From a virus (Duplodnaviria; Heunggongvirae; Uroviricota; Caudoviricetes): a stretch of 64,000 bases of DNA. Under the pieces are notes generated by a model. It was not told the DNA's origin, made no database searches, and saw only the letters and a program-made list of their open reading frames with translations. Positions within the stretch are counted from its first letter, which is position 1. Each line of letters starts with the position of its first letter. Where the stretch lies: the IMG/VR virus record IMGVR_UViG_2579778606_000002, positions 1-64,000 of that record; one strand, given 5' to 3'. The translations under genes were made by a program, and so were the position numbers. Positions 1 to 64,000 of the stretch are shown here, one piece after another.

Positions 1-699
1 GTTGCTTATATTTTCAAACATCCGGCCGGGAAATTATTCTGGGCTTTAACGGATGAAAGCAATAAAGAGCAAGCGGACGTTATTCCTGTTTATGCTGCCG
101 CGCCTGCGTCGGTTGTGCCGGATAATGCATCAGAGCCTCTTGCTTATGCTTACAAAGAGCTTACGCCTGAGATTATGCGCAACCATTTAGCTGTATTCGA
201 GCGATATGGAATAGCCCCAAACGATAGCTCTACCACAATTCAGGCACTGCGAATCGCGCTGGATGGCATAGAGCGGAGCGACGCCATGCTTCATGGTGCT
301 GAACCTGTAAGCCAAACTTACAAGTTGCCAATTAATACACCTTGCCAAGATGCGCCAGCCCATATCTGGCTGCAAACAGCTGGAGTATGGCCAGAAGATG
401 GCGAGTTAAGCGAATTAACGTGGTGCAGCCACAATCAGCACCATGATGACACACTATATGTTCGAGCTGACCTTGTGAATGGCAACTATCCGGTAACTCC
501 GGATGGTTGGATAAGCTGTAGTGAGCGAATGCCGGATAATAATCACGACGTACTTTTCTTCGATGTGTGGGGTTATATCAGGATTGGCTGGTTCAGTGCG
601 GACGACTGGTCGTGGTTTACGTCGGATGATGGGTGCTGCATGGAGGTGACCCACTGGATGCCGCTACCAGAACCGCCTCAGGAGGTTAACCGTGGCTAA
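1..699 (+). CDS. DUF551-domain phage protein, 5' partial (reading frame is open from window position 1; first Met at 115)
   Basis: Frame 1 has no stop from nt 1 to 699; C-terminal WISCSERMPD...WMPLPEPP resembles DUF551 domain common in enterobacterial prophages. Confidence 0.55.
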   Translation, partial: VAYIFKHPAGKLFWALTDESNKEQADVIPVYAAAPASVVPDNASEPLAYAYKELTPEIMRNHLAVFERYGIAPNDSSTTIQALRIALDGIERSDAMLHGAEPVSQTYKLPINTPCQDAPAHIWLQTAGVWPEDGELSELTWCSHNQHHDDTLYVRADLVNGNYPVTPDGWISCSERMPDNNHDVLFFDVWGYIRIGWFSADDWSWFTSDDGCCMEVTHWMPLPEPPQEVNRG

Positions 700-729
700 C
701 CTGCAACTTATCCTCAAAGGTGAAAAGAT

Positions 730-951
730 TTGAGGATTCGCATCATTAATAACACCGACAAGCATCCGGAAGATTATTTGGATTGCTCGTTAGCAGAGTG
801 TGGTATTTCCGTATGGGATGAGTTCGATGTGATGCGTAAAACCGCTTACGGCTATGTCGTAATTCATAACGGAGAAGAATTATTTGTTCGTCGGTCAGAA
901 TGCGTGGAATTGATAGAAGAGAATCACCGCACATCGGCAACACACAGCTAA
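730..951 (+). CDS. hypothetical small protein (TTG start in ORF track; no ATG nearby)
   Basis: 73-aa ORF with balanced charged composition; the overlapping minus-strand ORF 746..1159 looks like antisense noise. Confidence 0.3.
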   Translation: MRIRIINNTDKHPEDYLDCSLAECGISVWDEFDVMRKTAYGYVVIHNGEELFVRRSECVELIEENHRTSATHS

Positions 952-977
952 ATATGTTCGCAATAAAGGGTAAGTCA

Positions 978-1379
978 ATGGCTAAATTTCGGAGAACTAT
1001 TGTTTTTCTGGCAATGTTATCTGCCTGCCATTTATCACATGCATCGGTTATTGTTGCAACCGCCGCAACAACGGCAGCAATTAGCGCCTCAGCCGCAAGC
1101 GAGCAGGAGCAACGCACTGCAATCAATGCATCCGCAAATACTACCACTGTAGCAGTCACGCAAGATAAGCCAAATATAGGCTTTGTTACTTGCGGAAAAC
1201 GGCATGGAGAGACGGTCGGTTCTCTTGGTTGCGCAGTGTGGCATGACGAACGAGCAGAAATTCCGTGGAAATCATGGACTGGTTACATTCTTGGCGAAAA
1301 GATACCCACCAGCTATGAAGTAAATGCTATTTCGTTCGATCAATATAACAGAGTCGCAACGGTCTACTTTTCTTATTAA
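978..1379 (+). CDS. exported or membrane protein with N-terminal signal peptide (MAKFRRTIVFLAMLSACHLSHA)
   Basis: ATG at 978 with AAGGG 7 nt upstream; hydrophobic signal-like N-terminus followed by Ala/Thr-rich segment. Confidence 0.5.
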   Translation: MAKFRRTIVFLAMLSACHLSHASVIVATAATTAAISASAASEQEQRTAINASANTTTVAVTQDKPNIGFVTCGKRHGETVGSLGCAVWHDERAEIPWKSWTGYILGEKIPTSYEVNAISFDQYNRVATVYFSY

Positions 1380-1391
1380 CACGGAGTGATT

Positions 1392-1685
1392 ATGTGGCGC
1401 GGTAATAATCATGGCAGAAGCCATATGATACTTACCGAATATAAGCTAGACCACAAAACCAATAAATCGCGCTCAGTATATTTGCTCCGGCACAATAGCC
1501 GCGTAAGGAATACCGTGCTGGAGCAAAATCTGACCGTTGAAATGGATAATTTCGGGAATTTCAAGCCAACAATATCGCTTGATGATTTCCCTCGTGGTTT
1601 AAGCGAAAGAGAAGCAATGCTGAAGTTAGCAGAATGGCTACAAAGATTGAGCATTGTTATTGAAGATAACTGGAGTCAACCATAA
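1392..1685 (+). CDS. hypothetical protein
   Basis: ATG at 1392 preceded by GGAG 5 nt upstream; ORF track start 1386 is GTG. Confidence 0.4.
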   Translation: MWRGNNHGRSHMILTEYKLDHKTNKSRSVYLLRHNSRVRNTVLEQNLTVEMDNFGNFKPTISLDDFPRGLSEREAMLKLAEWLQRLSIVIEDNWSQP

Positions 1686-1861
1686 TGAAAAACAGAAAGA
1701 AATTTTGGATTACTTTTTTGTTTGTATGCCTTTGCGGTTTATTTGTTTTATTAGCTGGTGGTGTTAAATGGGGTACGGTGGGGTGTGGTTTTTGGAGTGG
1801 GCTTACTCTTTTCGCAGCTTGGCTTATCGCCAACTTTGAGTCAGGCGGAGGGTATTGGTAA
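1685..1861 (+). CDS. small hydrophobic membrane peptide, 58 aa (MKNRKKFWITFLFVCLCGLFVLLAGGVKWGTVGCGFWSGLTLFAAWLIANFESGGGYW)
   Basis: Below ORF-track size cutoff; ATG overlaps stop of upstream ORF (TAATG), two predicted TM segments. Confidence 0.4.
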   Translation: MKNRKKFWITFLFVCLCGLFVLLAGGVKWGTVGCGFWSGLTLFAAWLIANFESGGGYW

Positions 1862-1881
1862 GTGGTCTTATTCCCCACTTC

Positions 1882-1934
1882 ATAACGGATATCACGCTCG
1901 TGATAACGGATATTCCAATTTTGATAACGGATAA
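1882..1934 (+). promoter_or_regulatory. three direct repeats ATAACGGATA(T/A) with exact 21-bp phasing (starts 1882, 1903, 1924) upstream of CDS 1941..2150
   Basis: Seen directly in sequence; two-helical-turn spacing suggests cooperative binding site array. Confidence 0.4.
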
Positions 1935-1940
1935 AGCCAA

Positions 1941-2150
1941 ATGAGGCATTTTTTAAGGCTGGCATTTGTTCTGGCGCTATTTGCTCCTCCGGCTGCGATG
2001 GCTGGAGAACAGCAGCACTGTGTAACTGAATCAGAGAATCTTGTAATAGTCACTCAATGCGATGACGGAACGGTGACCGTGGTTAATGTACGAGATAACC
2101 GTGTAGCCGTGTGTCGTAAAGGCGAATCATGTAAGGAAATAAAACTATGA
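1941..2150 (+). CDS. small secreted protein (signal peptide MRHFLRLAFVLALFAPPAAMA, Cys-rich mature part)
   Basis: ATG start, signal-peptide-like N-terminus, 4 Cys in mature 48 aa. Confidence 0.45.
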   Translation: MRHFLRLAFVLALFAPPAAMAGEQQHCVTESENLVIVTQCDDGTVTVVNVRDNRVAVCRKGESCKEIKL

Positions 2151-2944
2151 CTAAAATCACTAAATTTCGCATATCAGAGATTATTGCACGCATCGAAATG
2201 TATGGATACGGCGCTGGATACACGGCAGATGAGGTATTGGAGCTTGCCCAAATAGCGTTAGCAACCTGCAAAGACGGTGAGAGTATAAAGCTGATTGACT
2301 TGTTGGTGCTGGAGCTGCCAAAGCGTGGAGGGTGGCCTGATGATGTGCTCGATTGTCGCATGGTTAGAGAGGACTGCTGTGAACCATCATATGGGTTCTT
2401 TGCTTTTGGCTCTGATCCAGCGAAAAGCCCGCGTGGGCGCAATTTTTGCCTTGAGGTCAGGCTTCCGATAAGTAACCTTGATCGCGAGGAATACACGGAA
2501 ATAATTTCGCGCAAACAATACGAAGAGGCTCTTGAAGCATCCAATAAGTTAAATTTTGAGCAATGGCTGGGACAACAACGCGAAAAAATCGACCTGGACT
2601 GCGGTTGTGTGTCTACTGAAACATTCATGCACTGGCTGCGGGTAGCCTATGAATCTGGCAACCGTCTGGATACTCATCCACAAGAGGTGCCGAAGCCAAG
2701 AGTAAGCACAACTCTGGAAAGGAGCTATCTTGAAACTGCATTAAAGATTAAGGCAGGCCATACGCTAGGCGTCATTGATGCCATGTTGGTTCATGAAATG
2801 GCGAAGGCTTTACTACCAGAAATTCCCGCGAATACGCCTACGCAAGTTCTGGCGCTAATGAACAAACACAATCTGCCCAGGGAAGCATTCTGGTGCTTTG
2901 ACCATGAACAGTGGAGATACTCATGCTATGAATGCCGGTATTAA
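2147..2944 (+). CDS. hypothetical phage protein, 265 aa
   Basis: ATG at 2147 with AAGGA upstream; ATGA overlap with preceding gene. Confidence 0.55.
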   Translation: MTKITKFRISEIIARIEMYGYGAGYTADEVLELAQIALATCKDGESIKLIDLLVLELPKRGGWPDDVLDCRMVREDCCEPSYGFFAFGSDPAKSPRGRNFCLEVRLPISNLDREEYTEIISRKQYEEALEASNKLNFEQWLGQQREKIDLDCGCVSTETFMHWLRVAYESGNRLDTHPQEVPKPRVSTTLERSYLETALKIKAGHTLGVIDAMLVHEMAKALLPEIPANTPTQVLALMNKHNLPREAFWCFDHEQWRYSCYECRY

Positions 2945-3000
2945 TGATGACTGGTGAGCTTGTAGTTCTGGCTACCCGCAGCCCCCCTGGTTACTACAAA

Positions 3001-3351
3001 TCATTGTAGTGGGTGGCATTTAACGAAATCGATCACCCTATCCTGAACTTCAGAAAGAAGGGCTTTTTCACGCGCCAGGACGTCAGGATATTGACGTTCT
3101 GGCCTTACCAGATGCCGGAGCTTCCCATTAAGCAGAATGGCCTCAGAAAACACTTTTACGCTGTGCTTTATCCCCTCTGTTTCACTTTTCAACGTCAAAA
3201 TAAAGCGCAATTGCTTATTAGCCTGATTCGGATTCAATACACGAATTTGCAGTTCGTCTATGCTGTTTCGCAATGGGATTGATGCCACCACACTGGTGCA
3301 GTCCCTGATTGTCTGAATTGAACGGCTAACATTGAGAACGTTATTGTGCAT
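3001..3351 (-). CDS. hypothetical protein, 116 aa, divergent from hot
   Basis: ORF with AGGAG about 15 nt upstream; overlaps a plus-strand ORF (3013..3282) so strand choice uncertain. Confidence 0.3.
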   Translation of the reverse strand: MHNNVLNVSRSIQTIRDCTSVVASIPLRNSIDELQIRVLNPNQANKQLRFILTLKSETEGIKHSVKVFSEAILLNGKLRHLVRPERQYPDVLAREKALLSEVQDRVIDFVKCHPLQ

Positions 3352-3383
3352 GTGCCTGATCCACTAACTCCTGGAGGTTTCTT

Positions 3384-3635
3384 GTGTCAGATCGAAATAT
3401 AGCAGCTAAAAGCCAGGAAGAGCGAGACAAGGTGAACGTAGACCTTGCCGCCAGCGGCGTTGCTTACAAAGAACGGCTGAATATACCTGTGATTGCAGAG
3501 CAGGTGGCCCGTGAGCAACCGGAAAACCTGCGCGCCTATTTCATGGAACGGCTACGGCACTACCGGCAGTTAAGCCTCCAGTTGCCAAAAGGGAGCGATC
3601 CGGTGTATCAGAACGAGGATGCACCAAAAAAATAA
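3384..3635 (+). CDS. hot: Hot, homolog of DNA polymerase III theta subunit (HolE)
   Basis: [43 protein letters not shown] closely parallels E. coli HolE as I recall it; GTG start with GGAGG 5 nt upstream; same position relative to humD-phd-doc as in P1. Confidence 0.8.
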
Positions 3636-3720
3636 CGGCAAGATGGGGGAGAAATGTGATTAGCCCCCAGCGTGGCGCGCCTACAAACCCCGCTTTCACA
3701 AACTATGCCTTTTCAATGTA

Positions 3721-3740
3721 TACTGTATGAATAAACAGTA
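3721..3740 (+). promoter_or_regulatory. LexA (SOS) box TACTGTATGAATAAACAGTA
   Basis: Perfect CTGT-N8-ACAG core with flanking TA/TA, 19 nt upstream of humD start. Confidence 0.75.
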
Positions 3741-3758
3741 TTGTTGAGGTAAAACGCT

Positions 3759-4148
3759 ATGGGCTTCCCTTCTCCTGCGGCGGATTATGTTGAAAGCCGA
3801 ATTTCTCTTGATCAGCAACTAATCAGGCATCCATCAGCAACCTACTTCATGCGGGCAGCTGATGGCCATCACCGTGAGGGAATATTGCAGGGTGCTTTGC
3901 TGGTGGTTGATTCCTCGCTTACTCCGGTTGATGGTTCTCTGCTTGTGTGCGCTATGGAGGGTGAATATCGCATAAAGAGATACAGGAAGTATCCGCGCCA
4001 GCACCTGGAGGATTTAAGCACCGGGAGGAAAGAGGCGTTACCAGTGGATGACGATGGATGCACGGGGAGTAATGCTGTTTTTGGTGTGATCACTCATGTC
4101 ATCAATGATGTCCGAAGTGGGGAATTTGATGATTGTCCGGTGATTTAA
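3759..4148 (+). CDS. humD: HumD, UmuD'-like S24 peptidase (translesion synthesis accessory)
   Basis: GFPSPAADYVE...LDQQLIRHPSATYF...GDLLVVD...VFGVITHVIN matches UmuD; lacks the UmuD N-terminal 24 aa like P1 HumD; LexA box upstream. Confidence 0.8.
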   Translation: MGFPSPAADYVESRISLDQQLIRHPSATYFMRAADGHHREGILQGALLVVDSSLTPVDGSLLVCAMEGEYRIKRYRKYPRQHLEDLSTGRKEALPVDDDGCTGSNAVFGVITHVINDVRSGEFDDCPVI

Positions 4149-4220
4149 GCTGCAAAGTGCTGGTGCTTTATACCTGTGAAGTTTATAGTTGTGTACACAT
4201 AACGAGTACATGAGGTGTTT

Positions 4221-4442
4221 ATGCAATCCATTAACTTCCGTACCGCGCGCGGCAACCTTTCTGAAGTGCTCAACAATGTTGAAGCCGGGGAAGAGGTTGA
4301 AATCACCCGCAGAGGCCGAGAGCCAGCAGTAATTGTCAGCAAGGCTACTTTTGAAGCCTACAAAAAAGCGGCGCTGGATGCTGAATTTGCATCCCTGTTT
4401 GACACCCTGGACTCCACCAACAAGGAACTGGTTAACCGATAA
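4221..4442 (+). CDS. phd: Phd antitoxin (prevent host death)
   Basis: [49 protein letters not shown]... matches P1 Phd as I recall it; ATG at 4221 with GAGG upstream (ORF track start 4215 is GTG). Confidence 0.85.
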
Positions 4443-4822
4443 TGAGGCATATATCACCGGAAGAACTTATTGCGCTTCATGATGCGAATATAAGCCGCTA
4501 CGGCGGCCTGCCGGGAATGTCAGATCCGGGTAGGGCAGAGGCCATTATCGGGAGAGTTCAGGCCAGAGTTGCCTACGAAGAGATCACCGACCTTTTCGAA
4601 GTCTCCGCCACCTACCTGGTGGCTACAGCGAGAGGGCATATATTCAATGATGCCAATAAGCGTACCGCGCTAAACAGTGCGCTGCTATTTCTACGCCGTA
4701 ACGGTATACAGGTATATGATTCTCCCGTGCTGGTGGAACTTGCGGTGGGGGCTGCAACTGGTGAAATCCCCGTATCTTCAGTAGCGGAAAAACTACGTGA
4801 ACTATATGGTTCCAATATTTGA
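4442..4822 (+). CDS. doc: Doc toxin (death on curing, Fic-fold kinase)
   Basis: 126 aa, [39 protein letters not shown]... matches P1 Doc; TAATG overlap with phd. Confidence 0.85.
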
Positions 4823-4827
4823 AAAGA

Positions 4828-4849
4828 AGCCCGCTCAACCAAGCGGGCT
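4828..4849. terminator. GC-rich hairpin AGCCCGC-N7-GCGGGCT between convergent genes (doc and 4903..5700); T-runs on both sides, likely bidirectional terminator
   Basis: Inverted repeat read directly; followed by TTCTTTTC on minus strand and TTTTTTC downstream on plus strand. Confidence 0.45.
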
Positions 4850-4902
4850 TCCTACTATCACTCAATGATTTTTTCTGCTGTCAGCCAGCTAATTTCTTGC
4901 TT

Positions 4903-5700
4903 TTAGGCGTCAGCATCAGCATCCTCTGCTTCCACATCTGCCGCGACTTCATCGGACTGTTCTTCTTTGGCCTGTTCTGCAATCGCCGCACGGCATTTCG
5001 CCCTGGCGGTAGCGATAGCCTCAACTTTCACGTCATTAGGAATACTTGAGGTGACATACATATCCAGTTCTTCAGCACGGAAGACTGTTTTGCCCAGGAA
5101 TTCATCAAGCATCCAGGTTAAGGAAAAGTCGCAGGAAATCAGGTCTACTTCGCCTTCCGCGCCGTTTGGGAAATGGATAAATATCTGTTTGCCCAGGCCA
5201 AGCACGCGACAAGCAGCCATCATTACTGCAAGTTCCAGGTCTTTGTTTTCACCTGCTACTGGTTGATCCACACCAGTAATAGTGCCGTTCAAATGGATAT
5301 TATATGGCTGATATTTAGAGATGCGTTCTACACGCCATGTGCCGGTTAAGGTTCCCTGGCGGAAGATTATTGGCGTGACCGAAAGCGACAGCTCTCGAAT
5401 GAGTTGTTGCGCTATGGCTGGGTCATACAGGGGATCTAACGCGATGCATCCATAAGACTGCGCCAGTTCAAACAATTCTTCCTGTGTGCGCTGAATGCCT
5501 CTTGCCGTAATAAAACGTCTGACTCCCGTTTTCCCATCACGCCAGATAGCAATGCCATTCTCACTATCTAACTCTTCGTCTAAGCCCAGGTATGTAAGGA
5601 TGGTTCGCTCAATGGTAGCAAAGGGCAGGGACATATCATCGTTTACATCCACCAGCAGGCCATTACGCAGGCGATATTGAATGTTTTTGGTATTTTCCAC
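4903..5700 (-). CDS. hypothetical protein with acidic C-terminal tail (…DVEAEDADADA)
   Basis: 265-aa ORF, first gene of a minus-strand block ending at convergent terminator. Confidence 0.5.
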   Translation of the reverse strand: MENTKNIQYRLRNGLLVDVNDDMSLPFATIERTILTYLGLDEELDSENGIAIWRDGKTGVRRFITARGIQRTQEELFELAQSYGCIALDPLYDPAIAQQLIRELSLSVTPIIFRQGTLTGTWRVERISKYQPYNIHLNGTITGVDQPVAGENKDLELAVMMAACRVLGLGKQIFIHFPNGAEGEVDLISCDFSLTWMLDEFLGKTVFRAEELDMYVTSSIPNDVKVEAIATARAKCRAAIAEQAKEEQSDEVAADVEAEDADADA

Positions 5701-5706
5701 GTTAAA

Positions 5707-6369
5707 TCACTCCACAACAAACCAGTCACAGGCCAGCAGGTCGCCAACTGAAGGCACCCACGGAACAACTACACCTTGTGCATTTTTTAAGGCGAAATAA
5801 GCACCATACGGAACGAGGTCGCCGGGAAAATATCCCTTAATGGCTTCCATTCGTGCCGGGTACTGTCCTTCAGGAACCAGCCAGCAGAATTGGTTTTCGC
5901 CGTTCCACCCACGTCGGGCAACTTTCTTGCCATCCTTCAGCCACATCAGCGCGTCAGAAAAGTCGGCTGCTTCAAGGTCGATTTCTTCTTGTAGAGTAGC
6001 GATACCGCCAGCAGAAATAGTTACGTCCCTGGCTGTAATGAATGTCACCCCATTGTGACCTTCAATGCTGAGCGATACCCCATTTTCGGAGGCGTCGTTA
6101 ACCCGGCTATAGCATTTTTCAAATGCTTTCTCTGGCACATAGACCAGATAGCCATTTTCAGCAGTGACGAGATATCCTCCTATTTGCGGTCGGAATTTTT
6201 CCAAGAACACACCATCAACACGAAGCGTCATTCCTTTTGGCTCAACGACTTCGATACTGCCAAAAATGGGCGCATAAGCTTCGCCGACAATAACAATATC
6301 TTTGATTTTCGATGCCCGAATGATGCTGTGGCTTTTGTATTTGGGGAACACCTGAAAAGTGCTGGCCAT
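5707..6369 (-). CDS. two-domain protein with C-terminal DUF2829 (Tad2-like) domain
   Basis: C-terminal ALMWLKDGKKVARRGWNG...VPWVPSVGDLLACDWFVVE fits the DUF2829 signature (A..LK.GKKVAR.GWNG ... PW..S..DLLA.DW.V). Confidence 0.5.
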   Translation of the reverse strand: MASTFQVFPKYKSHSIIRASKIKDIVIVGEAYAPIFGSIEVVEPKGMTLRVDGVFLEKFRPQIGGYLVTAENGYLVYVPEKAFEKCYSRVNDASENGVSLSIEGHNGVTFITARDVTISAGGIATLQEEIDLEAADFSDALMWLKDGKKVARRGWNGENQFCWLVPEGQYPARMEAIKGYFPGDLVPYGAYFALKNAQGVVVPWVPSVGDLLACDWFVVE

Positions 6370-6383
6370 AATCTTTCCTCTAC

Positions 6384-6878
6384 TTAAAACTTTTCGTACT
6401 GAAGCGGTGTACGCTTGATTTCAATGCGGTCTTCCGATGTGCTACCAAAGCCACCAGCACCTCGCTCTGTTTCATCGAGTTCATCAACTTCTACCAGCGA
6501 TACCGGTTCAACACGCTCAAAAATGCCTTGCATGACCGCCATTCCAGGCTTGAGGCAAACACCTTCACCACCAGGATCTGTAATCAGTTTTGCCATGATT
6601 TCACCGCGATAATCGGAGTCGATAATTCCTACGCAGTTAGCCAGGCGCGTATGCTTTTTGCAGCGCAATCCGGAACGAGGATAGAGTTTCAGACACCAGC
6701 CAGGAGGGATCGCCATAGCGAGGCCGGTATGCACCCACCAGCTTGAGGAAATAGCGCCGTTGCTATCGATACCCGGCGTTATTTCAACAGCAACAAAATC
6801 CATCGCCGCCGATCCGGCGGTGGCGTAAACGGGGAGTTTTGCCGCCGGATGAAGGCGTTTCACTTTCACGTTAATCAT
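6384..6878 (-). CDS. dut: dUTP diphosphatase (dUTPase)
   Basis: Conserved dUTPase motifs PRSGL, GIIDSDYRGEI, RGAGGFGST; overall collinear with E. coli Dut. Confidence 0.75.
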   Translation of the reverse strand: MINVKVKRLHPAAKLPVYATAGSAAMDFVAVEITPGIDSNGAISSSWWVHTGLAMAIPPGWCLKLYPRSGLRCKKHTRLANCVGIIDSDYRGEIMAKLITDPGGEGVCLKPGMAVMQGIFERVEPVSLVEVDELDETERGAGGFGSTSEDRIEIKRTPLQYEKF

Positions 6879-7363
6879 TGCTTTTTAGCTCTCCGGGTAA
6901 ATGTATAAATCCGGCGTTTGATATGCGGAGCGGTCGGAACGGAGACGCAGGTATTCTCGATAACACCTTGTTCCTCCAGCGATCGCACAGCGCGCAAGAA
7001 CTGTGATGCATCACCACCGCCAGACAGCCAGAATTTGCGGGCATAGACGCTGCCATTACGGATAATTTCTGCGATCACCCGCGCTTGCGTCTGGCTTTCT
7101 CGATAGCCAAAGAGTTCTCTTGCCTCTCCTTGTGGGATAGCCAACTGATAGCCTTTCCCGCTACGGTGACGGACAAAACCGTGAGCAATGAGGTTCTTCA
7201 GCTCATTTCTGGTGCGGATACACCCGTACTCAGGGAACTGTGTGTTGATATCACCAGGCTTATGCCATTCATCAGGACTATCAGCCAGGAGGGACAGAAG
7301 TTTCCCTGACAGCTCAGGATTAGTGGTTGGATAGCAGTTCAGGGATGGGTAGTAAGTTTTCAT
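6875..7363 (-). CDS. hypothetical protein, 162 aa, basic C-terminus
   Basis: ORF in operon context, 4-nt overlaps with neighbours. Confidence 0.45.
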   Translation of the reverse strand: MKTYYPSLNCYPTTNPELSGKLLSLLADSPDEWHKPGDINTQFPEYGCIRTRNELKNLIAHGFVRHRSGKGYQLAIPQGEARELFGYRESQTQARVIAEIIRNGSVYARKFWLSGGGDASQFLRAVRSLEEQGVIENTCVSVPTAPHIKRRIYTFTRRAKKQ

Positions 7364-7704
7364 TTGCGCCCCCTTGCCGGATAGCGCCCGGCATTTGCAT
7401 CAGGGGCAATGAAGCCGCTGGTGGGGCGAGTGAAAACATGGTTAATTTTCTCGGTCATAGCGCGATAATTTTCCTGATAGTGGGCCAGGAGTTTTTCAGC
7501 AGCAATGACGGTTACTTTCCGGACGTAGCGTTCAGCTTCCTCCAGATTTCGCCAGTTTTTTTCGAGGGTAAACACGGGAACGGCATCAAGTCCGGTCATA
7601 ACACCGAACACCACGACCGCCTGGTCGCGCTTAACGCCCGCAGTGAAGGTTATGGTGTAACCGTCAACAGTGAAGCGTTTTGATTCCGTAATACGATTGT
7701 GCAA
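7360..7704 (-). CDS. hypothetical protein, 114 aa
   Basis: ORF downstream of operator-like motif at 7763..7772. Confidence 0.4.
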   Translation of the reverse strand: MHNRITESKRFTVDGYTITFTAGVKRDQAVVVFGVMTGLDAVPVFTLEKNWRNLEEAERYVRKVTVIAAEKLLAHYQENYRAMTEKINHVFTRPTSGFIAPDANAGRYPARGRK

Positions 7705-7762
7705 AGTACCCTCCGCAATAGGCGAGGGTACTTTACATTAAAATGCACTGTCTAAAAAGATT

Positions 7763-7772
7763 GTTAGAAAAT
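7763..7772 (+). promoter_or_regulatory. operator-like motif TGTTAGAAAA (followed by TTAATTT)
   Basis: Exact copy of dispersed 10-mer; intergenic between dre and 7360..7704. Confidence 0.45.
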
Positions 7773-7776
7773 TAAT

Positions 7777-8805
7777 TTATGAATCCATCAGGCGACTATT
7801 TGCACCAACGGATGCCCCGCTACGGCGCAAATATCGCATAAGTGTTTCGGGCTTTTTCCATGTGCCTTCCTGCATGATCTCGACCATTGACACCTGTTTC
7901 TCAGCCATATCAATTGCCGCACCAACACGCGCACTATGGCCTGTCCACGTCCGGTATCTTCCCTTGTTCGGCGTGGCATCTCGTTTGTTCAGCAACCCCC
8001 AGGCATCGCTGAATATTTTCTCCATTGCAGGTGCAGTAAGGGGCGTTGTCGTGATTCTGGCCTTATTACTGCGGTGTATTGGCGGGAATAGCACCGCGTC
8101 CGGATGTTCTCGAAGTCCGGACACCTCCAGCCAGTCGTTCAGTACGGCGGTAGTGTAACGAGAAAGCACCTTATCAAGTCCGGCGGCGGTCGTGATGGTC
8201 TTCGTGTGTGAAATATGCAGCGTTACAGTGTCACCTCTTTGGTCCAGATCTCCGACACGGATGCGCGAGATTTCTGACATACGCATCAGGGTATTGTATG
8301 CCACGAAGAGAAACGCCCGATTGCGCAGGTCCACCAGCCGCTCGGAACGGGACAGCAACACGTCGAGCAATTTCAGATCATCCCACCGCAACGGTATAGC
8401 CTGGCCTGTTCGCTCGCCTTTTTCCGTTGCCGCTTCGCGCCGGATGCGCCGCATGGCCAGAGACACACTTTTATCGTCCGACAGCGGCGGGAGGCCACAT
8501 TGCGAAAGCAGCATGTTAAGCATGGCATAGTGCTTATCAATGGTGGTCGAAGCCAGATCGGCCTCATGCAACTGGAGAAGATACTCGCGGGCCATTTCCG
8601 GCGTAATCGGGAACCAGGGGCGCTGGCGCGAGTTACACCACCGCGCCCAGGAATGAAACACCAGACGGAGATCACGAAGTGTATTTGGGGCATAAGCTCC
8701 CTGGTCGTTCATGAACTGCATAAAGTTTTTTGCAGCTTCCTGGTATTCGGTGCCAATATCGCGCAGAAAACCACCAGAACCGCCGGAGATAACTAGTTCA
8801 CCCAT
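7777..8805 (-). CDS. dre: Cre-family tyrosine site-specific recombinase (Dre-like)
   Basis: 342 aa; collinear with Cre (…WFP..PE..R.YLL.L....LA..TI..H...LNML...SGLP.PSD...VSL.MRRIR…HSARVGAA.DMA…) and near-identical to what I recall of D6 Dre; cognate rox site 150 bp upstream. Confidence 0.85.
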   Translation of the reverse strand: MGELVISGGSGGFLRDIGTEYQEAAKNFMQFMNDQGAYAPNTLRDLRLVFHSWARWCNSRQRPWFPITPEMAREYLLQLHEADLASTTIDKHYAMLNMLLSQCGLPPLSDDKSVSLAMRRIRREAATEKGERTGQAIPLRWDDLKLLDVLLSRSERLVDLRNRAFLFVAYNTLMRMSEISRIRVGDLDQRGDTVTLHISHTKTITTAAGLDKVLSRYTTAVLNDWLEVSGLREHPDAVLFPPIHRSNKARITTTPLTAPAMEKIFSDAWGLLNKRDATPNKGRYRTWTGHSARVGAAIDMAEKQVSMVEIMQEGTWKKPETLMRYLRRSGASVGANSRLMDS

Positions 8806-8957
8806 GAAACTATTAAACCTCTATATACAGATAACGCTACGTGAAAAATAGAAAACTGACAGGGTAGTTATAAGTTAATTTTCAAAATTCAAGCCTTTGA
8901 TTCGAGGCATGATTTTTCATCCTTGTCAATACTGCCTGTTTACTGGAGATTATAGCC

Positions 8958-8989
8958 TAACTTTAAATAATGCCAATTATTTAAAGTTA
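8958..8989. other. rox: rox-type recombination site: 14-bp inverted arms TAACTTTAAATAAT / ATTATTTAAAGTTA around a GCCA spacer
   Basis: Read directly; identical to the 32-bp rox site I recall for Dre; lox-like architecture upstream of the recombinase gene. Confidence 0.8.
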
Positions 8990-9074
8990 GAAATCGGGAC
9001 TTTTTTCCCAAAAAAACACCGACAAGATCACTTCGCAAATCTGTCAGCCATGCGGTAGCCGTTTCCTGGTTACA

Positions 9075-9084
9075 TTTTCTAATA
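9075..9084 (-). promoter_or_regulatory. operator-like motif variant (TTTTCTAATA on plus strand = TATTAGAAAA on minus)
   Basis: Between rox and gene 9187..10224. Confidence 0.35.
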
Positions 9085-9158
9085 GGAACAATCAAAAAAA
9101 AGCGGTTTTATCCTTTACTCACCTTGTTATTCAGCATAAATTTGTCACAGGACTTTTA

Positions 9159-9168
9159 TGTTAGAAAA
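9159..9168 (+). promoter_or_regulatory. operator-like motif TGTTAGAAAA (followed by CTAAATC), 19 nt upstream of ATG 9187
   Basis: Exact 10-mer copy overlapping the likely promoter/RBS region. Confidence 0.45.
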
Positions 9169-9186
9169 CTAAATCGAGTAGGAATA

Positions 9187-10224
9187 ATGAGTAAGAAGTC
9201 GATCGAGAATGAGTACAAACGGTTCCTGCAAACCGCTGAACGGTGGAAAGAGCTGGTGGTCGCAAACTCTGTTTTCCATGATACCAGTTACGTTGGCGAG
9301 GAATTTCGCCATGTTGCATTAACACATGATCCGGCTGTATTAGAAGAAGCTGAAAAATGCATAGCCGAATGGAAAGCCTTTGTTGATCTGTGTCGCAAGG
9401 ATGATGACAAAGCCTCAAACATTGTTGAGTCGGTTTATTTACCGATCCCATTCATTGTTGAGGATACTAATCAGAGTACGCATATCGTTATGCAAAGCGC
9501 AACCACAACGAGAACATTTACGCGCGAAGACCTGCTGAAAAAATACGATAAAACTATAAAGAAAAGCATGAAAAACAGGATCTTTTCACAGGTTGTCGGT
9601 GCGCTTGAAGAAGAACGCAGATTCTTCGCCGCAGAACGTGAGGGCGAGGTATACCGCGCAAGAAAAGAAGGTTATACCGATGTGGTGATTACCACCAATA
9701 TCGAGGGCAACAATGGACTTTCACGCTTCAGAGTGGGTACGCACGGTGCGCTGATCTTTGCAAAAAAAGCAAACACAGAGATTCCCGTTGTTAACAACGT
9801 TGGTGAGCGCCGCACCCTTACCATTTACACTGGCATTAAACCGCTTCCGTGCGGACTTCTCGGCGAATTTGACCTTTATCGGGTTCGTGACCTGGAAAAG
9901 CAGCAGCCAAGCTATGTCGTGAAGTCATATATCCTGAGAAACATTGATATCCGCAATCAGAGTTTAAAAAACAAATCAGAGAAAATGCTGTCCGAAGCCG
10001 ATCCAGCCATACACCAGATCGTTAGCCGGAAAATTCAAGAAGCTAAAGATGCAATGGCAAGGCTGGATAAAATGGACCTGGAACTACTGGAAGTTATGAT
10101 TGCCTCCGGCGATGACCTGACAGGCATCCGCCTTACTGAAGCCAGGAAAAAATACGGTAAAAGCGTTGAAGAACGCTATGGGTACACATTCACACAAACG
10201 ATGTACGCGGCAAAACTCTGGTAA
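9187..10224 (+). CDS. hypothetical 345-aa protein, AT-rich gene adjacent to rox; possible repressor-position or accessory gene
   Basis: ATG at 9187 with AGGAA upstream (ORF track start 9124 is TTG); lower GC than flanks; flanked upstream by two operator-like motifs. Confidence 0.45.
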   Translation: MSKKSIENEYKRFLQTAERWKELVVANSVFHDTSYVGEEFRHVALTHDPAVLEEAEKCIAEWKAFVDLCRKDDDKASNIVESVYLPIPFIVEDTNQSTHIVMQSATTTRTFTREDLLKKYDKTIKKSMKNRIFSQVVGALEEERRFFAAEREGEVYRARKEGYTDVVITTNIEGNNGLSRFRVGTHGALIFAKKANTEIPVVNNVGERRTLTIYTGIKPLPCGLLGEFDLYRVRDLEKQQPSYVVKSYILRNIDIRNQSLKNKSEKMLSEADPAIHQIVSRKIQEAKDAMARLDKMDLELLEVMIASGDDLTGIRLTEARKKYGKSVEERYGYTFTQTMYAAKLW

Positions 10225-10261
10225 TCGCAAGCCACCCACAAGCCCCGAATCGCCGGGGCTT

Positions 10262-11770
10262 TTAAATGTCAATATCAGGAATATCCACTTCTGCCAACAC
10301 CTGATCGCGGAATGTTGCTAGTTCTGCGCCAATGTCTTCATTAGCAGGCACGTAATCCACCAGCATAGTGAAGCAGTAGGTATCCCATCTGTCCGGCGAC
10401 TTGATGTTTAACTTCTGCCGCATGTGCTCCTTGCGCATCATCGCCACCTTCCCTTCTTCGTTAAGCATATACGGGATTTTTGATGCCTGATCGGCAGTTT
10501 TGGGGTCACTATCGATACGCATACGCCCTGATTTAATGGCATCCCCTGCCATAATATTGGCGTAAGCACGCTGATTGACAAAGCGTTCTCTGTCTCTTAG
10601 CGCAAACATAGGTTTACCCCAACGGATGCGAACGGGATTAGCACCACGGCGGACAAGCTGCGCACACGTATCTGAACCAAAGCCATCAGCATCCACAGCA
10701 ATGGTGATGTTCGGGTATTTATCAGGAGTGCATTCGTTATAGATAAAGTCGGCAAAAGCCAACGGGTCCATAGTGCCTGGCATCTCCAGTATCTTAAAGT
10801 TCACAACACGTCGTTTCTCACGATAACCGGATACTTTGCATATATTGAGCACCGATTTGTCGCGACCATTACCGACGTCAGCGGTCGCTACCCAGCCCCA
10901 ATCTTTCTCCAGCAACACTTTACGCCGTGCGGCGCGGTCGCACTCATCACGACCAAGCAAATACCCGTTAATTGCACGCGGGAACTGGCCCAGCACCTTA
11001 ACCATGTACTCCAGCGAATCCCTGCCGCCGTACTCCAGCAATTTCTCACGAATAAAGCTCGGTTCAACGAATGGAGATTCTTCAGAGTTAAGGACTATTG
11101 CCGTCCAGACTCCTTCCGGATTGCCTTCTGCCTTTGCCCTTGAATGGTGGGATTCATAAAAGTAACCGCTTGGACGCGTAGGCTGGGAAAGCATGAGCAT
11201 ACGGTTATCTTTCTGCGTTAACGCCCCCGTCATGACGTTAATCGCCTTATCTGATATGCCCGATGCTTCATCAAGGATTAGCAGTAAATGCTCCGCGTGC
11301 TCCCCCGCCAGTGCCTCTTCGTTACCGAGTCGATAACCTTTACAGAGCACTTCCCATATCCCTTTACGGGAACGCTCATAAAACATGGTGTCAGACAGGA
11401 CAAAATAGGTCTGTAACCAGCCGTGGCGCTTAACAGCATTCGCCCAAAACTGTTTCACGTATTTGAATACGCCTGTTTTTACCTGGCCTATTTTGTTCGC
11501 AACAATAATGACGCGGGCGTCGGGGAACAGGATCATAAAAATTAGTAGCAACATCGCGGTAAGGGACGACTTACCCGTTCCGTGTCCGGACGTAACGGTC
11601 GTCCTGCTCCCCGTCTCCTGCACTGACTGAATGATCTGCTGCTGCTGGTGGGAGGGGAACATCCCAAAAATATCGACAACCGCCTGGGTAAAGTTGTATC
11701 GATACCTGATAACCATATCGCGCCAACGTGGATCACTGGTGACGCACTTAATCTTACGACCACCAGCCAT
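10262..11770 (-). CDS. pacB: terminase large subunit (PacB-like)
   Basis: 502 aa, Walker A GHGTGKS, nuclease-like C-terminal half; immediately downstream of pacA-like gene as in P1. Confidence 0.75.
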   Translation of the reverse strand: MAGGRKIKCVTSDPRWRDMVIRYRYNFTQAVVDIFGMFPSHQQQQIIQSVQETGSRTTVTSGHGTGKSSLTAMLLLIFMILFPDARVIIVANKIGQVKTGVFKYVKQFWANAVKRHGWLQTYFVLSDTMFYERSRKGIWEVLCKGYRLGNEEALAGEHAEHLLLILDEASGISDKAINVMTGALTQKDNRMLMLSQPTRPSGYFYESHHSRAKAEGNPEGVWTAIVLNSEESPFVEPSFIREKLLEYGGRDSLEYMVKVLGQFPRAINGYLLGRDECDRAARRKVLLEKDWGWVATADVGNGRDKSVLNICKVSGYREKRRVVNFKILEMPGTMDPLAFADFIYNECTPDKYPNITIAVDADGFGSDTCAQLVRRGANPVRIRWGKPMFALRDRERFVNQRAYANIMAGDAIKSGRMRIDSDPKTADQASKIPYMLNEEGKVAMMRKEHMRQKLNIKSPDRWDTYCFTMLVDYVPANEDIGAELATFRDQVLAEVDIPDIDI

Positions 11771-13134
11771 TAGTCATCCTCCGGCTGGTCTATCGCAATC
11801 TCGTCATCTACAGCATCAAAACCGGTATCCCCCGCGTCATAATCACCGTAGATATCAGCCGTGGCGGAAGGGTCTATATTCAGGTCTTCATCATTGGCCT
11901 CAAATTCACCGGCTTTACGTTCTCCGTTCCGGTCGTAATCCCCCATCCCAAGCCTATCAACGATTTTCGCTACTTCAGCCCGGCGTTGTGCAAGCCATTG
12001 TGGGAGTCCAGCTTGTTGCTCGGCAAACTGCTTCGCCTCTTTATCCAGTTGCTCATCATCAACATCGTTAACGTCAGAAACCGGAGGCTCCAGAAGTGAG
12101 ATCGCTTTTGCCGCTCGTGCCGCCAGGATAGCCGGGACACTGACGCCCTGCCGCTCGATATATTCAGCAACGCCTATATCGTCCAGCTCCTCGCGCTCAC
12201 GCATACGTATAGCGGCGGCGATAACTCTGGCGGCGCGTGCGTCAGCGCCAATGCGATACTCAATCTCTTTGCCACGCTGCTCGGCTTGCAGGCGAGTAAT
12301 CGCCAGTTTTTCTCTGGCCTCAGCCTCTCTGAATGCCTGCTGGCGCGCGCCCTGCGCAAGTTTTTCATCCCCCTGGCGTAGCTTCTGCTCGGTCTGGTAG
12401 ATGGCAGCCAACCTACTGATAAAGTCATTCATGTAGTAGGCCGCATCGCTTATTAGGCCGAGAAGACGCTGCCCTGGGTGCATTCCCTCTGGCTGTGTAT
12501 CGCCGAGGGCGTCAATCTCTTCCTGTAGTCGTTCCGCTTCCTGGTCAACGATGGCCTGATACTGAATTGCTCGTTCCTGCGCCATCTGTATCGCAAGTCG
12601 TAAATGTTCAGTCGCGCCGTTCTTCATCATCTCACGGGCGACGTTGGTGGCAGGCAAAGTGGCGCTTTGAGCTGATGAGTCAGGGATCATTTGCAATGAT
12701 CCCTTGTTTCGTTGGGCTTTTTCGCTGCTTTTAGGGATCATTTCCCCCATTTCATCACAAAATGATCCCCTTACATCCTTGTGTATCTTATTGTTATTAC
12801 TTGGCTTTTCTTTGTGATCCGCATTTTGTTTTTGCGGCATGGCGCGGAATCGTCCACCAGCTAACGATTTGTCAGTTTTTGTAAATTCTGTGCTTTTATC
12901 AGCCTTTTTTTGCTCTTTTTTTGGGCTTGTGGCGCTACTTTTTGCGCGCTGTTTTGTACTTTTCCCGGCAGCCTTAGCTTTCGCTTTAACCTCGTTTTTT
13001 TTCATATTGAGATGCTTTCTGGCGGTGTTAAAGCTGAGGTCATGCTGCTCGCAATATTCTTTTATGGTGATCCCGGTTTCTTCTCTTAACTCCAGGAACT
13101 TAGCTCGATGCGCTTCCCAGTTAATTAACGTCAT
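11770..13134 (-). CDS. pacA: terminase small subunit / pac-recognition protein (PacA-like)
   Basis: 454 aa, N-terminal HTH-like region, Lys-rich linker, acidic C-terminus; contains GATC-rich pac-like cluster near 5' end. Confidence 0.6.
   Translation of the reverse strand: MTLINWEAHRAKFLELREETGITIKEYCEQHDLSFNTARKHLNMKKNEVKAKAKAAGKSTKQRAKSSATSPKKEQKKADKSTEFTKTDKSLAGGRFRAMPQKQNADHKEKPSNNNKIHKDVRGSFCDEMGEMIPKSSEKAQRNKGSLQMIPDSSAQSATLPATNVAREMMKNGATEHLRLAIQMAQERAIQYQAIVDQEAERLQEEIDALGDTQPEGMHPGQRLLGLISDAAYYMNDFISRLAAIYQTEQKLRQGDEKLAQGARQQAFREAEAREKLAITRLQAEQRGKEIEYRIGADARAARVIAAAIRMREREELDDIGVAEYIERQGVSVPAILAARAAKAISLLEPPVSDVNDVDDEQLDKEAKQFAEQQAGLPQWLAQRRAEVAKIVDRLGMGDYDRNGERKAGEFEANDEDLNIDPSATADIYGDYDAGDTGFDAVDDEIAIDQPEDD
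12685..12829. other. pac: candidate pac site: five GATC-containing hexamer elements (TGATC[C/A]) within 145 bp inside 5' part of pacA
   Basis: GATC at 12685, 12698, 12736, 12764, 12826 embedded in repeated GGGATCA / TGATCC elements; P1 pac is a Dam-methylated hexamer cluster inside pacA. Confidence 0.45.
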
Positions 13135-13523
13135 AGGGAAGCCTCACGTTTTTTCACAGCGGCGTTCCATAGCTGGTTAGTCATCGCCACCAACTGACGC
13201 TGCTCCTTTCGTAATTGAGCTTCTATCTTTCGGTTGGTGTTTTTCACCAACAGCCGACCGAATTCAGGAGTGCGCCCGCGCACCTTGAACTGGTATCCAT
13301 TCAGGCCATGTAGCCAATATTTCCGGGGGTATACGCGGTCGTCTATTTCGCAAATGGCACGACTGGAACGAACAAAAAAACGTATGATGTTATTTACGTT
13401 TACGCGCGACACATGAAGGTGAGGATATTGTGCTTTTGCACGGCTGGTGATTTCGGTGACCGTCAGATAGCAGTCAGCCCTGATCATGATATCCGCTATT
13501 TCGGCGCTACTGATTTGCTCCAT
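13131..13523 (-). CDS. lpa: possible late promoter activator (Lpa-like), 130 aa
   Basis: Position immediately upstream of pacA as in P1; operator-like motif just upstream; assignment by synteny only. Confidence 0.35.
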   Translation of the reverse strand: MEQISSAEIADIMIRADCYLTVTEITSRAKAQYPHLHVSRVNVNNIIRFFVRSSRAICEIDDRVYPRKYWLHGLNGYQFKVRGRTPEFGRLLVKNTNRKIEAQLRKEQRQLVAMTNQLWNAAVKKREASL

Positions 13524-13600
13524 TTATCCCCCGGATAGAAAAAGACCGAGGGGATGATAATCAGCTTGTTAATACTGAGAAGACTGTCAAAAACATGATG

Positions 13601-13610
13601 TATTAGAAAA
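13601..13610 (+). promoter_or_regulatory. operator-like motif variant TATTAGAAAA (followed by TTAATATT) upstream of lpa-like gene
   Basis: Intergenic 13524..13630. Confidence 0.4.
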
Positions 13611-13630
13611 TTAATATTAACTTACTAACA

Positions 13631-14014
13631 CTACCAGCGGGATAAACGAACAACATGCTTAACTTTTGCCTCCCACTTCCCTTTATGTTTGTTGATCACC
13701 GCCTGCGCCATCTTCAGACTGGCTTCAAAATCGGCTTTTCGACCACTATTGCCCACCAGCAACGCTCCGTCTATTTCGGGTAAGCATAAGTAATCCTGCT
13801 CGACGGTAAGCGGCATTGATGATGTAACCTGGCAGGCTTTCCATCTGAAGCGTATGCGCACACTCCTGACTGACATCACGACATAACCTGATATTGTGCT
13901 CTTGTGTCCGGCGTCTGTGCGTGTAGCCTTGCATGATGTTATCTTGCAGGTGATGATGTCCCAACCAATGTGCATCGCATCCTCAATGCGTAATTTAGTA
14001 GCCTCGTACATCAA
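13631..14014 (-). CDS. hypothetical protein, 127 aa
   Basis: ORF in minus-strand operon. Confidence 0.4.
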   Translation of the reverse strand: MMYEATKLRIEDAMHIGWDIITCKITSCKATRTDAGHKSTISGYVVMSVRSVRIRFRWKACQVTSSMPLTVEQDYLCLPEIDGALLVGNSGRKADFEASLKMAQAVINKHKGKWEAKVKHVVRLSRW

Positions 14015-14586
14015 AAAACCTCCCAGTCAGTAGCGATAATATCGACACCAGTTGCAAACCAGTCTGTCTGCGCCTGTAAATCCCCATTCATCATTACCAG
14101 GCGAGGCATAACCATCACATCACAACCTTCAACAATATCGAATGCCTCTTCCGGCAGGAATTCGACGAGCTTTTCTTTGCTGCCAACACTGCCACGGAGC
14201 ATCGATATATAGCTCCCTTTAGGCCATGATGTTCGCCGGGCATCAAGCCCCTTCATCATCCAGTAAAAGGCCGATGAGAACGGGATGTTCTTTTTGGCGA
14301 TGAGCACGTTATTCGCTTCTGTGTACTTCAGGAACTTAACTAACCTTACCATCGACTCGGATAACGCAATGTACGGCTCATGATTGATTGCTGACACGCT
14401 TACGCCGTGCAGTCCAACACTTACCACTGTCATATCACCGTTCTGTGCGGTTTCGATGTTGACGCCTTTACGAACTAACGCTGCATAAAGCTCCTCGCGC
14501 TTTTGCGTCCAGCATTCTCGTCGCCCTATAAAGTCACTCAAAACGAGATCATCTTCTGAATACGCGTTATCGTTCGCCGTTAACAT
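14011..14586 (-). CDS. protein with C-terminal DUF2829-like domain
   Basis: FYWMMKGLDARRTSWPKGSYI ... DWFATGVDIIATDWEVF resembles DUF2829 signature (weaker than 5707..6369). Confidence 0.45.
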   Translation of the reverse strand: MLTANDNAYSEDDLVLSDFIGRRECWTQKREELYAALVRKGVNIETAQNGDMTVVSVGLHGVSVSAINHEPYIALSESMVRLVKFLKYTEANNVLIAKKNIPFSSAFYWMMKGLDARRTSWPKGSYISMLRGSVGSKEKLVEFLPEEAFDIVEGCDVMVMPRLVMMNGDLQAQTDWFATGVDIIATDWEVF

Positions 14587-15040
14587 AACGTCTCCTTTTT
14601 TACACGCGCGACTATCCCCCGGCTGAACCGGTAGTGACGTCGTAAATTCGTATTAATTAAGGGTTACAGCCTGAGCGGCTATATGATGAATTGAAAGGAG
14701 TTGTGGCGGTGGTGCCTCCACCTGCCAGGTTAGCCACGCCCGGCGACGACACTTATCAGAACGTAGTGAATGAAAATGGCTTCGTCACGAGCGCATAGCC
14801 GCAATTACCACAACGGAGAAGGCGCTCGTATTAATTAAACACCTTTTCCTGTTGTACGCCGTGCTATTCCGGCTGTCACACCGAATCGCCAGGATGGTGA
14901 GTCCCTGAGTCCGCTACCCTACCAACGGTGACTTGCACATTCCGGCTACCTGATGTGCCCATGCAGTGTTAGTAAGGCACCTAACAGCTACACCAGACCG
15001 CTAACGACGCATGTGCCATACGCCGTGTTACAACCAAATG

Positions 15041-15117
15041 TGGTGGCCCCTACCGGACTTGAACCGGTGACCGTGCGATTATGAGTCGCCCGCTCTAACC
15101 ACTGAGCTAAAGGGCCA
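15041..15117 (-). tRNA. tRNA-Ile2-like (anticodon CAU; could be read as Met without lysidine modification)
   Basis: Reverse complement GGCCCTTTAGCTCAGTGGTTAGAGCGGGCGACTCATAATCGCACGGTCACCGGTTCAAGTCCGGTAGGGGCCACCA folds as cloverleaf; anticodon arm GGCGACTCATAATCGC like E. coli ileX. Confidence 0.7.
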
Positions 15118-15544
15118 GATTACTGTTAATTACGCTTACGCTTTTTGCCAGAACCGCGTAAGGCTTTTGCCGCTTGCTCTACCCCGTATGCAACCACCAG
15201 CAGAAACAATAATGTCCACTCCGGGTTTTTATCGGCAAACGCCCAAAAATCCATCACTTGCAGCCACCTTTTAAGACAAACGCCATTGCTGTTAGGTTGC
15301 GGTGCCGGGTGCCTCCCGGTGACGTTAACCAGTTAACAATTAACGCCGGATCACTTATGGATTCTCGTTACGCCAGTAAAAAGACCACCTTTACTGTTTT
15401 AACTGTTCCGCGTGCGCTTAGCCGCATTCACCGCAATGGTAAGAGCATTTGGCTGACTGGGCGGCGATGACGCCTGTACGCATTTGGTGATCCGGTTCTG
15501 CTTCCGGCATTCGCTTAATTAGCCAAATACTCTTAACGTTGCGA

Positions 15545-15631
15545 TGGCGGAGAGTAATGGAATCGAACCATCATCGCTTGGGCGACGGGACGGTTTTCAA
15601 GACCGCTTGAGCACCATGCTCCCTACTCTCC
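15545..15631 (-). tRNA. class II tRNA, probable tRNA-Ser (anticodon UGA); D-arm atypical
   Basis: 7-bp acceptor GGAGAGT/ACTCTCC, discriminator G, CCA, anticodon loop CTTGAAA, long variable arm, T-loop TTCGATT. Confidence 0.45.
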
Positions 15632-15872
15632 AGTGATTGTGGTGGTCGGTGCTGATCTCCGACTGCGCCTCTTTTTTTCATAGCCCATAAGGCCGGTCAG
15701 TGCGCTTGATGACTGAGGCATCGATATTTACTACGCCGCCTCGTTGCCATAGGGCGGACTTGCGCGCCAGCAACGCGCATTCACCACAACGGTAAGGGTA
15801 CTTCGTAGGGATTCGAACCCTCTGCCAAGCACGGCGATCTCCGACGTCGCAAAATACCCTTACCTGTTGTGT

Positions 15873-15948
15873 TGGTGCCGGTTAACGGACTCGAACCGCT
15901 GACATCCTGCTTACAAGGCAGGCGCTCTACCAACTGAGCTAAACCGGC
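15873..15948 (-). tRNA. tRNA-Thr (anticodon UGU)
   Basis: GCCGGTTTAGCTCAGTTGGTAGAGCGCCTGCCTTGTAAGCAGGATGTCAGCGGTTCGAGTCCGTTAACCGGCACCA; canonical cloverleaf. Confidence 0.8.
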
Positions 15949-15952
15949 AATT

Positions 15953-16039
15953 TGGTGGGGAGTGATGGAGTCGAACCATCCGAGTCGCAATGACAGTAGA
16001 TTTACAGTCTACCCCGCTACCCCTACGGACTAACTCCCC
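15953..16039 (-). tRNA. class II tRNA, probable tRNA-Tyr (anticodon GUA)
   Basis: Acceptor GGGGAGT/ACTCCCC, anticodon arm GTAGACTGTAAATCTAC and variable arm similar to E. coli tRNA-Tyr; D-arm imperfect. Confidence 0.55.
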
Positions 16040-16044
16040 TAAAT

Positions 16045-16121
16045 TGGCGATGGTGGGTGGATTCGAACCACCGACCGACAGCTTAGAAGGCTGCTGCTCT
16101 ATCCTACTGAGCTACACCATC
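16045..16121 (-). tRNA. tRNA-Arg (anticodon UCU, reads AGA)
   Basis: GATGGTGTAGCTCAGTAGGATAGAGCAGCAGCCTTCTAAGCTGTCGGTCGGTGGTTCGAATCCACCCACCATCGCCA; canonical cloverleaf. Confidence 0.75.
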
Positions 16122-16582
16122 ACTTGCCGGGTACGTCTCCGGCGAGGGCTTCCACCTCCGTATGCTTTTCGGCGCACCGCGCCCTGGCTGCAATTCGGTA
16201 ACAGGGGATACACAACCCTGGCTTCCAGCGTGATTAGCGCCTTCAGCATGACGGGATATACCCGTTACAAGACATTATTCCAGAAAGCCATTAACCAATG
16301 GCTGTTACGCGGGAAGGACGTAACAGGTAAGGGCGCTGACCAGAAAGACCTGACCCTTCTCATTCATCTGGTTAATCACACCAGCGCCCTTGCCTGTTAT
16401 GCCTCCCCGTTCCCTAATACACAGACGGGGACACTCTGCGGTCGATTTTTTGACGGGGGACGACTCATACCCCGTGGCGTCAGGCTTCTTAGGCCGCTAC
16501 CATCATCAGATCATCGTTTGCATTTACTTTAATGGTCGGGTTCTAAACCGCCGCAAAGTCGCTAACCATGACGAAAACACTG

Positions 16583-16606
16583 AAAAAACACCCACCCGAA
16601 GGTGGG
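16583..16606 (-). terminator. rho-independent terminator (minus strand): CCCACC-TTCG-GGTGGG then TGTTTTTT
   Basis: Stem-loop with tetraloop followed by T-tract when read on minus strand. Confidence 0.5.
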
Positions 16607-17305
16607 CAAATATCCCACTCGCGGTATTGCCACTTAGGCGTATGGTCAACCTGGCAACTCGGTGTCCTCAACGGGGAAGGAATAACCCCGCCATACTTAC
16701 CGCCGCGCCTGTCGCGGTTATCGCTACGTATCAACATAAAAGCCGACTGCCTGAGCAAGATTCACTTTCAAAGGCCCGCAGAAAGGAATCCATAGTCGGC
16801 TTTTATCTTGAAGCGGCTCTCTCTCCGCCCGTCACCGTCCTATCCCGGTTGTCGCGTTTGCCACGCCAGCCGTAACGAGGTTTAAAGTCTTTTCACGTTT
16901 TCATCACTCGACTGCCGTCTATGGCTGTTCGTTGCAGCGGGGGTGCCTCCCCCTGGGGATATCCCCGGCCTTACCCCCATTCTTTCAAAACACAATGCAA
17001 GGCCACATCCGCATAGGTGCATTACCGCAACGTTAAGGAGACTCAGAGTCAGCAAAATAAGAGGAAAACCCAACTCTGCGCCTCCTTAACGTTGAGGATG
17101 TGCACTGATGATGACCCGATGCAGCCTGGCCCACTTAACATACTCACTGCCAGATCATCATCAATGAACACCTTAAAAAGACCTTCCGTGGCTCAAGTCA
17201 CTGTCGTTTACTCCGTAAAATGCTCTCGCTGAAACCACTTTACGCACTAAACCTGCCGGGCATGTATTTGCACGGTGCCGGAGCTTTCCCTTACCTTAAA
17301 ATTTA

Positions 17306-17316
17306 CTTTCTAACAC
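17306..17316 (-). promoter_or_regulatory. operator-like motif (CTTTCTAACAC on plus strand)
   Basis: Partial copy of dispersed motif in ORF-poor region. Confidence 0.3.
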
Positions 17317-17434
17317 TTAAGTTTGTTTGATGCTGGTGGGGGAAGACAATGAAGTGACTATCAAACCCGCAAGCGACATGGGAAGCTCCCCACCAGCACG
17401 AAAAATTCTATGTTAAGTTAATTCCATAATCAAC

Positions 17435-17464
17435 ATGTTAGAAAGATAATTTTAGTTTTCTAAC
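17435..17464. promoter_or_regulatory. inverted pair of operator-like motifs TGTTAGAAAG-N10-TTTTCTAACA
   Basis: Two half copies in opposite orientation at the 3' end of gene 17468..18676. Confidence 0.4.
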
Positions 17465-17467
17465 ACA

Positions 17468-18676
17468 TTATTTCCCGTAAAGATTTTCAACTCCACCGTT
17501 CTTCTTATCCCACTCGTTCGCCCATACCCGGCAAGCATCAATTATTTCCTGACGTCGATCGCCCTGCATGAACGGAATGCTTTCATGAAAGCTGCTTGGA
17601 ATGCAGGCCACACTGAACACTGTATCAAACTCAGTCTGCTTGATTGCCTCCAACGTCTCTGGACGCATTTTCAATTCGTCGATCGGTGCATCCTTAGAGT
17701 CCATAATCCGGCGATGTAAGCGTGGAAAATCCGTTTCAAGGTACGCCATAATTTTATCTGCCAGACATTCGTCTATGTCGGTATTCCAGTCAGTTTCGAA
17801 GCCAGGAATTCGGTAGTAAAGCGGCGCTCCCCATACTGACGGGATCACATCCATCGTCAGCAGGCGGCTGGTTCTGATTTGCTGATGGTAATTTGCCGTC
17901 AGCAACGCTTCGCCACGTTGCCCAGTCTCCGCGACCAGACCATGCGGAAACTCATGGATATAGGCAATAGCTTCTCTTCCGTCATACATTAGCGGGAATG
18001 TCTCTGGCCTTTGCCCCATGCCACAGGCGCGATTCAGATCATGACCAAGCTCTGAGCACTCTCGTTTCAATGTTTCAATAATGCTCTGCGCCGCTGCTAA
18101 CTTTTTACGCAGTGTGACGAGTTCGCCTTGATACTCAACGCATTGCTGATTTAGCTTGGTTAAACGCTCTTTTAGTTCCCGACGCTCTCTTTTCAGCGTG
18201 CGGTTATCTTTCTCCGCAACATCCAGTCGTTTTGTCAGGCTTGGCGGATAGTCTTTTTTGTAACGACTCAAATCGACTTCAGCAGATTTGCGCAGTGTAT
18301 TTGCCTGCTCAAGACGCGCCTCCAGATTGCCGATCTCATTACGCATATTCGCGGCAAATTGATTAACAGCATCCCCCAGGCTTTCAACTGTCGCTGATAC
18401 ACCAGTGACTTGAGAAAAACGGATCAAGCCATCATTAACGGCTTGCTGATATTCCTCAAACTGATCCACCAGCTTATTGTAATCAACTGCCCCATCATCA
18501 AGGAGCTGGTTGATTTCCGCCACCAGGTTATCTGTAGTGGCAATGACGCTCTCATGCAGTCGCTTTGACAGGTCATCGCCCGGATTTCGTTTCTGTATAA
18601 GCGCGATTTGTGTCCGCAGCGTTTCAATTGCGGTTGAGATGATCTCCAGGCTTGATGATTCTACTTGCTGACTCAT
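17468..18676 (-). CDS. hypothetical protein, N-terminal coiled coil (approx residues 100-220) plus C-terminal globular domain
   Basis: 402-aa ORF with heptad-rich region (…LEARLEQANTLRKSAEVDLSRYKK…LKRERRELKERLTKLNQQ…); own operator-like motif upstream. Confidence 0.55.
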   Translation of the reverse strand: MSQQVESSSLEIISTAIETLRTQIALIQKRNPGDDLSKRLHESVIATTDNLVAEINQLLDDGAVDYNKLVDQFEEYQQAVNDGLIRFSQVTGVSATVESLGDAVNQFAANMRNEIGNLEARLEQANTLRKSAEVDLSRYKKDYPPSLTKRLDVAEKDNRTLKRERRELKERLTKLNQQCVEYQGELVTLRKKLAAAQSIIETLKRECSELGHDLNRACGMGQRPETFPLMYDGREAIAYIHEFPHGLVAETGQRGEALLTANYHQQIRTSRLLTMDVIPSVWGAPLYYRIPGFETDWNTDIDECLADKIMAYLETDFPRLHRRIMDSKDAPIDELKMRPETLEAIKQTEFDTVFSVACIPSSFHESIPFMQGDRRQEIIDACRVWANEWDKKNGGVENLYGK

Positions 18677-18700
18677 GTTTGTTCCCTTTCTTGAAATTAG

Positions 18701-18710
18701 TTTTCTAACA
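18701..18710 (-). promoter_or_regulatory. operator-like motif (TTTTCTAACA on plus strand) about 25 nt upstream of gene 17468..18676
   Basis: Exact 10-mer copy. Confidence 0.45.
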
Positions 18711-18752
18711 TATTTTATTAGTATGCAATTTCAATAAAAAGACTCAGGCAAC

Positions 18753-18774
18753 AAAAAACCCGCCAACTGGCGGG
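18753..18774 (-). terminator. rho-independent terminator (minus strand): CCCGCC-AGTT-GGCGGG followed by TTTTTTGTT
   Basis: Hairpin plus T-tract read on minus strand, directly after stop of gene 18786..19112. Confidence 0.55.
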
Positions 18775-18785
18775 TTTATGACCGT

Positions 18786-19112
18786 TTAGACGTGTTGGAG
18801 TAGCATGTATGCCATATAAATCAAAGCTATCAGTACGACAACTACCTCTGAAATTCTAAACGCGCGCTTTACTATCTGCCGCTCACCGTGGGGTATACCA
18901 TCCGAGTATTCCTGATCCGTCATTTTCCCCAGCCAGCTTACCGATAACAGAGCTGAATTCTCACTCATATCAAGTTCACTTACGGCCTCTCGTATAAGTG
19001 GCGCGGTTACTTTCCTGGAAGCAACTTTCATGGTTATGCTTCTGGTTCTTCCGGCGTCATCAGCAAACGTCAGATTTACGTGGTGTTTTCTGCTCAATGA
19101 ACAAACTCCCAA
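18786..19112 (-). CDS. small protein with C-terminal transmembrane segment
   Basis: 108-aa ORF ending …VVVLIALIYMAYMLLQHV. Confidence 0.4.
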   Translation of the reverse strand: MGVCSLSRKHHVNLTFADDAGRTRSITMKVASRKVTAPLIREAVSELDMSENSALLSVSWLGKMTDQEYSDGIPHGERQIVKRAFRISEVVVVLIALIYMAYMLLQHV

Positions 19113-19294
19113 TCATTGGCTTTCGCGCTTTCCGGGGTAATGCATACCTTGTCGCCGGTAACTATGTTTCGGGCTTCTAATGCCCCATCATCCATCTTTT
19201 TAAGCTCTATACAGAAAGAATGAGGCCATGAGCAGCGACGAGCAACAACGTTAGCACCGGCAGGGATAAGTTCAGCCACGTTAAGTAAACGCAA
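19094..19294 (-). CDS. hypothetical small protein, 66 aa
   Basis: ORF only. Confidence 0.3.
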   Translation of the reverse strand: MRLLNVAELIPAGANVVARRCSWPHSFCIELKKMDDGALEARNIVTGDKVCITPESAKANDWEFVH

Positions 19295-19308
19295 AACGAT
19301 TTCTCCGT

Positions 19309-19755
19309 TTAATCAAGATTTACATATTCCGTGATAGCTTTTATGGCTTCATCGGCACTGCGCGCCTCAAAGCAGTAATAGCCTGCTTCCGTGAGGCGAG
19401 TCATCCAGACGAGCTGTTCGGGAGTCAGACGGTTTCTCCCGTGCTTCATCTCAATGCGCATTCCGTGATACCCACCACGAGCAAGGTCAATAGAAAGGTC
19501 CGGATAGCCCTTCTTCTGACCTTCTGCCACCATCTTAATGGCTGTCCTTTTGCCTCTCAGGCCGCCGTTCGGTGTTGAGTGTGTGTGCTCATACACGTAT
19601 CGCATGTTGCGATACAGCCAATCCAGAACGCGAACCTGTTCGTAATGTTCGTAATTCCGTTTTAATAAGTCAGGATTTCTTTCTAACTCTCTCAGTGCAG
19701 CAGCGTGCGGGGATATTTCAGAATACGCACTATGATGCCTGCGTCTTCGCATCAA
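19309..19755 (-). CDS. VRR-NUC domain nuclease (PD-(D/E)xK fold)
   Basis: E..EQ..V..WL…PNGG.R…KKGYPDL…GGYHGMRIEMK.G…L.P.Q..W…L..AG pattern typical of VRR-NUC. Confidence 0.6.
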   Translation of the reverse strand: MMRRRRHHSAYSEISPHAAALRELERNPDLLKRNYEHYEQVRVLDWLYRNMRYVYEHTHSTPNGGLRGKRTAIKMVAEGQKKGYPDLSIDLARGGYHGMRIEMKHGRNRLTPEQLVWMTRLTEAGYYCFEARSADEAIKAITEYVNLD

Positions 19756-19765
19756 ATTTCTAACA
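19756..19765 (-). promoter_or_regulatory. operator-like motif variant (ATTTCTAACA on plus strand) abutting the ORF-track start of the VRR-NUC gene
   Basis: Motif copy; suggests the true start of the nuclease gene may be internal. Confidence 0.35.
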
Positions 19766-19941
19766 CATACTTACTGAAATCAGGAACACGATAATAACAA
19801 GAGCGTTATTTTTATCAAAACCGAGGGGAATACTACTGAAGAGATAGGCGGATGCAACAGGTCGGACTTGTTTTTAGAGTAAATGGTGATGCGGGTCAAC
19901 AAGCCGGGTAAATTGTATGTCATTTACCCAACTTGTTATTT

Positions 19942-20202
19942 TTAATGGTTTATTTTATCAGGCTCGTTAATTTCCATAACCGCCTTGTCGATAGCAATCA
20001 TCCATCCTTCATAGGATAAATCATCAACAAGTCCCACCAGCTTATCGTCAGTGTGCGGAAAATAAATCCATCCCCATTTCGAAGGGTTTTCTATATGCCG
20101 CAGGGTAAATACCCGCTTATAACGGTGGTATTCAAGGGCGTATCCCTTCCCTTGTGAGTACGCTTTTAAGTCGTCGATCGTAAACCTACGATTCTTCCGC
20201 AT
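19942..20202 (-). CDS. hypothetical protein, 86 aa
   Basis: ORF only. Confidence 0.35.
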   Translation of the reverse strand: MRKNRRFTIDDLKAYSQGKGYALEYHRYKRVFTLRHIENPSKWGWIYFPHTDDKLVGLVDDLSYEGWMIAIDKAVMEINEPDKINH

Positions 20203-20204
20203 GG

Positions 20205-20639
20205 CTACCCCACGATTCGATATTTCTCTATAGACTCGTCGTAACTTGTGTATACGTATGGCTCTGTATCATCAGCATAAGGCGCGACTTCCAGAGCATG
20301 AACGGGATTGTATACCGCGTCATTTTCCAGGCGATCGCTCGAATACAGATGCCCGGCTAAAACCGTAAGCGCCGGGCGACTCATTTTGTAGATTTCTGCC
20401 ACATCACTATCTACAACTTGTCCAAATGATATGTCGCCACGCTCCAGCAATAACGTTTTAAGCGCAGGCCACCACGGCCCATAAAGATGATAAAGCTGTG
20501 GATCTCTTTTCAGCCTTTCCGCCATGCCATCCAGATATGCATCCAGAAACGCCTCTTCACTCCTGCCATTGAGCGCCTGCGGCAAAATGTCCTCAAGGTA
20601 GGATTCCGTCGGTTTTACAGTGTCAATTAATGTCGTCAT
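20205..20639 (-). CDS. hypothetical protein, 144 aa
   Basis: ORF directly downstream of darB-like gene. Confidence 0.4.
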   Translation of the reverse strand: MTTLIDTVKPTESYLEDILPQALNGRSEEAFLDAYLDGMAERLKRDPQLYHLYGPWWPALKTLLLERGDISFGQVVDSDVAEIYKMSRPALTVLAGHLYSSDRLENDAVYNPVHALEVAPYADDTEPYVYTSYDESIEKYRIVG

Positions 20640-20675
20640 TCAAATTCGGCCCCGGTTGGGGCCGCTCCTTATCTG

Positions 20676-23600
20676 TTAGGCCGCATCGGCGATTATTTTA
20701 CGCAGTTCATCTACCGAGTAACGCGTAGATACCATCCATGCAGGACGGTCAAAGTTCACATCAGCAACCGGGTTTGCTTCAAAATTCCAGAAACGCCCGC
20801 CAATCTTCTTAATCGCGTCTTTGGCGTTCCGTATTGTCGAGGAACCAGGTTGGTCGGCAATGAGATAAACCGCACCGACGTCCTCGCTGACACTCCACCA
20901 GCGCCCGCGAACACGCGCCTTAGCGCGAATCGGCTTATCATTAACCACAATGATATAGTCATCATTCGCCGCTTCATCAGCTCTGGCTTCAGCCACTGCC
21001 GCCTGCTCTTCTCTTTTGCTTTCAGCCTGTTCAAGCCTTTCCGCGATCTCTGATTCGGTGGCCCCGCCGTTTTTCAGCGATACATAGTCTTGCCACGTTG
21101 CTGATTTGAGCGCATCCGGCAACTCATTCACATAGTCACCGTCTTTCAACTCACGGGCGCGGCGGGTAGCCATTTCTACCAGGCGATTAACAGAAACAGC
21201 ATCAGCAAAATCGTCCTTACTAATGTGTTTTTCATCAAATGCATTGATGACAGCCCCCACCTTAATCCACTGTGCTGCCGGTGATTCCAGGGGGTTATCA
21301 GCCTTAACAATGGCGAGTTTCGCTCCATCTACCCCATTATTCGCCAGCTGTTCCAATGCCGCCCATCCATCTGCATCACTGAGTGATTTATATTGCTCAA
21401 ACAATGCATCGCGCCAGGCCACCAGCGCAGAACGTGTTTTTTCGATCTTCGCCTTAATTTTCGCGATCTTGACCTGATTAAACATCCGTTCAATATCATC
21501 GATATTGCTAAAGGCTTTCATCCTGCCCTGGAATAAACGGTATGCCAGCACGGTCCTCCAGAATGATTCCAGACCTTCTCCGGACGGTTTGCGGAACAAG
21601 CTAAGAATATCTTCAGAAGTGACTTTATTAAGCGAACGACCTGACAGACCACGCCCAGCCATCCAGTTTTCGAACTCCTGGGCAACATCATCCATCGTTG
21701 CCTGTGCGCCCCATGCCTGCATTCCCTGGGTGTAATCATACCCATACAATGCCTGGAGGAATCCCTCGCCGTCCACGATATTCAGCGGGTTATCACTGGC
21801 TTGTATTTTTGCCACTTCACGCTTCAGCGCCTCGTCGTTGCCATCAGGATATATCCATCGCTCAGGTGCTATATCCGATGCTCGCCCGATTTTTTGGCCT
21901 ATCACGCCATCATAGGCCGATGACAGCGCGATCTGACCATCATCTGTGCGATATGCCCAGTATTTAATAGCTGACCCACCGCCCCATGCATTACCAGGTT
22001 TACCAGCAATAACATTCATTACCCCATTGCGAATAGCATCATAGAACTGATCGCGAGTAAGTATTGTTGATAGCTGGTGGCACTGAACACCACGCGCAGC
22101 CGTTGCGCGCGATTCAGCTACCCCCTCTTCAAAAGTTACCGCCTCAATCACAGAGTCAAACGGCAATGTAACGATTGACCCCGGTGCTCGAGCGTAACGA
22201 CTTGCTCTATCCAGCCAGGCGATACGGCAGAGGTATTGTGCTTTTTCACCGTCAATTTTTTCCACCCGGACAATCGCTGTTGTTTCGCGATCATCAATGA
22301 CTGCACGGTAATAACTACCTTTATGCAACAGGATATTCTTGTCAGTGCGCATATATTCCTGTGGGTTCTGAATAACATCGATACTGATATCCAGCACACC
22401 AGACTTAATAGCGCGCTCCACATCACCACGAGAGCGTTTCATTATGGTATCCGCGTCTTTTGCCCTGGTGATCGCAAACCGCAGCACCCGCGCACGTTTT
22501 CTGTAGCTACTCAACTGCTCAAGCGCGTATTTTTGCCCATTCCTGTTCGTACCCGCTTTTATCAGGTCGTCAAGATTGCGCTGGTAATACTCTATCTGTT
22601 CCATCGCGCTTTTCAGTTCTGTCTCCATCATGCCGATATCTTTTCCGGCGGCGTTTGCCGCTTTCAGGTAGATATCGAGAGCATTGTTGGCCTCGCGCTG
22701 TGCTTTCAGTTTCAGACGTTCTTCACGCTCTTGCGCCTGGCGAGCCATGATTGCGCGGCGTTCTTCCGGGTTTGCCGCCAGCATAATGGCGCGTTCATCA
22801 GCATCATCCGCATCACCATTGGCGATCTCTGACATGTCGGATGTCATCACCATCTTGATCCAGTCTTTCTTACGTTTCAGCGTATCCAGACGGAAGTCGT
22901 CGAATGTGCCTTTGCCACAATAGTAGTGAACATTGACCTTTTCTTGCGGTGAACCTACGCGCGCACCGCGCCCATTTCGTTGGTCGATACTGGCTGGTGT
23001 CCAGGGTAGTGTCAGGTGGTGGATATCGGTTGTCCCGATGTGCAGGTTAATACCTACTTCAGCCTTCTTGTTACAGATTATGATGCGCGTGCGACCTTCG
23101 TTATAGTCGGCGGCAATACCTTCCATGCCCTCAAGGCCAGCATCATTTTTAGCGGAGAGATAATCCTCATATTGGGCAAGTTTGCTGTAGTAGGTTTCCC
23201 ATGCCCCTTCTTTGTATTCACCGTTTTTGTTTGGAGTAGGTTCGGTCGGCTTATTCACCTTCTTCAGCTTGATGCCACCAGCCTGGCTAACTGTCGTCGC
23301 ATTGATAATGCCAATCTCCTGCTCCGGCATTTGCAGTGCACTGGCGATAATACGGCGCAGCTTCTGGTGCTGGGCTTTTTCATCAATAAAGACGATCTGC
23401 TTACCGTTCTTCAGACCTTCACGAAGATTTTCGATCAGCGCGGCATACTTCGGCGGGATGGGGTGCGATACCTGCTGCATATCAATGCCGGCAGCCGCAA
23501 TGGCCTTCAGTATTTCAGCTTCCAGTTCAATGCTGGCACGTATTTCAACATGCGTCGGATGTTCACTAAAAGCGGTCTTCACTACCTTGCTGGTACGCGT

Positions 23601-26600
23601 ACTGACCAGCCCGCCAGCGCCGTCTTCCTCGGCCTCATCAACATCATCTGCCACTTTACCGCCAGCTACTTTTGGCAAGGCATCAGCAATAGCTTTTACC
23701 TGGTCTGCAAGCTCAACGGGGAACTGGAATGTAATCGCACTGGCATACAGATCCGGGTCTATAGCAACCTTATCCATGTCACGGATGATGGAGAAGATGA
23801 AATCATCCGGTTTGTCGTTAGTGATATGCCCGTTTTCATCGACTGTCAGCTCATCATTGCGACTTAACTCCTGAGCACGCTTACGAAGCTCTTCATAAGC
23901 AGTCTCCTGCTCCCCTGTCATCGGGATCTGCAAGGTGTTCTCGATGATGTCGGGAATTTTAACCGTCGCTCCGACATCTGCAGCAGTCTTCAGAGTGGTC
24001 CACCGATGGAAAATACCACGCAGGCCGTCAAGGTTCTGGAAGCCCACCAGCCCCTGCTTCTCTTCCACTTCCCCGGAAATTTTCTGGACCTGAACTGTGG
24101 CTGTTTTGCCAAACACACGAACGAAATCATCAGGCGTAATGATGCCCATGCGCATCCACTCTTCCTGCGGAATGACAGTAGACAGCATGTTGAAGGCATC
24201 AATCGGACTGTTCACCAGCGGAGTTGCCGTCAGCATGACTACACCACGCCCGTTGTTGCGTTTCATCATGTACGCAGCTTTTACAGCCATGTCGCGGGCC
24301 ATCTTGGATACTGCCGGGTTAGGCAAATATGCCAGTTGTCCCGCTTCACGCCCGGCATTAAAGGAGTTGCGGTAGTTATGCCCCTCGTCGGCAATCACGC
24401 TATCGAAGTTCATATCCTCAAAGTACGGGATATTCTGCTTCTTCGTTGTACCGGTATTCGCGGCCTGATCCTTAATCTTGTTCTTCTTCTGCGCATCACG
24501 GTGTTTACCGGACGCCAGGTCAAGACGCCCCATTTCCACAGCATTAAAGACAGCTTGCTGTGAGTTCTCCTCGATGGTTTTTTCTCGTAGCGGGATAGAC
24601 GCGAATTGTTCTTTTGTCATGATGACCGTTCGCCAATTTGACGACGGGATCATGTTCATACGCTGAACGATAACGGCGCTGGAGGACTCTTTCACAACAT
24701 TTCTGGTAAGAGGCTGCCCGTTACTGTCGAGGCGTGGTTCGCCATTTTCATCAAGCACCGGCGCGGTCAGAATATTTCCGCTGTCATCACGAACTTCATC
24801 CAAACCGATAAACATCATATTGGCGAAGGCATCAGCACTGTAGAAACTCTGTGCCTCGTGATACCAGTTCTGATAAACCGCCTTCGGAACAACAATACAC
24901 GTGCGTTTAGTGCGACCTGTTTCGAAGTTATACGCCTCAAGCGCAAGCGCGGTCGTGGTTTTACCCAGCCCGGTACCAAATCCCATGATGCCACGCCCAT
25001 CTTCTGACAAGCGCCGAACTTCTTCATTCTGATAAGTCAGAGGAATGCGCTTTCCACTAATCCCTTCCAGGCCAAGCGGTGCGTCAGAATGTGTGAACGG
25101 AATGAAACCATTGAATGCGTCGTTATAGTCACGGGCTATCTGATCCGCCTGCGGGTGGGTGCGTAACCAGTCGTTAAAGCTAACTTCCAGTTGAGCAATT
25201 TTATCCAGGTACTCGTTAGCGTTCTGCCCACGCGGTTTAACACCGTTCAGGTAGTTTTCTAACTGGTTCAGGAAGCCGTCTTTATTGTTGGCCTTCTTGA
25301 ACTCATTCCCGTTTTTGCCGTTTACGGTTCGTAGCTGATAGCCGGTAAATACCCCGTCCTTACCTTCGTAATCGTCCGGAGATACCAGAATGCCATCGAC
25401 GACCTTCAGATCAGGTTCAGTGTACTTAAACTCGTCATAGCCCTGCTCTGCCAGGAACTCTTTTATCAAGCGGCGATCCAGCCAGCGGGCATTCAGATTA
25501 ACGGTGACTTTATTTAGTGGCGTGAAAATACGTTTCTCTTCGATTTTCGCCAACTGACGCTCAAAGTTCGCTTTCTGCTCACCTGTTGACGCATCACGCC
25601 AGCCCATCAGCAATGCTGTTTTGGTTGCAATATCGCCGCTGGTGGCGCGGTCCATCGGCAGCAGGCAGCCATACCCATCAATAGCGATATCATCAAATTT
25701 CGCCAAGTATTCAAGGGCCGCGTCGTCGTCCTCTGGCAGTTCACCAGCAAACGCCTCACGAAAGTCTCCCAGCGTTATAGGATTAAGGGCTACATCACTG
25801 AAAAGATGTGCTATCACTTGTTCAGGACGTGTAAAGTCAATACCGGCAGCACCATCTGTTACATCAAGTCGCCCTGCCAGAAGGTCAGAAGTGGAACCAT
25901 CCTGTTTCACATTGCCAGTGAACGTCATCCAGTTTTTAGCGCCAGCTTCAGCAAGCCCATTCAGCTTAATAGCGTGCGGTGGTCCATACTTCGCAACTTC
26001 TGCTGCCGCCAGGCGGGATGCATCTGCCAGTTTGTCATCAACGTTCACACCCAGGTTACGCAAATCAAGTGCCTTGTTGATCAACTGACCTATCAGCGCA
26101 CCGCGCATAACGCGCTCCCTGTCTTTTTCTCGCTGCTTGCCAGCAAAGCGAATCATTGCTGCCACTTCATCACTGACAACCGATGGATAGTCGGACGCGA
26201 TCGCCGATATCTGGTCCCATGACAAAGCCAGAATCCCGTTTGTTGACTGGAACGCGATCTGCAGATCGCCAAACGTCGAAACACCATATCGACTTACATC
26301 AAGTACGGAGGATTTGGTTGTCGCATCTTTAACCCATTGCAGGCCATCAAACTCGTGCCAGATGCCACCTACAAGGCGCTTGTCTCCTACTTTGGCGCCC
26401 TGCCATGCCTGAGTAGTTACGCCAAGCAAATCCCAATTAATGCGGCTTTCAAAGCGGCGCGATAGAGCGGTTTTCATCGACTCATTGGATACACGACCGT
26501 CCTTTTTCACCACCAGAGTATTGCGGAAGCTGGTACGTTCCATGTCGCCGTAAACAAATCGTTTCCCTTCGGTTGTAAACCATTTTCCTTTGAGGAAGGT

Positions 26601-27527
26601 ATCCCAAAGGACGTTTGCCGATTTGAGTGTTGAATCATCCGTGTCGGGGATCATCTCCTGGAAGGTTTCCGGGTGTTTACGCAATACCCATACGTCCACC
26701 ACGGTATCTGTACCGGATTCGCTGAACGTACCAGAAGGCATACGATGCGCGCCCAAAAATTCCGCTTTACGGCTGACTTTATCGCGCAATTTTTTGTATT
26801 TCGTACCATCGGTCATGCCATTCGGCACCACCAATACAATTAGTCCACCAGGCTTAACCTTGTCGATCGTGCGCAGCACAAAATAATTGCCAACGTTCTT
26901 CTCGTTTGCATATACCGGATCAAGCCCGGCGACGCCGGAACGCCCTTCGCCAAACGGTACGTTACCAACTGCGTGGTCATACATTGCATCTTTCGCCGCC
27001 AGCGCCTCAAACGCCCCGATATTCACATCATCTTCCGGGTGCAAAAGCTGGTTTATTCGACCGGAGATCGGAGACAGTTCGGCGCTGGTCATTATCATGC
27101 CCTGCCGTTTTGTCTCCTGGAAAATACCTGTGCCTGCTGACGGTTCCAGTATGTGACCGCTATCAATACCGTAGTCGCCGAAGAGATCCCATATACCTTC
27201 TGCCATAAACTGTGGCGTGTAGTATTCGTATTGGCTGCCCTCACCATCTGTCAGGCCGCCTTCACCGGTATACCCGGCAAGAATCTGACGCTGTTCGTCA
27301 GTTAATTTCGCTCCATCGAAGCCGGGCGGAAGGGAATTAAGAAGATCTACTGCGGCGTTGTTTGCTGTCCGGCGTGTTTTCTGAATACTGACGCCATCGA
27401 CTTTCTTAACGCCAAAGGTCACTACAGCTCGCGGTTTATGCAACCGACTAACAATTTCAATCAGCGCCCCAATGCTGGTGGCCTGGCTAATTGAATCAAT
27501 TATTTTGTCCAAAGGAAGCCCCCTCAA
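20676..27527 (-). CDS. darB: DarB-like antirestriction protein: N6-adenine methyltransferase plus SF2 helicase fusion
   Basis: 2283 aa; MTase motif I LEPSAGTGIF and motif IV-like GNVPFG; helicase Walker A GFGTGLGKTTT and DEGH box; size matches P1 DarB (about 2255 aa); start codon at 27527 is TTG. Confidence 0.75.
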   Translation of the reverse strand: MRGLPLDKIIDSISQATSIGALIEIVSRLHKPRAVVTFGVKKVDGVSIQKTRRTANNAAVDLLNSLPPGFDGAKLTDEQRQILAGYTGEGGLTDGEGSQYEYYTPQFMAEGIWDLFGDYGIDSGHILEPSAGTGIFQETKRQGMIMTSAELSPISGRINQLLHPEDDVNIGAFEALAAKDAMYDHAVGNVPFGEGRSGVAGLDPVYANEKNVGNYFVLRTIDKVKPGGLIVLVVPNGMTDGTKYKKLRDKVSRKAEFLGAHRMPSGTFSESGTDTVVDVWVLRKHPETFQEMIPDTDDSTLKSANVLWDTFLKGKWFTTEGKRFVYGDMERTSFRNTLVVKKDGRVSNESMKTALSRRFESRINWDLLGVTTQAWQGAKVGDKRLVGGIWHEFDGLQWVKDATTKSSVLDVSRYGVSTFGDLQIAFQSTNGILALSWDQISAIASDYPSVVSDEVAAMIRFAGKQREKDRERVMRGALIGQLINKALDLRNLGVNVDDKLADASRLAAAEVAKYGPPHAIKLNGLAEAGAKNWMTFTGNVKQDGSTSDLLAGRLDVTDGAAGIDFTRPEQVIAHLFSDVALNPITLGDFREAFAGELPEDDDAALEYLAKFDDIAIDGYGCLLPMDRATSGDIATKTALLMGWRDASTGEQKANFERQLAKIEEKRIFTPLNKVTVNLNARWLDRRLIKEFLAEQGYDEFKYTEPDLKVVDGILVSPDDYEGKDGVFTGYQLRTVNGKNGNEFKKANNKDGFLNQLENYLNGVKPRGQNANEYLDKIAQLEVSFNDWLRTHPQADQIARDYNDAFNGFIPFTHSDAPLGLEGISGKRIPLTYQNEEVRRLSEDGRGIMGFGTGLGKTTTALALEAYNFETGRTKRTCIVVPKAVYQNWYHEAQSFYSADAFANMMFIGLDEVRDDSGNILTAPVLDENGEPRLDSNGQPLTRNVVKESSSAVIVQRMNMIPSSNWRTVIMTKEQFASIPLREKTIEENSQQAVFNAVEMGRLDLASGKHRDAQKKNKIKDQAANTGTTKKQNIPYFEDMNFDSVIADEGHNYRNSFNAGREAGQLAYLPNPAVSKMARDMAVKAAYMMKRNNGRGVVMLTATPLVNSPIDAFNMLSTVIPQEEWMRMGIITPDDFVRVFGKTATVQVQKISGEVEEKQGLVGFQNLDGLRGIFHRWTTLKTAADVGATVKIPDIIENTLQIPMTGEQETAYEELRKRAQELSRNDELTVDENGHITNDKPDDFIFSIIRDMDKVAIDPDLYASAITFQFPVELADQVKAIADALPKVAGGKVADDVDEAEEDGAGGLVSTRTSKVVKTAFSEHPTHVEIRASIELEAEILKAIAAAGIDMQQVSHPIPPKYAALIENLREGLKNGKQIVFIDEKAQHQKLRRIIASALQMPEQEIGIINATTVSQAGGIKLKKVNKPTEPTPNKNGEYKEGAWETYYSKLAQYEDYLSAKNDAGLEGMEGIAADYNEGRTRIIICNKKAEVGINLHIGTTDIHHLTLPWTPASIDQRNGRGARVGSPQEKVNVHYYCGKGTFDDFRLDTLKRKKDWIKMVMTSDMSEIANGDADDADERAIMLAANPEERRAIMARQAQEREERLKLKAQREANNALDIYLKAANAAGKDIGMMETELKSAMEQIEYYQRNLDDLIKAGTNRNGQKYALEQLSSYRKRARVLRFAITRAKDADTIMKRSRGDVERAIKSGVLDISIDVIQNPQEYMRTDKNILLHKGSYYRAVIDDRETTAIVRVEKIDGEKAQYLCRIAWLDRASRYARAPGSIVTLPFDSVIEAVTFEEGVAESRATAARGVQCHQLSTILTRDQFYDAIRNGVMNVIAGKPGNAWGGGSAIKYWAYRTDDGQIALSSAYDGVIGQKIGRASDIAPERWIYPDGNDEALKREVAKIQASDNPLNIVDGEGFLQALYGYDYTQGMQAWGAQATMDDVAQEFENWMAGRGLSGRSLNKVTSEDILSLFRKPSGEGLESFWRTVLAYRLFQGRMKAFSNIDDIERMFNQVKIAKIKAKIEKTRSALVAWRDALFEQYKSLSDADGWAALEQLANNGVDGAKLAIVKADNPLESPAAQWIKVGAVINAFDEKHISKDDFADAVSVNRLVEMATRRARELKDGDYVNELPDALKSATWQDYVSLKNGGATESEIAERLEQAESKREEQAAVAEARADEAANDDYIIVVNDKPIRAKARVRGRWWSVSEDVGAVYLIADQPGSSTIRNAKDAIKKIGGRFWNFEANPVADVNFDRPAWMVSTRYSVDELRKIIADAA

Positions 27528-27623
27528 AACCGTTAAATCCGCCTTAAGCGGTACGGTTTGAGAGGGTATGGAGTGTGTTAATTTCGCAGAATCACACCCC
27601 GAAGGTTCTTACTCAAAAGGGGA

Positions 27624-28121
27624 TCATGGTTGAACCTGGATAACATCACCGTTCTTAACGGTAATGATTTTGTTCAGAAGAACGATTTGCGGGAAATGTC
27701 CAGCATACCAACTGAACGAACCAATCACTTCATACTGGCCTGGTGGTACGTTTTCGAACTCAAATTTGCCTTGAGCATCAGTCAGGACAGTTCTGTCATA
27801 TTCCGCAACCCTGCCGTCGATTATTTCTAAGGTCTGAGTGTCGTAATCAATTTTGGGGGTATTTTTGATATATGAAGTATACGGACGCAGTATGATATTG
27901 GAGCCAGCACCAATCTTCACATCCCCTCCGCGAGTTACTCCAAATAATTCCCCCTTAACCTTACCTGTGCCTTTTTTCGGCAATGCCTGATATTCCTCTA
28001 CAGGGAATGCTGGGCGTTTAACAAACTGTTTTACTTGCTGAGGCTTGTTGTATGTCTGAACCGGAGCGCATCCTGATAATGCAAATGCACAAACAATAGT
28101 CGCTAATATTGCTTTTTTCAT
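27624..28121 (-). CDS. lipoprotein with carboxypeptidase-regulatory-like (transthyretin-fold) domain
   Basis: Start ATG at 28121 (MKKAILATIVCAFALSGC lipobox); TDAQGKFEFENVPPGQYEV motif. Confidence 0.55.
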   Translation of the reverse strand: MKKAILATIVCAFALSGCAPVQTYNKPQQVKQFVKRPAFPVEEYQALPKKGTGKVKGELFGVTRGGDVKIGAGSNIILRPYTSYIKNTPKIDYDTQTLEIIDGRVAEYDRTVLTDAQGKFEFENVPPGQYEVIGSFSWYAGHFPQIVLLNKIITVKNGDVIQVQP

Positions 28122-28314
28122 AACTTTCTCTTTTCTCAAATAAATAACGCAAACCAATAATAACCAGTGTTATCATTAACTTAGCGCAACTTAACTTTTC
28201 TGTTAGATAATACATTGAATAAAGTTAAAGATGAATGCCGTTTAATAATGTTTGGTGTAATAGAAATCACATTCTCAACATAGTTATTGCTCTTTTTTCA
28301 TTCGGAGCATGATT

Positions 28315-28800
28315 ATGATCAATAATGAACCTCGCTGGCTTATTGAAGCCCGTAAAAATATTGGAGTCACCGAAATAAAAGGAGCGAAACACAATCCTGA
28401 GATCGTCCAGTTCTGGCGGGATATTAAGCGCGGTGGAATTAAAGACGATGAAACGCCGTGGTGCGCAGCATTTGTCGGTGCAATGCTGGAACGTGTAGGC
28501 ATCCGCTCAACAAGATTTGAGTCGGCAAAATCCTATCTGGATTGGGGCGAGAAATTAGATACACCGGCATACGGATGTATCGTTGTATTTACTCGCGCAG
28601 GCGGTGGGCATGTAGGCTTTGTTGTCGGACGCCGCGCCAATGGCGATCTGCTTGTCTTGGGTGGGAACCAGGGGGATGCTGTTAATATTCGCGCATTCCC
28701 AACATCAAGAGTGTCTGGCTATCGCTGGCCTGCTGGCGAACCACGCAATACAGCTCTGTTACCTGTCGGCGACGCAGCAACCTCAACTAATGAGGCATGA
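28315..28800 (+). CDS. TIGR02594-family / CHAP-like putative peptidoglycan hydrolase
   Basis: Conserved Cys (PWCAAFVG) and His (GGGHVGFVVG) catalytic-pair pattern; GGAG 7 nt upstream of ATG 28315. Confidence 0.55.
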   Translation: MINNEPRWLIEARKNIGVTEIKGAKHNPEIVQFWRDIKRGGIKDDETPWCAAFVGAMLERVGIRSTRFESAKSYLDWGEKLDTPAYGCIVVFTRAGGGHVGFVVGRRANGDLLVLGGNQGDAVNIRAFPTSRVSGYRWPAGEPRNTALLPVGDAATSTNEA

Positions 28801-29028
28801 AAAAGCCCCGGCCAGGCCGGGGCATCACACTTCAAGTTACGATCCAATCATTACCGACTGCATCCGCCGTCGATAAATCGACTTCCCGGATCTGGCATCC
28901 ATTAATACAAAACCATCCGGTAGTAGAGCAATTATCAGGCCAGATCCATATACCAACACTCCATGCTTTACGGCAGCACACTTCAGCCTGTCCTTCCCTG
29001 ATTTTTTTTACCGCCTGCATGATGTCCA

Positions 29029-29736
29029 TCACTCGCCTCCCCAACCGATCACCTGGAATTGTCCCATCCTTGGGTGATACCAGCGTTTTCCTCGGTGTTC
29101 AGCCTCCGACATCATCAGGGTAAAGGCATTCATGAAGGGAGATAAGGCCACAATAGTACGACGCGACAATACCCCCTCTGGCGTCAAAAACTCATGCGTA
29201 TCTGTGGGAATCCGGTAAGCGTTGACCAGGTTACGGCATTTGGCTTCAGTCAGGCCACATTTCGCCGCTAACTGGCGATAGCCAATGTAACCTTCTGGCA
29301 TGTTGCCCTTCTTGATCTGCTCGACGGTTTCAGCAACCTGGCTAACCTTTGACTCAACAACATGAAGCCGCTTTTGCTGCTGAACTGCATTTGCAGCCAT
29401 TGCAGCGATCATCTCTATTTCGGTCAACGGCTGGCGTACTTGTTCTTCCAGTTCGCGCCAGCGGTCCACCAGCCGGGCGGTGAATTCGGGAGAGAGCTGC
29501 GCAACGACGATAATGCTATCGCGCTTGCCTTGCTCGCCTTCGAAGACGTAAGCCTCAACACTACGTCGTAGTCCTAAGTTATTGATTTTTTCGAAAACCT
29601 CAATTTGAGGACGAACAATAACGCCACCTTTGTCTAATGTCTCAATAGTGCGTTTCACATTGTCATGACGTTTTCCCACCAGCTCCGCGATCTCAATGCT
29701 GGTCATTGATGGCTTTTCGAGAATGCAGATATCCAT
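29029..29736 (-). CDS. ant: Rha-family regulator / putative antirepressor (Ant-like)
   Basis: N-terminal TSIEIAELVGKRHDNVKRTIETL matches phage Rha domain; ATGA translational coupling with upstream icd-like ORF as described for P1 immI. Confidence 0.5.
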   Translation of the reverse strand: MDICILEKPSMTSIEIAELVGKRHDNVKRTIETLDKGGVIVRPQIEVFEKINNLGLRRSVEAYVFEGEQGKRDSIIVVAQLSPEFTARLVDRWRELEEQVRQPLTEIEMIAAMAANAVQQQKRLHVVESKVSQVAETVEQIKKGNMPEGYIGYRQLAAKCGLTEAKCRNLVNAYRIPTDTHEFLTPEGVLSRRTIVALSPFMNAFTLMMSEAEHRGKRWYHPRMGQFQVIGWGGE

Positions 29737-29960
29737 CAGTGAGACTCCGCAATGCCGGGATTGGTAATATTGCGATACCAGGGATTGGTGTTTGGTTGTG
29801 GGGAAGTAGAGAAACGACCAGTGAGAACGCCATACTGATCAGGGATCAGAGAACGGGCTTCTTTTTCAGTTGCGGCAATTGCGAAGTGATCGCAGTGTTT
29901 TTGCAGGGAGTGAAAACGCCAGATGAATTCTGGACGTGAGCAAGGATTGGCATTAACCAT
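29736..29960 (-). CDS. icd: small ORF in icd position (74 aa), translationally coupled to ant
   Basis: GAGG 8 nt upstream of ATG; stop overlaps ant start; size equals P1 Icd (73 aa); assignment by architecture not sequence. Confidence 0.35.
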   Translation of the reverse strand: MVNANPCSRPEFIWRFHSLQKHCDHFAIAATEKEARSLIPDQYGVLTGRFSTSPQPNTNPWYRNITNPGIAESH

Positions 29961-30019
29961 AGTTACGGCCTCACTAACAGGTTTAACAACCTGCTACCCG
30001 CTGCTAAACAGGTGGCAGG

Positions 30020-30110
30020 ACGTGACGGGGTTAGCAGACTGGCGTTAGTGAAACCAGCAGGCCGAAGCCTCCCCATCACGCCCCACCATAATTTGGGCGT
30101 AACGCGGTTT
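30020..30110 (-). ncRNA. c4: candidate C4-like antisense RNA (contains a'/b' elements CACTAAC … CTGCTAAC complementary to two flanking target pairs)
   Basis: Minus-strand RNA would carry CACTAAC and CTGCTAAC (30030..30050) complementary to GTTAGTG / GTTTAGCAG copies at 30156..30183 and 29972..30013 (the latter just upstream of icd RBS); boundaries approximate. Confidence 0.4.
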
Positions 30111-30290
30111 TACGGACACAAAAATACCGCAATATCGGATATCTGCGGTTGTCCGCACTAACATTCAGGCTGCTAAACCCGGTCGCAGAATTTGCTACGA
30201 CGGCATGAATATAAGCCTGAACATTAGAAAGATCAACAGAATTTTTATCAGATGCTGTTTTTTAGTGACGATATAAATCATACATTCTTG

Positions 30291-30319
30291 ATTAGAAACA
30301 TCAATTTAATTTTCTAACA
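30291..30319. promoter_or_regulatory. operator-like motifs (ATTAGAAACA and TTTTCTAACA, inverted pair) upstream of the immI-like region
   Basis: Motif copies in intergenic 29961..30376. Confidence 0.45.
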
Positions 30320-30376
30320 TACATTTTCGAGCGATGAAATTCCCGCCGCACGGTTATTGTACAGTCAATCGCAACA

Positions 30377-31339
30377 TCATCCCCGAAAGCCCTCCGGAAT
30401 TGACCAGTCTTCCCGGTCAAATTCAGACCGATAGCCACGCTGTTTCATCAGGTCAAAGGCTTCACCAATGGTTGCACACCCCTGGGAGCCAGAATAATCC
30501 ATTGAGAAATCCAGGGCACTGGATTGTTTAGGCTTATTCACTGCTGTAGCGGCACTACGTATCCATGCAAATTTTTTTGCCAGCTTTTCAGCGGTACGAT
30601 ACAGAGCCTGCCGTTTTGCGTGCCCCTCATCTGAACGACGCTTTGCAGCTCTCGCTTTTGCCGCCGCCAGGCAGTGGTTGGTATGTTCTTCCCTGATTAC
30701 TGGTTTTTTATCCAGACCCCCATTATCCGCTTGAGAACTATCTGCTGGTGAAGCCTTTGGCTGAACCGCGCATGATCTTTCTCTTCTTTTGGCTATAGAG
30801 TGACTCTTATTTTCTATTGGCTGTTCATTTTGAACATGGGGGGACTTGTTCAATTTGAACAGGGGGTTCCCAGTTTCAAAAAAATAACGAACCTTTGAAA
30901 TCAACTGCTTAACCAGTTTTGTGGCGTTGGCAAATTTGATGCCCTGCTTACTCCCTATCTCCATTGCTACATGAATGAAGTGGAGAAATTGTGTTGTAAA
31001 CCGGTACACGTTACACACCTGAGCATTGTTATTCGCTACCTGATGCTGCTTAACAAGCATTCCGCACTTCGTCGCTTCGGCAAATGCCCGGCGCACAGTA
31101 GAAATACTGCGTCCTGTAATCTCGGACATATCCGCATATGAGCGACGGATCATGTATTCATCGGTAGCTCCTGCCAGGTTGGCGAACTCGGCAATAATGG
31201 CGCTATGTGAAGGGGAAAGAAAACCGCTATGACGAGCAAAAAAACTCAACTGATGACCTTTGATTTTTTTGTGGTATTCAGTGTTGTTTTTATACTCAGA
31301 AGTGTTGAAAGTAACTGAAACTGAATTTAAAATACTCAC
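30377..31339 (-). CDS. HTH DNA-binding protein, 320 aa (function unknown; replication or regulatory)
   Basis: HTH-like MSEITGRSISTVRRAFAEATKCGML; basic Lys/Arg/Ala-rich middle region. Confidence 0.5.
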   Translation of the reverse strand: MSILNSVSVTFNTSEYKNNTEYHKKIKGHQLSFFARHSGFLSPSHSAIIAEFANLAGATDEYMIRRSYADMSEITGRSISTVRRAFAEATKCGMLVKQHQVANNNAQVCNVYRFTTQFLHFIHVAMEIGSKQGIKFANATKLVKQLISKVRYFFETGNPLFKLNKSPHVQNEQPIENKSHSIAKRRERSCAVQPKASPADSSQADNGGLDKKPVIREEHTNHCLAAAKARAAKRRSDEGHAKRQALYRTAEKLAKKFAWIRSAATAVNKPKQSSALDFSMDYSGSQGCATIGEAFDLMKQRGYRSEFDREDWSIPEGFRG

Positions 31340-31511
31340 CAGATAGTTCCGTGAAAAATCTATCTACCGTATAAATCTATGCCAGTGGATTTATACACCC
31401 AAAAGCCGCTACTCAGCGGCTTTTGCTTTTTTTGGCAGTCGCTACCGGAGCAGTGACCGCGATCCTACTCGATCACGTGCCGTCGGATCAACAGTGTATA
31501 AAAACACACTG

Positions 31512-31521
31512 TGTTAGAAAA
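31512..31521 (+). promoter_or_regulatory. operator-like motif TGTTAGAAAA (followed by TTAAGCT) upstream of gene 30377..31339
   Basis: Exact 10-mer copy in intergenic 31340..31538. Confidence 0.45.
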
Positions 31522-31538
31522 TTAAGCTAGCTTTTAGC

Positions 31539-32537
31539 TCACATCCTCTTAGACACAAAGATCAGCGGAGTCACCGTCTTGTTCTCTTTCACCGGTATTT
31601 CTTGTTGTTTATTGGCTGATATTGGCAGACCATAAGTGGCATTAGCCCCCAGGGATTCAAGCATCGCTGCGACAATGCGTGCATCATCCTCTGACTGCAT
31701 ACGGCAGAGCGCCCGGCGCTGTTCTGCGCTGATAAAAACAGGCATTTCCTGGATAGCATCACGCAAAATACGGCGGCATTTCTTCGCGTTCTCCCCCTGG
31801 CTTTCCATCATCGCGGCCTGGTCGCGTAGTTTGTCGCGAAGCTGCATATTTTCCACTTCAAGATGTATCAGTTCCGACTCCAGAACTTCACGTTGTGCTG
31901 ATTCGAATATGGCTTGCTGACTCTTCATTGCTGAAAAGTGGTGAACCAGATCCGTAGCAGCATTATCGGTAAAACCTTGTTCGATAAGTGCCGCATGAAT
32001 CGCCGCGTCGCGTTCTTCTGCTGATTCAAGCATCAGGCTTTTCTTGTCGAGGCTGATATAGTTAGGCACAGTTACGTAATCAAAACCGTGAAAAGACTTT
32101 ACCAGGGATACAGAGTAATCTGGACCAGATGTAGCCCATGACCAACCACCTGCGCCAGAATTAATCATACCCTGAACAATACGTCCGGTGTCCGTATCCA
32201 GTATTTCCTGTGTATGGGTAACAATGCCGTTGTCGTCAATTGAAATGTCGATAGTCCTGTTTGACGGCACGTTCTCCAATACAACAGGCTTCCCATCTAC
32301 CATCACAACAGAGACTTCCGGCAAGTCCAGGCTTTTCGTTTTGTTATAGTGCATCGCCCGGCGACCATGACCGTAATAACCATACATCTCACCCAGTGCG
32401 ATACGCTCTTTTGTTTCTGGCGAGTTGAATGTGTCTCGTACCGACTGGATAACGTAATTGCGATTGTTCTGAGGTGTGTGTTTGCGGATTTTCTCTACCA
32501 GGGAGAAGCGATCCGTAACGGTATTCAGTGATTGCAT
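31539..32537 (-). CDS. hypothetical head-morphogenesis protein (possibly Pro-like protease/scaffold), 332 aa
   Basis: Follows a portal-sized gene; central coiled-coil segment; assignment by size and order only. Confidence 0.35.
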   Translation of the reverse strand: MQSLNTVTDRFSLVEKIRKHTPQNNRNYVIQSVRDTFNSPETKERIALGEMYGYYGHGRRAMHYNKTKSLDLPEVSVVMVDGKPVVLENVPSNRTIDISIDDNGIVTHTQEILDTDTGRIVQGMINSGAGGWSWATSGPDYSVSLVKSFHGFDYVTVPNYISLDKKSLMLESAEERDAAIHAALIEQGFTDNAATDLVHHFSAMKSQQAIFESAQREVLESELIHLEVENMQLRDKLRDQAAMMESQGENAKKCRRILRDAIQEMPVFISAEQRRALCRMQSEDDARIVAAMLESLGANATYGLPISANKQQEIPVKENKTVTPLIFVSKRM

Positions 32538-32550
32538 TATTTCCCTCCGG

Positions 32551-34236
32551 TTAATTATTGCTCATCACAAATTTTGCAAAGTTGATTAATTGTTCTTGCG
32601 TCCAGTTTTCCGGATCGTCACCGGACGACAACGGCGCGGATTCGTACATACCATGCTCGTTGTTTTGCTCTGATTCATTCGCTTTAAACTCTTTGATCAT
32701 TACGTTGAGAGTGTCATCGTCGATACAAAGCTGTTCGGTGAACAGATAACGCATAAACGCGTCGCTACCCGCCAGTTTCGGGTTGTTCTGGATCTGGTCC
32801 ATTATTTGCGAGATGACAGCTACGAAGTTGGCGCGCGCATCCAGCTCTCGGTTTTCCTCTTCCTGGATAGCTGTGTTCATTGAGTTGAATTGCACGTCAT
32901 AAGGACGGTTTTTTTCGGTGTAAACCTTCCCGTATTTATAAGCGAGGTGAATGTCATGAAGCCGATAAATAGTCCGCTGGGCGGCCTGTCTGATCCAGTT
33001 CGCGCGTAAGGCGGCCTGGATAGCTGTTTGCTGCCAACCGCCTTCTCCAAGTCCACCACTCATCTGATCAGCCCAGCCAAGCATTGTTGCGTCAATACCG
33101 AGGCTTGCCGCGAGCTGTCGGAGATGAAACATAACGTCTTCGATACCACTGATATCTGCGGGTATAGATTGCGTATCAATGGTGATCCCGTTCTTCCCAT
33201 CCCCCATGACGGGTATCAGATGGTTAAGTACAGATGGGAGAGCATTAGAATTAATCGACCGTTGCGCTACGAGGTCGCTATGACGCTTCAGTGCCTGGCT
33301 GACCCCGCGCGTATAATTCGCCGCATTTACCGGATCTATCGTGTTCGTTGTGAGTGCAATCAGGCGATCAATTTTTGCAGCGTTGTTTCGCGTTGCTTTC
33401 AGCGCAGCAAGCGCGGCACATAAATTCAGGTAGGGTTCATAACTGTATTCAAGAAATGACGTACCGTAGTTCTGCGTCTCCATTAACGGCTTGTCCTGCT
33501 GTTCACTAAGCAAGGAATAGCCTTTAGTGCCGTAAGTTACTGGCATTACATTATGCTGAGGCGTCCAGTACGGGTTTTTCATGGAAACCAGATTCCATGG
33601 TTCGGTTATAACTCTGCGCAAAGTATGCGTATCCAGAATGTAATCACCGCTGAATCCGACAAGTTGGCTACCGCGATAAAACTCCTGAACGAAATGAGGG
33701 AGCGTGTAATAGCTCGACTCAATTCCAGTTATCCCCTTCCCTTGCTCTGCATATGGACGGATATACGACACACCGAAAATAGCCATGATCATGGCCCACG
33801 ATGGCAGGCCATCATTAATCATTGAGCTTAAATCAGCGGTCAATTCCTCACATCGACTTACAGCCTCCTTATCTGCCCCATTTTTCGGAGCGAGAATAAA
33901 TGCGAGGCCTGTTTTTTTTGATGGAGCCAGAGAATGCGCAATGTGAATGTTTAATGCTGTGGAGACAGTCGGACTTTTCGCCATCGTCTCCAGTATGTTG
34001 TATTTTTGCAGGCGGTCGCCGGGCAGTTCTGCCGAAATTGATACTGTATCTGCCGCGCTTGTCATGCCATCGCTATTGCCACCCAGGATACCCGGACGTA
34101 AAGCAGACAGACCAGAACGCGCAACGACACTATGACCGCTTGTAAAAACGACCGGATCAGCAGGCGTGACATCGCCACTGTTGAAGGCTTTCTTCAATGC
34201 CGACAGAAAGCCTTTGTTTTTGTCTTTCGTTGCCAT
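32551..34236 (-). CDS. hypothetical 561-aa protein, portal-sized (possibly Prt-like)
   Basis: Size and position only; no diagnostic motif recognised. Confidence 0.35.
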   Translation of the reverse strand: MATKDKNKGFLSALKKAFNSGDVTPADPVVFTSGHSVVARSGLSALRPGILGGNSDGMTSAADTVSISAELPGDRLQKYNILETMAKSPTVSTALNIHIAHSLAPSKKTGLAFILAPKNGADKEAVSRCEELTADLSSMINDGLPSWAMIMAIFGVSYIRPYAEQGKGITGIESSYYTLPHFVQEFYRGSQLVGFSGDYILDTHTLRRVITEPWNLVSMKNPYWTPQHNVMPVTYGTKGYSLLSEQQDKPLMETQNYGTSFLEYSYEPYLNLCAALAALKATRNNAAKIDRLIALTTNTIDPVNAANYTRGVSQALKRHSDLVAQRSINSNALPSVLNHLIPVMGDGKNGITIDTQSIPADISGIEDVMFHLRQLAASLGIDATMLGWADQMSGGLGEGGWQQTAIQAALRANWIRQAAQRTIYRLHDIHLAYKYGKVYTEKNRPYDVQFNSMNTAIQEEENRELDARANFVAVISQIMDQIQNNPKLAGSDAFMRYLFTEQLCIDDDTLNVMIKEFKANESEQNNEHGMYESAPLSSGDDPENWTQEQLINFAKFVMSNN

Positions 34237-34419
34237 GAGTCACCGCGAAATGTTTTCAGTTTGCGGCAGCATAGTCAGTATGTGATTTTTGATGATGGAT
34301 CTTTTCAACTAGAAATATTGGCTGGCCCCTCTCGTAACAAAGTGAAGAATAAAACTTGAATATGCACATTGTGCGTATTAAGATTAAAAAAGTTGACCAC
34401 TTTGCTGCGGAGAAATTCC

Positions 34420-34722
34420 ATGAAAAGCTCTTTAATTAACTCCAAATTACACCAACTTGCTATCAAAAATCGAGTTCCTGCATGGTCGGTTTACATGCAT
34501 ATCAGCCACGCATGTCTGAGCAATGAAAACATTTACAATCTGCAAATTCTAAGCCGGGAAGGCAGGACTTTGTTTAGCGTTGCAGAGGATTCCTATAAGG
34601 CCTGGGATATGCTGGATGACGCGTTAAGCCAATACGCGCAAACAGAAGAATGCCAAAAAGAATGGGCCAGGTACTGTGATGAAGGGATGCCATGCTGCGG
34701 TCTGTTCGGCGCAGCTCTGTGA
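34420..34722 (+). CDS. hypothetical 100-aa protein upstream of HTH gene (candidate toxin partner)
   Basis: ATG at 34420 with GGAG 7 nt upstream (ORF track start 34369 is TTG). Confidence 0.4.
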   Translation: MKSSLINSKLHQLAIKNRVPAWSVYMHISHACLSNENIYNLQILSREGRTLFSVAEDSYKAWDMLDDALSQYAQTEECQKEWARYCDEGMPCCGLFGAAL

Positions 34723-34734
34723 ATCGATTCAACG

Positions 34735-34998
34735 ATGATATACTTCGTTGCGAATCACAGCATTGGCAAAGGGCATATTGTGAAACAACTCCCACCAAAC
34801 ACCCCGGAAACCATAATTGAAATCCGCCAGCGAATGGGGCTAACGCAAACGGAGTTAGCCCACAAAATGGGGTATCAACTCCGGGCTTGGCAATTCAAAG
34901 AAGATAGAAATAAACCGAGACGCCTTATGGCTGGTGAATTTGAGTACCTGTTATTGCTTGCTGGAGAGCATCCTGAATTTATTCTTACACCACGCTAA
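34735..34998 (+). CDS. XRE-family HTH DNA-binding protein, 87 aa
   Basis: HTH motif MGLTQTELAHKMG; small size typical of antitoxin/regulator. Confidence 0.5.
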   Translation: MIYFVANHSIGKGHIVKQLPPNTPETIIEIRQRMGLTQTELAHKMGYQLRAWQFKEDRNKPRRLMAGEFEYLLLLAGEHPEFILTPR

Positions 34999-35032
34999 AA
35001 AAACCCGCCTGACGGCGGGATTATCAATCATA

Positions 35033-35326
35033 TCAATTCACATCAATGTCTTGATATGATTCGCCAGTATCGTCTTCGTCGTCAGGATCTCCTTCCACCT
35101 CTGGCCACTCAACCTCCCAGCCAACAGTTTCCAGGCTCCGCAGAACAAACACCCCATCGGCATGAATGGTATTCACGATCCCCATTGCGGAATTTGTGTT
35201 GATAAAGCGTAAATCTTGCGCAATATTTTCTTCCGAAATATCGCCTTCAAATATACGCAATGTGCCGTCATCAGAGCATTCAACAATCCCTCTAATCCCA
35301 GCGGGACTCACAATGCTATACTTCAT
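35033..35326 (-). CDS. hypothetical acidic protein, 97 aa
   Basis: Last gene of Dar-like operon; acidic C-terminus. Confidence 0.4.
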   Translation of the reverse strand: MKYSIVSPAGIRGIVECSDDGTLRIFEGDISEENIAQDLRFINTNSAMGIVNTIHADGVFVLRSLETVGWEVEWPEVEGDPDDEDDTGESYQDIDVN

Positions 35327-38300
35327 TTTGCAACTCCTTCATACATCCCAAGAAAAATTCCAGCACGCCGTCATTGTTTAATACAGAGTTAGTCGCCTGC
35401 TCAGGATCGGCATACATCTGCAAGGCCATAGAAAAAATCTCAGTCGCCCTGCAATTGCTTAATGCAGGTGGCTTTGATATAAATCTGCCGCTGACAGAAC
35501 TTACCGTATTTTCCATATAAATTTTAGACATATATCCATGACTTAGGTCGGTTCGCACCAAATACTCAGCACTGCCACGGCTACCAATATTATGATAAAA
35601 AACTTTACCGTTAGTTTTTGATTTAATGAAGGCTTTGGCCCTCTCCAATAGATGGGGATTTGAATGTTCTATATGGTGACCTATTTCATGCCATAATACA
35701 CGCTCGTGATCACTATTAGCATCAATTGTTATATTCCCATTTCGACTTGCAAAAGCACGAACATTGTTCTTGTGGTTAATATTTTTTAATGTAGATAAAG
35801 TCCCTCCTGAAATAATATAGGCTTTTTCAATTGTCTCGCGAATACTGTATGCTTTACGGGAGAAAGTTTCATTATCGTGACCACTTAACTGCTCTGCTTC
35901 ATCAGAAATAGCAATCCCACGACTCCATTCCTTAGACTGGTCATGTGACACATTTGACGATTCAAGAATCATGTCAAATGCGGCTCTGACTTTTTTATGT
36001 ACTACATTTTCAAGCGCATTAGGATAGGCTTTTTGTCCACGTGTTAATGAAGCTATTTCATATAATTCTGCTTGCAAGTCTTCCGGTATGTCCAGATTAA
36101 AAACAAGCATTTTTTTCAGTTCATATCCAATCCCATGATCATTCTGGTGCAAAACCTCAGCAAGGTAGTCAGTGAGTTTTTCCTTATTTGACCTAACTTT
36201 ATTGATTTGTTCTATAGTAAAGTCAACGCGCTCCTTGATTCCGTAATATGAGGAATGCTCTGCTAATTCCACTATCTCCTTAAGCCTGACAAGTGTCTCA
36301 ATATACGCATCAGCGATCTCCTCTGCCGTTAGTTCGGAGCTAACTCCGACGCTGGCTGTTATTTCCCTACCAGCCGCCATAATATCGTTGATATTATGCA
36401 AGCTCTTTTTGAATAACTTCAAAGTATTTTGGATTATGCGCACCATCTCTTCTGCGCTTCCAGCTTTATTCATTTCCTTTCTAAATCTTAAAGCTGTTTT
36501 CTCTGCAATAGACGCTGGAGATTTTAAATAGTTACCTAACCAAACAAGACAACCATTGCGCAATTCATCAATGCTAAAGTCATCAGGAATATGTTTTGCT
36601 GCATTATGTAAAACACGTATAAATTGTTCAGCGGGCACGCCTTCTTCTGACATATTGCAAAACGTTTCAATGTCACAATCAATATTTCTTTCATCTGCGA
36701 GTGAAGGAGCTTCATCTCCTTTTTCAATCGCGTCACGCAGTGCGTTAGCATAAAAATTGCTGCGTTGATAAGACAATAACATCGTTGTTAACACAGCGTT
36801 GCTGTATCCATAACGTTTAGCCCACGCCTTAATCTCATTAACGGTGACATTGCGAATATAAAAACCAAGTTCCAAAAATACATTGCGCTTTATTTTTTTT
36901 GCGGACTCCTTAATTTTTTCTGACGCCTTCACGATTCGGATCAAGTCCTCCACGCTGGTCGCATCAGCAATTAGCTTTGAAATGTATGGTTCGACATCTC
37001 CCGAAACCGATTCGAACATGGCGAAATTAAGCCCTTTACCTTCGCCATACTCAGCCTCAATTTCATCAGAAACGGCAGATAAAATGCTACGCAGATCGAC
37101 ATCTCCGCCGCCGAACATATCGCCTAACGCTTGTTGCTGGTGAATAAGTTCATCGTTAATTTTTTGCGCCAGTTTCTTGAAAGCTGCCCCCATTCGCTTA
37201 GCGCTTCGGTTGTTGGCAACAATAAACAGAGCAAGCGCTTCTGCTTCCGGAGTGCTATCTCCAAACAATCCACGCTGTGCGATCACCTCTTCTACTGCCT
37301 GACCGTTATCTTTTGCTTCACGAACAAGGTTAATTGCTTCCTGTAGCGCGGCAATAGCCTGTTTATCCAGACCATTCAATTGCTCTATACCGTCTACCAG
37401 TCCGGTTACCGTGTCATGGTGAACATCACCTGAAAGCGACTGCATTTGCGCAAAATCGCTGGCTGCCGTATTTAATGCGGTAAGGATGTTACGCATTTCC
37501 GGATCTGGCTCTTCCGCCACCAACCGAACAAGCCTTTCATCCTTGTACGCTTTGGCAAAAATTGCATTCTGGATGCGGTCGATAAGTTGTTTCGTTGGAC
37601 GCCCATCGGCTGTAAGCAAACCTGCCGTCGCCGTATCACCTATTTCGCGCAAAAACGCACGAATAAACGCATCATTGGACCGCGCCAGTAGATTCCCATC
37701 ATCTGAAGGATTAAATAGCGCCATGACGCTCTCAGTGAGAAATTGCGCATCCGCATACGCTTTTTCACTTGCAGCCATCTCTTGCAGATCGCTGATGTTT
37801 GAATCGCGGGCGAACTGCGCACGATCAACATCAGTGAGTCTTTCGCGCACCAATACGGGCATAGACATTTGTGAAATGTCGTCAGGATTCAGACCAAACT
37901 CTTTTGCATGATCGATCAGGTACTGGCGATATTCATCCGCCTGCCCTTGCTCATAGGCACGCCAGATACCCATGCTCCTTCCGTTGCCGGATTCAACAAC
38001 GTTGTCCGGACCAACTATCGGCGCTCCGTGGCTGCTCATGCCGGAATCCGTTAATTGTGCCGGGCGTAAATTGGAGGCAATACGGTTAACCTGGAGTTTG
38101 CTGGATAGCCGTGTACGGTCACGTGGCTGGAGTTCTTCCGGGAAGGCCGGATTAATCGTACCGTCAAGGTTGTTCGAAATGATCAGACTGCTGGCATCAA
38201 CGACCTTAAAAGCCGTCTTTACCTCTGCCCCTTTACTGGTGACTACGTAACTACTGCGCCCCTGGCGTGTTTCTCGCCTCTCTAATGAAGAAACCAGCGC

Positions 38301-38357
38301 AATAACACTGTTAATGTCTGCTGCTTCGGATAGCGCGGAAGTAACTGACTTGTTCAA
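35316..38357 (-). CDS. ddrB: large Dar-cluster protein (DdrB-like) with C-terminal HExxH zinc-metallopeptidase motif
   Basis: 1013 aa; LWHEIGHHIEH about 124 aa from C-terminus (nt approx 35672..35695); position after darA/ddrA-like genes. Confidence 0.5.
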   Translation of the reverse strand: MNKSVTSALSEAADINSVIALVSSLERRETRQGRSSYVVTSKGAEVKTAFKVVDASSLIISNNLDGTINPAFPEELQPRDRTRLSSKLQVNRIASNLRPAQLTDSGMSSHGAPIVGPDNVVESGNGRSMGIWRAYEQGQADEYRQYLIDHAKEFGLNPDDISQMSMPVLVRERLTDVDRAQFARDSNISDLQEMAASEKAYADAQFLTESVMALFNPSDDGNLLARSNDAFIRAFLREIGDTATAGLLTADGRPTKQLIDRIQNAIFAKAYKDERLVRLVAEEPDPEMRNILTALNTAASDFAQMQSLSGDVHHDTVTGLVDGIEQLNGLDKQAIAALQEAINLVREAKDNGQAVEEVIAQRGLFGDSTPEAEALALFIVANNRSAKRMGAAFKKLAQKINDELIHQQQALGDMFGGGDVDLRSILSAVSDEIEAEYGEGKGLNFAMFESVSGDVEPYISKLIADATSVEDLIRIVKASEKIKESAKKIKRNVFLELGFYIRNVTVNEIKAWAKRYGYSNAVLTTMLLSYQRSNFYANALRDAIEKGDEAPSLADERNIDCDIETFCNMSEEGVPAEQFIRVLHNAAKHIPDDFSIDELRNGCLVWLGNYLKSPASIAEKTALRFRKEMNKAGSAEEMVRIIQNTLKLFKKSLHNINDIMAAGREITASVGVSSELTAEEIADAYIETLVRLKEIVELAEHSSYYGIKERVDFTIEQINKVRSNKEKLTDYLAEVLHQNDHGIGYELKKMLVFNLDIPEDLQAELYEIASLTRGQKAYPNALENVVHKKVRAAFDMILESSNVSHDQSKEWSRGIAISDEAEQLSGHDNETFSRKAYSIRETIEKAYIISGGTLSTLKNINHKNNVRAFASRNGNITIDANSDHERVLWHEIGHHIEHSNPHLLERAKAFIKSKTNGKVFYHNIGSRGSAEYLVRTDLSHGYMSKIYMENTVSSVSGRFISKPPALSNCRATEIFSMALQMYADPEQATNSVLNNDGVLEFFLGCMKELQNEV

Positions 38358-38450
38358 AATACACTCCCCTTACATAGAAAGCAGGAAGTGTAAAAAGTGT
38401 GTGATTTATGGACTTACAGGAAAGTGAAAGGGGCATTTCAGCCCCTTTGA

Positions 38451-38819
38451 TTACCCTGCATAACCGTTGGCTTTCACCCAGCTTATGGTCTGCTCTTTAG
38501 CCTGTTCCAACGTAAGGAACTCGCCTACATAGTTTGAGATCCCACGTAGCGCATCAATAAATTCCATTTGCGTGGACTTTGTGAATGCACCTCCAAGGAA
38601 GTCTGTCACTATCTTAGGAATGTCACCTGCAACAGTATCTGGCTGCGCCTGCGGATCCGATACTGATTGGGCCGCAGCCCCAAGCCCCAGTTTAAGCATC
38701 ACATCAACAATCTGCTTACCAATTGAGACGCGTTGCAATACTGGCGCGGTTTTCTGCGCCTGCATTAAATCTGATAGCTCTTTACCCAATTTCAGACGGT
38801 CTAAAACAGAGATAGTCAT
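38451..38819 (-). CDS. ddrA: small Dar-cluster protein (DdrA-like), 122 aa
   Basis: Position between darA-like and ddrB-like genes. Confidence 0.35.
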   Translation of the reverse strand: MTISVLDRLKLGKELSDLMQAQKTAPVLQRVSIGKQIVDVMLKLGLGAAAQSVSDPQAQPDTVAGDIPKIVTDFLGGAFTKSTQMEFIDALRGISNYVGEFLTLEQAKEQTISWVKANGYAG

Positions 38820-40744
38820 TAAGCACCTCCCTGCTGAATTTCAGCCAGAATGTTGATCAGGTAGTCAACTGCTGCGCCAACCGTTGCTTCGTTCTCGTCA
38901 TATCGACCAGCACTGATAAGAGCGTTTGCAGCTTCCTGCACATGATCAAGTTCAGCACTTATGACCGTCAGATCGCGGGATGTGAACTGCTCCGGAACGG
39001 ATTTCAGGTACTCAAGCGCTTTATCTGCTTCCTGGTCAGCTTCGCTTGCTGATTCACCCGCTTCTTCTGGCTCCGGCTCCTGTTCTGGTGCTGGTGCAGG
39101 TTGCGATTCTGGCTCAACTACAGGATCTGTTTTTACTTCGCTTGAATGATTTTGAAGGGCGTTATACACGTCCATAATGAAAAGGTTCTCCCCATCACCA
39201 AGTGGATATGCCACGTTCGGGAACGCTTTGCGGAAAAGAATTTTAACTTGCGCCTTGAATGTTTTCAGGTCACTTCCAAACAGATCTACATAGCCATCAA
39301 TATGTTTTACCATGCTGGACGCAACCAGCTCGTTCGCCATCCCTCTCAGTTCATCGTCATCAGGCAGATAGCGTAATTCGTACTGACTGACTTCTTCGTC
39401 TGTCAGTTTGCGGTCATACGTAATGATTCCGTGACGAGCATATTCGTAATACGGATCAGCCTGATCAGGACGGTCAAGTACAGCTTTATTTCCTTCAGGA
39501 ACCGCACCAACACCCGCCGGGCGAGATTGTAGCGCATAGCGATATTTACCAACCTCCAGGGGATCAGGATGTGATGCTGGTTGTGGCTCCTGTTCAGGCT
39601 GCGGCTGATCAGTTGGCTCAGGCTGGCCCGGCAACACATCCACTTTGTATTGATCAGCATTATGTTCACGATAGGCTTTAAGTAATTTGGTTGCAGCGTC
39701 CGCTGAACTCCCACCTTTAACAGCACTGACATCAATACTGAAATTGCCTTCTGGTGCCTCAATCGTGACAAAGCTATCACTGCCTGACGTGACATACTTA
39801 ACTACAGCACCATTATCCAGCGTTGTTTGGCCTTCTGTAGCAAGATTATGTTTTATGTGTCGCAGTTGATCATTGAAGGCACGCTCTTTAGTTCCTTGGC
39901 TCTTAGCTGACAATAAATTATCGCGCTTAGCCTGCAATTCCGCGTTAAGGGCTTTTTGTGCGTCTAATTTATTCTGCATATCATTGAGTGTTGAGCGTTT
40001 CTCTGCCAGCCCCCGCTGTGCGTCTTCAACCTGCTCAATCAGCACAGAACGTTCTTCTGCCAGCTTGTCGGCTTCATTGAGATACCCCTCAATATCAGCC
40101 TTCATTTTGTCCTGGCGCTCCTTTGCTTTTTTGAATTTTGCACTGTTACGCTCAATGAGGTTAGAAAGCGCCTGACACACCTGGCTCAGAGATACATCAC
40201 GCCCACCGATTGGCGCAACAACATGCGTAACGTTTCTTTTGTTAAGAAGAAACTGAAACGCAACCAGCTCGTCATCCCCTTTAATTCTTGTGCCGTCTGC
40301 GGTTGGAGAATGGAAAATTATGCTTGTCGTTTGTCCATCGGTTAGAGGTATTTGTGCTGTTACAACAGGGATATTAGCAACCCGGCGCACGCGCCCAATG
40401 ATTGCCCCACCGATACTATTACGTCCGTCTTCATATTCACCTGCCTCATCCGTACCCGCAGCAATGTCAGTGCCATTCAGGCCGCGATTAAGCGCCCGGA
40501 CAAATGCTCGCATTGTTTGCGCTAACCGCAATTTTGTTGTGGTTAAAGCTTCGAACATTGCCTCATTGGTAGTTACCAAAATTTCGTTGCCCATATAGGC
40601 CAGCTCGATATCTTCCAGCGTCGCAGGCTCGATAAGTAAATCATCCTCGGTGATATCTTCCGCCACCCAACGATTAGGCGTATATCCAGTGAGCGTATCT
40701 GCAAAAGTGGACTGGATATTTATTCGAATAGGTTTCTTTATCAT
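38819..40744 (-). CDS. darA: DarA-like antirestriction/capsid-internal protein precursor
   Basis: 641 aa (P1 DarA precursor about 639 aa); coiled-coil centre, Pro/Glu/Gln-rich linkers; operon order hdf-darA-ddrA-ddrB. Confidence 0.5.
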   Translation of the reverse strand: MIKKPIRINIQSTFADTLTGYTPNRWVAEDITEDDLLIEPATLEDIELAYMGNEILVTTNEAMFEALTTTKLRLAQTMRAFVRALNRGLNGTDIAAGTDEAGEYEDGRNSIGGAIIGRVRRVANIPVVTAQIPLTDGQTTSIIFHSPTADGTRIKGDDELVAFQFLLNKRNVTHVVAPIGGRDVSLSQVCQALSNLIERNSAKFKKAKERQDKMKADIEGYLNEADKLAEERSVLIEQVEDAQRGLAEKRSTLNDMQNKLDAQKALNAELQAKRDNLLSAKSQGTKERAFNDQLRHIKHNLATEGQTTLDNGAVVKYVTSGSDSFVTIEAPEGNFSIDVSAVKGGSSADAATKLLKAYREHNADQYKVDVLPGQPEPTDQPQPEQEPQPASHPDPLEVGKYRYALQSRPAGVGAVPEGNKAVLDRPDQADPYYEYARHGIITYDRKLTDEEVSQYELRYLPDDDELRGMANELVASSMVKHIDGYVDLFGSDLKTFKAQVKILFRKAFPNVAYPLGDGENLFIMDVYNALQNHSSEVKTDPVVEPESQPAPAPEQEPEPEEAGESASEADQEADKALEYLKSVPEQFTSRDLTVISAELDHVQEAANALISAGRYDENEATVGAAVDYLINILAEIQQGGA

Positions 40745-41382
40745 GCATCTTCCTCCAGGCGCGCTATTTCTTCTTTCAATACGCGAGTTTTCGCCAGTTC
40801 CTGCGCCATCTCGGTTCTAATGATTTCAGTTTCTCTTGTTGCGCGGTCTGAATTACCTTGCACCTGATTTAATTTTTCTTTGGCCCTTTCAATATCCTCG
40901 CTGATCGCATCGCGAGATTCCTTTGCCTCTGCTAGTTTCTGCGCATTGGACTTAACGCCTTTTATTTTCTTATTCCCATCATCAATATCTTTCGCCGCAC
41001 GAGCTAACTTACGCGCCAATGATTTCTGAAATGATGATGCGCCTTTATTAAATAAAGCAGCCAGTGATTGCCCTAAAGCCATCAGCGTTTTAACTGGCTT
41101 GAAAGGAACAATTTTTCCGTTCAGTTTTACACCAGAAATATCACCAGTATCATTAACCTGAACGTCCATCGTCTGCTCATCGATTCCGATAAGGGTAAAC
41201 GTGCGCGTCATGATCCCGTCTTTCTTCCTGCCATTACTGGCGGGGATCACCCTCGCTATCTTGTAGCCTCCTTTACCGATTTCTTTGACGAGTTTTGCCA
41301 GCCCCTTTTCGTTTAACTCATCATAATTAAGAAGAACATAATTAGATTTATTTGACATTCCAGTCTCCTTCACACTTTTCAA
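40741..41382 (-). CDS. hdf: Hdf-like protein, 213 aa
   Basis: Position immediately upstream of darA-like gene; coiled-coil C-terminus. Confidence 0.35.
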   Translation of the reverse strand: MKSVKETGMSNKSNYVLLNYDELNEKGLAKLVKEIGKGGYKIARVIPASNGRKKDGIMTRTFTLIGIDEQTMDVQVNDTGDISGVKLNGKIVPFKPVKTLMALGQSLAALFNKGASSFQKSLARKLARAAKDIDDGNKKIKGVKSNAQKLAEAKESRDAISEDIERAKEKLNQVQGNSDRATRETEIIRTEMAQELAKTRVLKEEIARLEEDA

Positions 41383-41794
41383 TCATAAACTGACGTTCTA
41401 TGCAGTCATTGATAGGGAAAATGCGATAAAGCGGATTCAGGCGGCAATTACCGTTAGTCAATGTGACCTTTAGATCCCACTTCGCTGGCTCAAGATATTT
41501 CGTGTCGATGAGCAAATATTCTTCTCTCTCACCGCGTTTTGATGCGTCAACTGGTCTTGTTTTCCCCGAAATAACCACAGATGGATTTTTCAAGTCCTGC
41601 AACCAATATTCGATTTGTGCATTGCTTACCCAGCTTCGCTTAACGCGAAGCGACACGGGAAACGCTATAGCAGACTCTTTCACTACAGCTTCGCCAATGC
41701 TCAAAATATCAACACTCTTGCGACGAAATAAGAAACGGTCAATAACGGCAACAAATGCCATGATAAAAATGAAATAATTTCCAAAGTCACCCAT
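41348..41794 (-). CDS. lydB: LydB-like antiholin candidate, 148 aa
   Basis: Size and position after holin-like gene match P1 lydA-lydB. Confidence 0.35.
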   Translation of the reverse strand: MGDFGNYFIFIMAFVAVIDRFLFRRKSVDILSIGEAVVKESAIAFPVSLRVKRSWVSNAQIEYWLQDLKNPSVVISGKTRPVDASKRGEREEYLLIDTKYLEPAKWDLKVTLTNGNCRLNPLYRIFPINDCIERQFMIEKCEGDWNVK

Positions 41795-42120
41795 TACTTC
41801 TCTCCACCTTTTCCCCCACTCGCTATTACGCTTAAGAGATTCAAGACGTTACTAGCTCTGGACTTCAAGCCCTGTAAAATTTCACTTCCGTTGTTACTGG
41901 CAATCAGAACAACGCAGTAAATGATGCCTTCCGGCCATTCATAGCTATCAGCCACCCAAAACCCCGCAAGCCCGGCAGTTACTGCAGTAAACAATTCACT
42001 CGCGAGGTTGAGCAGTGACGCAGAAATGCGCCCGTCTCTAACTCCGAGAAGGAATACGCCGGTTCCACTCAGCAGGGATGTTATGACTGCTACAGCCAGA
42101 TTTTCATAATCTGCAAACAT
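41794..42120 (-). CDS. lydA: holin-like membrane protein (LydA-like), 108 aa
   Basis: Multiple hydrophobic segments, Lys-rich C-terminus; size matches P1 LydA. Confidence 0.45.
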   Translation of the reverse strand: MFADYENLAVAVITSLLSGTGVFLLGVRDGRISASLLNLASELFTAVTAGLAGFWVADSYEWPEGIIYCVVLIASNNGSEILQGLKSRASNVLNLLSVIASGGKGGEK

Positions 42121-42202
42121 ACCCCTCCAGAAATGACGTTTAACGCGGCTTCAACTTATCCAGTTTGTTATTTCCCGACTAAATGCCATTCACACAAAAT
42201 GG

Positions 42203-42421
42203 ATGCATATGATGGCCCGGTGGTCCGTAAACCTCGTCACTCAGAGCGTGGAGGATGCCAAATTCGCGTATCAACAAAATGGTCCAAACACGGCTTTAAA
42301 GAGAAATACGCTTGAATGCGCAAGATGTGAGCTGATTCTTGAGGACAAAATGATGACATGTGAGTCTTCACAAGCGTCATTCAGTGAATATAATGCCCCC
42401 CTCTCAGATACCACTAACTGA
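42203..42421 (+). CDS. small plus-strand ORF (72 aa) with its own terminator, embedded between minus-strand operons
   Basis: Followed by strong terminator at 42434..42466; alternative frame ORF 42133..42315 also possible. Confidence 0.3.
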   Translation: MHMMARWSVNLVTQSVEDAKFAYQQNGPNTALKRNTLECARCELILEDKMMTCESSQASFSEYNAPLSDTTN

Positions 42422-42433
42422 GTGTTCATTTTG

Positions 42434-42466
42434 CCCGCCGTCATTGACTGGACGGCGGCTTTTTTG
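42434..42466 (+). terminator. rho-independent terminator: CCGCCGTC-N8-GACGGCGG followed by CTTTTTTG
   Basis: Hairpin plus T-tract read on plus strand. Confidence 0.55.
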
Positions 42467-42580
42467 TACCAAAGGATTGTATTACTAAAAAAGGTCACAA
42501 AAGCACTCACTAATAAAGCCCTCAACAAAAGAGGGCTTGAAATATCAAAAAAGCAGTGCTGATTGGATTGTTATGATTGT

Positions 42581-43003
42581 TTATACAGGCATCTCAGGCC
42601 ATGAGATATCTGCATCAACAGAAGTGTCAACTCTATTAAGAAGAACTCTATACCTCTTTAACTTTGTCAACATTTCTATTTCCTCATCAGTGGCAATATC
42701 CATATCAACAGCATCCTGAAGCGTTGATATTTTTATGCTCACATCATTCATAAGACTACTTTTGGTGTTTTCAGCAATGCTGACTCTATCCTCTAAGCTC
42801 ATAGGTTGTGGGTCAGATAACATTGGATAACCATCGCCATTTGCAATTATTATTTTCCCATTGCCATACCCTGATAACAATTCATCATATAAGTCATCAG
42901 GTATATGTACAGTATCGGACGGCCATGAACCGTTTTTATCGTAATCTTCTTTTAGTCTGTCGTCGTAGAAACCACCAGTCTCTTTGCTGTAATACTTTGC
43001 CAT
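42581..43003 (-). CDS. tail fibre assembly protein (Tfa family; P1 gene U-like)
   Basis: C-terminal SLM…LQDAVDMDIATDEEIEMLTKLKRYRVLLNRVDTSVDADISWPEMPV matches lambda Tfa / P2 G family. Confidence 0.8.
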   Translation of the reverse strand: MAKYYSKETGGFYDDRLKEDYDKNGSWPSDTVHIPDDLYDELLSGYGNGKIIIANGDGYPMLSDPQPMSLEDRVSIAENTKSSLMNDVSIKISTLQDAVDMDIATDEEIEMLTKLKRYRVLLNRVDTSVDADISWPEMPV

Positions 43004-43034
43004 TTAAGCACCTTCATTCTAATTAACTATATTT

Positions 43035-46000
43035 TTAATACCCATAAGCAACATACTGTGCATATATTTTATCAGTGGAGCTACTTTTCACTGTAAAACC
43101 AGTGGCTGAGTGGTTGTATGTATAAAGAATTGAATTGACAGCATTCCCGCTGTGAGGCGAAATCACAACTACCGCACACGCCTCAGGAAAAGCAGTCGGA
43201 AATTTAACCACGCTTCCTGGAGTTAAATTTGTTATAAACCCCCACTGCATCATCACCTTAGTTGATGTATCCTTATGCCATCCATGAATGTTGGCATATG
43301 CTGTGTTTTTAGCCTGATATTTCGTGTTGAAATTACTATAGTTACCAGGGGTAATCTGACCAGCGGCAGATAAATTCCCCATAACCCTTACATGACCATC
43401 AGCACGTCCTAATTCTACGCGACCATCACCGCCATCTATCTTTAATGGAGTGTAAACGACATCACCATTAACATTTTGCCCAGTGGTTGATATCTGGAAA
43501 CTATATCCAGTATTAGTTATTAGGAATCCATAGTTATTATTATAAGTTAGGCGTATAGCATTTTGGCTGCTGGATATAATTTCACCGGTAACAGTACCAC
43601 CTGTTGTTGGTAACGCACCAACATGACTTGCCGTTAATCTGATGTCTGCAGAACCATCAAAAGCCACTCCACTTATTTTTCTGGCAGTTTTTAACTTTGT
43701 CGCTGTAGCTGCATTACCACTTGTATTTTGATTTCCGGCAATATTAACGCCCGGAAGATTGATGTTTGCTGTACCATCAAACGAAACCCCGCCGATTGTG
43801 CGTGCCGTCTGAAGTTTCGTTGCAGTTGCAGCATTGCCGGTAGTGCTCTGATTACCTGTTTTATTCACGCCCGGCAGGTCGATATTGGCACTACCATCAA
43901 ATGACACCCCGCCGATTGTGCGTACTGTTTGCAGTTTTGTTGCAGTTGCAGCATTACCGTTCAAACTACCATTGATGCCGCCAGTAACATTGAGTCCATT
44001 ACCGATCGTAACAGCACCATTGGCATTGTTAATGATAAGCGGCCTTAACCTATTATAGGTTCCAAGATTGTCACCCGAGGCGGTCAACATGAAATATGTG
44101 TTTGAACCATCGTTTCGGATAAAGAATCCGTAGTTTCCGTAGGCAATGCGCAGACCATTCACCGATCTTGAAATGATCTCACCAGTAGCCGTTAAACCGC
44201 CGTTGAGATTTCCTCCGGTTATTGGTAATGCGCCGACATCCGTGGCGGTCGGTTTAATGTGCGAACTGTAAATTACATATACAGTTCCATCTGTCAGACC
44301 TGTTGGTTTATTCGCTGTATAAGATGGTGATGTATGAATCGTTACGCTGGCGTTACTGGTATAATCCCACTGAATATTAACACGTGTGGTGAAATTACCT
44401 ATTTCAACATAAACATCATAGGTATCACCGGATGTATTCACCCATGCAAAATTAGTAAATCCAACCGATGTCCGTCGCCATAACGCACCAGAAAGACCTT
44501 TTGGATTCCCATTTCCCGCACGAAGAACAAGTTCAGATATACCAGCCTGCATAGGGGAGTTAACATTATATCCAGAACCACCAATCAGGCTTATGTAAAC
44601 CACGGAACTGGACTGTGGCATGGTTACAGTTGCCAGCTTGAACCATCCAGTACCACCACTAAAAGACATTGTTGTTGAGTTGATCGTGCCTATAGACCTT
44701 GGAGTTAGCTCAATGTTTTTAGAACCGTCAAACAACACCCCATTTATAGTTCTAGCGGTTTGTAACTTGGTCGCTGTCGCTGCATTACCGGATGTATTCT
44801 GATTACCCGCAACGTTAACACCAGGTAAATTAATATTCGCAGTACCATCAAAGCTAACTCCGCCGATAGTTCTTGCCGTCTGTAGTTTTGTAGCAGTTGC
44901 TGCATTGCCAGTTGTATTCTGATTGCCAGTGGCATTCACACCAGGAATGGAGTCCCTTGATGTATATACCTGCGCCCACGCTGACCATGCCGCATCAGTG
45001 TGATCTCTTCGGGAGCGAATGAAAACCGGCGCATGTGCACCGCTCGTACCACTCCAGCCAATAAGCAACTCGCCCTCACCAGCAGCACTCGCACCTTTCA
45101 TGTGCAATACGTTGCCATACGCGGTCGGGTAGCTATTGTTGTACGCCTCATACATCTGCAATCCAGTAGCAGCACCTTGTGTTGTATCGGTGAGCGCAGT
45201 AACACGCCCTCTGGACGTAATTGTTGGTATCGAAATGTTCGCAGAGCCATCAAACTTAACACCGTTGATTGTGCGTGCTGTTTGCAGTTTTGTTGCAGTT
45301 GCAGCATTGCCGGTAGTGCTCTGATTACCTGCTTTATTCACGCCCGGCAGGTCGATATTGGCACTACCATCAAATGACACCCCGCCGATTGTGCGTACTG
45401 TTTGCAGTTTCGTAGCGGTTGCAGCATTGCCGGTAGTGCTCTGATTACCTGCTTTATTCACGCCCGGCAGGTCGATATTGGCACTACCATCGAACGACAC
45501 TCCGCCGATCGTTCGAGCTGTCTTGAGCTTTGTGGCAGTATCTGCGTTTCCCGTCAAATTACCAGTAATACCACCGCCAACTTTTACGCCGTTACCGATG
45601 GACACCAACCCAGTTCTTAAGTTTATAGAAAATGGTCTTAATGGCCCGATGTCACCATTTTCACCCTCCCCTTCATTTGTCGGGATAAGATGAAGAGATT
45701 CCTCGGATCTCCTGAAGATAAGGCCAAAGTCCTGGTTAAATATTCGAAGCGCATTTATTGTGCCAATTTTTAGCTGCCCCCCCATTGTGTCGCCAGAACG
45801 CTGAACTGCGTTACCAGCTTGAGAAGCAATATCCGTTAAGCCAAGATCTTCCGGAGTCAGAGTAATATCTGCCGACCCATCAAATGCCACACCGTTAATC
45901 TTTCTGGCTGTTTTTAATTTCGTCGCAGTATCGGCGTTCCCGGTCAGCGTACCAGTGATCCCCGCGCTGAAAGTCTGGCGTGCACTCCAGGTATTAGCTG

Positions 46001-47255
46001 TGCTCAACAGGGGGAGCTTTTCTCCGCTGGTTCCGAGTTCTCTTAAACCAAGGTATTGGATAACAGCCAGCGTGCTTGTTTTAGCAAGAATATCGCGACC
46101 GACTGACGTTAAATCAGTCTGGGCTACAGTGTCTGTTCCGGTAAAGTACGGTAATTTATTTGCCCCCGTCGCCAGGCCAGCGAGCGCGGTTAAGGTTGCG
46201 TCGAGAGGCTGCTTACCTGCCAGGGCATTTGTCATTGTAGTCGCAAAGTTCGGGTCATTGCCCAGCGCCGCAGCAAGCTCATTAAGAGTATCAAGAGCTT
46301 CTGGTGATGAGCCGACCAATGCAGAAATAGCGGCACGAACATAAGCGGTTGTTGCAATCTGAGTGTTGTTCGTACCTTGTGACGCCGTAGGAGCTGTTGG
46401 AACCCCCGTAAATGCCGGGCTTAATAACGGCGCTTTAAGAGCTAAAGCATCATTAATCGTCTGGCTAAACTGGGGATCATTGTTTATTGCATCTGCAATT
46501 TTTTTCAGCGTATCCAACGCTGAAGGAGAACCATCAATAAGGGCGGTTATAGCGGCCTGAACAAAGGCAGCGTTTGCGATTTGTGTACTGTTTGTACCTT
46601 GTTCCGGAGTTGGAGATGTAGGGACACCTATAAATTCCGGGCTATCAACCGGAGCTTTAAGTTTATTTAACGTGCTGATAGCAAGTGGGGTTGCAGCTTT
46701 ATATTCTTCGTCACTATCCAAAGCACTGGAGAACTCAACACCTACAGCACGATTAGCGCGATATTTAGTGCTAATCATATCTGCGGTGACGGCTTGAGCA
46801 TTGTCAGGCACGATCACTCGGCATAGCTCAATCTGGTTAGATGCTATGCCCTCATCAACGAGAGCTATAATTCTCGCTGCGCTAATATCCGATGAACTAT
46901 CTACCTGGCTGGTTTTCACTCCATGTTCGTAATTAGCTTCAAGAACGATGATTGTCGTTACACCTGCTTCTACAGGAACAACAACATCACTGACTTGCTG
47001 CACGGATATCTGACATTTACCCACGTCAACTGAAGCCGCCCCTCTTCCCTCTGTTTTCTCGGATGTAATCCGCACAAACAGGCCATCCCCTGGCACCGGT
47101 TCAAACCCACAGTACACACCGGGCAGAACGATATTTTTCATCTTCCTGTTTAGAGCTTCGGTGCTATACAGCTCAAAGTATTGCATGTCTGCAATTAGTG
47201 GAGCGGAAATGTCCGAAGATAAGGTGACAATGTTCTTTACTTTATCTGCGCACAT
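43035..47255 (-). CDS. tail fibre protein (S-like), 1406 aa, with at least 7 internal ~40-aa repeats
   Basis: Repeated NxTGNQxTxGNAATATKLQTARTIGGVSFDGSANI units; followed by Tfa gene. Confidence 0.75.
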   Translation of the reverse strand: MCADKVKNIVTLSSDISAPLIADMQYFELYSTEALNRKMKNIVLPGVYCGFEPVPGDGLFVRITSEKTEGRGAASVDVGKCQISVQQVSDVVVPVEAGVTTIIVLEANYEHGVKTSQVDSSSDISAARIIALVDEGIASNQIELCRVIVPDNAQAVTADMISTKYRANRAVGVEFSSALDSDEEYKAATPLAISTLNKLKAPVDSPEFIGVPTSPTPEQGTNSTQIANAAFVQAAITALIDGSPSALDTLKKIADAINNDPQFSQTINDALALKAPLLSPAFTGVPTAPTASQGTNNTQIATTAYVRAAISALVGSSPEALDTLNELAAALGNDPNFATTMTNALAGKQPLDATLTALAGLATGANKLPYFTGTDTVAQTDLTSVGRDILAKTSTLAVIQYLGLRELGTSGEKLPLLSTANTWSARQTFSAGITGTLTGNADTATKLKTARKINGVAFDGSADITLTPEDLGLTDIASQAGNAVQRSGDTMGGQLKIGTINALRIFNQDFGLIFRRSEESLHLIPTNEGEGENGDIGPLRPFSINLRTGLVSIGNGVKVGGGITGNLTGNADTATKLKTARTIGGVSFDGSANIDLPGVNKAGNQSTTGNAATATKLQTVRTIGGVSFDGSANIDLPGVNKAGNQSTTGNAATATKLQTARTINGVKFDGSANISIPTITSRGRVTALTDTTQGAATGLQMYEAYNNSYPTAYGNVLHMKGASAAGEGELLIGWSGTSGAHAPVFIRSRRDHTDAAWSAWAQVYTSRDSIPGVNATGNQNTTGNAATATKLQTARTIGGVSFDGTANINLPGVNVAGNQNTSGNAATATKLQTARTINGVLFDGSKNIELTPRSIGTINSTTMSFSGGTGWFKLATVTMPQSSSVVYISLIGGSGYNVNSPMQAGISELVLRAGNGNPKGLSGALWRRTSVGFTNFAWVNTSGDTYDVYVEIGNFTTRVNIQWDYTSNASVTIHTSPSYTANKPTGLTDGTVYVIYSSHIKPTATDVGALPITGGNLNGGLTATGEIISRSVNGLRIAYGNYGFFIRNDGSNTYFMLTASGDNLGTYNRLRPLIINNANGAVTIGNGLNVTGGINGSLNGNAATATKLQTVRTIGGVSFDGSANIDLPGVNKTGNQSTTGNAATATKLQTARTIGGVSFDGTANINLPGVNIAGNQNTSGNAATATKLKTARKISGVAFDGSADIRLTASHVGALPTTGGTVTGEIISSSQNAIRLTYNNNYGFLITNTGYSFQISTTGQNVNGDVVYTPLKIDGGDGRVELGRADGHVRVMGNLSAAGQITPGNYSNFNTKYQAKNTAYANIHGWHKDTSTKVMMQWGFITNLTPGSVVKFPTAFPEACAVVVISPHSGNAVNSILYTYNHSATGFTVKSSSTDKIYAQYVAYGY
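45301..45540. repeat. tandem 120-bp direct repeat inside tail fibre gene (45301..45360 identical to 45421..45480); further diverged copies near 43820..43950, 44770..44900, 45850..45950
   Basis: Exact 60-nt identity read directly from sequence. Confidence 0.8.
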
Positions 47256-47257
47256 AA

Positions 47258-47704
47258 TTATCCCTCGACCTGTTCAATGGTCATGAGCAAGCTGTATCGC
47301 TTACCTTTGAATAAGGTGTCCTGTTGAGTACAAACAACCCCAAAAGCCTGATCCTCTGCATCTACGAGAACCAGCGTATTGAAATCGTAAGGTGTATCGT
47401 CCGGCATCGTTTCTTGTGGAAAAGCGGCATTAATCGTAATGACACCATCGAGGCTGGAAAGAATGAGATTGGATTCAGCAAAATGCTGTGCATCACTTAA
47501 CTTGAAGTCGAGCGGAATATCAGAAATAGTCCAGCCACCAGCACTATTTACAGTCACAAGATCGGACTTGCACCAATAAGCCTTTGTCATAACAAAACGC
47601 TCACCTCTGCCGATTGCAGACTCTGCACGGCGAGAGTAGTAGTAAGAAAGGAGTTGCGCCTTGTAAATACTGGAATCGCTTTGGGATTTTAAAGTTTCAG
47701 CCAT
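47258..47704 (-). CDS. hypothetical tail protein, 148 aa (upstream of tail fibre; P1 R-like position)
   Basis: ORF, 3-nt gap to tail fibre start. Confidence 0.4.
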   Translation of the reverse strand: MAETLKSQSDSSIYKAQLLSYYYSRRAESAIGRGERFVMTKAYWCKSDLVTVNSAGGWTISDIPLDFKLSDAQHFAESNLILSSLDGVITINAAFPQETMPDDTPYDFNTLVLVDAEDQAFGVVCTQQDTLFKGKRYSLLMTIEQVEG

Positions 47705-47820
47705 ACGAACATAGCCCCTTTAACAAGCAATAAATCGAAGGGCAGTATGTTCAGTTTGTGATTTCCAGTGGTCTTTTGTTTTGAGAAATGGCCCCACCTA
47801 GGTTGGCGGGGCCTGGTTTG

Positions 47821-48663
47821 CTAAGGTGCAAAATTATAATCCAGCGCCCAGGCGTCGAGCGGGAGTTCATCGAGATGAAGCACTCTTTCCCTCGTTCGGT
47901 CTGGCCTTCCTGCGAACTGGATGCCGCCTATTTGAATGATCGTATCGCTAATAGATAGCTCATCGACCATCTCTTGCGTCGTGTACACCCCCTCAATAAA
48001 GGACACTTCCGCAGATAAGCAATTCAGGATCTCCGCCATTTCCGGCAATGTTGCGCTTAACTGGAAAGAAACACCATCAAACACGATATGCAATGGCAAT
48101 AGCGGCGCTATAACCGTATCAAAATCAGCAAGTAGCTTCTGTACAGCAACGTCTCGGTCACCGCTATCATAAGCTCGATACAGCTTATTTTGGTTGACGA
48201 CAACCAGCCCTCTGGATGTCAGGAAAAACTCACCATATTGTGCCTGAGCGGTCGGTATTTCATTTGCGGTCGCGAAGAATGAACCATAGGGATGTTTTTC
48301 TGTATCGACAGGCGCATACAAAGGTTCCCATGAGACGGGGATTGTGCCAAATTCACGCCAGAACGTTTGCTCTATCGGCCTTACTGTTCCTTTGAAGTGC
48401 ACCTCATCCAGTCGTTGAGCTAATAGCATTGGCCTGCGTGTTTTGTCCGTTTCTGTGATAACAAAGAAACGACCATATTCAGCAATGCGAGTGTCCATAT
48501 CCTCCCTTGCCATTGTGAAAAACGATTTACGGTTGCTTATTCGCGTGAGAATAGGTTCAACCGATTCATTCCACACGTCCTGAATCGTATCAACAAAGGC
48601 GGCCCACAATTTAGAATCCTGTTTAAATTGCGTCAGACGCTCTTTTAGCCAGTTATTCTGCAT
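47821..48663 (-). CDS. hypothetical baseplate/tail protein, 280 aa
   Basis: Operon context between baseplate J-like and tail fibre genes. Confidence 0.4.
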   Translation of the reverse strand: MQNNWLKERLTQFKQDSKLWAAFVDTIQDVWNESVEPILTRISNRKSFFTMAREDMDTRIAEYGRFFVITETDKTRRPMLLAQRLDEVHFKGTVRPIEQTFWREFGTIPVSWEPLYAPVDTEKHPYGSFFATANEIPTAQAQYGEFFLTSRGLVVVNQNKLYRAYDSGDRDVAVQKLLADFDTVIAPLLPLHIVFDGVSFQLSATLPEMAEILNCLSAEVSFIEGVYTTQEMVDELSISDTIIQIGGIQFAGRPDRTRERVLHLDELPLDAWALDYNFAP

Positions 48664-48672
48664 TGTGACCTC

Positions 48673-50103
48673 TTACGGATAGGTTATGCTGAACGTTGAT
48701 GATTCCACGTCCAGATAAACAAAATCATTAAAGTACACAGCTTCTTTCATGTTCTGCGTAGCCACGTCATAAGACAGGAACATATCCAGCGATTCGATTA
48801 CTCGCCAGATATCTTTTACTTTGACCTGTGCATAACATTGCTGTGAATCGTCATCACTCTGCAATAGCTGGCTAAATGACATGGAGTCTTTACCGAAGTT
48901 CTCCTCCAGTGCCGCTTTAATTGCAGTTAGCGCGTCATCCACCAGCACACTCTTTTTTACGATACCGGTAAATTTGATGTTGAACGGCTGTTCATTGGTG
49001 GCGACGTATTCGAACTTCTTATTCAGCTCATTAGGGATACTCTCAAGGGCTGATAATATCTCTGTTTTCAGAGCTTCCTGTGTTACGCCGGGCTTGTGCC
49101 CACAAAAGAAAATTTTGTTGATATTACGCACATCAAAGCCCGTGATTTTCTCCTGTAGCGCCTCCCCCCACACGTTAAGCCATGACGTGCCACTGACCAC
49201 GTTCTGAATGAACTGGCGGTAATCACCGCCCCAAACAACCTGCTCATCGTAGGCCACATAATACTGCGCCCTGTTTCGGGTTTCCTCGGTAGTTTCCATG
49301 CCACCACCGCCAGAAATGATCGAATCGGTTTTTACTTCCAGTGATTCGACATACCCGGAGATGTTCCCTGCTGGTTCAAGTTTCTGGCCTTCAGCCAGCG
49401 TGTAATCACCGAGGCTTGCCATAATATCAATGCGTACCTGACTCCCTGCCGCTGGCATCATCCCCATTGATCCATCACCGAAGCGCACGCCGATCTGTTC
49501 TGTCGGCTTATAAACCAACACATAATGTTTACTGTTATCCCTGGACATGCGGAACAGGGGGTTATGTGTCCATTTTTCCTCGACACCATTAGTTATCACG
49601 ACAACTTCCAGGCTGGCGACTTCTGCTGTTAACTCACGGGAAAGTAACAGCGTCAAGAATGGTGTTTCTTGCACCACGTCGAACGTTACGCTGACTGCTT
49701 CATGCTGTTTTACTTCTATGCCGGGTACTGTTTCACCAGCAGGGATAACAACACTACTGCTGGTTGCAATTGGTGTCTGGTCACTTGTCAGTAATTCAGC
49801 CCCTCCGGGTAGCGTAATATCCCTGTCGGTTTTGTTGGTGATGGAAACAGTGCCGTATGACGCATCGACCAAACGACCGACATAGCCACGGTCTTCCGCT
49901 GCCGCGAGAATACTTGCTCTACGCGTCGCGGTGGAAATGAATCCTTCTGTAAGTGCACGGCTTGCAAATGTACGCGCAATATAAACAATCTGCGCGCCCA
50001 AAACGGACTGCATTTGAATAAACTGGCTGTTTACAAATCGCGCCCACCAGGGGTTTTCGTTCAGCTTGGCATTAAACTTGTCCAGTAATTCGGTAATACT
50101 CAC
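48673..50103 (-). CDS. baseplate J-like protein
   Basis: 476 aa; overall resemblance to gpJ/T4 gp6 family; operon context with gp25-like gene. Confidence 0.5.
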   Translation of the reverse strand: MSITELLDKFNAKLNENPWWARFVNSQFIQMQSVLGAQIVYIARTFASRALTEGFISTATRRASILAAAEDRGYVGRLVDASYGTVSITNKTDRDITLPGGAELLTSDQTPIATSSSVVIPAGETVPGIEVKQHEAVSVTFDVVQETPFLTLLLSRELTAEVASLEVVVITNGVEEKWTHNPLFRMSRDNSKHYVLVYKPTEQIGVRFGDGSMGMMPAAGSQVRIDIMASLGDYTLAEGQKLEPAGNISGYVESLEVKTDSIISGGGGMETTEETRNRAQYYVAYDEQVVWGGDYRQFIQNVVSGTSWLNVWGEALQEKITGFDVRNINKIFFCGHKPGVTQEALKTEILSALESIPNELNKKFEYVATNEQPFNIKFTGIVKKSVLVDDALTAIKAALEENFGKDSMSFSQLLQSDDDSQQCYAQVKVKDIWRVIESLDMFLSYDVATQNMKEAVYFNDFVYLDVESSTFSITYP

Positions 50104-50474
50104 GCTGTATCTCCGCTATCTTTCTGCATAACAACATTCACGGTGCCTCCTTTTGCCTGGAAGCTAATTAGTAACTGGTCTTCAGAGACAGTCGCGCAGC
50201 GGATCGCCTGGAGTCCAAGCCCTGGTAAGTCCTGCTGTAGCTTCGTCATCATTCGCGCTTCAATCGCCACTTCAACAATGTGTGACGTATCAGAACCGAA
50301 GGGTTCGTGTTTGAACTCCTCCATCGGATTCCCCCATGACGGCAATCCGTAAACGCTGCCATTTGGTGTCCGTAGCCATTCATCGAGTCGGGCTATCCAG
50401 GCGTTTGTGTCGCCTTCAGCGATCACCACCCCGCTCTCGTTTGTCTGAAGGCGGGCATCAATCTCATAAAGCAT
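50100..50474 (-). CDS. baseplate wedge protein (GPW/gp25-like), 124 aa
   Basis: Size and position upstream of baseplate J-like gene; weak motif resemblance. Confidence 0.45.
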   Translation of the reverse strand: MLYEIDARLQTNESGVVIAEGDTNAWIARLDEWLRTPNGSVYGLPSWGNPMEEFKHEPFGSDTSHIVEVAIEARMMTKLQQDLPGLGLQAIRCATVSEDQLLISFQAKGGTVNVVMQKDSGDTA

Positions 50475-50479
50475 CAGTC

Positions 50480-53400
50480 TTAATCCTCCAGTAATTTGTC
50501 AAGAGATGGGTCATTGATAGTCGTGCTGGCACGCTGACGAGGTTGTGGTTGTGATGTGTTCACAACTTTGTCCTGATCGCCTTTGCGGTTGTCTTTGCTT
50601 ACGCCAAGAATCTCTTTGAGAACGGAATAAACGTTCTCCAGTGCTTTCAACATAGCCGGATCGTTATTTGCGGTATCTGTTGTTAGCATCTGCCTTATTC
50701 CGCTTCGTGCGAGGTCCGTGACGGTTGGTAGCTGAGGAGGCATTGCAAGGAACGGTTCTTTAGCAGCCACGCCCGAAGCAAACAGGCTTTGATTGATTGC
50801 GCCAGTCGTGTCCCTGATCGTATCCGCCGTTTTCTGTATGCCACCATTCAGCCAACCGCCAACACTCCTTGTTAACGGACTAATAGCGCGAGCAACATCG
50901 GTATTCTGTCCAGAGGACTGCAATACAAAGTCATTTAACATTCCGGTGCTATCAATACCGCCCACAAGTCGCGAGAGGTTATCTCCAACGGCGGGGAGGA
51001 CGGCGGAGCCTACCTGGTTAAGCCCTGACACAGTTGAATCAAATAGCGAGCCAAAGAAGCCCCTGTCCTCACCTTCAACCACCTTGTAGCCGTTGTCGTA
51101 AATCTGCACACCCGCCGGTGTCGATGTGGCACGCTTCTCGCTGATGGTTGCCGGACTCTCCGGAAGCAGGTCAATGGTTTCTGTATCGCGGTTAACGTTG
51201 CGCTTTTGCTGTATAGCCGTAGTGATATCGGCGATCGGTTCCGCCTTCTGGAAACTAAAGTTTTTGCCCGTTGCTCTGGATATTTTTTCAACAAGAAACT
51301 TATCCAATTGCTTGGCTTTTGCTGCTAACGAGGACATCTCTTCCGGAGAACTGGCAGGGCCGAGATTTAGCCCCATATTGGGATCTCCCCCAACTATCCC
51401 GGCGATGACGCCCCCAACACCGTCTGCACTCATTAACCGCTCCGTCAATCCGGCTGCGGCGGAAGAATTGCCACTAGCTTTCGCGTGGCTGATCGCTTGG
51501 GCATTTTCCTGTTGAGCTGCCTTCGGTTTTTTAGCTGCCTGTGCGTGTTGAACCACGTCAGTAGGGCTAGGCATTACAGCCTGGGCTACGCTTGACGCAG
51601 GAATAGCAGAAGATGAGCCGTTGGCGTATTTGACTTTGCTACCGACACTATATTGGGAGTTGCGAGCGATTAGAGGACCGCCCTTTTCCTTCTGGATTTT
51701 ATTAATGTGTTCCAGCGTTTCATTATTGAATTGCCCTTCCCAACGCCCAGTTTTAGCGTTGAATGAACCAAGAGCTGTTTTGATGAAATTGTTGTTAACC
51801 GCCGGGTTACCCCCCTCCTTCGTCGCAATAGCGCGAACAAGGTGCGTCATAACTTCAGGGTTGCTAACGTCTATTTTATCGTTGGGGGATACCCCTAGAT
51901 ATTTGCTGACGTTTTCAATGTACTGATTGGTGTTGTTCTCTGTTGGTGGTGCCCATTTTGAAATGATGCTGGATACTGTTTGCAGCTTCTGATACCCAGC
52001 GGCAGCACTTGTACCGTTGTAATAACTCGATACCTGGTTTGCCAATGCCCGAATCCCTTCTTCGGGCGTATTAAACCGCGCAAAACGCTGTTCGCCTTTC
52101 GCGTTCGGCGCTTCCAGTACCGCCCCCTCCTGATTTGCAAAAACCAGGTTCCCCAGGTTGTTATTCCGGTAATTCCTGTTCTTGGCGTTGCTTCCGCCTA
52201 TATTCAGATCAGTCGTTATTGTATTTTTTTCAGGCGCTTTAAATTCGTCTGGCGATTTGTAGCCGTGTTCACCCACGCCATCCTCACCTCTGCGCCCGCC
52301 CTGTAGCTGTCGGGCCAGATCATTAATTGCGGCTACCGTTTGCTTGGTGCCATCTTCAACGGCTTTCTTAACCTGCGCAGTGCCTTCGCTGCTTGATGAG
52401 AACGATTCTTTTAGGCTGCTGAATGCGTTCTTCGACGCGTCGATAGAACTATTTATGCCGCGAGCAATATTGCTGGTATCAAGACTCTGAAGTTTTTGTC
52501 CGACACCTTCAAAGCCTAGCGCGGACATCCCCTCGCCAATGAGGTTAGCCGCTCCCGTCACCAGACCGCCCATATCCAGGACGTTAGCAGCGGCATAGGC
52601 GCTCTTTTGCTGTGTTGTAACGTCCTGCCCTTCCTTCAGGTTATAAGTCGCCCTCTGCGCTTCTGTGTCGCTGTAGCCGTCTACGGCATCATAACCAACC
52701 ATAGCCACCTGGCCGATGACTGGAATCGCCCTGAATCCGGCCCTTGCGGCAACACCTCCGGCAGCTTTGAGAGCCACTTTTCCAGCTTCTTTTTTCGCGA
52801 TGTTTTCACCAGTGACAACGGCAACCTTACCCGCCTCTTTCCTGGTAAGGCTTTCCCCTGCGGAAGTTGCCGCTTTACCAGCGTCTTTCCCTGCCGCTCC
52901 ACCAGCCGCCGTTTTGGCTACACTTTCTTCAGTGACCTTACCTGCTCTGGTTTTAACTGAAGATTTATCACCCGATGATTTTGGTGAGGTACTACCCTCG
53001 TTCCCACCAGCATTTTTTGTCCGATTTTTTTCCTCGCCCGCACTGTTGTTTTTGCCTGGCTGATTTTTTTTCCCCTCTTTGCCTTCCTGACTCCTGCCCG
53101 TCTCAGTAGGTTTGCTGGTGTTTTTTCCCTTCTTGCCCTTGTTTTCTTTACTGTCTCCAGTGCGGCCCGTGTTGCCACCACGTGCACTGCTACGACCGCG
53201 TGTAGGGGATATTTTGGTACGTAATCTGCCACCGCCGAGGAGGTCGCTCAGTTTTAGCCCACTCTCCTGCGACTTTCGTAGTTTCCGGATCTCTTCGGAT
53301 ACAGTTTCCAGCTCATCAATTATCTGGCTGTCGTTGCGTTGAAGAACTTTCGTTTGTTCTTCGATCGCACGTACAGATTTTTCTTTAACGGCTTCAGTAA

Positions 53401-54343
53401 ATGCCTTTGCTGAACCGGGCGCGTTATCTGGAGTCTTCCTTTCATTGTCAGGTGCCGGGTAAGTAATGGCGGGGGCTTTCGCGACCACCGGTGCGCCAGC
53501 CGCCTTGTCGTTGCCATTATCTATCCATTCTTTCAATGATTTAGCCTTGCCTGTAATCTCGCGGCTGATATCAAATACGCCCCGTGCTGCCATCCATAGT
53601 GGACCACCAGCCCCTACCCCGGCAACATCGGTTACAGCTCCATCGTCGGCTTTCCCTGAACCATCAACCCCCATAATGGAACCGAGTTTTCGCAGGAACC
53701 CAACCTGTAGTTTTGCCTGTGCGCGTAGCTCATTCTGGCGTGCGAGATCCTCGTTTTTTTTCTGAGAGGCAAATCGTCCGTTGCTATCCCGTAACGGTGC
53801 ACCAGCGATGCTCTGGTTTTCTCTAACTGGTTGTTCTTGCCTTGCAGGCTGAATGTCAGGAGTGAGCGATTGAATGCGCTCAGGTGATGACTTCGTGGCT
53901 TTGCCTTCAGCCATCGGTGCTGTTTTTGATTCCGAATGAGCGGTGCGGTGATCTGCTGCTGCTTTTTGCGGATTATCTATCTCGCTAGTGTTGTTTATAC
54001 GTAATCTCTGTTTCTTGGTAGGCAGCCGGTCTTTATACGGCCCCTGAATGAAACTGTTGCGTTGCGCCCCTGCTTTCTCTGTTCGGGACAGGCGACGACT
54101 TACGCGTCCTTGTGGTGCGTCGCTGGTTTCAGGATTGCGTCCGTAAGACTCAAGTGCTTTTATTATTTCTGAAAGCGCAGCTAGCTCTTTCGCGTTTGCC
54201 GTTTGTATTGCGTCGATTATCGCTATTCGGTCTTTTTTATCGTTCAAAATAACCTCACTTACATCGGCGGTGATCACCCTGTTTTTTTGGCGTGGGCTTT
54301 GTATTTCTCTTCCAGTGCTTTTTCCATATGGAGTGCCCGCCAC
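50480..54343 (-). CDS. sit: tape-measure-like protein (P1 Sit-like), 1287 aa, with low-complexity Gly/Lys-rich segment and possible C-terminal glycosidase-like region
   Basis: Very large tail-operon protein upstream of baseplate genes; KGKKGKNTSKP… low-complexity block. Confidence 0.55.
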   Translation of the reverse strand: MAGTPYGKSTGREIQSPRQKNRVITADVSEVILNDKKDRIAIIDAIQTANAKELAALSEIIKALESYGRNPETSDAPQGRVSRRLSRTEKAGAQRNSFIQGPYKDRLPTKKQRLRINNTSEIDNPQKAAADHRTAHSESKTAPMAEGKATKSSPERIQSLTPDIQPARQEQPVRENQSIAGAPLRDSNGRFASQKKNEDLARQNELRAQAKLQVGFLRKLGSIMGVDGSGKADDGAVTDVAGVGAGGPLWMAARGVFDISREITGKAKSLKEWIDNGNDKAAGAPVVAKAPAITYPAPDNERKTPDNAPGSAKAFTEAVKEKSVRAIEEQTKVLQRNDSQIIDELETVSEEIRKLRKSQESGLKLSDLLGGGRLRTKISPTRGRSSARGGNTGRTGDSKENKGKKGKNTSKPTETGRSQEGKEGKKNQPGKNNSAGEEKNRTKNAGGNEGSTSPKSSGDKSSVKTRAGKVTEESVAKTAAGGAAGKDAGKAATSAGESLTRKEAGKVAVVTGENIAKKEAGKVALKAAGGVAARAGFRAIPVIGQVAMVGYDAVDGYSDTEAQRATYNLKEGQDVTTQQKSAYAAANVLDMGGLVTGAANLIGEGMSALGFEGVGQKLQSLDTSNIARGINSSIDASKNAFSSLKESFSSSSEGTAQVKKAVEDGTKQTVAAINDLARQLQGGRRGEDGVGEHGYKSPDEFKAPEKNTITTDLNIGGSNAKNRNYRNNNLGNLVFANQEGAVLEAPNAKGEQRFARFNTPEEGIRALANQVSSYYNGTSAAAGYQKLQTVSSIISKWAPPTENNTNQYIENVSKYLGVSPNDKIDVSNPEVMTHLVRAIATKEGGNPAVNNNFIKTALGSFNAKTGRWEGQFNNETLEHINKIQKEKGGPLIARNSQYSVGSKVKYANGSSSAIPASSVAQAVMPSPTDVVQHAQAAKKPKAAQQENAQAISHAKASGNSSAAAGLTERLMSADGVGGVIAGIVGGDPNMGLNLGPASSPEEMSSLAAKAKQLDKFLVEKISRATGKNFSFQKAEPIADITTAIQQKRNVNRDTETIDLLPESPATISEKRATSTPAGVQIYDNGYKVVEGEDRGFFGSLFDSTVSGLNQVGSAVLPAVGDNLSRLVGGIDSTGMLNDFVLQSSGQNTDVARAISPLTRSVGGWLNGGIQKTADTIRDTTGAINQSLFASGVAAKEPFLAMPPQLPTVTDLARSGIRQMLTTDTANNDPAMLKALENVYSVLKEILGVSKDNRKGDQDKVVNTSQPQPRQRASTTINDPSLDKLLED

Positions 54344-54394
54344 TGCGGTAATTGTTCAACGTCACTAACTGGCTGGTAGCCGTATAACGTCAGG

Positions 54395-55345
54395 TTATTG
54401 ATAATGGTTAGCCATCCATTCAGATCTAATTGATGGGATAAACTCTCTATTGAGAAATGGGGCGTACAGCGTGGTAGTCACGTCTGCACCCTCCTTAGCG
54501 TTTTTGCAGCGTTGTGGCGGTAGGATCAGGCGGCTTGTGCCTCGTTCAATAGCCATTTTTAAGCCGTGGCGAAGGTCTTTCTGCATGAGCTGAATGCGAG
54601 CTACCAGAGGGGTAAACTCGGTTTCCAGTGCCATGTTTTCAATGATATCGAATCGTCTGTTTGCAGCTTGTGTGAAGTCTTCTGGATCGTCGTTCAGAGA
54701 TGTACACAAGGCCAACTCAGCTATGCGGAGACGAGCAACCTCAGCACTGTACTCTGGAGTTTTCATATCAGGCAAAGTGGCGCGCATACGTTCAAGCAAT
54801 TCAGCGCCTTTCCCTGTTAGCGGTTTAAGCGTCCACTCGGTTGGTACTCCGTTTATAGGGACCATAGTTTTAACAAACGGCGGGACAGTCAGGATTTCTA
54901 CCGTTTCGGCAAGGTCTGAAAGGTTAATATCTGCGTGATGAACGTTTCCACAGTGACCACACTCATATGAGTAAGTCATGACGGCATCAGGCCTGGAATT
55001 AACAAAGATCCACCAAAGCGCGGTTCTGCGATCCTGAACTGTCCAGTTTGAGCTGTCGCTAATTTCGCCATCTTGCATAGCGTTGAGGTATTCTGTTGTG
55101 GTTGCCTCGTCTTCTGCCGGATTGATGTCTGAATATTTCAGGGCATCTTTCACAGTAGGTGCATGAAACTGAATTTCTATTTCAGGCTGTGAAGGCAATG
55201 GGAATTTGGGAATGTTCAAGGATTCCTCCAGAAAAGTCGGTACTCGTTTGGCTGGAGGATAGGGAGTGTGTGATTTTGACTTTAACCTATTTATCCACAG
55301 GGTAGATCCAATAAATAGATCCCAAAGAGAACCAGTAAGATCCAA
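54395..55345 (-). CDS. hypothetical protein with CGHCG zinc-ribbon-like motif; annotated N-terminus overlaps origin elements so true start is probably internal
   Basis: 316-aa ORF; ECGHCGNVHH; 5' end overlaps DnaA box/GATC cluster. Confidence 0.35.
   Translation of the reverse strand: MDLTGSLWDLFIGSTLWINRLKSKSHTPYPPAKRVPTFLEESLNIPKFPLPSQPEIEIQFHAPTVKDALKYSDINPAEDEATTTEYLNAMQDGEISDSSNWTVQDRRTALWWIFVNSRPDAVMTYSYECGHCGNVHHADINLSDLAETVEILTVPPFVKTMVPINGVPTEWTLKPLTGKGAELLERMRATLPDMKTPEYSAEVARLRIAELALCTSLNDDPEDFTQAANRRFDIIENMALETEFTPLVARIQLMQKDLRHGLKMAIERGTSRLILPPQRCKNAKEGADVTTTLYAPFLNREFIPSIRSEWMANHYQ
55291..55299 (+). promoter_or_regulatory. DnaA box TTATCCACA
   Basis: Exact consensus 9-mer adjacent to GATC heptamer cluster and iterons. 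Confidence 0.6.
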
Positions 55346-55360
55346 AGAAGATCCCGGATC
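55305..55360. repeat. five GATC-containing heptamer repeats (AGATCCA/AGATCCC/GGATCGC), Dam-methylation cluster of replication origin
   Basis: GATC at 55305, 55318, 55339, 55350, 55357. Confidence 0.6.
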
Positions 55361-55397
55361 GCTGCGAGCCGCGCCATCACTGGCCTAAATGGCGATC

Positions 55398-55502
55398 AAC
55401 ATTGACTATGTGCGATTTAATGTTGACTATGTGCGATTTAATATTGACTGTACGCGATTTAATGTTGACTATATGCGATATAAACATTGACTGTATGCGA
55501 TA
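55398..55502 (+). repeat. five tandem ~21-bp iterons (consensus AATGTTGACTATGTGCGATTT), incC/oriR-like
   Basis: Direct repeats read from sequence, immediately upstream of repA. Confidence 0.8.
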
Positions 55503-55581
55503 ATTCTCTCAGCCGTCAGACGGCTGTGGATAAGTATCTTTCATTTGGCTATAAAGCCCCGTCAATCAAGGAAATAACAGG

Positions 55582-56466
55582 ATGGTAGATGACAAAAAAG
55601 GCTTTCTGAATGTTGAGGAAATATCAGGGAATACCGGAGAAATCCACAGCTTAAAGCCTAACAATAATAGTACTATTCAGCCGATAGCTTTGTTGCGGCT
55701 TGGGGTGTTTGTTCCCACATTGAAATCTACCAGTGTTGCTTTACGTCGCAAGAACGCCGGTTTAACTAACTCCACTGATGCGACAGAAGAGCTGTCCAGC
55801 CTGAAGATTGTAGAGCAGGAAGGGTATCAGGGTATTGAGATTCATGGTCCACGCCTGGATATGGATACTGATTTTAAGGTGTGGATAGGCATTACATCTG
55901 CATTGTTTGACTATAAACCAGATAATGATGGTGTGATCACCCTGACATTCTCTGAATTTGTGGATCGTTGCGGTTATCCAAGGAAGCGGCTGTCCAAGGC
56001 TTTTCGCAAGAGCATTGGCGACTCTCTAACGCGTATTCAGCAGACGTTGCTGAAGTTCAACTTGCCCACCAGCAAAGAACATGTTCGTTATATCCAGATG
56101 AATTTATTGGCATTTAGTGAACTTGATACTGAAAATGACATTATAAGAATCCAACCGCAGAAGCAGTTGTCTGAGTTGTACTACGTTGACTATAAGCGAA
56201 TATTGAAGCTCAAAATGCTCGATAAACTTGGCAGGAAAGAGACAGCCAAGGTGCTTTATACGTTTTTCGAAGCGTTACCTTCAAACCCTGCGCCAGTGAG
56301 TATTGAGCGCCTTCGTGCCAGATTGAACCTCAAGTCCTCGGTTAGCGTTCAGAACAGTGTGATTCGTAAAGCCATGAAAGACTTAGAAGCTGTTGAATAT
56401 CTTAAATTTTCAGAGATAAAGAATGGTCGGAAAATAGGTTTCCAGATCCATAAACGAAATCCATAA
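55582..56466 (+). CDS. repA: plasmid replication initiator RepA (iteron-binding, Rep_3-like)
   Basis: 294 aa (P1 RepA 286 aa); flanked on both sides by iteron arrays. Confidence 0.7.
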   Translation: MVDDKKGFLNVEEISGNTGEIHSLKPNNNSTIQPIALLRLGVFVPTLKSTSVALRRKNAGLTNSTDATEELSSLKIVEQEGYQGIEIHGPRLDMDTDFKVWIGITSALFDYKPDNDGVITLTFSEFVDRCGYPRKRLSKAFRKSIGDSLTRIQQTLLKFNLPTSKEHVRYIQMNLLAFSELDTENDIIRIQPQKQLSELYYVDYKRILKLKMLDKLGRKETAKVLYTFFEALPSNPAPVSIERLRARLNLKSSVSVQNSVIRKAMKDLEAVEYLKFSEIKNGRKIGFQIHKRNP

Positions 56467-56697
56467 CGTTGACTGTGTGCGATTCTAAGCGTTGACTATA
56501 CGCGACAAACATTGGCGCAGGCGGATTTAGTTATTAGCTTTTTCACATGATCAATGGATAAACCAGCTATTTTATTGAGTATTTGTCGCTTATAGTCAAT
56601 CTTTTCTCATTTCTTGTCGCGTGTAGTCAATGTTTTGTGATCGGGATCGAGTACAGTCAACATTAGTTGTAGGCCATTTCGCCTATAGTCAACATTT
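56466..56697. repeat. second iteron array (incA-like): two direct copies then four inverted copies of TTGACT(A/G)T(A/G)(C/G)GCGA-type iteron
   Basis: Copies at about 56466, 56489 (direct) and 56586, 56617, 56647, 56679 (inverted). Confidence 0.7.
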
Positions 56698-56988
56698 CTC
56701 CATCAGCAGTCTTAAGGGCAATTCTTACATCATTAGTTAGTTGGTTGGATCTTTAACGGCTAACATTATTTGTAATTTATTGATTAATAAGGAATGTGTA
56801 AAAATCAACCTCAGATGGCATCGTATGCTATAGCTATTTTTATAGCACTACTGTTGAATGTTTTATGGTTGTAACGCGTTGATTTTGTTGTGATGTGTAA
56901 AAAATGCCATCATTGACGTAAACAGCAGGTGTAGATATTGCCCTCAAGTTTGCCCCTTCCCCACCTTCTCGCACTTTAATACTACATT

Positions 56989-57726
56989 TCAAAACTTGAT
57001 CACGTTGCTGGCGGCGCTTTTAAGTGCGCTTGTTGCTAAACCAGCAGCTCCATTGACTAATGCGGACAGGCCTGAACCAGCAGATGTGTATCGCTGGAAC
57101 GTGATCGGATAGGACAAGAATTCGGACACCTGATCACGTGAGCGGCTGATCTCTCCTATCTGAGTCGGAAATACACGCATTTCCTCTTCCAGCTCTTTCC
57201 CGCCTTCCTGTGTAACGCGGTATAGCCTGATATTCATGAGATAATCTGGCGGCAGGTTTAGCGTACCATCGCTATTGGTTACACGGGCGCGGCGCTCCTT
57301 GAACCAATTCATTATTTTGCCGTCTTCTGTGTCTCTGACCGTCATTGTTACCGGTCCGGCGGTTACGTGCGTTGGCTTATTGAACTCGACGCTACCAATG
57401 ATTTTGCTTTCTGTTTCAATATTCCCGCTACTGTAAGTTATGTCCTTAACGAACATATCAAAGCCGCTTAATCCGTCTACGTCTACCGTCCACTGCCAGC
57501 CCTGGGCATAGCGGATACGCATAGCCGTAGCAACTACGTTCTTTCCGTAAGCGATGTCATTGCCGTAGCTCCCACTAACGCCACTGCCAGACACCGCTCT
57601 ATCCAGAATGTCGCTGATAAGGTTGCTGGTGAACGATTTCGCGCTAAACGATACCGCACTGGATAGCGTTTGCGTTGCAGCACTAAAAATACTCACGTAG
57701 CCCTCCGTGTTAAAAAATGGTGGCAC
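56989..57726 (-). CDS. hypothetical phage protein, 245 aa
   Basis: ORF in minus-strand morphogenesis operon. Confidence 0.4.
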   Translation of the reverse strand: MPPFFNTEGYVSIFSAATQTLSSAVSFSAKSFTSNLISDILDRAVSGSGVSGSYGNDIAYGKNVVATAMRIRYAQGWQWTVDVDGLSGFDMFVKDITYSSGNIETESKIIGSVEFNKPTHVTAGPVTMTVRDTEDGKIMNWFKERRARVTNSDGTLNLPPDYLMNIRLYRVTQEGGKELEEEMRVFPTQIGEISRSRDQVSEFLSYPITFQRYTSAGSGLSALVNGAAGLATSALKSAASNVIKF

Positions 57727-58261
57727 CAGGGATAATGGCCCGGTTGGCTGCCATTTTTTCTTCTATCTCCTGAACACGCGCGTAGAGCGTCGCCTCATCA
57801 GGAAGATCGGAGTAATCAAACTTGCCATCAATTGACGCCCTTCGCTGGCGGGCAACGTTGCGGACATTGATTAGTGCTTCAAGATATTCCTCAAGCATTC
57901 CGATAATCGCAGGTGGAACTTGCCACTCATCCAGGTTGCGATCGCGGAGATTTACAAGGTATTGCATCTTGAAAGGCCAGCGTTCAGAACCGGTAAGCTC
58001 AAGTTCGACAAAACCGGCAATCTCGTCGGCGTAAACCAGAAGTCCGTTGTGGTCAGTGACGTGGACCAGAGACAGATAATCATCCGGAACAGGGATCGCC
58101 GTACCGTCTGCTTTCTCCAGCTTTAATGCCTTCACTACTCCCGCTCTGTCCTGGTAAGTAGTCAATGCTTTGATCAGGAATGCTTTCAGTGTCTCCTCTT
58201 CCCGTACAAGAAGAGGATTGAATCGCGCTTTAACGCTTTCTAATAGTTCAGAAGGTGTCAT
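57710..58261 (-). CDS. hypothetical phage protein, 183 aa
   Basis: ORF in operon. Confidence 0.4.
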   Translation of the reverse strand: MTPSELLESVKARFNPLLVREEETLKAFLIKALTTYQDRAGVVKALKLEKADGTAIPVPDDYLSLVHVTDHNGLLVYADEIAGFVELELTGSERWPFKMQYLVNLRDRNLDEWQVPPAIIGMLEEYLEALINVRNVARQRRASIDGKFDYSDLPDEATLYARVQEIEEKMAANRAIIPGATIF

Positions 58262-58312
58262 AGATGCTCCGGACGGAGGGGGATAACCCCGCTCTTTTGA
58301 GCGGGATCGGTA

Positions 58313-58804
58313 TTACTCAACCCAGTTGTACACAATACGCAGGGTCGGTCTGACAACCGCCGTTACATCTTCTGATGAGAAATCAACGGCATCGGAATAC
58401 ACTTTGCAGTGTGAGTAAGTACGTGACAGACCTTTGCTGTCACCGCTGTTAGATTCAGCGGCAGCCTGGAAAGAGATATCCAGATATTTCTTCTGATAAA
58501 CCATCTCTTTGACGGCAGCGAGTACAACACCTTCAATCGTCTCCGCACAGGTAACCTGAAATTCACCTGAGTTACGCAGCGGACCGTGTTGGTTGAACTT
58601 CATACCGCCTGGTGCGTAATCTTCTACGTCTTCACGCGTCATTTCCGGTAACTGCGCAGTGCGGATCAGCACTGACAGATTTTCGTATCCCTTAATGGTC
58701 ATCCAGTATTCAGTGCCAATTAATTTTTCGCCTGCTGCCAAGTTCTTGTTGAATCTGGCTTTCAGGAAGGCGAGATCGGCTTTTGTGTTTGAAAAACCGG
58801 CCAT
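58313..58804 (-). CDS. hypothetical structural protein, 163 aa (possible tail tube)
   Basis: Size and position downstream of sheath gene; no diagnostic motif. Confidence 0.35.
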   Translation of the reverse strand: MAGFSNTKADLAFLKARFNKNLAAGEKLIGTEYWMTIKGYENLSVLIRTAQLPEMTREDVEDYAPGGMKFNQHGPLRNSGEFQVTCAETIEGVVLAAVKEMVYQKKYLDISFQAAAESNSGDSKGLSRTYSHCKVYSDAVDFSSEDVTAVVRPTLRIVYNWVE

Positions 58805-58812
58805 AATTACTC

Positions 58813-59430
58813 CTAAACAAAAACAGATGAGATATTGCTGCGGTTAATAGATGTGTTGCCACTGCATTGCAGAGTGACCGTGTTGTGGGTGAAATAGCCT
58901 TCCGATGTGCGCGGGGCGTCAAGCTGATAGCTGACGCTTTTGATCACAACGTTCGTTAACATCACGTTCCTGCCGATATTTATCGTTACGGCCTCCGGGA
59001 CTCGACCAAAAGGCGTAATGTCGTTTAGTTCTGGCGATGCCATTTTCAGCAACGTCGTGATGGCGTCATTCACCTCAATTTTTGCGCTGGATGTAGCTAA
59101 AAAATCCAGGACAAGGGTAAATTCCGGCGGTTGTTGCCCTTCCCACACGAGGGTGGAGTTGAACCGGCTTTTACTCGTGTACCCTGATAATGTCTGCACG
59201 ATGCCTGCAAGAGATGATGCAGCCTCGCTAATAGCGCCTAACATGCTGCCCATCGCTTTATCTTCAAATGGCGACTGCCACAGAGACGATAGTTCGGCAG
59301 AGGAACCTTCGCCGATATATCCGACTACCATATCCTCACTTGACTTGATGTAGGCTTTCATTAGCGGGCTTATGCCGTCTGCCATGATCGCGCCGCAAAT
59401 CACTGCTATTTCTCCCAAACAGGCCACCAT
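58813..59430 (-). CDS. hypothetical phage protein, 205 aa
   Basis: ORF in operon. Confidence 0.4.
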   Translation of the reverse strand: MVACLGEIAVICGAIMADGISPLMKAYIKSSEDMVVGYIGEGSSAELSSLWQSPFEDKAMGSMLGAISEAASSLAGIVQTLSGYTSKSRFNSTLVWEGQQPPEFTLVLDFLATSSAKIEVNDAITTLLKMASPELNDITPFGRVPEAVTINIGRNVMLTNVVIKSVSYQLDAPRTSEGYFTHNTVTLQCSGNTSINRSNISSVFV

Positions 59431-59448
59431 TACAGGTGGCTTACATCA

Positions 59449-60195
59449 TTACAGACCGCGTTTTTTGCGAATGCGGATAGACTTACGGCGGCGAGTGTTA
59501 GCTATCGACGTATGTGCCTTACGGCGAGCTTTTTTCAGCGCCTGCTTTTGTAAGGACGTCATGCGACGCGGGCGCGGGCGTTTGCGGATGATAGTAACCT
59601 TGCCATCACGAACGACTTTTTTGCTGACAGCTTCGAGCATTGCTGCATTGCCACCAGCAACGGTGTAAATCGCAATGGCTTCTTCCATCATTTCACTATC
59701 GCTTTCTGACAGTGCGTCAAATACGCGTTCTGCTGCCGCGTCATCTTCGTCATCGATCATCTCGGTGACGTCGTCCTGATCAGCGCCCAGGGCCACAGCC
59801 GCGTTAGCCAACGCCGCGAGTGCGTCGTTATATGCGTCAACCTGTTCGTCGGTCAGTTCCGTGTCTTCGTCAATGTCGGCCAGGCCAGCCATTGTGATTG
59901 CCAGCGCATCAAATGAATCCGCTTCAGGGTCGCCATCTTCTACCCAGCTCGCCAGCATTGAAGCTGCCAGACTGCGGATGTCACTTTGTGCACGGGATTC
60001 CACCGCTTCCATCATTGCGGCTTCGATATCCGCGCCATCTGTTCCATTCTTGGCACTTTCCAGGATGGCGTTATCGCCACTTTCAAAACAACCAGAATCT
60101 TTGGCGCTTTCCAGTATGGCTGTATCTGCGTTATCGGCTGTTTTGCCTGCAAATAGCGCGCGCATGAATGGATCAACAACAGAATAGTTTTTCAT
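59449..60195 (-). CDS. acidic Ala/Asp/Glu-rich protein with strongly basic C-terminal tail (RKRPRPRR…RRRKSIRIRKKRGL)
   Basis: Compositional bias read directly; internal short repeat TAILESAKD / NAILESAKN. Confidence 0.4.
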   Translation of the reverse strand: MKNYSVVDPFMRALFAGKTADNADTAILESAKDSGCFESGDNAILESAKNGTDGADIEAAMMEAVESRAQSDIRSLAASMLASWVEDGDPEADSFDALAITMAGLADIDEDTELTDEQVDAYNDALAALANAAVALGADQDDVTEMIDDEDDAAAERVFDALSESDSEMMEEAIAIYTVAGGNAAMLEAVSKKVVRDGKVTIIRKRPRPRRMTSLQKQALKKARRKAHTSIANTRRRKSIRIRKKRGL

Positions 60196-60238
60196 TAGGA
60201 AACCTCATTCATCCCCGCGTTTCAGCGGGGAAGATAAA

Positions 60239-61894
60239 TCAACGCATCAGGATTGGTTTGCCGAGGATTCGACGGGCAGTGCCTGTTGGGCACACGGACC
60301 ATTCCACTTCCCACAAGTCGATGTCTTTTTGAGTTACCTTGACCACATAAGGGTCAGAACCTTGAGATTCATCGCGTGGTGTAACCAGCGCACCAGCCGC
60401 ATAAAAACGGTCCAGAAGATCTGTCAGTGCGTTAGTCAGACTTTCCTGCGTAACGCCATCAGGTTCATGCTTGATTGCCTGAGCAACTTCATAGAAATTG
60501 CGGGCAATTGCATTCATCAGTGATGAAACGTGCTGGAATCGCAGATAGTTATTTTTGCTGTATGTCGTCAGGGAGTCGTCGATGTAGACAGAACCATCCG
60601 CTGCAACGCTTACAGGGTTAATACGAGCGGTCACATACGCTTCACGATCGATTGTGCCAATTCCGGAGAGTCTGGTGATGTTCTGGCGATCAATGATTGC
60701 CCGAGACAGACCAGCCGGGGCGTAATGCCAGCCGCCTACATCAGACACAAGCGCAACGCCTTTCGCTTTTGCCACGAACGCATCACAACTGATTCCGTAA
60801 ACCACATTCATACCGCTGAAAGTGTCACGGCATGAGTACGGGAAGTGATAACGTGCAGCCTGGTGGGATTTGCCGAAACCATGTGATTTAGCTTCTGCGA
60901 TAGCGTTTTCACCAGTCTGAGCACATTTCAGGTCGTAGAACATATCCACGCGAACGTCTTCTGCCAGCGTATTGATTTTTGCCAGCACGGATGCGTCGTA
61001 GCAGCCCAGAGAAAGCAGCGCGGTATAATTAACTTCTGACGCTTCGAGAACCTCTAACGCTTTCAGATAATCATCAGCGTCAATTGAGGACAGATCGCCA
61101 TCTGTACCGCCTTCAAACGCTACATCTTCGAAAGTCAGCAAGTGAGCGGAGTCTTCGGCACCATCAGCCAGTACAGCTCCAAGCCTGGAGGACTGACTTT
61201 CTAACAACGCAGGAATCCATGCTGGCTGGCCCATATCGTTCGTTGCATCCGGATCGAAAGAAACCTGGTAGCTTTCCAAAGTTTCTACAGAACCATCGGT
61301 CTGTGTCTCTTTCAGTTCCAGAGTGAACAGGTCATTTTCTTCGTCCTCACGGGTCAGTGATAACGTGCGGTTTGTCGAAGCATCACCGTCCTTTATGTAG
61401 AAAATAGCCAGTTCACTGCCGGAAATTTCAGGTGTTTCGCTTGCAGCGAAAGTTACCGGAGAAGTGGCTCCAGAAACGGCACGAACGGTCAGTGTATCGC
61501 CGATATTTACCGTTGCTTCGGTCGGAGCAATTTGCAGAGTTTTTGCTGACTTGGTGCTTTTCGACCTGGCCTGAACAGAAACGGCAATGCCCGGTACTTT
61601 CATGTCTTTTGCGCATACGCGAACCACATAACCGGTGCCGCCTTTTACTGCGCGTTCAACGTGGCGATATGGTTCAAATGCGGCCCCGGTGCGCGGGTGA
61701 AGAGGTGAACCTAACACGCTCTGATAGTTGGCTGCTGTAACCTGCAAAACCTTGCCTGGTGCTCCTCTGCGGGAAATCACCAGCCCGGCAAAGACGGAAG
61801 CACCGCCAGATGTGTTGGACAGAATAGCATCGGCGTTTACGTCCGCTACCGCAACGCCCGCCGCCTGACCAACAGAAAAACCAATTTTATTCAT
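60239..61894 (-). CDS. tail sheath protein (P1 gp22-like)
   Basis: 551 aa; C-terminal region resembles contractile sheath family; adjacent to capsid-like gene as in P1 22-23. Confidence 0.55.
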   Translation of the reverse strand: MNKIGFSVGQAAGVAVADVNADAILSNTSGGASVFAGLVISRRGAPGKVLQVTAANYQSVLGSPLHPRTGAAFEPYRHVERAVKGGTGYVVRVCAKDMKVPGIAVSVQARSKSTKSAKTLQIAPTEATVNIGDTLTVRAVSGATSPVTFAASETPEISGSELAIFYIKDGDASTNRTLSLTREDEENDLFTLELKETQTDGSVETLESYQVSFDPDATNDMGQPAWIPALLESQSSRLGAVLADGAEDSAHLLTFEDVAFEGGTDGDLSSIDADDYLKALEVLEASEVNYTALLSLGCYDASVLAKINTLAEDVRVDMFYDLKCAQTGENAIAEAKSHGFGKSHQAARYHFPYSCRDTFSGMNVVYGISCDAFVAKAKGVALVSDVGGWHYAPAGLSRAIIDRQNITRLSGIGTIDREAYVTARINPVSVAADGSVYIDDSLTTYSKNNYLRFQHVSSLMNAIARNFYEVAQAIKHEPDGVTQESLTNALTDLLDRFYAAGALVTPRDESQGSDPYVVKVTQKDIDLWEVEWSVCPTGTARRILGKPILMR

Positions 61895-61959
61895 GCTGCT
61901 CTTTTCCTCTTTATCGAGCGGATGAGAGAAGTCTCCCCATTAGCATGGGGAGACTTTTA

Positions 61960-62250
61960 TCAGGCTTCGCCGACCGTGAATCTGTCACCTACCGTCACTT
62001 CTTTGGTTGACGGTTCAACGCTGACGGCGCTTACCTTCTTTGTGGCTTCATTAACCGTTACGGTGCATGTTGCCGTTTTATTGCCATCGGTGGTCTTGAT
62101 AGTGAGCACAGCCTGACCTGCTTTAAGTGCGGTACAGGTTTTGCCATCTACGCTCACAATGTCCGGATGATCTGACTCGATAGTGAAAGATTTATCTGTC
62201 GCATCGGAAGGTGTAATAGTTACCTGAATATCAGCCATTTTTTCCTCCAT
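61960..62250 (-). CDS. Ig-like (Big_2-type) domain protein, 96 aa
   Basis: Thr/Val-rich beta-strand pattern SVDGKTCTALKAGQAVLTIKTTDGNKTATCTVTV. Confidence 0.4.
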   Translation of the reverse strand: MEEKMADIQVTITPSDATDKSFTIESDHPDIVSVDGKTCTALKAGQAVLTIKTTDGNKTATCTVTVNEATKKVSAVSVEPSTKEVTVGDRFTVGEA

Positions 62251-62379
62251 ATAGCCCCCTATTCAGGGGCTGGTCTTACTTCTTTTTGGGTGTTTTTCGT
62301 GTCTTTGAAGTGCTTGCGGCGATAGTTTCACCTTCGTTTACTTCAATTGCCGTTGGTGAAACTGACACGTTCGCCACTG

Positions 62380-63969
62380 CTACTTTTTTTCGTTGATTTG
62401 CCCGCTCAACATGTCAATCGCACCTTCTTTCGAACGTGTCAGGCGAAGGCGAGTGAAATAGTTCTCACCGTTGCGCGGATGCACATCGTTGATTGCTGTA
62501 CCCCAAAGAGTGGTGCGGTTTACCAGGGCTGGATTTGTTTCGTGGACATACGGAATAGCAGGCACAGCATCACCAGCGACCAGGCCAGCTTTACCAATGC
62601 CTTCGCCACGACCATAGAAGTAGATGTCGTCCAGGCCAAAGTCGTAGCCATGTTCCTGGAATTGTTTGCAGATAGGCTTCGGCACTTCGTAGATACGAAT
62701 GGAACCAAACAGGGTGCCGATGTATTGAATGTACGGCGACTGTACATAGCCCGGTGCCAACTGGAAGTGCTGCGGCGGTAAGGAACGCAGGAAGTTAGCA
62801 GCATCGCCACCAGCAAAGCCACCACGGATACCGGTAGTCAGGGTGCGGTCAGCCATGTCCTGTGACAGCGCGTTCACTACATGGCGAATTAAACCAACCC
62901 ACGATTCGTAGTTCTGCGCTTCTGGCAGTGCCACATCAAATTTACGACCGTAAACTGTGTGGAATACCAGAGTGCGCAGGCGCATCATATCGATTTCGTG
63001 GGAAATCCAGTTGCGCATTGCGGAGAATTGCAATGCTGCCAGTTCGAGTCCGTGTTCACGGCTCAGGTCAGATGCTGTCATAACCGTATGTTCGGATGCG
63101 ATCACGTACTGCGACGGGCGCAGGGCGTAATTGCGCATGGACTGGTTAATGACTGGTATCAGGCTCGGATTGCGTTCAATGTTGATTTCAACCTGAACAG
63201 CGATTTCTGTGCCTTCTGCTGGTGCTTCATTAAAGGTGATATCGATAACGCCGGTATCGTATTTAACTTTTGCTGTAGCAGAGAAAGAGTTGCCGTTGAC
63301 GTCTTTGTCGTTGAAATACAGGTTGCCGTCACCATCATCTACTTTGGACGGTTTGCGGTTAATCAGCAGTTTGTTGTAGCCCTGGCGCAGCGGGCAGGCC
63401 TGGCCTTCGAAGTTCTGGATATCAAACTGGAAGGTGGTTTTGCTGCCATCGCCTTTTTCGGTCAGGATGTACAGGCGTTTCATCTGCGAATACACGCCAG
63501 CAGACTGCATGTTCAGTTCATCGCCCTGCTCGAATGTACCGAATTTTGTACCAGCAACGTTGGTCAGCTCGTAAATATTGGTTTCATCACGATCACAAGG
63601 GATAAACGTACATGCGTCGCTGGTGGCTGCGCCGAGAGAAGCAGGCAGGATCAGTGCGGCATATTGTGCAACCTTCATTACACCATCGGAGGTGCGCATG
63701 TCCTTGGCTACTGATTCAAACATGGCTTTGCCAGCGCCTTCATGCGTCTCTTTAGCGGACTCCATCATCAGGCGCTCAAGTGCTACATGGGCGTTGGCTA
63801 ATACATCGCTTGCCGGATAATGCCCATGCTGGCGTTTGTATTCATGAATAGACATGGCCCAGCTACCAATAATCTGGCGAGCTGCTTCTGGTCCAACGCC
63901 TTCAAACATTGGCTCTTTCTGGATAGCTTTTTCCAGGTTAGCCATCATCACTTCGTTGTCGGTAATCAT
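62380..63969 (-). CDS. putative major capsid protein (P1 gp23-like), 529 aa
   Basis: Size and position next to sheath gene; assignment by synteny. Confidence 0.4.
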   Translation of the reverse strand: MITDNEVMMANLEKAIQKEPMFEGVGPEAARQIIGSWAMSIHEYKRQHGHYPASDVLANAHVALERLMMESAKETHEGAGKAMFESVAKDMRTSDGVMKVAQYAALILPASLGAATSDACTFIPCDRDETNIYELTNVAGTKFGTFEQGDELNMQSAGVYSQMKRLYILTEKGDGSKTTFQFDIQNFEGQACPLRQGYNKLLINRKPSKVDDGDGNLYFNDKDVNGNSFSATAKVKYDTGVIDITFNEAPAEGTEIAVQVEINIERNPSLIPVINQSMRNYALRPSQYVIASEHTVMTASDLSREHGLELAALQFSAMRNWISHEIDMMRLRTLVFHTVYGRKFDVALPEAQNYESWVGLIRHVVNALSQDMADRTLTTGIRGGFAGGDAANFLRSLPPQHFQLAPGYVQSPYIQYIGTLFGSIRIYEVPKPICKQFQEHGYDFGLDDIYFYGRGEGIGKAGLVAGDAVPAIPYVHETNPALVNRTTLWGTAINDVHPRNGENYFTRLRLTRSKEGAIDMLSGQINEKK

Positions 63970-64000
63970 GTTACCGGCAGCATCAGTGGTTGGATCGACG

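Follow-up and report, generated by a model that had tools for sequence, protein, structure and literature searches.

The window, that is, the whole stretch of 64,000 nucleotides analysed here, carries a set of genes and sites in the order lpa-pacA-pacB-c1-rox-dre, which mirrors the map of phage P1 and was compared also with that of D6 (Table 1). Both terminase subunits have counterparts in these two phages. The window PacB shares 56% amino-acid identity with P1 PacB over 488 aa and 92% with D6 PacB, while PacA is 74% identical to D6 PacA and 21% identical to P1 PacA (pairwise E 2e-8), the N-terminal region being the one closest to the P1 protein. Three parts can be told apart in PacA: a P1-PacA-like N-terminal domain, a hypervariable linker rich in K and S (aa 45-155) and a conserved C-terminal part. 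Pfam returned no family for PacA or PacB, and PHROGs were used instead; a PDB sequence search with PacA gave no match. Scanning genome representatives for PacB yielded one locus only, from Serratia. The stop codon of lpa overlaps the start codon of pacA. As for rox, the D6 record annotates the right half of the site, and the window sequence agrees with it.

Table 1. Coordinates of the genes, recombination site and candidate pac elements in the window
Feature	Position	Strand	Description
dre	7777-8805		synteny with P1 and D6 maps
rox, 32-bp Dre recombinase target	8958..8989	+	exact 32-mer match
c1	9124-10224		synteny with P1 and D6 maps
pacB, large terminase (pacase B subunit), 502 aa	10262..11770	-	phrog_2 terminase large subunit
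pacA, small terminase (pacase A subunit), 454 aa	11770-13134	-	phrog_1711, E 9e-168
Candidate pac recognition region	12682..12822	-	pacA nt 313-453; five GATC elements and conserved AT-rich block, in the hypervariable linker-coding part (the linker carries the candidate site)
Element 5	12682..12691	-	coding strand AATGATCCCT; encodes Met-Ile-Pro
Element 4	12695..12704	-	coding strand AGGGATCATT; encodes Gly-Ser-Leu
Element 3	12733..12743	-	coding strand AAATGATCCCT; encodes Met-Ile-Pro
Element 2	12760..12769	-	coding strand GGGATCATTT (+ strand AAATGATCCC); encodes Gly-Ser-Phe
AT-rich block between elements 1 and 2	12781..12800	-	coding strand GTAATAACAATAAGATACAC; conserved
Element 1	12815..12821	-	coding strand CGGATCA; encodes Asp-His
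Isolated sixth element core	13068..13074	-	coding strand GGGATCA, pacA nt 61-67, N-terminal-domain coding region
lpa, late promoter activator	13131..13523	-	PF25716, E 3.7e-50

A motif scan of the window placed five GATC sites, at 12685, 12698, 12736, 12764 and 12816, inside the 5′ third of pacA (nt 316-450 of 1365). The preliminary description of this DNA had reported five such sites within 145 bp in the 5′ part of a pacA-like gene, and the positions are confirmed, the five falling within 135 bp (about 37 per kb). It had also noted that the rest of pacA has no comparable density, and indeed only two further GATC are present in the gene, at 12100 and 13069. The elements had been described as being of the TGATC(C/A) type, of which only the first variant was found. 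Every cluster GATC belongs to a TGATCC, read on the + strand at 12697, 12763 and 12815 and on the - strand (as GGATCA) at 12684 and 12735, and none of the five is a TGATCA or TGATCG, the hexamers of P1. Furthermore, four of the five elements match the 9-mer AATGATCCC exactly, as repeats of 9-10 bp whose orientation alternates along the cluster.

The argument from GATC density holds only in part. Window-wide, there are 236 GATC in 64 kb (3.7 per kb; dinucleotide shuffles give a mean of 239.6), and the pacA cluster is about ten times denser than this mean. However, at least five GATC in 145 bp occur somewhere in 64 kb in 33% of random placements (scan statistic, P ~0.33), and a single cluster in the window, at the plasmid origin, is denser still (6 in 145 bp, at 55305-55394). 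Since the raw scan is not significant, the bare count was dropped as evidence. The non-randomness of the cluster shows instead with the longer motifs: of the 44 TGATCC/GGATCA hexamers of the window, 5 are found inside 139 bp (P ~1e-4), and 4 of the 5 exact copies of AATGATCCC (both strands, 64 kb) inside 87 bp (P ~5e-8). The scan statistic is what speaks for a chance grouping of GATC devoid of function; set against the statistics of the extended motif, the invariance of the elements across lineages and their recurrence throughout the family (see below), such a reading is hardly credible.

The five elements are laid out as 1+4, with one TGATCC lying 52 bp upstream of four elements that are arranged as two inverted pairs; these 52 bp are the largest internal gap. 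Elements 2 and 3 make a 10-bp inverted repeat with arms 16 nt apart, and elements 4 and 5 form a perfect 23-bp palindrome with 10-bp arms and a 3-nt centre. Inverted 8-mers joining the flanks of elements 1 and 2 (I6 and I7) are not kept in D6, and we regard them as chance. The isolated sixth core, on the other side of element 1, is conserved in all D6-type pacA genes (GATC at nt 63).

Clustered GATC could also serve as a Dam/SeqA-responsive regulatory element, rather than a packaging site, that times pacA/pacB expression or brings about sequestration after replication; as part of the same explanation, a hairpin of the antisense strand (12682-12704) might act as the terminator of an antisense transcript. 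Clustered GATC do regulate replication at the P1-type origin of this same window (55305-55394), and on the + strand the 23-bp palindrome, with the T-rich tail that follows it, has a terminator-like score. However, no promoter-like site is present in or beside the cluster, and the homologous cluster of P1 is the experimentally defined pac site. Moreover, D6 keeps the individual elements but not the hairpin (GGGATCTTCAGCAATGATCCC), and a hairpin or terminator was therefore rejected as the primary function of the palindrome. A regulatory role in place of packaging is therefore improbable in our judgement. The origin itself (oriR, window 55291-55580) resembles the pacA cluster in having dense GATC in short repeats. 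Unlike the latter, it is intergenic, lies by DnaA boxes, iterons and repA, has (A)GATCC in direct orientation and plays a role in replication. The function of the GATC cluster of P1 oriR depends on Dam methylation. No DnaA boxes, iterons or rep gene were found near 12685-12829; they are present at 55291-56466.

Conservation was assessed by comparing columns among the window, D6 and two further loci (L015 and L029), a set in which pacA is 71-76% identical. All 20 GATC columns are invariant, versus 79 of 191 other columns (Fisher P = 9e-8). The PacA segment encoded at the cluster is only 36-43% identical, whereas the domains on either side reach 77-89%; the elements stand out as invariant islands within a hypervariable stretch of pacA. 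Taken one by one, element 1 does not vary in L029 or in the clades of the window and of D6, and it is missing from the outgroup L031, which has GATTC there. The GATC of element 2 is invariant across the lineages of alignment A3, L057 excepted, and element 3 gives ten consecutive invariant columns in A3 and, among 23 D6-type sequences, nine in a row. Natural loss of single elements is observed (L057 is without GATC 2 and L097 without GATC 3), so that single elements appear to be dispensable in nature.

The conserved residues of the linker are exactly those that the elements encode, and in some lineages the elements form peptide repeats, such as that of D-H in L038, which recurs every 12 nt. One could hence argue that the cluster is a by-product of protein constraint, conserved PacA peptides D-H, G-S and M-I-P happening to use GATC. 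Yet the same DNA word, in three reading frames and two orientations, yields unrelated peptides (D-H, G-S or M-I-P), and the remaining linker varies freely, at the identities given above. Third codon positions are invariant in 7 of 7 cases within GATC versus 17 of 48 outside. Protein-preserving shuffles of synonymous codons also yield far fewer GATC: 1.78 are expected in nt 151-480 of the window pacA and 5 are observed (P = 0.003), while the remainder of the gene is depleted (2 versus 5.9 expected). Protein constraint as the source of the cluster is thus very improbable.

The cluster is not peculiar to the window. We examined 14 PacA/PacB lineages, defined by a mutual amino-acid identity of PacA below 80% and including P1, with its mapped pac site, as a positive control. 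A GATC cluster was found in the same part of pacA in 14 out of 14. Over these lineages GATC density is 18.4 per kb in pacA nt 151-480 versus 3.5 per kb in the rest of the gene, and the pooled count in nt 151-480 is 85, versus 43.4 expected from synonymous shuffles. The lineages on the D6 side (window, D6, L029, L031, L059) share elements of a GGGATCAT/ATGATCCC flavour, and those on the P1 side have TGATCA. Other lineages are bipartite, with variable numbers of elements (6+2, 5+3, 3+5, 5+1 and 2+2). L031, the nearest outgroup, has an extra left arm of three elements (nt 157-181), which the window is without.

In P1, the pac site spans 161 bp and contains seven TGATCA/G hexamers, the synonymous recoding of which lowers the titre about 9-fold (PMC10028697, which cites Sternberg and Coulby 1987/1988/1990 and Skorupski et al. 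1992/1994 on the site). The P1 cluster, at nt 195-229 and 325-348 of the 1194-nt pacA, lies on both sides of the annotated cleavage sites (nt 276-285) and of an IHF site (NC_005856). The likeness to the window is clear in several respects. In both cases the PacA/PacB terminases are homologous, and several short repeats, each with a GATC (Dam) core, occupy the 5′ third of pacA, where the encoded protein is of low complexity and poorly conserved. Likewise, in both, lpa is upstream, and downstream come pacB, c1 and, at a distance of about 4 kb, a Cre/Dre-type recombination site: the candidate pac is ~3.8 kb from rox in the direction pacA to pacB to c1, and pac of P1, placed alike, ~4.0 kb from lox. 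On the other hand, the statement in the preliminary description that this is the arrangement described for P1 pac has to be abandoned. P1 has palindromic TGATCA/G hexamers, seven of them in a 4+3 layout, with a gap of ~95 bp that holds the IHF site and the cut sites. The window has TGATCC extended to the asymmetric 9-mer, five elements laid out as 1+4 that include two inverted pairs (one of these a perfect 23-bp palindrome), and a largest gap of 52 bp; no IHF consensus is recognisable with one mismatch or fewer. P1 also has an LPpac promoter, and because lpa and pacA overlap in the window, no space is left between the two genes for a P1-like LPpac.

D6 pacA (MF356679 / AY753669) contains five GATC at the identical gene positions (nt 316, 368, 396, 434 and 447), with the same orientation pattern, at a nucleotide identity of only 78%. 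Its elements 2 and 4 differ in their flanks (AGATCATT and GGGATCTT), and as a consequence the palindrome, perfect in the window, is only an imperfect one in D6. Neither of the two D6 records annotates a pac feature, and a full-text literature search, with the primary D6 papers outside its reach, turned up no account of a pac site of the D6 type.

We therefore consider it likely, on the grounds of sequence comparison, that this cluster serves a D6-like phage-plasmid of the P1 family as its recognition site for the initiation of packaging (pac); a separate estimate, made for a pac recognition site, puts the likelihood very slightly higher. The proposal of a P1-family pac site in pacA, already put forward in the preliminary description, is backed by the invariant elements, the clusters found in every lineage examined, the homology of the terminase and the c1-rox-dre synteny. 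Most likely, the site is a D6-type variant of the P1-family pac, characterized by an asymmetric 9-mer, inverted pairs and a 1+4 layout.

By analogy with P1, PacA would bind the repeated AATGATCCC-type elements during late lytic growth. The DNA would be bent, the candidates for this step being the AT-rich block at 12781-12800 together with host IHF/HU, and PacB would cut close by; our best guess for the cut is 12770-12815, between elements 1 and 2. The AT-rich block is accordingly proposed as a candidate bend and/or cleavage zone. Within it, TAATAACAA and AGATA are invariant in alignment A1, and a related block is present in L031. It also includes an IHF-like match, TATCTTATTGTTA, with 2 mismatches (+ strand, 12784-12796). 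No match to the IHF consensus WATCAANNNNTTR with one mismatch or fewer was found in 12650-12850, and window-wide counts equal the chance expectation; in our reading, the annotated IHF site of P1 is also a poor fit to the consensus. Headful packaging would then head towards pacB, c1 and rox, that is, to decreasing window coordinates, and the first headful would have rox in its terminal redundancy, which would allow Dre-mediated circularisation. We also looked at contig ends in 80 IMG/VR loci and in 80 metagenome loci. In the metagenome loci, D6-type or P1-type, none is located at pac and there is no pile-up at the site; among the IMG/VR loci, one D6-type isolate contig (L053) begins exactly after the GATC of element 1, an anecdote only.

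All elements have a GATC core, and Dam gating of binding or cleavage is hence probable, as in P1, where methylation of these same cores has been proposed to gate pac cleavage and is reported to control it (PMC10028697; Sternberg and Coulby as cited there). Cleavage would be confined to fully methylated sites, with hemimethylated copies fresh from replication resisting it, and each concatemer would thereby be cut at one pac only. Alternatively, the cluster may be a pac recognition site without Dam regulation, in which GATC is a mere conserved core read by the DNA-binding domains of the PacA family. The GATC core is common to all lineages and its flanks vary (TGATCA versus ATGATCCC), as expected of a conserved recognition helix, and the helix region reads NTARKHL in the window PacA and NTARRYL in P1. 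The window also has no dam gene: a D/NPPY/F/W motif is absent from all of its ORFs over 150 aa, a tblastn search of the window with a Dam query gave no match, and Pfam detected no Dam-type methyltransferase among 24 window ORFs. Methylation would thus rely on the host or on the part of the element outside the window. Besides the precedent of P1, two observations argue against a site free of Dam control. The depletion of GATC elsewhere in pacA, relative to the synonymous expectation, fits selection on methylation-dependent recognition, and the observed host range consists of Escherichia, Salmonella and Shigella, which are Dam-positive. We therefore regard an unregulated site as unlikely and, provided that the cluster is pac, Dam gating as probable.

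A pac site within the small-terminase gene, with unidirectional headful packaging, is also found in P22, Sf6 and SPP1. The pac sites of these phages are not made of Dam-site repeats and their terminases are not homologues of PacA/PacB; to our knowledge, no methylation gating is known for them.

More tentatively, and as a view that we hold to be rather doubtful as a whole, Dam-site clusters, usually bipartite, in the linker-coding part of pacA may be ancestral and universal to PacA/PacB terminases, with the flanks of GATC having diverged together with PacA, into a palindromic TGATCA on the P1 side and into inverted pairs of the asymmetric AATGATCCC on the D6 side. The D6/window site would then be compact and essentially one-armed, having lost the left arm that is kept in L031. 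If this were true, the geometry of PacA assembly and cleavage would be unlike that of P1, and packaging specificities would be mutually exclusive between co-resident P1-like and D6-like plasmids. D6-like phage-plasmids are common among E. coli, Salmonella and Shigella. We found 115 plasmid records of them, and of 5,426 complete E. coli genomes 17 carry the sub-lineage of the window on a plasmid; plasmid NZ_AP027414 of E. coli EC361 is 99% identical to the element. The finding opens no new class of mechanism. It would offer a natural comparison, in which a Dam-gated terminase site shifts its specificity and layout yet stays in the terminase gene. Furthermore, knowing the pac site may allow D6-based phagemids or transduction tools orthogonal to P1 to be built, and the DNA mobilised through pseudo-pac sites with AATGATCCC pairs to be predicted.

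The interval 12682-12822, within pacA, is best explained as the candidate pac recognition site of the phage-plasmid. By sequence comparison, the surroundings belong to a D6-like plasmid prophage. Identity in the pacA region is 99.1% to E. coli plasmid NZ_AP027414, 97-98% to six other Escherichia plasmids of ~90 kb each, and only 78% to phage D6 and 108 further D6-like plasmids (Escherichia, Salmonella, Shigella). The window's own variant was found in 17 of 5,426 complete E. coli genomes, plasmid-borne in every case. Its PacA shares 74% amino acid identity with D6 PacA and 21% with P1 PacA (E 2e-8, pairwise). The gene order is that of P1 (lpa-pacA-pacB-c1-lox-cre), with rox/dre in the place of lox/cre, and rox lies ~3.8 kb from the candidate pac, compared with 4.0 kb between lox and pac in P1. 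At 13131-13134 (ATGA) the stop codon of lpa and the start codon of pacA overlap. The two genes thus leave no intergenic room for a late promoter like LPpac of P1, and co-transcription and translational coupling of pacA with lpa are probable. In L007, a 97%-identical relative (NZ_CP069647, 571-1930), pacA is annotated as two CDS and carries in the alignment single-base deletions in A-runs directly 5' of the GATC cluster; it is either a pseudogene or the product of homopolymer sequencing errors.

Coordinates of features in the window (elements are written on the pacA coding strand)
Feature	Position	Strand	Details
Tad2-like ORFs (Thoeris anti-defence 2, PF11195)	5707-6369; 14011-14586	minus; minus	E 1.6e-22; 4.4e-10
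dre	7777-8805	minus	tyrosine recombinase domain
rox	8958-8989		between dre and c1; exact 32-bp Dre target
c1	9124-10224	plus	assigned from position in D6 map; no family in Pfam search of product
pacB	10262-11770	minus	502 aa; 56% identity to P1 PacB, 92% to D6 PacB
pacA	11770-13134	minus	454 aa; phrog_1711 terminase, E 9e-168
element 1	GATC at 12816		cGGATCA, then 45 nt including conserved AT-rich block
element 2	GATC at 12764		GGGATCATTT, 16 nt to element 3
element 3	GATC at 12736		AAATGATCCC, 28 nt to element 4
element 4	GATC at 12698		AGGGATCATT, gca spacer to element 5
element 5	GATC at 12685		AATGATCCCT, directly past gca spacer
lpa	13131-13523	minus	PF25716, E 3.7e-50
P1 anti-restriction (Dar) module homologues	20676-27527; 35316-41382		2283-aa protein with SNF2 domain, DarB-like in size and position; DdrB-like ParB-domain protein; two DarA-domain proteins
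DnaA box	55291-55299		TTATCCACA; P1-type replicon
replicon GATC	55305, 55318, 55339, 55350, 55357; 55394		first five in (A)GATCC repeats
five iterons	55400-55505		~19 bp each
second DnaA box	about 55527-55535		P1-type replicon
repA	55582-56466		78% nt identity to P1 repA

The preliminary description had pointed to five GATC sites in TGATC(C/A)-type elements, at a density unmatched in the rest of pacA. All five are present, but every hexamer is TGATCC (three on the plus strand, two on the minus); none of the five is the P1 hexamer TGATCA/G. The remainder of pacA indeed holds only two GATC. Since the window-wide count (236) equals shuffle expectation (239.6 +/- 15.9 in dinucleotide shuffles), the five GATC in 135 bp represent a local density about ten times the window mean. 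This enrichment is borne out, but at least five GATC in some 145-bp stretch arise in 33% of random placements, and the densest cluster of the window (six GATC in 145 bp, 55305-55394) is not that of pacA but that of the plasmid origin, in a region (55291-56466) that is a P1-type plasmid replicon. The bare GATC count of the pacA cluster is statistically unremarkable. A separate trio of GATC within 29 bp (31461-31489) is intergenic between two minus-strand ORFs (30377-31339 and 31539-32537), directly past the minus-strand inverted repeat acacagtgtgtttttatacactgt.

The non-random feature of the cluster is the extended repeat. The exact 9-mer AATGATCCC has five copies in the 64-kb window (both strands), four of them in the pacA cluster, and the scan probability falls from ~1e-4 for the hexamer to ~5e-8 for the 9-mer. 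Elements 2 and 3 are the arms of a 10-bp inverted repeat, and elements 4 and 5 make up a perfect 23-bp palindrome. The cluster is unlikely to be a regulatory Dam/SeqA element only, or an antisense terminator, as there is no promoter-like site nearby and D6 has kept the elements but not the hairpin. An extra copy of the element core, GGGATCA on the coding strand (13068-13074, pacA nt 61-67), is kept in all D6-type pacA genes examined and falls in the coding region of the conserved N-terminal domain; it may be a sixth element at a distance, or reflect protein constraint only.

When the window is aligned with D6, three D6-clade plasmids and two close relatives, its five elements stand out as invariant islands amid divergent sequence. 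Once a third lineage (L029, 71% nucleotide identity in pacA) and L015, a 97% relative, were included, 20 of 20 GATC columns were invariant versus 79 of 191 others (Fisher P = 9e-8). PacA residues 45-155 are only 36-43% identical between lineages, against 77-89% in the flanking domains, and the residues conserved there are solely those that the elements specify. Inside GATC, third codon positions were invariant in 7/7 cases, versus 17/48 outside. Depending on orientation and frame, the elements encode Asp-His (element 1), Gly-Ser (elements 2 and 4) or Met-Ile-Pro (elements 3 and 5); that one DNA word gives different peptides argues that it is the DNA which is constrained and not the peptide. 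Synonymous-codon shuffles of pacA yielded 1.78 +/- 1.0 GATC in nt 151-480, compared with five observed (P = 0.003). In the rest of the gene GATC is under-represented (2 observed versus 5.9 in the shuffles), which suggests that stray Dam sites are selected against near pac; the same trend is seen in 12 of 14 PacA lineages. Single elements are lost in nature, GATC 2 in the related locus L057 and GATC 3 in L097.

Related loci were collected by PacB alignment (80 from IMG/VR, 80 from metagenomes and one Serratia genome locus; PacB identity 56-100%), and pacA was taken upstream of each pacB in the IMG/VR and Serratia loci, with the window, D6 and P1 added. A GATC cluster was found at pacA nt ~150-480 in 14/14 PacA lineages (<80% amino acid identity). 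It is usually bipartite, with left and right elements numbering 4+3(+1) in P1, 6-7+2 in the L038 group (12-bp period), 5+3 in the Serratia locus L009, 3+5 in L031, 5+1 in L059, 2+2 in L033 and L060, and 1+4 in the window, D6 and L029. Pooled over the 14 lineages, GATC density is 18.4/kb in the cluster part versus 3.5/kb elsewhere in pacA and 3-5/kb in flanking sequence, and the cluster parts contain 85 GATC versus 43.4 by synonymous shuffle. P1 served as positive control: there the annotated cleavage positions (nt 276-285) and the IHF site fall between the two parts of the cluster (nt 195-229 and 325-348). Explanations of the cluster as a by-product of peptide conservation, or as chance, are contradicted by the reading frames, the synonymous sites and the recurrence across the family. 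P1-side lineages carry (T)GATCA(C) and D6-side lineages (window, D6, L029, L031, L059) GGGATCAT/ATGATCCC(C) in both orientations, so that what flanks the GATC core is not the same in one branch of the family as in the other. L031, the nearest outgroup (PacB 83%), retains the AT-rich block and what corresponds to elements 2-5, lacks element 1 (GATTC there) and has three extra elements at nt 157-181 without counterpart in the window lineage.

The P1 pac is reported to span 161 bp within pacA and to contain seven TGATCA/G hexamers; the PacA/PacB pacase binds it along with IHF and HU, and it is cleaved in its centre and controlled by adenine methylation, the hemimethylated site being bound and cutting requiring full methylation, and synonymous recoding of its hexamers lowers phage titre ~9-fold (PMC10028697 and references therein). 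The candidate pac would be homologous to it in position and logic, and the two almost certainly share an ancestor. The arrangement, however, is not that of P1 pac as had been proposed: the elements are TGATCC/AATGATCCC rather than TGATCA/G, and there are five, as 1+4 with inverted pairs, rather than seven as 4+3.

By analogy, the candidate pac may work like P1 pac. PacA would bind the AATGATCCC elements, possibly as symmetric dimers or an oligomeric ring, as the inverted pairs suggest, and PacB would cut near them. Our guess for the cut is 12770-12815, where the conserved AT-rich block lies together with an IHF-like sequence that has two mismatches; a scan of 12650-12850 gave no IHF consensus match with one mismatch or none. 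Headful packaging would run towards pacB, c1 and rox and, with rox 3.8 kb off, the first headful would carry rox twice. The D6-clade isolate-genome contig L053 (IMGVR_UViG_2537562191_000021, 1-60) begins directly past the element 1 GATC, its first bases being ATGAAAAT after GGATC. This start inside the candidate pac might be a physical DNA end or a coincidence, and counts as an anecdote because metagenome contig ends (80 loci) do not pile up there. The 64-kb window encodes no Dam homologue, so methylation would have to be supplied by the host or by the part of the element outside it. It is rather improbable that the pac site is Dam-independent, with GATC merely its recognition core.

A D6 pac is annotated in neither D6 GenBank record, and we found no description of a D6-type pac site in the literature searched, which leaves out the likeliest D6 papers. 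Such a site is the kind of finding to be expected, and it would be of use for building packaging tools from D6 and for comparative work on the evolution of methylation-gated terminase sites.

Follow-up and report, generated by a model that had tools for sequence, protein, structure and literature searches.

A divergent two-domain Tad2-family protein, probably an anti-defence sponge, encoded 5' of lpa on a D6-like phage-plasmid

Introduction

The stretch of viral DNA analyzed here (the window; 64,000 nucleotides, positions 1 to 64,000 of record IMGVR_UViG_2579778606_000002) carries on its minus strand, 5' of the lpa/pac operon, a gene whose product was suggested from sequence alone to end in a DUF2829-like domain. 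The original prediction described this domain as a weaker match than a second one encoded at 5707..6369, and proposed that the two were divergent paralogous sponge-like domains which could target different immune signals. The locus therefore raises the question of whether a second, divergent member of the Tad2 family is encoded there and, if so, whether it still acts as a sponge for an immune signal or has been put to another use.

Results

Gene and genomic context

The open reading frame at 14011..14586 (minus strand) was present as predicted. It encodes a 191-aa, two-domain Tad2-family protein, the homolog of D6 gp006/orf6 (ORF list, Pfam and PHROGs), and is preceded by a ribosome-binding site, a Shine-Dalgarno AGGAG read from the sequence at 14592..14596 (minus strand), 5 bases 5' of the ATG, which is kept in D6, the Shigella element and the MIN14 plasmid. 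Both strings quoted in the original prediction were found in the translation (FYWMMKGLDARRTSWPKGSYI, residues 107-127; DWFATGVDIIATDWEVF, residues 175-191). The dN/dS ratio against D6 was 0.086 for the whole gene, 0.11 for the N-terminal half and 0.049 for the Tad2 domain; the gene is real and under purifying selection. The whole protein matches phrog_7362 (PHROGs; function unknown) with E=2e-131, while PADLOC and NCBIfam scans gave nothing useful, with no NCBIfam model matched.

The window is a phage-plasmid of P1 type, similar to D6. DNA identity to Escherichia phage D6 is 82% over the region, and the order tRNA cluster, ORF-free leader, Tad2-like gene, orf5, lpa, pacA, pacB, c1 is the same in D6. 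Placement 5' of the lpa/pac operon was also correct: lpa (late promoter activator; PF25716, E=3.7e-50), the next gene downstream after orf5, lies at 13131..13523 (minus strand), followed by pacA at 11770..13134 and then pacB. Phage D6 gp006 (YP_009914683.1, named "hypothetical protein" in D6) and the D6-like plasmid copies are orthologs, with 92% amino acid identity, equal length and the same neighbours. Five tRNA genes (Met-CAU, Ser-UGA, Thr-UGU, Tyr-GUA and Arg-UCU) occupy 15041..16121 on the minus strand, the last before the leader being tRNA-Met (CAU) at 15041..15116 (ARAGORN; Rfam tRNA, 66.7 bits). The Ser tRNA of this cluster scored just under the threshold of the Rfam tRNA-Sec model. 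In D6, tciA and tciB separate tRNA-Ser from the Tad2-like gene; the corresponding interval of the window has no ORF of that size.

With respect to distribution, PLSDB has the gene on 125 plasmids, from Escherichia, Salmonella, Shigella, Pantoea and Enterobacter; of 5426 complete E. coli genomes 94 carry it, in every case on a plasmid of ~90 kb. Relatives of the gene keep the site 5' of lpa in an element of Shigella dysenteriae (53% identity), on Pantoea plasmids (~24%) and in L021 and L022, a pair of metagenomic phage-plasmids (92-94 kb; 20-23% identity). P1 has no homolog at the corresponding site, where pdcA and pdcB (HNH protein) precede lpa instead. A DefenseFinder survey reported Tad2 in 93% of the phage-plasmids in the D6 group and 56% of those in the P1 group, without stating which of the two genes was detected (bioRxiv 10.1101/2025.09.12.675607).

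The Tad2 domain

Residues 103-190 (14017..14280, minus strand) matched PF11195 (Tad2-like, formerly DUF2829) with E=4.4e-10 and 40.4 bits over profile positions 3-72 of 73, against a curated gathering cut-off of 25 bits. As the original prediction had it, this is the weaker and more divergent of the two matches, the copy at 5707..6369 scoring 80.2 bits (E=1.6e-22). PF11195 is present in all full-length relatives of the 191-aa protein. A search of 1.84 billion representative proteins returned only 18 at E<=0.001. One further candidate from that search, the 4941-aa protein P0012 with 16 matched stretches, was rejected as repetitive and unrelated to Tad2, its score being the sum of weak repeats.

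A direct phmmer search of the PDB with the 191-aa protein gave only marginal matches (SptTad2, E=0.54), so a structural search was needed. An AlphaFold2 model was built from a subfamily alignment of 17 relatives taken from the representative search. It shows two domains, with a mean pLDDT of 89 and a pTM of 0.64, at which value their mutual arrangement is uncertain. In the model residues 103-190 form an N-terminal helix, an antiparallel sheet and a short C-terminal helix, as in Tad2. The nine best Foldseek matches in the PDB were all Tad2 proteins (SPO1 Tad2, ModTad2, SptTad2 and HgmTad2/AcrIIA7; target-normalised TM 0.62-0.84), and the best fold matches in BFVD were Tad2-like phage proteins, many with N-terminal extensions. 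The original prediction had named an unrelated fold as its refutation; profile HMM and structure comparison both gave Tad2, and the domain assignment was right. Identity to the solved proteins is 16-29% (SPO1 Tad2, 8sme/8smf/8wje; ModTad2, 9eib/8v3e; HgmTad2/AcrIIA7, 8kbi-8kbm; SptTad2, 8wjd), and these lack the ~100-aa N-terminal domain present in the 191-aa protein.

The family assignment is in fact already known. The current RefSeq product name is "Thoeris anti-defense Tad2 family protein", a label missing from the original prediction, and the protein is a variant of Tad2 rather than a new kind of system. Older records use "hypothetical protein" or "MW1434 family type I TA system toxin", and the PDB entry 8kbi is titled AcrIIA7; these names would suggest either a type I toxin or an AcrIIA7-type anti-CRISPR. 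Both roles are scarcely credible. The MW1434 label goes back to an S. aureus prophage protein of 81 aa that was listed on bioinformatic grounds, and it has been replaced in newer RefSeq records. The present protein is no small hydrophobic membrane peptide: at 191 aa it is soluble and acidic, with a GRAVY of -0.03 and a top 19-residue Kyte-Doolittle mean of 1.2, and has no hydrophobic or transmembrane-like segment. As to the anti-CRISPR role, Li et al. failed to reproduce Cas9 inhibition by AcrIIA7/HgmTad2 (bioRxiv 10.1101/2023.11.15.567273).

The ligand pocket

In SPO1 Tad2 the ligand 1''-3' gcADPR is in van der Waals contact with W25 and W73 and in polar contact with N26 and D79, with I63, T65, D67, H71, S76 and T78 as further contributors (bioRxiv 10.1101/2023.05.01.538930). 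In HgmTad2 the diphosphate is bound by N22 and G23, and binding was lost in the W21A/N22A and S90A/T92A/D93A mutants (bioRxiv 10.1101/2023.11.15.567273). The pocket was compared by aligning the 191-aa protein with the four solved Tad2 proteins. SPO1 Tad2 contacts ligand or water through ten residues, of which four are identical here (W25, D67, W73 and D79, corresponding to W121, D169, W176 and D182), and S76 is conservatively replaced by T179. The remaining five are changed: N26 to P122, I63 to M165, T65 to N167, H71 to Q173 and T78 to V181, the last being valine in ModTad2 too. W176, T179, V181 and D182 belong to the segment W176-F-A-T179-G-V181-D182 (14041..14061, minus strand), the equivalent of W73...S76.T78.D79 in SPO1 Tad2, and W176 and D182 are invariant over the subfamily and the solved Tad2 proteins.

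The main difference lies in the loop at W121-P122 (14221..14226, minus strand). Every solved Tad2 has W-N-G at this place; here the glycine following the replaced asparagine is deleted, W-N-G-K becoming W-P-K, and the loop is one residue shorter. Within the subfamily the residue following the invariant tryptophan varies (P, R, D, M, N, G or H), in contrast to N-G in all solved Tad2 proteins. Given W-P-K in place of the phosphate-contacting W-N-G, the protein probably accepts a different range of ligands than the canonical copy at 5707..6369, as far as the aligned residues indicate. The cyclic-dinucleotide residues of HgmTad2 and SptTad2 (R31, S47, F70 and N85) were not kept, the aligned residues being L130, F143, V159 and T174 in a part where the alignment is unreliable. 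The insertion between beta2 and beta5, which is long in the cyclic-dinucleotide subtype, is of intermediate length and has an L-P-E motif.

Experimentally tested relatives and the second Tad2 copy

A screen of 84 sponges challenged Tad2 homologs 68-84 with type I, II and IV Thoeris, two CBASS and two Pycsar systems (Table S2, bioRxiv 10.1101/2025.08.24.671296); our reading of the table columns was checked against the paper's text for Tad2_70 and Tad2_71. The 191-aa protein, its motifs and the 5707..6369 product were not among the entries listed in the supplementary tables of that screen. The closest tested homolog of the present Tad2 domain is Tad2_69 (BLASTP, 31% identity, E=4e-10), with a W-P-Q loop, followed by Tad2_72 (27% identity, E=2e-9), with a W-P-K loop. 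Both are metagenomic viral proteins with a single domain and a length of 80-108 aa; they share the W-P loop with the 191-aa protein, Tad2_72 exactly as W-P-K. In the screen Tad2_69 failed to inhibit any of the seven systems, Tad2_72 gave a positive plaque assay against type I Thoeris only, Tad2_79, with a W-S loop, was active on types I and IV Thoeris, and Tad2_80, of the W-P type like Tad2_69, inhibited nothing (bioRxiv 10.1101/2025.08.24.671296). Since Tad2_72 and Tad2_79 are active, the loop asparagine is not indispensable; with one of the two closest homologs active and the other inactive, the activity of the 191-aa protein is not predicted by them.

The gene at 5707..6369 (minus strand; 220 aa) encodes a canonical Tad2 domain with a W-N-G loop, matches solved ModTad2 with E=6e-20, and has a Tad2 domain 65% identical to the tested Tad2_68, which inhibits type I and II Thoeris (bioRxiv 10.1101/2025.08.24.671296). 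D6 has both Tad2 genes. The N-terminal part of the 5707..6369 product (residues 1-130) matches phrog_11049, and residues 57-98 gave a weak match to the phage L decoration protein Dec (6e3c_C, E=0.0019).

The two copies share a domain family and an element, and each has an N-terminal extension, but these N-terminal domains are unrelated. That the copies belong to one family, as the word "paralogous" in the original prediction implied, was borne out. A recent relationship was not: their domains are ~20% identical, and the divergent copy is closer to SptTad2 (29%) and HgmTad2 (26%) than to its counterpart on the same element. Judged on these identities, they are two old lineages of one family and not a duplication within the element. 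The further proposal that they target different signals is plausible, and the profiles of their tested relatives fit it without proving it.

The coupled gene orf5 and a possible change of use

The D6 orf5 homolog at 13631..14011 (minus strand; ORF list) encodes a basic protein of 126 aa (pI 9.7) that matches phrog_7004, of unknown function. Its ATG overlaps the stop codon of the Tad2-like gene (TGATG), and the two genes are thus translationally coupled. The same coupling occurs in the distant phage-plasmids L021 and L022, where the orf5 homology is 32% identity (E=5e-8); Pantoea eucalypti pEuc3 has no orf5, and the Tad2-like gene stands alone there. The orf5 product is a probable partner of the Tad2-like protein. 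Its AlphaFold model was unusable (pLDDT 48.6).

This coupling, kept over such distances, bears on an alternative in which the Tad2 fold has been retained for a changed use. With its W-P-K loop, extra N-terminal domain and seemingly obligate basic partner, the protein would bind a molecule outside the set of known immune signals, or would form a two-protein module with that partner and have another role early in the lytic programme, for example in regulation at a site beside lpa. The free variation of the residue after the invariant tryptophan, the failure of the W-P types Tad2_69 and Tad2_80 to inhibit any system and the narrowness of the lineage, with its 18 proteins among 1.84 billion representatives, point the same way. 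Against it, the invariant positions are those of the Tad2 pocket (W121, W176 and D182) together with the structural core, a W-P-K protein (Tad2_72) actively inhibits Thoeris, and the pEuc3 gene does without the partner. We regard a changed use as rather doubtful, though it is a serious contender to the reading of the protein as a sponge.

The N-terminal domain

In the AlphaFold2 model residues 30-91 (14314..14499, minus strand) form an alpha-beta-beta-beta-alpha domain which resembles a double-stranded RNA-binding domain (dsRBD) and is acidic, with a pI of 5.0. The fold is like that of the type-B dsRBDs TRBP dsRBD3 and Staufen1 RBD5, but at 10-12% identity there is no sequence similarity. There was no Pfam dsrm match in the domain, and the basic RNA-contact motifs (the GPxH loop and the KKxAK helix start) were absent, the second helix beginning EPYIALSES rather than with a basic KKxAK-type motif. 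As a bacterial-viral, acidic domain it shows resemblance to the dsRBD fold only, not membership of that family. Given the acidic pI, the non-basic helix start and the lack of a dsrm match, we think it likelier that the modelled domain serves in protein contacts or assembly than that it binds RNA.

A structured RNA motif in the leader

The gene is separated from tRNA-Met by a GC-rich leader of 454 nt (14587..15040, minus strand) with no ORF of at least 40 aa on that strand. This leader is better conserved than the coding sequence: in the Shigella element long GC-rich blocks are invariant while the protein is only 53% identical, and the two Shigella leader insertions, of 61 nt and 17 nt, both fall in predicted hairpin loops. 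The leader contains the first of three minus-strand copies of a cloverleaf-like RNA motif, at 14698..14816 (119.9 bits with the covariance model). The second, at 15294..15439, overlaps a sub-threshold Rfam STnc100 match (40.9 bits; cut-off 47), and the third is at 16929..17033; all three were found with the covariance model. Neither the leader nor copy 1 has an Rfam match, and no Rfam family reaches threshold for any copy. The consensus fold is an 8-bp closing helix (GUUGUGGU/GCCACAAC) around four arms. Over 20 sequences 95.4% of cells were paired and 16 of 29 pairs showed double changes; the covariation score, in an alignment fitted to the model, was 0.392. Slid partners gave no more than 0.089, and none of 500 shuffles reached the observed score. 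A literature search on the motif sequence found nothing relevant.

Beyond the window the covariance model found copies in D6, P1, Shigella, Pantoea and L022, the motif-bearing loci being L001, L002, L003, L006 (277..404), L007-L019 and L022. The ~120-nt core also occurs in chromosomal prophages of Kluyvera, Enterobacter, Raoultella, Klebsiella, Citrobacter, Silvania and Buttiauxella, in an ORF-free stretch with a cI-like repressor gene before it and early genes after it. The motif is not tied to Tad2-like genes, and none of these was among the ORFs listed at the 12 chromosomal prophage loci. By the covariance model there was no copy in HK022, which serves as the model for put antiterminator RNAs.

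Several further features were observed near these motifs. A 13-nt exact direct repeat, TCGTATTAATTAA (plus strand), flanks copy 1 at 14648..14660 and 14826..14838 and occurs nowhere else in the window; the 14826-side copy differs in D6, MIN14 and Shigella, and the repeat may be due to chance or be a recombination scar. In L022, a relative of the Pantoea group, a tRNA that ARAGORN names "tRNA-Stop" (3610..3693; anticodon UUA, a possible ochre suppressor) adjoins an RNA motif copy 5' of the Tad2-like gene. In the Raoultella prophage locus L015, a match to the Rfam tRNA model (4415..4541; 39.9 bits) lies ~250 nt 5' of the motif and at 127 nt is far longer than a normal tRNA.

The presence of a structured RNA motif and a tRNA cluster directly 5' of a gene for a dsRBD-like domain raises the alternative that this domain binds structured or double-stranded RNA, such as the neighbouring cloverleaf-like RNAs or tRNAs, and couples RNA recognition to the Tad2 domain. 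With the domain acidic, its second helix lacking a KKxAK-type start, no dsrm match, and the motif standing at 12 prophage loci with no Tad2-like gene among the ORFs listed, we consider this very unlikely.

Transcription and operators

No promoter was found directly upstream of the Tad2-like gene. The nearest upstream, TTGATT-17-TAGAAT at 17405..17433 (minus strand), lies after pmgS and is the sole sigma-70-like promoter on that strand between 14.5 and 17.6 kb. It is accompanied by copies of the 9-mer TRTTAGAAA at 17307, 17436 and 17457. This 9-mer occurs 13 times in the window against 1.2 expected (positions 7762, 9076, 9159, 13601, 17307, 17436, 17457, 18702, 19757, 30311, 31512, 58237 and 61198), a count reached in none of 100 shuffles. 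One copy, TATTAGAAA at 13601..13609 (plus strand), lies in the orf5-lpa interval and corresponds in position to the P1 C1 operator Olpa; two precede the c1 homolog, and three surround the promoter-like site. TRTTAGAAA is probably the core of the element's own C1-type operator; the P1 C1 operator consensus is absent from the window. A P1-type late-promoter pattern was found 15 times in the window, with 15 expected by chance.

No operator-like 9-mer lies between 13610 and 17306, and the Tad2-like gene may be transcribed early, under repressor control, on a long RNA that would run through the tRNA cluster. Such a transcript would resemble the tciA-trnI-ban arrangement of P1, in which the tRNA and the first 190 nt of leader 5' of ban match 14857..15145 with 84% identity. 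A hairpin resembling an intrinsic terminator (16589..16608, minus strand; TGCCCACC-TTCG-GGTGGGTG, then a T run) lies on the operon strand between RNA motif copy 3 and the tRNA cluster and raises the question of read-through or antitermination. As it sits between the promoter-like site and the gene, the case for a long transcript is weakened.

Discussion

Taken with the behaviour of characterized Tad2 proteins, these data suggest that the gene at 14011..14586 encodes a divergent two-domain Tad2-family anti-defence sponge, probably for an ADP-ribose-derived TIR/Thoeris signal, on a D6-like phage-plasmid; we assign this reading a probability of about 0.55. In solved Tad2 proteins, which are homotetramers whose pockets lie between protomers, the ligand is sandwiched by two tryptophans and an aspartate, and the Tad2 domain keeps all three. 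By analogy, this domain would most likely assemble into an oligomer. This oligomer would bind and sequester a nucleotide-derived immune signal, most probably an ADP-ribose-derived one (e.g. 3'cADPR), and the host effector would then never be activated.

A bolder proposal is that the W-P-K two-domain lineage, with its basic partner, sequesters a signal that escapes all tested Tad2 proteins, such as an undescribed enterobacterial TIR or nucleotide messenger. We think this unlikely; if true, there would be two sponges per element with complementary specificity, and the dsRBD-like domain would represent a new mode of assembly or partner recruitment.

The gain from the present analysis is incremental, the family, the mechanism and the presence of Tad2 in D6/P1 elements being already known. 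We found no earlier account of an acidic domain with a dsRBD-like fold at the N-terminus, of W-P-K as the loop of this lineage, of orf5 as a coupled partner or of a conserved placement 5' of lpa, and the original prediction had likewise not mentioned the N-terminal domain, the coupled downstream gene or the structured RNA leader. The structured RNA motif just 5' of the Tad2-like gene may be a more original lead than the gene itself.

As to the family, the 191-aa protein offers a cheap test of whether the Tad2 pocket can drift from W-N-G to W-P-K with sponge action retained, and the gene also allows one to ask whether two Tad2 lineages on one element cover different signals. Phage-plasmids of the D6/P1 type are frequent among pathogenic E. 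coli, Shigella and Salmonella, and the signals which these elements neutralise, once known, would help to explain their host range and stability.

Follow-up and report, generated by a model that had tools for sequence, protein, structure and literature searches.

The region at 16122-17467 is a minus-strand non-coding leader of a repressor-controlled early operon, running into tRNA genes. Directly downstream of a terminator, this leader carries a discrete RNA module (16404-16578, minus strand) that, judged from its sequence, is best explained as a phage RNA derived from tmRNA. One arm of the module is complementary to the template region of the host tmRNA, and we infer that the RNA docks there and substitutes, or at least blocks, the tag template. 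The best explanation of the whole, namely a leader with a tmRNA-derived RNA that would dock on host tmRNA so that a phage tag replaces the host tag, is put forward tentatively, at somewhat less than even chances.

The window, meaning the whole stretch of 64,000 nucleotides that was analysed, belongs to a phage-plasmid of the P1/D6 type. The features of the leader are collected in Table 1, in order of transcription.

Table 1. Features of the leader and of the RNA module, with positions in the window
Feature	Position	Strand	Remarks
Operator-like motif GTGTTAGAAA, three copies	17307-17316; 17435-17444; 17457-17466	minus; plus; minus	Flank the promoter-like site
Promoter-like site TTGATT-17-TAGAAT	17405..17433 (17433->17405)	minus	Predicted leader start ~17397; sequence kept in D6
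D6-lineage-specific structured leader	16727..17400	minus	Several long hairpins; no conserved ORF
Element E	16627..16709	minus	Homologue of the sequence directly 5' of dicF in lambdoid prophages
Intrinsic-terminator-like hairpin GCCCACC-UUCG-GGUGGGU plus U run	16583..16607	minus	Adjoins the module directly
Antisense arm GUUUUCGUC..GCGAC-UUUGCGG..UUUAG..CCGACC	16534..16578 (45 nt)	minus	Complementary to host tmRNA nt 57-104
12-nt single-stranded linker AUUAAAGUAAAU	16522..16533	minus	U and A at -5/-4 from the resume codon
Tag template GCA AAC GAU GAU CUG AUG AUG GUA GCG GCC UAA (ANDDLMMVAA*)	16489..16521	minus	No start codon
Helix-5-like hairpin	16475..16502	minus	Stop codon in the loop
First H-type pseudoknot CGGGG..GUCG..CCCCG....CGAC	16441..16474	minus	Aligns to PK2 of the beta_tmRNA model
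Second H-type pseudoknot GCAGA..UCCCCG..UCUGU....CGGGGA	16404..16440	minus	From helices and alignment reading
Long hairpin, conserved stem ACAGGCAAGGGCGCUG/CAGCGCCCUUACCUGU	16310..16409	minus	Type that flanks RNA modules in other phages
3' block of several hairpins	16122..16309	minus	Nearly invariant in P1, D6 and the window
tRNA-Arg(UCU)	16045..16121	minus	First gene of the same-strand tRNA island

A non-coding leader ahead of the tRNA genes

Positions 16122-16726 are homologous to the DNA with which the ban operon of P1 begins, with ~87% identity over the aligned stretch. The best-conserved part is a block of 467 nt (16122-16588) that lies downstream of the terminator on the transcribed strand and shares ~90% identity with P1. 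The P1 homologue forms the 5' part of the ban operon, which is under C1 control and is annotated in the order Pban/Op72, 'dicF-like region', tRNAs, tciABC, ban; the D6 record has no annotation at the homologous site. Both by homology and by its place between a repressor-controlled promoter and tRNA genes, 16122-16726 corresponds to the P1 ban leader, from which the window differs by ~740 extra nucleotides of D6-type leader and by another operator motif.

Our analysis confirmed the operator-like motifs that the earlier note had placed at 17306-17464. The window contains 16 copies of GTGTTAGAAA where 3.6 are expected, a count reached by none of 100 shuffles, and the cluster also contains a 19-nt inverted repeat with units 120 bp apart. 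The D6-type part of the leader gave a folding z-score of -4.7, and its hairpins at 17333-17397 and 17023-17100 show compensatory changes relative to D6; no relatives of the ~740 nt were found beyond D6 and D6-like plasmids and elements. Element E is present in P1, is missing from D6 and occurs in 4416 of 5426 E. coli genomes; its hairpin reads CGGGG/CCCCG in the window and CUGGG/CCCAG in P1. The similarity to dicF loci covers ~97 nt 5' of dicF and excludes DicF itself, which in the lambdoid loci scores 76.7 bits immediately 3' of the shared element. The identity with DicF suggested by the 'dicF-like' label of P1 was rejected, as a search with RF00039 gave no match in P1, in D6 or, even at E<=10, in the window. 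At the other end, the 3' block stops at the 5' end of the tRNA-Arg gene, and within it the hairpin at 16280-16300 has kept its structure, not its sequence, in P1.

We found no conserved ORF in 16122-17467, in agreement with the earlier view that the region holds no convincing protein-coding ORF. Between 16150 and 17300, the ORFs of at least 60 aa are one of 161 aa and one of 180 aa, both on the plus strand, and four of 63-75 aa; the 180-aa ORF overlaps three tRNA genes, and none of the six has a Pfam family. A protein gene, whether small and unrecognised or decayed, is very improbable here. The automatic annotation of some P1-like records does call 'hypothetical proteins' in the region, and a single PHROG family, phrog_27020, matches a plus-strand ORF (~16248-16451). 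However, that ORF is absent from P1 and has no Pfam family, the curated P1 record has no CDS at the homologous site, and the window differs from D6 by numerous indels, and likewise from P1-type relatives by indels, whose lengths are not multiples of three.

The earlier note had left three options for the region: a structured non-coding RNA, a long 3' UTR or a decayed gene. The first of these is right. A 3' UTR does not fit, because the pmgS-like gene upstream is followed, right after its stop codon, by the operator/promoter cluster and because the P1 homologue is the 5' part of the ban operon; the decayed gene falls with the lack of a conserved frame, the non-triplet indels and the lack of any real protein family. 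The note had also proposed two comparisons. Alignment with relatives revealed compensatory changes, in the terminator relative to P1 and D6 and in leader hairpins relative to D6, and no conserved frame. A covariance-model scan of 16122-17467 returned no Rfam family at the gathering threshold, and its tmRNA-type matches stayed below it. The description of the region as GC-rich holds only mildly (GC 0.51-0.56, compared with 0.42-0.49 in the flanking genes).

The clean minus-strand terminator reported at 16583-16606 was recovered as a stem of eight pairs (16608->16589), five of them G-C, with a UUCG loop followed by UUUUUU on the transcribed strand. The hairpin is kept in P1 and D6 with compensatory changes. 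Terminator-like sites as such are not in excess, with seven in a 4.5-kb scan compared with 4.4 +/- 1.9 by chance. Contrary to the earlier description, the terminator does not end the region; it lies in the middle of it. The claim that a transcript ends there can be at best half correct, as the module and the tRNA genes lie downstream on the same strand without a promoter of their own, and must therefore be reached by read-through unless the hairpin is a processing boundary. The same arrangement in P1-type elements, a strong terminator right upstream and no promoter after it, makes the expression level of the module uncertain.

An RNA module with a tmRNA-like tag frame

The earlier reading of the region mentioned neither a tmRNA-type tag frame nor pseudoknots nor complementarity to the host tmRNA. 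Across 126 loci we identified 16 tag variants, all of 10 codons and closed by UAA or UAG. Codons 1 (GCA) and 2 (AAC) were fixed by the search pattern. Codon 10 encodes Ala in 33 of 34 distinct sequences, and most tags end in AA or VA. No start codon lies in frame, and eight codons upstream the frame is closed by an invariant UAG. UAAAU followed directly by GCA AAC GA is invariant in 31 aligned copies, providing a non-AUG resume codon in a U85/A86-type context according to the rule established for tmRNA (PMC2481249). From the 3' blocks of the arm to the stop codon, no copy has an indel, and the linker is 12 nt long.

Covariation was assessed in 31 distinct module copies. In helix 5 and the two pseudoknots, 90.9% of the cells were paired, compared with 79.8% in shuffles and 29-48% with slid partners, and changes on both sides occurred in 18 of 26 pairs, which none of 500 shuffles reached. 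The stop codon lies in the loop of helix 5 and is followed by pseudoknots, as in tmRNA. Support for translation of the tag is modest; several of its codons lie within helix 5, and RNA structure alone could therefore explain part of the codon conservation. No PK1 was found upstream of the resume codon, where the 57 nt contain no covarying helix and three variable nucleotides are uncompensated. A PK1-like fold 5' of the tag was considered and rejected for lack of covariation, RNAalifold pairing only the invariant UUUGC with GCAAA.

With RF04321, whose threshold is 47, the module of the window scored 24.1 bits and the copies of other phages 27-33.5 bits; with beta_tmRNA the score was 17 bits relative to 84, in a match spanning the tag through PK2; no score reached the Rfam gathering threshold of a tmRNA family. 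Aligned as a whole to E. coli ssrA, the region gave no significant score (25 versus 23.7 +/- 2.9), and only the start of the tag aligned. ARAGORN, which models permuted forms, detected no tmRNA in the 126 loci or in the window, and the entire genome of CS01, which carries the module, contains no tRNA, tmRNA or Rfam family. Strict complements of the invariant 5' GUUUUCG, sought by pattern across the loci, never stood at a consistent position; read by eye, GUUUUCG forms the basal strand of a hairpin upstream, not an acceptor stem. Among the flanking hairpins, T-arm-like loops and STnc100-like units, no acceptor/T-arm combination fits tmRNA, and in none of the 126 loci did we find a tRNA-like domain, that is, no acceptor stem with G3-U70, T-arm and 3' CCA.

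Copies of the module occur in P1-likes, N4-like and T1-like phages, Ackermannviridae and other enterobacterial phages, as well as in phages used for therapy. It is phage-borne, with six matches among the representative genomes of 185,579 species, and it is kept as a unit across unrelated phage families with unalignable flanks. tRNA genes lie just downstream in 73 of the 126 loci, and at many loci there are tRNA-shaped modules with a closing 7-bp stem beside a T-like hairpin. In Akira-type phages, a predicted promoter (TTGACA-17-TAGATT) is placed so that the arm would form the transcript's 5' end. The module carries no annotation in P1, which is among the most thoroughly studied phages, nor in hundreds of plasmids of the P1/D6 type from clinical E. 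coli and Salmonella. Our literature search found no account of a 'tmRNA-like' phage RNA, of an RNA antisense to tmRNA or of an RNA at this site in P1, and two P1vir RNA-seq studies do not discuss the locus.

Complementarity of the arm to host tmRNA

All 31 copies were predicted to dock on E. coli ssrA at nt 55/57-104, with 34-40 bp and -35 to -48 kcal/mol. The target spans the 3' half of PK1, A86, the resume codon and tag codons 1-5; it does not vary in E. coli and Klebsiella, and the Salmonella sequence is 98% identical. This docking was matched by no more than 2 of 300 shuffles in five of the six copies that were tested, the copy of phiEa2809 being weaker (~4% of shuffles). The reverse complement of the arm compared with ssrA nt 67-104 gave z = 5.8-9.2 in three copies and ~4 in two others. 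Within the 1.28-kb leader, the excess of complementarity to ssrA is found in the arm only, and the invariant columns of the arm are its paired positions, with the variable columns falling in bulges. The host codons 3-5 that the arm matches (GAC GAA AAC) are absent from every phage tag, and the arm pairs better with the host tmRNA than with the template of its own module. This is the extended, conserved complementarity to a defined host RNA site expected of an antisense or sponge RNA.

The resume codon of the module lies 12 nt beyond the predicted duplex, which equals the spacing in E. coli tmRNA, where the resume codon follows PK1 by 12 nt and A86 sets the frame (PMC2481249). Both PK1 and the tag sequence of E. 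coli tmRNA can be replaced (PMC2481249). The copy of Aeromonas phage pAh6-C has kept the tag and the pseudoknots, and its arm matches the tmRNAs obtained over only 11-12 nt, which is not significant. Host-matched covariation, examined with 17 natural tmRNA variants from IMG/VR, showed reciprocal preference at one arm position only. The complementarity of the arm could also go back to an inverted duplication of part of tmRNA, as a relic and not a working docking site.

Possible action of the module and related RNAs

On the explanation we favour, the module consists, in this order, of the 45-nt arm, an inverted copy of tmRNA nt 57-104, then the linker, the template, helix 5 and the two pseudoknots. 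The arm would pair with host tmRNA from the 3' half of PK1 through A86 and the resume codon to the fifth tag codon, masking the host template, and this docking would set the phage resume codon at the host resume codon's normal distance from the tRNA-like domain, with the linker keeping the U-A nucleotides that would set the frame. The host would supply the charged tRNA-like domain and SmpB, and the phage would dictate the peptide, so that ribosomes rescued by host alanyl-tmRNA/SmpB would add (A)ANDDLMMVAA and not (A)ANDENYALAA. The terminator hairpin would mark the module's upstream boundary, as a site of partial termination or processing. Extended to P1 and many virulent and temperate enterobacterial phages, this would be a class of phage RNA that hijacks ribosome rescue by pairing to tmRNA and swapping in a phage template, a chimeric, trans-assembled two-piece tmRNA; we give such a class somewhat less than even chances.

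The complementarity of the arm supports equally an antisense inhibitor or decoy that would block the resume codon or trigger cleavage of the duplex, so that tagging or trans-translation is shut down while the phage grows. In that case the tag frame, helix 5 and the pseudoknots would go untranslated and be kept for stability or for binding of tmRNA partners such as S1, SmpB or RNase R. A precedent exists in the gene of mycobacteriophage DS6A that consists of a tRNA-like domain only and inhibits tmRNA (PMC4131195; PMC11915505). We consider inhibition alone rather unlikely, although a serious contender, as it leaves unexplained the invariant unpaired resume context UAAAU-GCAAACGA, the fixed 12-nt linker, and the 10-codon frame with its Ala end and its stop in the helix-5 loop across very different tags. 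An ordinary structured operon leader, serving attenuation, processing or punctuation of a tRNA/ban-type transcript and containing the tmRNA-like stretch as an inert recombination relic, would suit the position between promoter and tRNAs, the terminator within the leader, which is typical of attenuators, and the similar long hairpins that flank tRNAs and other modules in other phages. It is nevertheless improbable, given that the module is kept as a unit in unrelated families, in some without tRNAs or with its own promoter, that its helices show the compensatory changes described above, and that the arm still matches host tmRNA while the phage tag has diverged.

More doubtful still is a complete but unconventional phage tmRNA, two-piece or permuted, that takes its acceptor from a neighbouring tRNA-shaped module such as an STnc100-like unit or a long hairpin with a T-arm-like loop. 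The best Rfam similarity is indeed to permuted and beta-proteobacterial tmRNAs, and both the tRNA-shaped modules at many loci and the downstream tRNA genes count in its favour. However, ARAGORN finds none even with permuted forms included, CS01 carries the module with no tRNA-like gene genome-wide, the candidate stems read by eye lack G3-U70 and an encoded CCA, GUUUUCG has no consistent strict complement, and the complementarity to host tmRNA would be left unexplained.

Compared with bacterial tmRNA (SsrA; RF00023, permuted RF04321/RF01850), the module shares a GCA resume codon without a start codon, U-A at -5/-4, tags of the AND... type, a stop in the helix 5 loop and H-type pseudoknots after the tag. 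It lacks the acceptor stem, T-arm, CCA and PK1, its Rfam scores are sub-threshold, and its 45-nt arm, the reverse complement of tmRNA nt 57-104, occurs in no tmRNA. The two-piece tmRNAs of alpha- and beta-proteobacteria and cyanobacteria likewise have the template on a chain apart from part of the tRNA-like domain, joined by base pairing. However, both of their pieces come from one permuted gene and pair via the acceptor and P2 helices, whereas the proposed partner of the module is the host's intact tmRNA, paired at the PK1/template region. Like the prophage anti-sRNAs or sponges AgvB and AsxR of E. coli and the C4 antisense RNA of P1, the module would be a phage RNA acting by RNA pairing; it differs from them in its predicted target, tmRNA, in a duplex of ~40 bp and in an added, putatively translatable template. 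Phage-borne pieces of trans-translation RNA are also represented by the tmRNA genes of the mycobacteriophage Bxz1 group and Bacillus phage G and by the DS6A gene. DS6A is evidence that an incomplete tmRNA can interfere with the host's own (PMC4131195). For enterobacterial phages, no tmRNA is listed in a 2012 RefSeq survey (PMC4131195), later phage lists being outside this scope. The tmRNAs of the Bxz1 group and phage G are complete and that of DS6A is the tRNA-like half, whereas the module corresponds to the opposite half, template and pseudoknots, with an antisense arm added.

Trans-translation is the main bacterial pathway of ribosome rescue and protein quality control, and it affects the growth of some phages. 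To our knowledge, phages were previously known to carry complete tmRNA genes or, in one case, the tRNA-like half only. A template-half RNA with an arm that matches the template region of host tmRNA points to a new viral takeover of a host RNA machine, in which the degradation tag could be silenced or exchanged for one of the phage's own. The module also accounts for a region of P1 labelled only 'dicF-like', and it shows that phage 'tRNA islands' hold further RNA genes missed by tRNA and tmRNA finders.

Setting of the non-coding stretch

The window belongs to the D6 lineage of P1-type phage-plasmids. Positions 16122-17467 are 98.7% identical to the E. coli plasmid NZ_CP104667 and 88.5% identical to phage D6 across 91% of the query length, and the query's first 605 nt (16122-16726) share ~87% identity with P1, P7, SJ46, RCS47, and ~500 P1-like plasmids. 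In the curated P1 record, the homologue sits between the C1-controlled promoter Pban/operator Op72 and tRNA-Asn, which places it at the 5' end of the operon, which runs on through the tRNAs and tciABC to ban. Its sole annotation there is "dicF-like region," and the homologous stretch of the D6 record has no annotated feature.

Features of the region and its surroundings (window coordinates), and predicted contacts of the arm, the 5' part of the module, with host tmRNA
Feature	Coordinates	Strand	Remark
C4 antisense RNA and a1/b1 target	30008-30214	minus	70 and 53.9 bits
pmgS-like gene	17468-18676	minus	upstream of the region
Promoter-like site	17433->17405	minus	flanked by three copies of GTGTTAGAAA
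Leader part (a)	17400->16727	minus	D6-type elements only
Element E	16709->16627	minus	present in P1, missing from D6
Terminator-like hairpin	16607->16583	minus	conserved in P1 and D6
Block (d)	16588->16122	minus	467 nt, almost invariant among P1, D6, and window
Module	16404-16578	minus	arm, linker, tag template, helix 5, two pseudoknots
ORF matching phrog_27020	16248-16451	plus	overlaps long hairpin
Five tRNA genes	from 16121 downwards	minus	downstream of the region
tRNA-like hairpin	15775-15872	minus	between tRNA-Ser and tRNA-Thr
Second tRNA-shaped unit	about 15632-15775		
tRNA-Ser(UGA)	15548-15632	minus	long variable arm
STnc100-like unit	15241-15456	minus	between tRNA-Met and tRNA-Ser
Arm block GUUUUCGUC	host tmRNA nt 96-104		tag codons 3-5, GAC GAA AAC
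Arm block GCGAC(U)	host tmRNA nt 86-91		A86, -1 triplet, first two resume-codon bases
Arm block UUUGCG(G)	host tmRNA nt 75-80		3' strand of PK1
Arm block UUUUUAGA	host tmRNA nt 65-73		PK1
Arm block C.GACC	host tmRNA nt 57-62		PK1

An earlier note had described 16150-17300 as ORF-poor, GC-rich, and ending in a minus-strand terminator, and had proposed an alignment with relatives and a covariance-model scan. We found no conserved ORF in the region, in agreement with that description, and the D6 and P1 comparison shows numerous indels of lengths not divisible by three. The GC content is raised, yet only mildly. The terminator-like hairpin is real (stem 16608->16589, then a U run) and is kept in P1 and D6 with compensatory changes, but it sits mid-way along the non-coding stretch and does not end it. 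The operator-like motif GTGTTAGAAA is dispersed over the window (16 copies versus 3.6 expected), a pattern that would be expected for operators of a P1-type immunity repressor. C4 antisense RNA and its target mark the P1-type immI immunity region, a known feature. The plus-strand ORF matched by phrog_27020, a 68-aa PHROG family, is missing from P1; the family probably represents spurious ORF calls on this conserved RNA region.

The D6-type leader folds far better than its shuffles (z = -4.7), and a comparison with D6 shows compensatory changes in its hairpins. Element E is ~92% identical in lambdoid prophages (~97 nt; about 3001-3098 in L003/L004), where it lies immediately 5' of genuine DicF, upstream of dicB, and it is carried by 4416 of 5426 complete E. 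coli genomes. An Rfam search found no DicF in the window; therefore, the P1 "dicF-like" label denotes the dicF 5' flank. DicF itself is released by RNase E cleavage of a polycistronic RNA, with either a terminator or an RNase III site at its end (PMC5069750). In both lambdoid prophages and P1-type plasmids, element E lies ahead of a terminator hairpin and is unannotated everywhere. Within it are a hairpin that shows a compensatory change and what may be a pseudoknot (GUAUGG/CCAUAC inside UUGCCA...UGGCAA); the element could serve in processing or antitermination.

The module, its tag template and its fold

Block (d) folds with z = -2.7. In a sensitive BLAST search, its first 100-190 nt matched unannotated DNA of many unrelated phages, namely Gamaleyavirus Bp4 and relatives (Schitoviridae), Cronobacter phage CS01 (Drexlerviridae), Ackermannviridae of Erwinia, Klebsiella, and Serratia, Akiravirus together with many 45-50-kb siphoviruses of Salmonella and E. 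coli, and one Aeromonas phage. A pattern scan of IMG/VR for this module recovered at least 120 loci, and the module is nearly restricted to phages: a search of representative genomes from 185,579 species gave 6 hits. In the Aeromonas phage pAh6-C (L137, about 530-760), it lies between two protein genes with the direct repeat CTCTATGGTATGTTTA on each side, which may act as a phage promoter or mark the termini of a mobile cassette.

In the module alignment, the invariant UUUAGAAAC.GACCA..AA..UAAAU is followed by GCA AAC GA., and the GCA-initiated frame has 10 codons in every one of the 126 loci among the matches listed, which encode 16 different tags. P1-types and the window share ANDDLMMVAA; further examples are ANDDVVLMAA, ANEEMYLAVA, ANDEQFLAVA, and ANDNEFKVAA. 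The E. coli tmRNA tag is ANDENYALAA. Codon 10 is Ala in 33 of 34 distinct sequences, with all four Ala codons used, and in these sequences the frame stops at UAA or UAG and no in-frame start codon was found. An invariant UAG lies eight codons upstream, and the remaining two frames have stops at varying positions. Such a 10-codon, start-less, Ala-ending frame is the signature of the tag template of bacterial tmRNA. The covariance-model scan did reveal a weak tmRNA similarity, but the permuted tmRNA family RF04321 scored below threshold (24-33.5 bits per locus versus 47); a beta-proteobacterial tmRNA model aligns to the module from the tag through its PK2. Rfam thus agrees weakly with a tmRNA tag template. 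Conservation of the tag could be partly owed to helix 5.

The fold, a stop-codon-loop hairpin and two H-type pseudoknots, was read from an alignment of 31 distinct copies. It pairs 90.9% of cells compared with 79.8 +/- 0.7% in shuffles, none of 500 of which reached the observed value, and slid partners of the helices were 29-48% paired. Both sides change in 18 of 26 pairs, again matched by 0 of 500 shuffles. The last pseudoknot of the P1-type copies is aligned slightly out of register here; taken straight from their sequence, it consists of GCAGA/UCUGU and UCCCCG/CGGGGA. Together, the tag frame and the covarying helices indicate that the module is a conserved, structured, tmRNA-derived RNA.

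ARAGORN found no standard or permuted tmRNA among the 126 loci, in which it found 165 tRNAs, and no covarying helix corresponding to PK1 was detected in the near-invariant 57 nt upstream of the resume codon. In CS01, the module occupies a 380-bp gap between two genes, and no tRNA, tmRNA, or Rfam family was found in the complete genome. Many loci have tRNA-shaped neighbors, either long hairpins with GGUUCGAnUCC loops or units like Rfam STnc100; because these are absent from CS01 and have no alanine identity pair, we did not take them as the missing tmRNA half.

In the window, the match to STnc100, an uncharacterized Salmonella sRNA (40.9 bits, threshold 47, E about 1e-7), is tRNA-shaped, with a 7-bp closing stem beside a CCGGG-AGGCA-CCCGG hairpin, then A-CC; such units recur beside the module in many phages. 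The unannotated tRNA-like hairpin, which received no ARAGORN call, has a long stem CACAACAGGUAAGGGUAUU/...ACCCUUACCGUUGUGG around a small hairpin and a canonical T-arm (AGAGGGUUCGAAUCCCU), and a near-identical counterpart occurs in IMG/VR loci such as L014. ARAGORN calls tRNA-Ser(UGA) as Ser; it scores 45.7 against 47 for Rfam tRNA-Sec owing to its variable arm. The D6 record (NC_050154, L002) annotates tRNA-Ser, Thr, and Asn at 2295-3000 opposite to Rfam's strand for Thr and Asn, and the ARAGORN strand of the window's Ser and Thr homologues is likewise opposite, which looks like a strand error in the deposited record. Many siphovirus contigs (L011, L013, L017, L025, and others in IMG/VR) carry module, tRNAs, and STnc100-like units in tandem, with spacers forming long hairpins of common stem CACAACAGGUAAGAGCAUU ... 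AGUGCUCUUUCCGUUGUGG that look like shared punctuation or a processing signal of polycistronic RNA-gene arrays.

Complementarity of the arm to host tmRNA

RNAduplex placed the arms (16534..16578 in the window) of all 31 copies on one site of E. coli ssrA, the host tmRNA gene, from nt 55/57 to 104 (97 or 101 in two copies). The predicted duplexes comprise 34-40 base pairs (30 for Bp4) at -35 to -48 kcal/mol, compared with about -30 +/- 3 for shuffled arms and -23 to -32 for random genomic segments. For five of six copies examined, no more than 2 of 300 shuffled arms were as good; phiEa2809 was weaker (about 4% of shuffles). The never-varying arm columns are the predicted paired ones, and the two variable patches are bulges. 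When reverse-complemented, the arm can be aligned to ssrA nt 67-104, at z = 5.8 in the window, 9.2 in CS01, 8.6 in L014, and about 4 in two further copies, which makes it an inverted copy of a tmRNA segment. Excess complementarity to ssrA was confined to 16575-16516 in a sliding scan covering all of the 1.28-kb leader. We found no match of the arm to the phage's own template and no phage tag with codons GAC-GAA-AAC, and arm-to-self duplexes were weaker by 11-26 kcal/mol.

Of 5428 E. coli records, 5401 show an identity of 99% or more over ssrA nt 50-110; the value is 100% for Klebsiella prophage-flank records and 98.4% for Salmonella. This invariance of the target fits that of the arm across phage families. 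The Aeromonas phage copy has the tag ANDDLMLAAA and the same helices, and only 11-12 nt of its arm match the tmRNAs obtained. Among 17 natural tmRNA variants from IMG/VR, whose hosts are unlabeled, one arm position only showed a reciprocal preference: the Erwinia phage arm ACAGACC prefers tmRNAs with GGUUUGCC, and enteric arms prefer GGUUGGCC.

Proposed tag substitution, possible inhibition and predicted expression

In E. coli tmRNA, PK1 is followed by 12 nt and the resume codon, A86, assisted by U85, is the main determinant of the frame, and the PK1 and tag sequences are replaceable with function kept (PMC2481249). From the anatomy, conservation, complementarity, and spacing observed, we infer production of the module RNA, its pairing with tmRNA, and the consequences of that pairing. 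Once made, the RNA would pair with host tmRNA, burying host A86, the resume codon, and the first codons in the duplex. The phage RNA would exit the duplex at the PK1 position, from where an A-rich linker of 12 nt, carrying U at -5 and A at -4, would lead to its own GCA resume codon; the duplex would stand in for PK1 and the phage template for that of the host. No copy in the alignment has an indel between the 3' blocks of the arm and the stop codon, and the geometry is that expected for such a replacement.

This geometry, with the duplex exit at the PK1 position and the 12-nt linker, leads us to favor tag substitution by a trans-assembled chimeric tmRNA over simple inhibition. A pure antisense RNA that inhibits host tmRNA is a serious rival, but such an RNA would have no evident use for the invariant, unpaired resume context, for the fixed linker, or for an Ala-ending frame of fixed length whose stop lies in helix 5. 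The module or its arm may also be a relic.

The transcript start varies by phage. Akira-type phages have a near-consensus promoter from which transcription would reach the arm after a few nucleotides. In P1-type elements, 4 nt separate the terminator from the arm, which lacks its own promoter; the module, the tRNAs, and, in P1, ban therefore depend on transcription that starts at the repressor-controlled promoter and reads through the terminator. Processing probably takes place in the U-rich stretch that separates hairpin from arm. Two P1vir RNA-seq papers do not treat this locus.

Complete phage tmRNA genes have been described in mycobacteriophages, Bacillus phage G, jumbo phages, and a marine methylophage; mycobacteriophage DS6A has a gene with a tRNA-like domain alone that inhibits tmRNA, and two-piece tmRNAs are products of permuted bacterial genes (PMC4131195, PMC11915505). 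In full-text literature searches, we found no template-only phage tmRNA fragment, no antisense RNA to tmRNA, and no RNA at the P1 site; subscription journals may hold prior descriptions. The region thus holds an ordinary-looking leader and terminator and also an unannotated, widely distributed phage RNA, whose anatomy fits no family described so far and suggests a new means of manipulating trans-translation.

Follow-up and report, generated by a model that had tools for sequence, protein, structure and literature searches.

A probable C4 antisense RNA immunity cassette of the P1/P7 type in a D6-like plasmid prophage of E. coli

Since 1990, C4 has been a textbook example of an antisense regulator; in phages P1 and P7 it keeps the anti-repressor gene of the prophage silent and is regarded as the determinant of immunity specificity. 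The antisense RNA and the immI operon of both phages were reportedly described by Citron and Schuster in 1990 and 1992, and Biere, Citron, and Schuster are said to have found in 1992 that Rho-dependent polarity reinforces C4 repression in P1. Summaries of the C4 mechanism in P1 and P7 are available (PMC8198154, PMC12197685, PMC8546580), and the 5′ end of C4 is cut by RNase P in these phages, according to the citation of Hartmann et al. 1995 in PMC11143913. An equivalent architecture has been described for the Salmonella prophage Gifsy-1, where IsrK is a short RNA that arises by partial termination at a leaky terminator. Read-through gives a transcript with an RNA of about 80 nt, STnc1160, that is released by processing, then a small ORF and an anti-repressor gene coupled to it in translation; IsrK acts in trans to activate translation of the downstream orf45-anrP anti-repressor operon (PMC4825925). 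The same paper went no further than to suggest that IsrK might be related to a C4-like repressor RNA (PMC4825925). Homologues of c4, icd, and the anti-repressor have been described on a D6-like Salmonella plasmid, and a second c4/icd copy has been described for pYU39_89 (PMC6799933).

The window, which is the whole stretch of 64,000 nucleotides that was analyzed, contains on its minus strand a region that we interpret as an immI-type immunity cassette in a D6-like plasmid prophage, a P1 relative, of E. coli, with a probability of about 0.9 for this reading. The Rfam C4 model (RF01695) matches the minus strand at 30093..30008 over its full length (model positions 1-87) with 70 bits against a gathering score of 45, and the c4-a1b1 RNA motif (RF03163) is found at 30214..30162 on the same strand with 53.9 bits against a gathering score of 46.7; both calls hold in local and in whole-window Rfam scans. 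The initial annotation had proposed the a1b1/c4(a′b′)/a2b2 layout of the P1/P7 immI region for this locus and had suggested an alignment with P1/P7 c4 as a check. The two Rfam matches bear out the layout, as does a four-way alignment in which the P1 features a1, b1, c4, a2, b2, and the promoter P1c4/P51b are matched column for column, and over 30236..29805 the window shares 87-90% identity with the c4-icd regions annotated in P1 and P7. When the ends of the annotated P1 c4 misc_RNA are transferred to the window, they define a predicted mature C4 antisense RNA of 77 nt at 30087..30011 (minus strand), which differs from the C4 of P7 at 2 bases, from that of P1 at 3, and from that of D6 at 8; the processing site and the 3′ tail ending in GCCACC are identical in the window and P1. 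The evidence therefore supports the earlier reading of the region as a C4 antisense RNA cassette of the P1/P7 type. No second c4/icd copy was found in the window by an Rfam scan of its whole length, blastn of the region, or tblastn with Icd. A match to the Rfam mir-1231 model (21 bits against a gathering score of 80) was dismissed as chance.

The element that carries the cassette is well represented among sequenced plasmids. Over 29000..31400 the window matches complete plasmids of E. coli, about 89-95 kb in size, with an identity of up to 99.8%, NZ_CP098907 being an example of a 99.8%-identical plasmid. About 100 complete E. coli plasmids have the same arrangement, with 94-99.8% identity, whereas identity to phage D6 is 88.5% over 30334..29700. 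The flanking genes (repL-like, pro, prt, a CHAP-domain gene, and a darB-like gene) are in the D6 order, which, together with the near-identical plasmids, identifies the window as part of a D6-like plasmid prophage. A c4 feature is absent from the annotation of the D6 record and of the near-identical RefSeq plasmids.

At its mature coordinates, the predicted C4 RNA has a minimum free energy of −44.9 kcal/mol, and a fold offset by one base has −40.7 kcal/mol with a z value of −4.2. The predicted structure consists of a 17-bp closing stem, two hairpins, and a 3′ ACC tail, and its helices are 99.9-100% paired across the 52 distinct sequences among the matches listed. Both antisense segments had been expected to lie in loops. 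This is the case for b′ (CACTAAC, CACUAAC in the RNA; 30050..30044, minus strand), which occupies a 9-nt loop in the second hairpin, but a′ (CTGCTAA, CUGCUAA in the RNA; 30037..30031, minus strand) is placed in a 7-nt single-stranded junction of the multiloop rather than in a loop.

The sequences complementary to these segments lie on either side of C4 on the same strand. Upstream, a1 (GTTTAGCAG, 30178..30170) contains the core TTAGCAG (30176..30170), which is of the P7 type and complementary to a′, and b1 (GTTAGTG, 30162..30156) is of the P1 type and complementary to b′. Downstream, a2 (TTAGCAG, 30007..30001) begins 4 nt past the predicted 3′ end of C4, and b2 (GTTAGTGA, 29978..29971) overlaps the icd Shine-Dalgarno sequence GAGG (29972..29969), whose last base precedes the icd ATG (29960) by 8 nt; both a2 and b2 align with the annotated P1 sites of the same names. 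The a and b halves are separated by 7 nt in a1b1, 6 nt in b′a′, and 22 nt in a2b2. A bipartite target in two minus-strand copies had been noticed previously, at coordinates that prove good to a few bases, and the segment between the copies had been taken as an exact complement of both halves. The complementarity is indeed exact for 7 + 7 nt, and reaches 8 nt for b′/b2, but it does not extend to the full 9 + 8 nt that had been claimed, since CTGCTAAC is unpaired at its 8th base and TGTTAGTG at its leading T. When both strands of the 64-kb window are searched, TTAGCAG-N5-35-GTTAGTG is found three times against 0.02 expected from shuffles, and all three matches fall within 29972..30176, where the minus strand has two of them and the third is the complementary copy; CACTAAC-N3-20-CTGCTAA has 2 matches in the window against 0.00 expected from shuffles.

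The first of the two targets is embedded in a conserved structure of its own. The c4-a1b1 motif forms two hairpins, the second of which presents a1 in its loop, and its helices are 99.5% paired, with compensatory changes, in the 52 distinct sequences among the matches listed. Between a1b1 and c4, the fold contains an intrinsic-terminator-like hairpin (CCGCA...TGCGG, 30148..30127) followed by TATTTTTGTG, the whole element extending over 30148..30117 on the minus strand. This hairpin was missed by a simple terminator scan because its loop exceeds 8 nt, but pairing in its stem is 100%, divergent loci having compensatory changes there, and it coincides with the terminator stem of the Rfam isrK model. 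The location of a terminator before c4 suggests that C4 synthesis would depend on read-through. The isrK model (RF01394, an Hfq-binding RNA) itself aligns to a1b1 and the terminator together (30201..30120) with 46 bits, and since its gathering score is 50, the region is not filed as an isrK member. Elsewhere the model gives 46.5 bits for D6 and 35.1 bits for P1, whereas in an Stx2 prophage it passes with 67 bits, and the isrK of that prophage is directly 5′ of a C4 that scores 83.6 bits. The predicted architecture resembles that of IsrK, STnc1160, and orf45-anrP, and by this analogy a1b1 would most likely be a short IsrK-like transcript that adjusts the amount of free C4 as a decoy or anti-antisense RNA.

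Two promoter-like sites precede the leader on the minus strand. The one at 30236..30208 (TTGATC, 17 nt, TATATT), identified by a scan, is homologous to P1 P1c4/P51b and aligns with that annotated promoter (TTGACC...TATAGT). The upstream site at 30304..30277 (TTGATG, 16 nt, TATGAT) is put forward from its match to the consensus, and it is the positional analogue of P1 P2c4/P51a; its −35 hexamer is inside a palindrome, TTAGAAA-N12-TTTCTAA, at 30292..30317, the position that Op51/Oc4 has in P1. An exact copy of the palindrome is present at 17438..17463 and a copy with one mismatch at 13603..13628, making 3 copies in the window against 0.36 expected, and the palindrome is conserved in D6 also. The sequence 5′ of the P51b-like promoter is unrelated to P1, and the P1-type C1 operator (ATTGCTCTAATAAATTT, allowing up to 3 mismatches) is found nowhere in the window. 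Among the matches listed, 94 related loci have the P1-type C1 operator and 20, of the D6 type, have the palindrome, the two never being found together; for each, the distance to c4 is constant, and they occupy equivalent places upstream of it. In view of its recurrence, the mutual exclusion with the P1 operator, and the fixed distance, the palindrome qualifies as a good operator candidate for a D6-type C1 repressor, as a functional counterpart of Op51.

The leader is followed by an icd-like gene of 74 codons (29960..29736, minus strand), the product of which is a homologue of P1 Icd (61% identity over 61 amino acids, E = 8e-27) and belongs to PHROG 1426 (E = 7e-39); D6 and the near-identical plasmids carry the annotation “host cell division inhibitor Icd-like protein” for it. 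The next gene (29736..29029, minus strand) encodes a putative anti-repressor of 235 amino acids that belongs to the Rha family (Pfam PF09669, E = 6e-9); like P1 Ant1, it matches PHROG 63, “anti-repressor Ant”, in its case with E = 4e-48. BLASTP detects no significant similarity between the 235-residue protein and P1 Ant1, and the D6 counterpart is annotated as “anti-repressor Ant, similar to HK97 Roi”. The pair had been identified initially as icd-like and ant, a description that is appropriate for the Icd homologue and, in terms of family, for the second protein, but the latter, which from its family annotation and position is a putative anti-repressor, is not an orthologue of P1 Ant1/2. The stop of icd was also said to overlap the start of ant in the sequence ATGA. 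That 4-base overlap belongs to P1; in the window, the junction is TGATG (29738..29734), and a single nucleotide, base 29736, is shared. The same TGATG junction recurs at the end of ant, whose stop is overlapped by 1 nt by the ATG of an ORF of 65 codons (29029..28832, minus strand), a hypothetical protein in the annotations of D6 and of the 99.8%-identical plasmid, which is probably the last gene of the operon.

The complementarity was compared across related loci that were collected from IMG/VR with an exact 25-nt seed in the C4 body. This gave at least 120 loci, or 124 with the window, D6, P1, and P7 included, but because the seed samples close relatives only and many of the loci share ancestry, the locus counts that follow are not counts of independent events. 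The six elements were all readable in 116 loci among the matches listed, and in 115 of these the four 7-nt pairings (a1/a′, b1/b′, a2/a′, and b2/b′) are all perfect; conservation of the complementarity in related phages, on which the initial annotation had made its proposal depend, is thus observed. Two a types and six b types are present in the 116 listed loci, in 11 combinations, and five of the b types are each seen with both a types; the combination present in the window, a(P7) with b(P1), accounts for 11 of the 116. A third a type and a seventh b type are found in two more divergent loci among the matches listed. The combinations occur alike on P1-type (Ant1) and D6-type (Rha with upstream repL) backbones. 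In the 52 distinct sequences among the matches listed, pairing is 100% for a1/a′, 99.7% for b1/b′, and 98.4% for both a2/a′ and b2/b′, with two-sided changes at 4, 6, 2, and 6 of the 7 pairs, respectively. The survey is strong comparative support for a1b1 as a real partner of C4.

These data allow a more general, if tentative, proposal, namely that the a and b segments constitute a combinatorial two-part specificity code whose parts reassort freely; we regard this as possible but doubtful. If it were correct, the a(P7)/b(P1) combination of the window would represent an immunity class distinct from those of P1 and P7, perhaps with partial cross-repression, and a1b1, since it is always kept matched, would serve all P1-like phages as a functional anti-antisense module of the IsrK kind. 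Duplex energies calculated for the C4 segments with the P1, P7, and D6 targets were set aside as too crude to predict cross-immunity. The a′ segment of the window also pairs with UAGCAG of the a2-b2 spacer, so that the P1 target seems equal to its own target.

Alternative explanations of the repeated motifs must be weighed against this background. Chance is untenable in view of the number of distinct pair types and of control alignments in which the partner was slid by 1-3 columns, where pairing falls to 33-54%. It could be argued that the a and b motifs are DNA sites, two direct and one inverted, for a co-evolving DNA-binding protein rather than RNA partners, since an inverted DNA repeat equally predicts the b′-a′ order and the three-way co-variation, and complementarity at the DNA and RNA levels is formally inseparable from sequence alone. 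However, the spacing of the halves (7, 6, and 22 nt) is a poor fit to one rigid protein site, the middle copy falls precisely on the loop and junction left unpaired in an RNA that folds strongly and is recognized by a curated covariance model, b2 coincides with the ribosome-binding site, and published work on P1 and P7 assigns the function to an antisense RNA; we therefore find the DNA-site explanation scarcely credible. The view that the cassette is an inactive remnant of a defective plasmid prophage could draw on the rearranged ImmI regions of many P1-like plasmids (PMC6906374), but it is very improbable for a locus in which the promoters, the terminator, the C4 fold, and 7 + 7 nt of complementarity at both targets are all intact, in which the icd, ant, and orf65 reading frames are open, and whose arrangement is so well kept among complete E. 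coli plasmids (94-99.8% identity in about 100).

A narrower alternative concerns a1b1 and accepts that C4 and a2b2 work as in P1. According to this, a1b1 would be merely a folding element of the precursor that acts in cis, or a leftover duplication that gene conversion keeps matched, and would have no IsrK-like role in trans. It should be recognized that the P1 record labels a1 and b1 as “putative” target sites, that the isrK model remains under its gathering score in the window (46 against 50 bits), and that experiments on a1b1 of P1-like phages were not found in the searchable literature. A purely structural role is nevertheless unlikely, although it deserves more weight than the DNA-site and remnant explanations, because a1b1 is complementary to a′b′ in 52 of 52 distinct sequences and 11 combinations among the matches listed, because a conserved hairpin loop displays a1, because the conserved terminator that comes next would yield an RNA of about 80 nt, and because the homologous IsrK works in trans.

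The preferred reading, an immI-type cassette with C4 as its antisense RNA and a1b1 as a partner of C4, can be formulated as a mechanism in which the steps of processing, translational repression, and polarity are modeled on P1/P7 and the decoy role of a1b1 on Gifsy-1. The present analysis itself establishes the sequences with their complementarity and covariation, the predicted fold, the family membership, and the homology of the genes. The minus-strand leader would start at the P51b-like promoter and probably also at the upstream promoter that is overlapped by the candidate repressor operator, and it would consist, in order, of a1b1 with the intrinsic terminator, the 77-nt tRNA-like C4, and a2b2 with the icd ribosome-binding site. 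Free C4 would be cut out of read-through transcripts, and its a′ and b′ segments would pair with a2 and b2 of the operon mRNA. With the Shine-Dalgarno sequence overlapped by b2, icd would then remain untranslated, and the block to its translation would keep the translationally coupled Rha-type anti-repressor silent, with polarity as a possible reinforcement. The a1b1 RNA would pair with the same segments of C4, a′ and b′.

Since both the system and the type of element are known, the finding as such is already known: the cassette is real yet ordinary and adds nothing new in principle to the biology. The a/b combinations, the mixture of a(P7) with b(P1), the link between a1b1 and IsrK, and the D6-type operator candidate are of modest interest and may have been described previously. 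What the analysis adds lies in the two-segment combinations that co-vary at three places, the connection of a1b1 and its terminator with IsrK, and the candidate for a D6-type operator. The annotation of the locus should be supplemented with labels for c4 (as an antisense RNA), a1b1, icd, and the Rha-type anti-repressor. These points bear on the question of which phage-plasmids of the P1/D6 kind, in which resistance genes are frequent, can coexist in one cell or superinfect it.

Among the known systems, the immI regions of P1 and P7 have the same order of elements as the window, with a promoter followed by a1b1, a terminator-like hairpin, a 77-nt C4, a2b2 with the Shine-Dalgarno sequence, icd, and a coupled anti-repressor, and the nucleotide identity of 87-90% extends from the P51b-like promoter into icd. 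Outside a′ and b′, the C4 body is identical except for one linked base of a stem. The window differs from both phages in mixing a P7-type a (TTAGCAG/CUGCUAA) with a P1-type b (GTTAGTG/CACUAAC). It also differs from P1 in that a Rha-family protein of 235 amino acids takes the place of Ant1/Ant2, the icd/ant junction is TGATG instead of ATGA, and the palindrome and an unrelated control region are present upstream where P1 has the C1 operator Op51; in P1 repL is downstream of kilA, whereas in the window it is upstream of c4, with neither kilA nor sim.

The similarity to D6 extends to the whole neighborhood, since both have prt, pro, repL, the c4 leader, icd, a Rha-type ant, an orf, a CHAP-domain gene (annotated in D6 as a lysozyme), and darB. 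The candidate palindromic operator is likewise shared with D6 and with D6-like plasmid prophages such as pYU39_89. D6 differs in having a P1-type a site and a b site of its own (ACTTACG/CGUAAGU), and these types account for the 8 of 77 bases at which its C4 differs from that of the window. The IsrK/STnc1160/orf45-anrP system of Gifsy-1 likewise places a short 5′ RNA with a leaky intrinsic terminator ahead of an RNA of about 80 nt that is processed, a small ORF, and the coupled anti-repressor, an order also predicted for the window from its sequence, but the small ORF is orf45 in the one and icd in the other, and IsrK has been described as an activator that acts on mRNA structure. The CI RNA of satellite phage P4 (seqA/CI/seqC), as summarized in PMC4825925, is similar in being processed from the leader of the operon under its control and in pairing with two complementary sites, upstream and downstream of itself; it has no sequence or Rfam relationship to C4, however, and it acts through premature transcription termination and not through occlusion of a ribosome-binding site.

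The palindrome TTAGAAA-N12-TTTCTAA occurs three times in the window (0.36 expected), at 30292..30317, upstream of c4, and at 17438..17463 and 13603..13628; two of the three copies are exact and one carries a single mismatch. Among the loci listed, all 20 of the D6-type have this palindrome in the position upstream of c4 that is taken by the C1 operator in P1-type loci, and 94 P1-type loci have the P1 operator instead of the palindrome. No P1-type C1 operator is present anywhere in the 64-kb window. The palindrome is a candidate for the operator of the D6-type C1 repressor.

At the other end of the cassette, a 65-residue open reading frame of unassigned function (28832..29029, minus strand) follows the Rha-type anti-repressor gene, and its ATG shares one base with the anti-repressor stop codon (TGATG). 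The identical junction joins icd to the anti-repressor gene; therefore the operon probably consists of three translationally coupled genes, icd, the anti-repressor and the 65-residue frame, as judged from these overlaps. Directly upstream of the c4 leader, and on the same strand, is a repL-like lytic replication gene (30377..31339, minus strand), whereas the repL gene of P1 is located downstream of both ant and kilA; with the D6 arrangement it is possible that transcription reads through from repL into the c4 leader. The window also contains four clustered tRNA genes (15044..16121, minus strand; Rfam tRNA, 44-75 bits), and such clusters are usual in P1/D6-like phages.

Among the 116 listed loci in which all six elements were parsed, only one, L044 (IMGVR_UViG_2565956613_000015), has a mismatched set: its b1 and b' are ACGAATG and CATTCGT, whereas its b2 is GTTAGTG. 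Its c4 region is near a contig end; either the locus arose by natural recombination and escapes b pairing, or the mismatch comes from a chimeric assembly at the end of the contig. Two other IMG/VR loci, L064 and L106, are more divergent in sequence and keep the entire cassette architecture. The a type of L064 (TTAGTCG/CGACTAA) is the third observed, and the b type of L106 (GTTCAAG/CTTGAAC) is the seventh; the terminator stems of both show compensatory changes, and neither the palindrome nor a P1-type operator is present upstream of either cassette.

The a1b1/C4 cassette of the window is shared with a lambdoid prophage, the Stx2-converting phage Stx2a_1447 (L126), where a tandem of isrK (67 bits) and C4 (83.6 bits) occupies 1437..1625. 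This tandem falls within a 1152-nucleotide coding sequence annotated as "antirepressor", the start of which is probably mis-called. Within the a2-b2 spacer of the window (29991..29996, minus strand), UAGCAG provides a 6-nucleotide match to the P7-type a' (CUGCUA) and could be an additional C4 contact in elements with that a' type, including the window. The same hexamer is present in the spacers of P1 and P7, but D6 has UCGCAG at this position.
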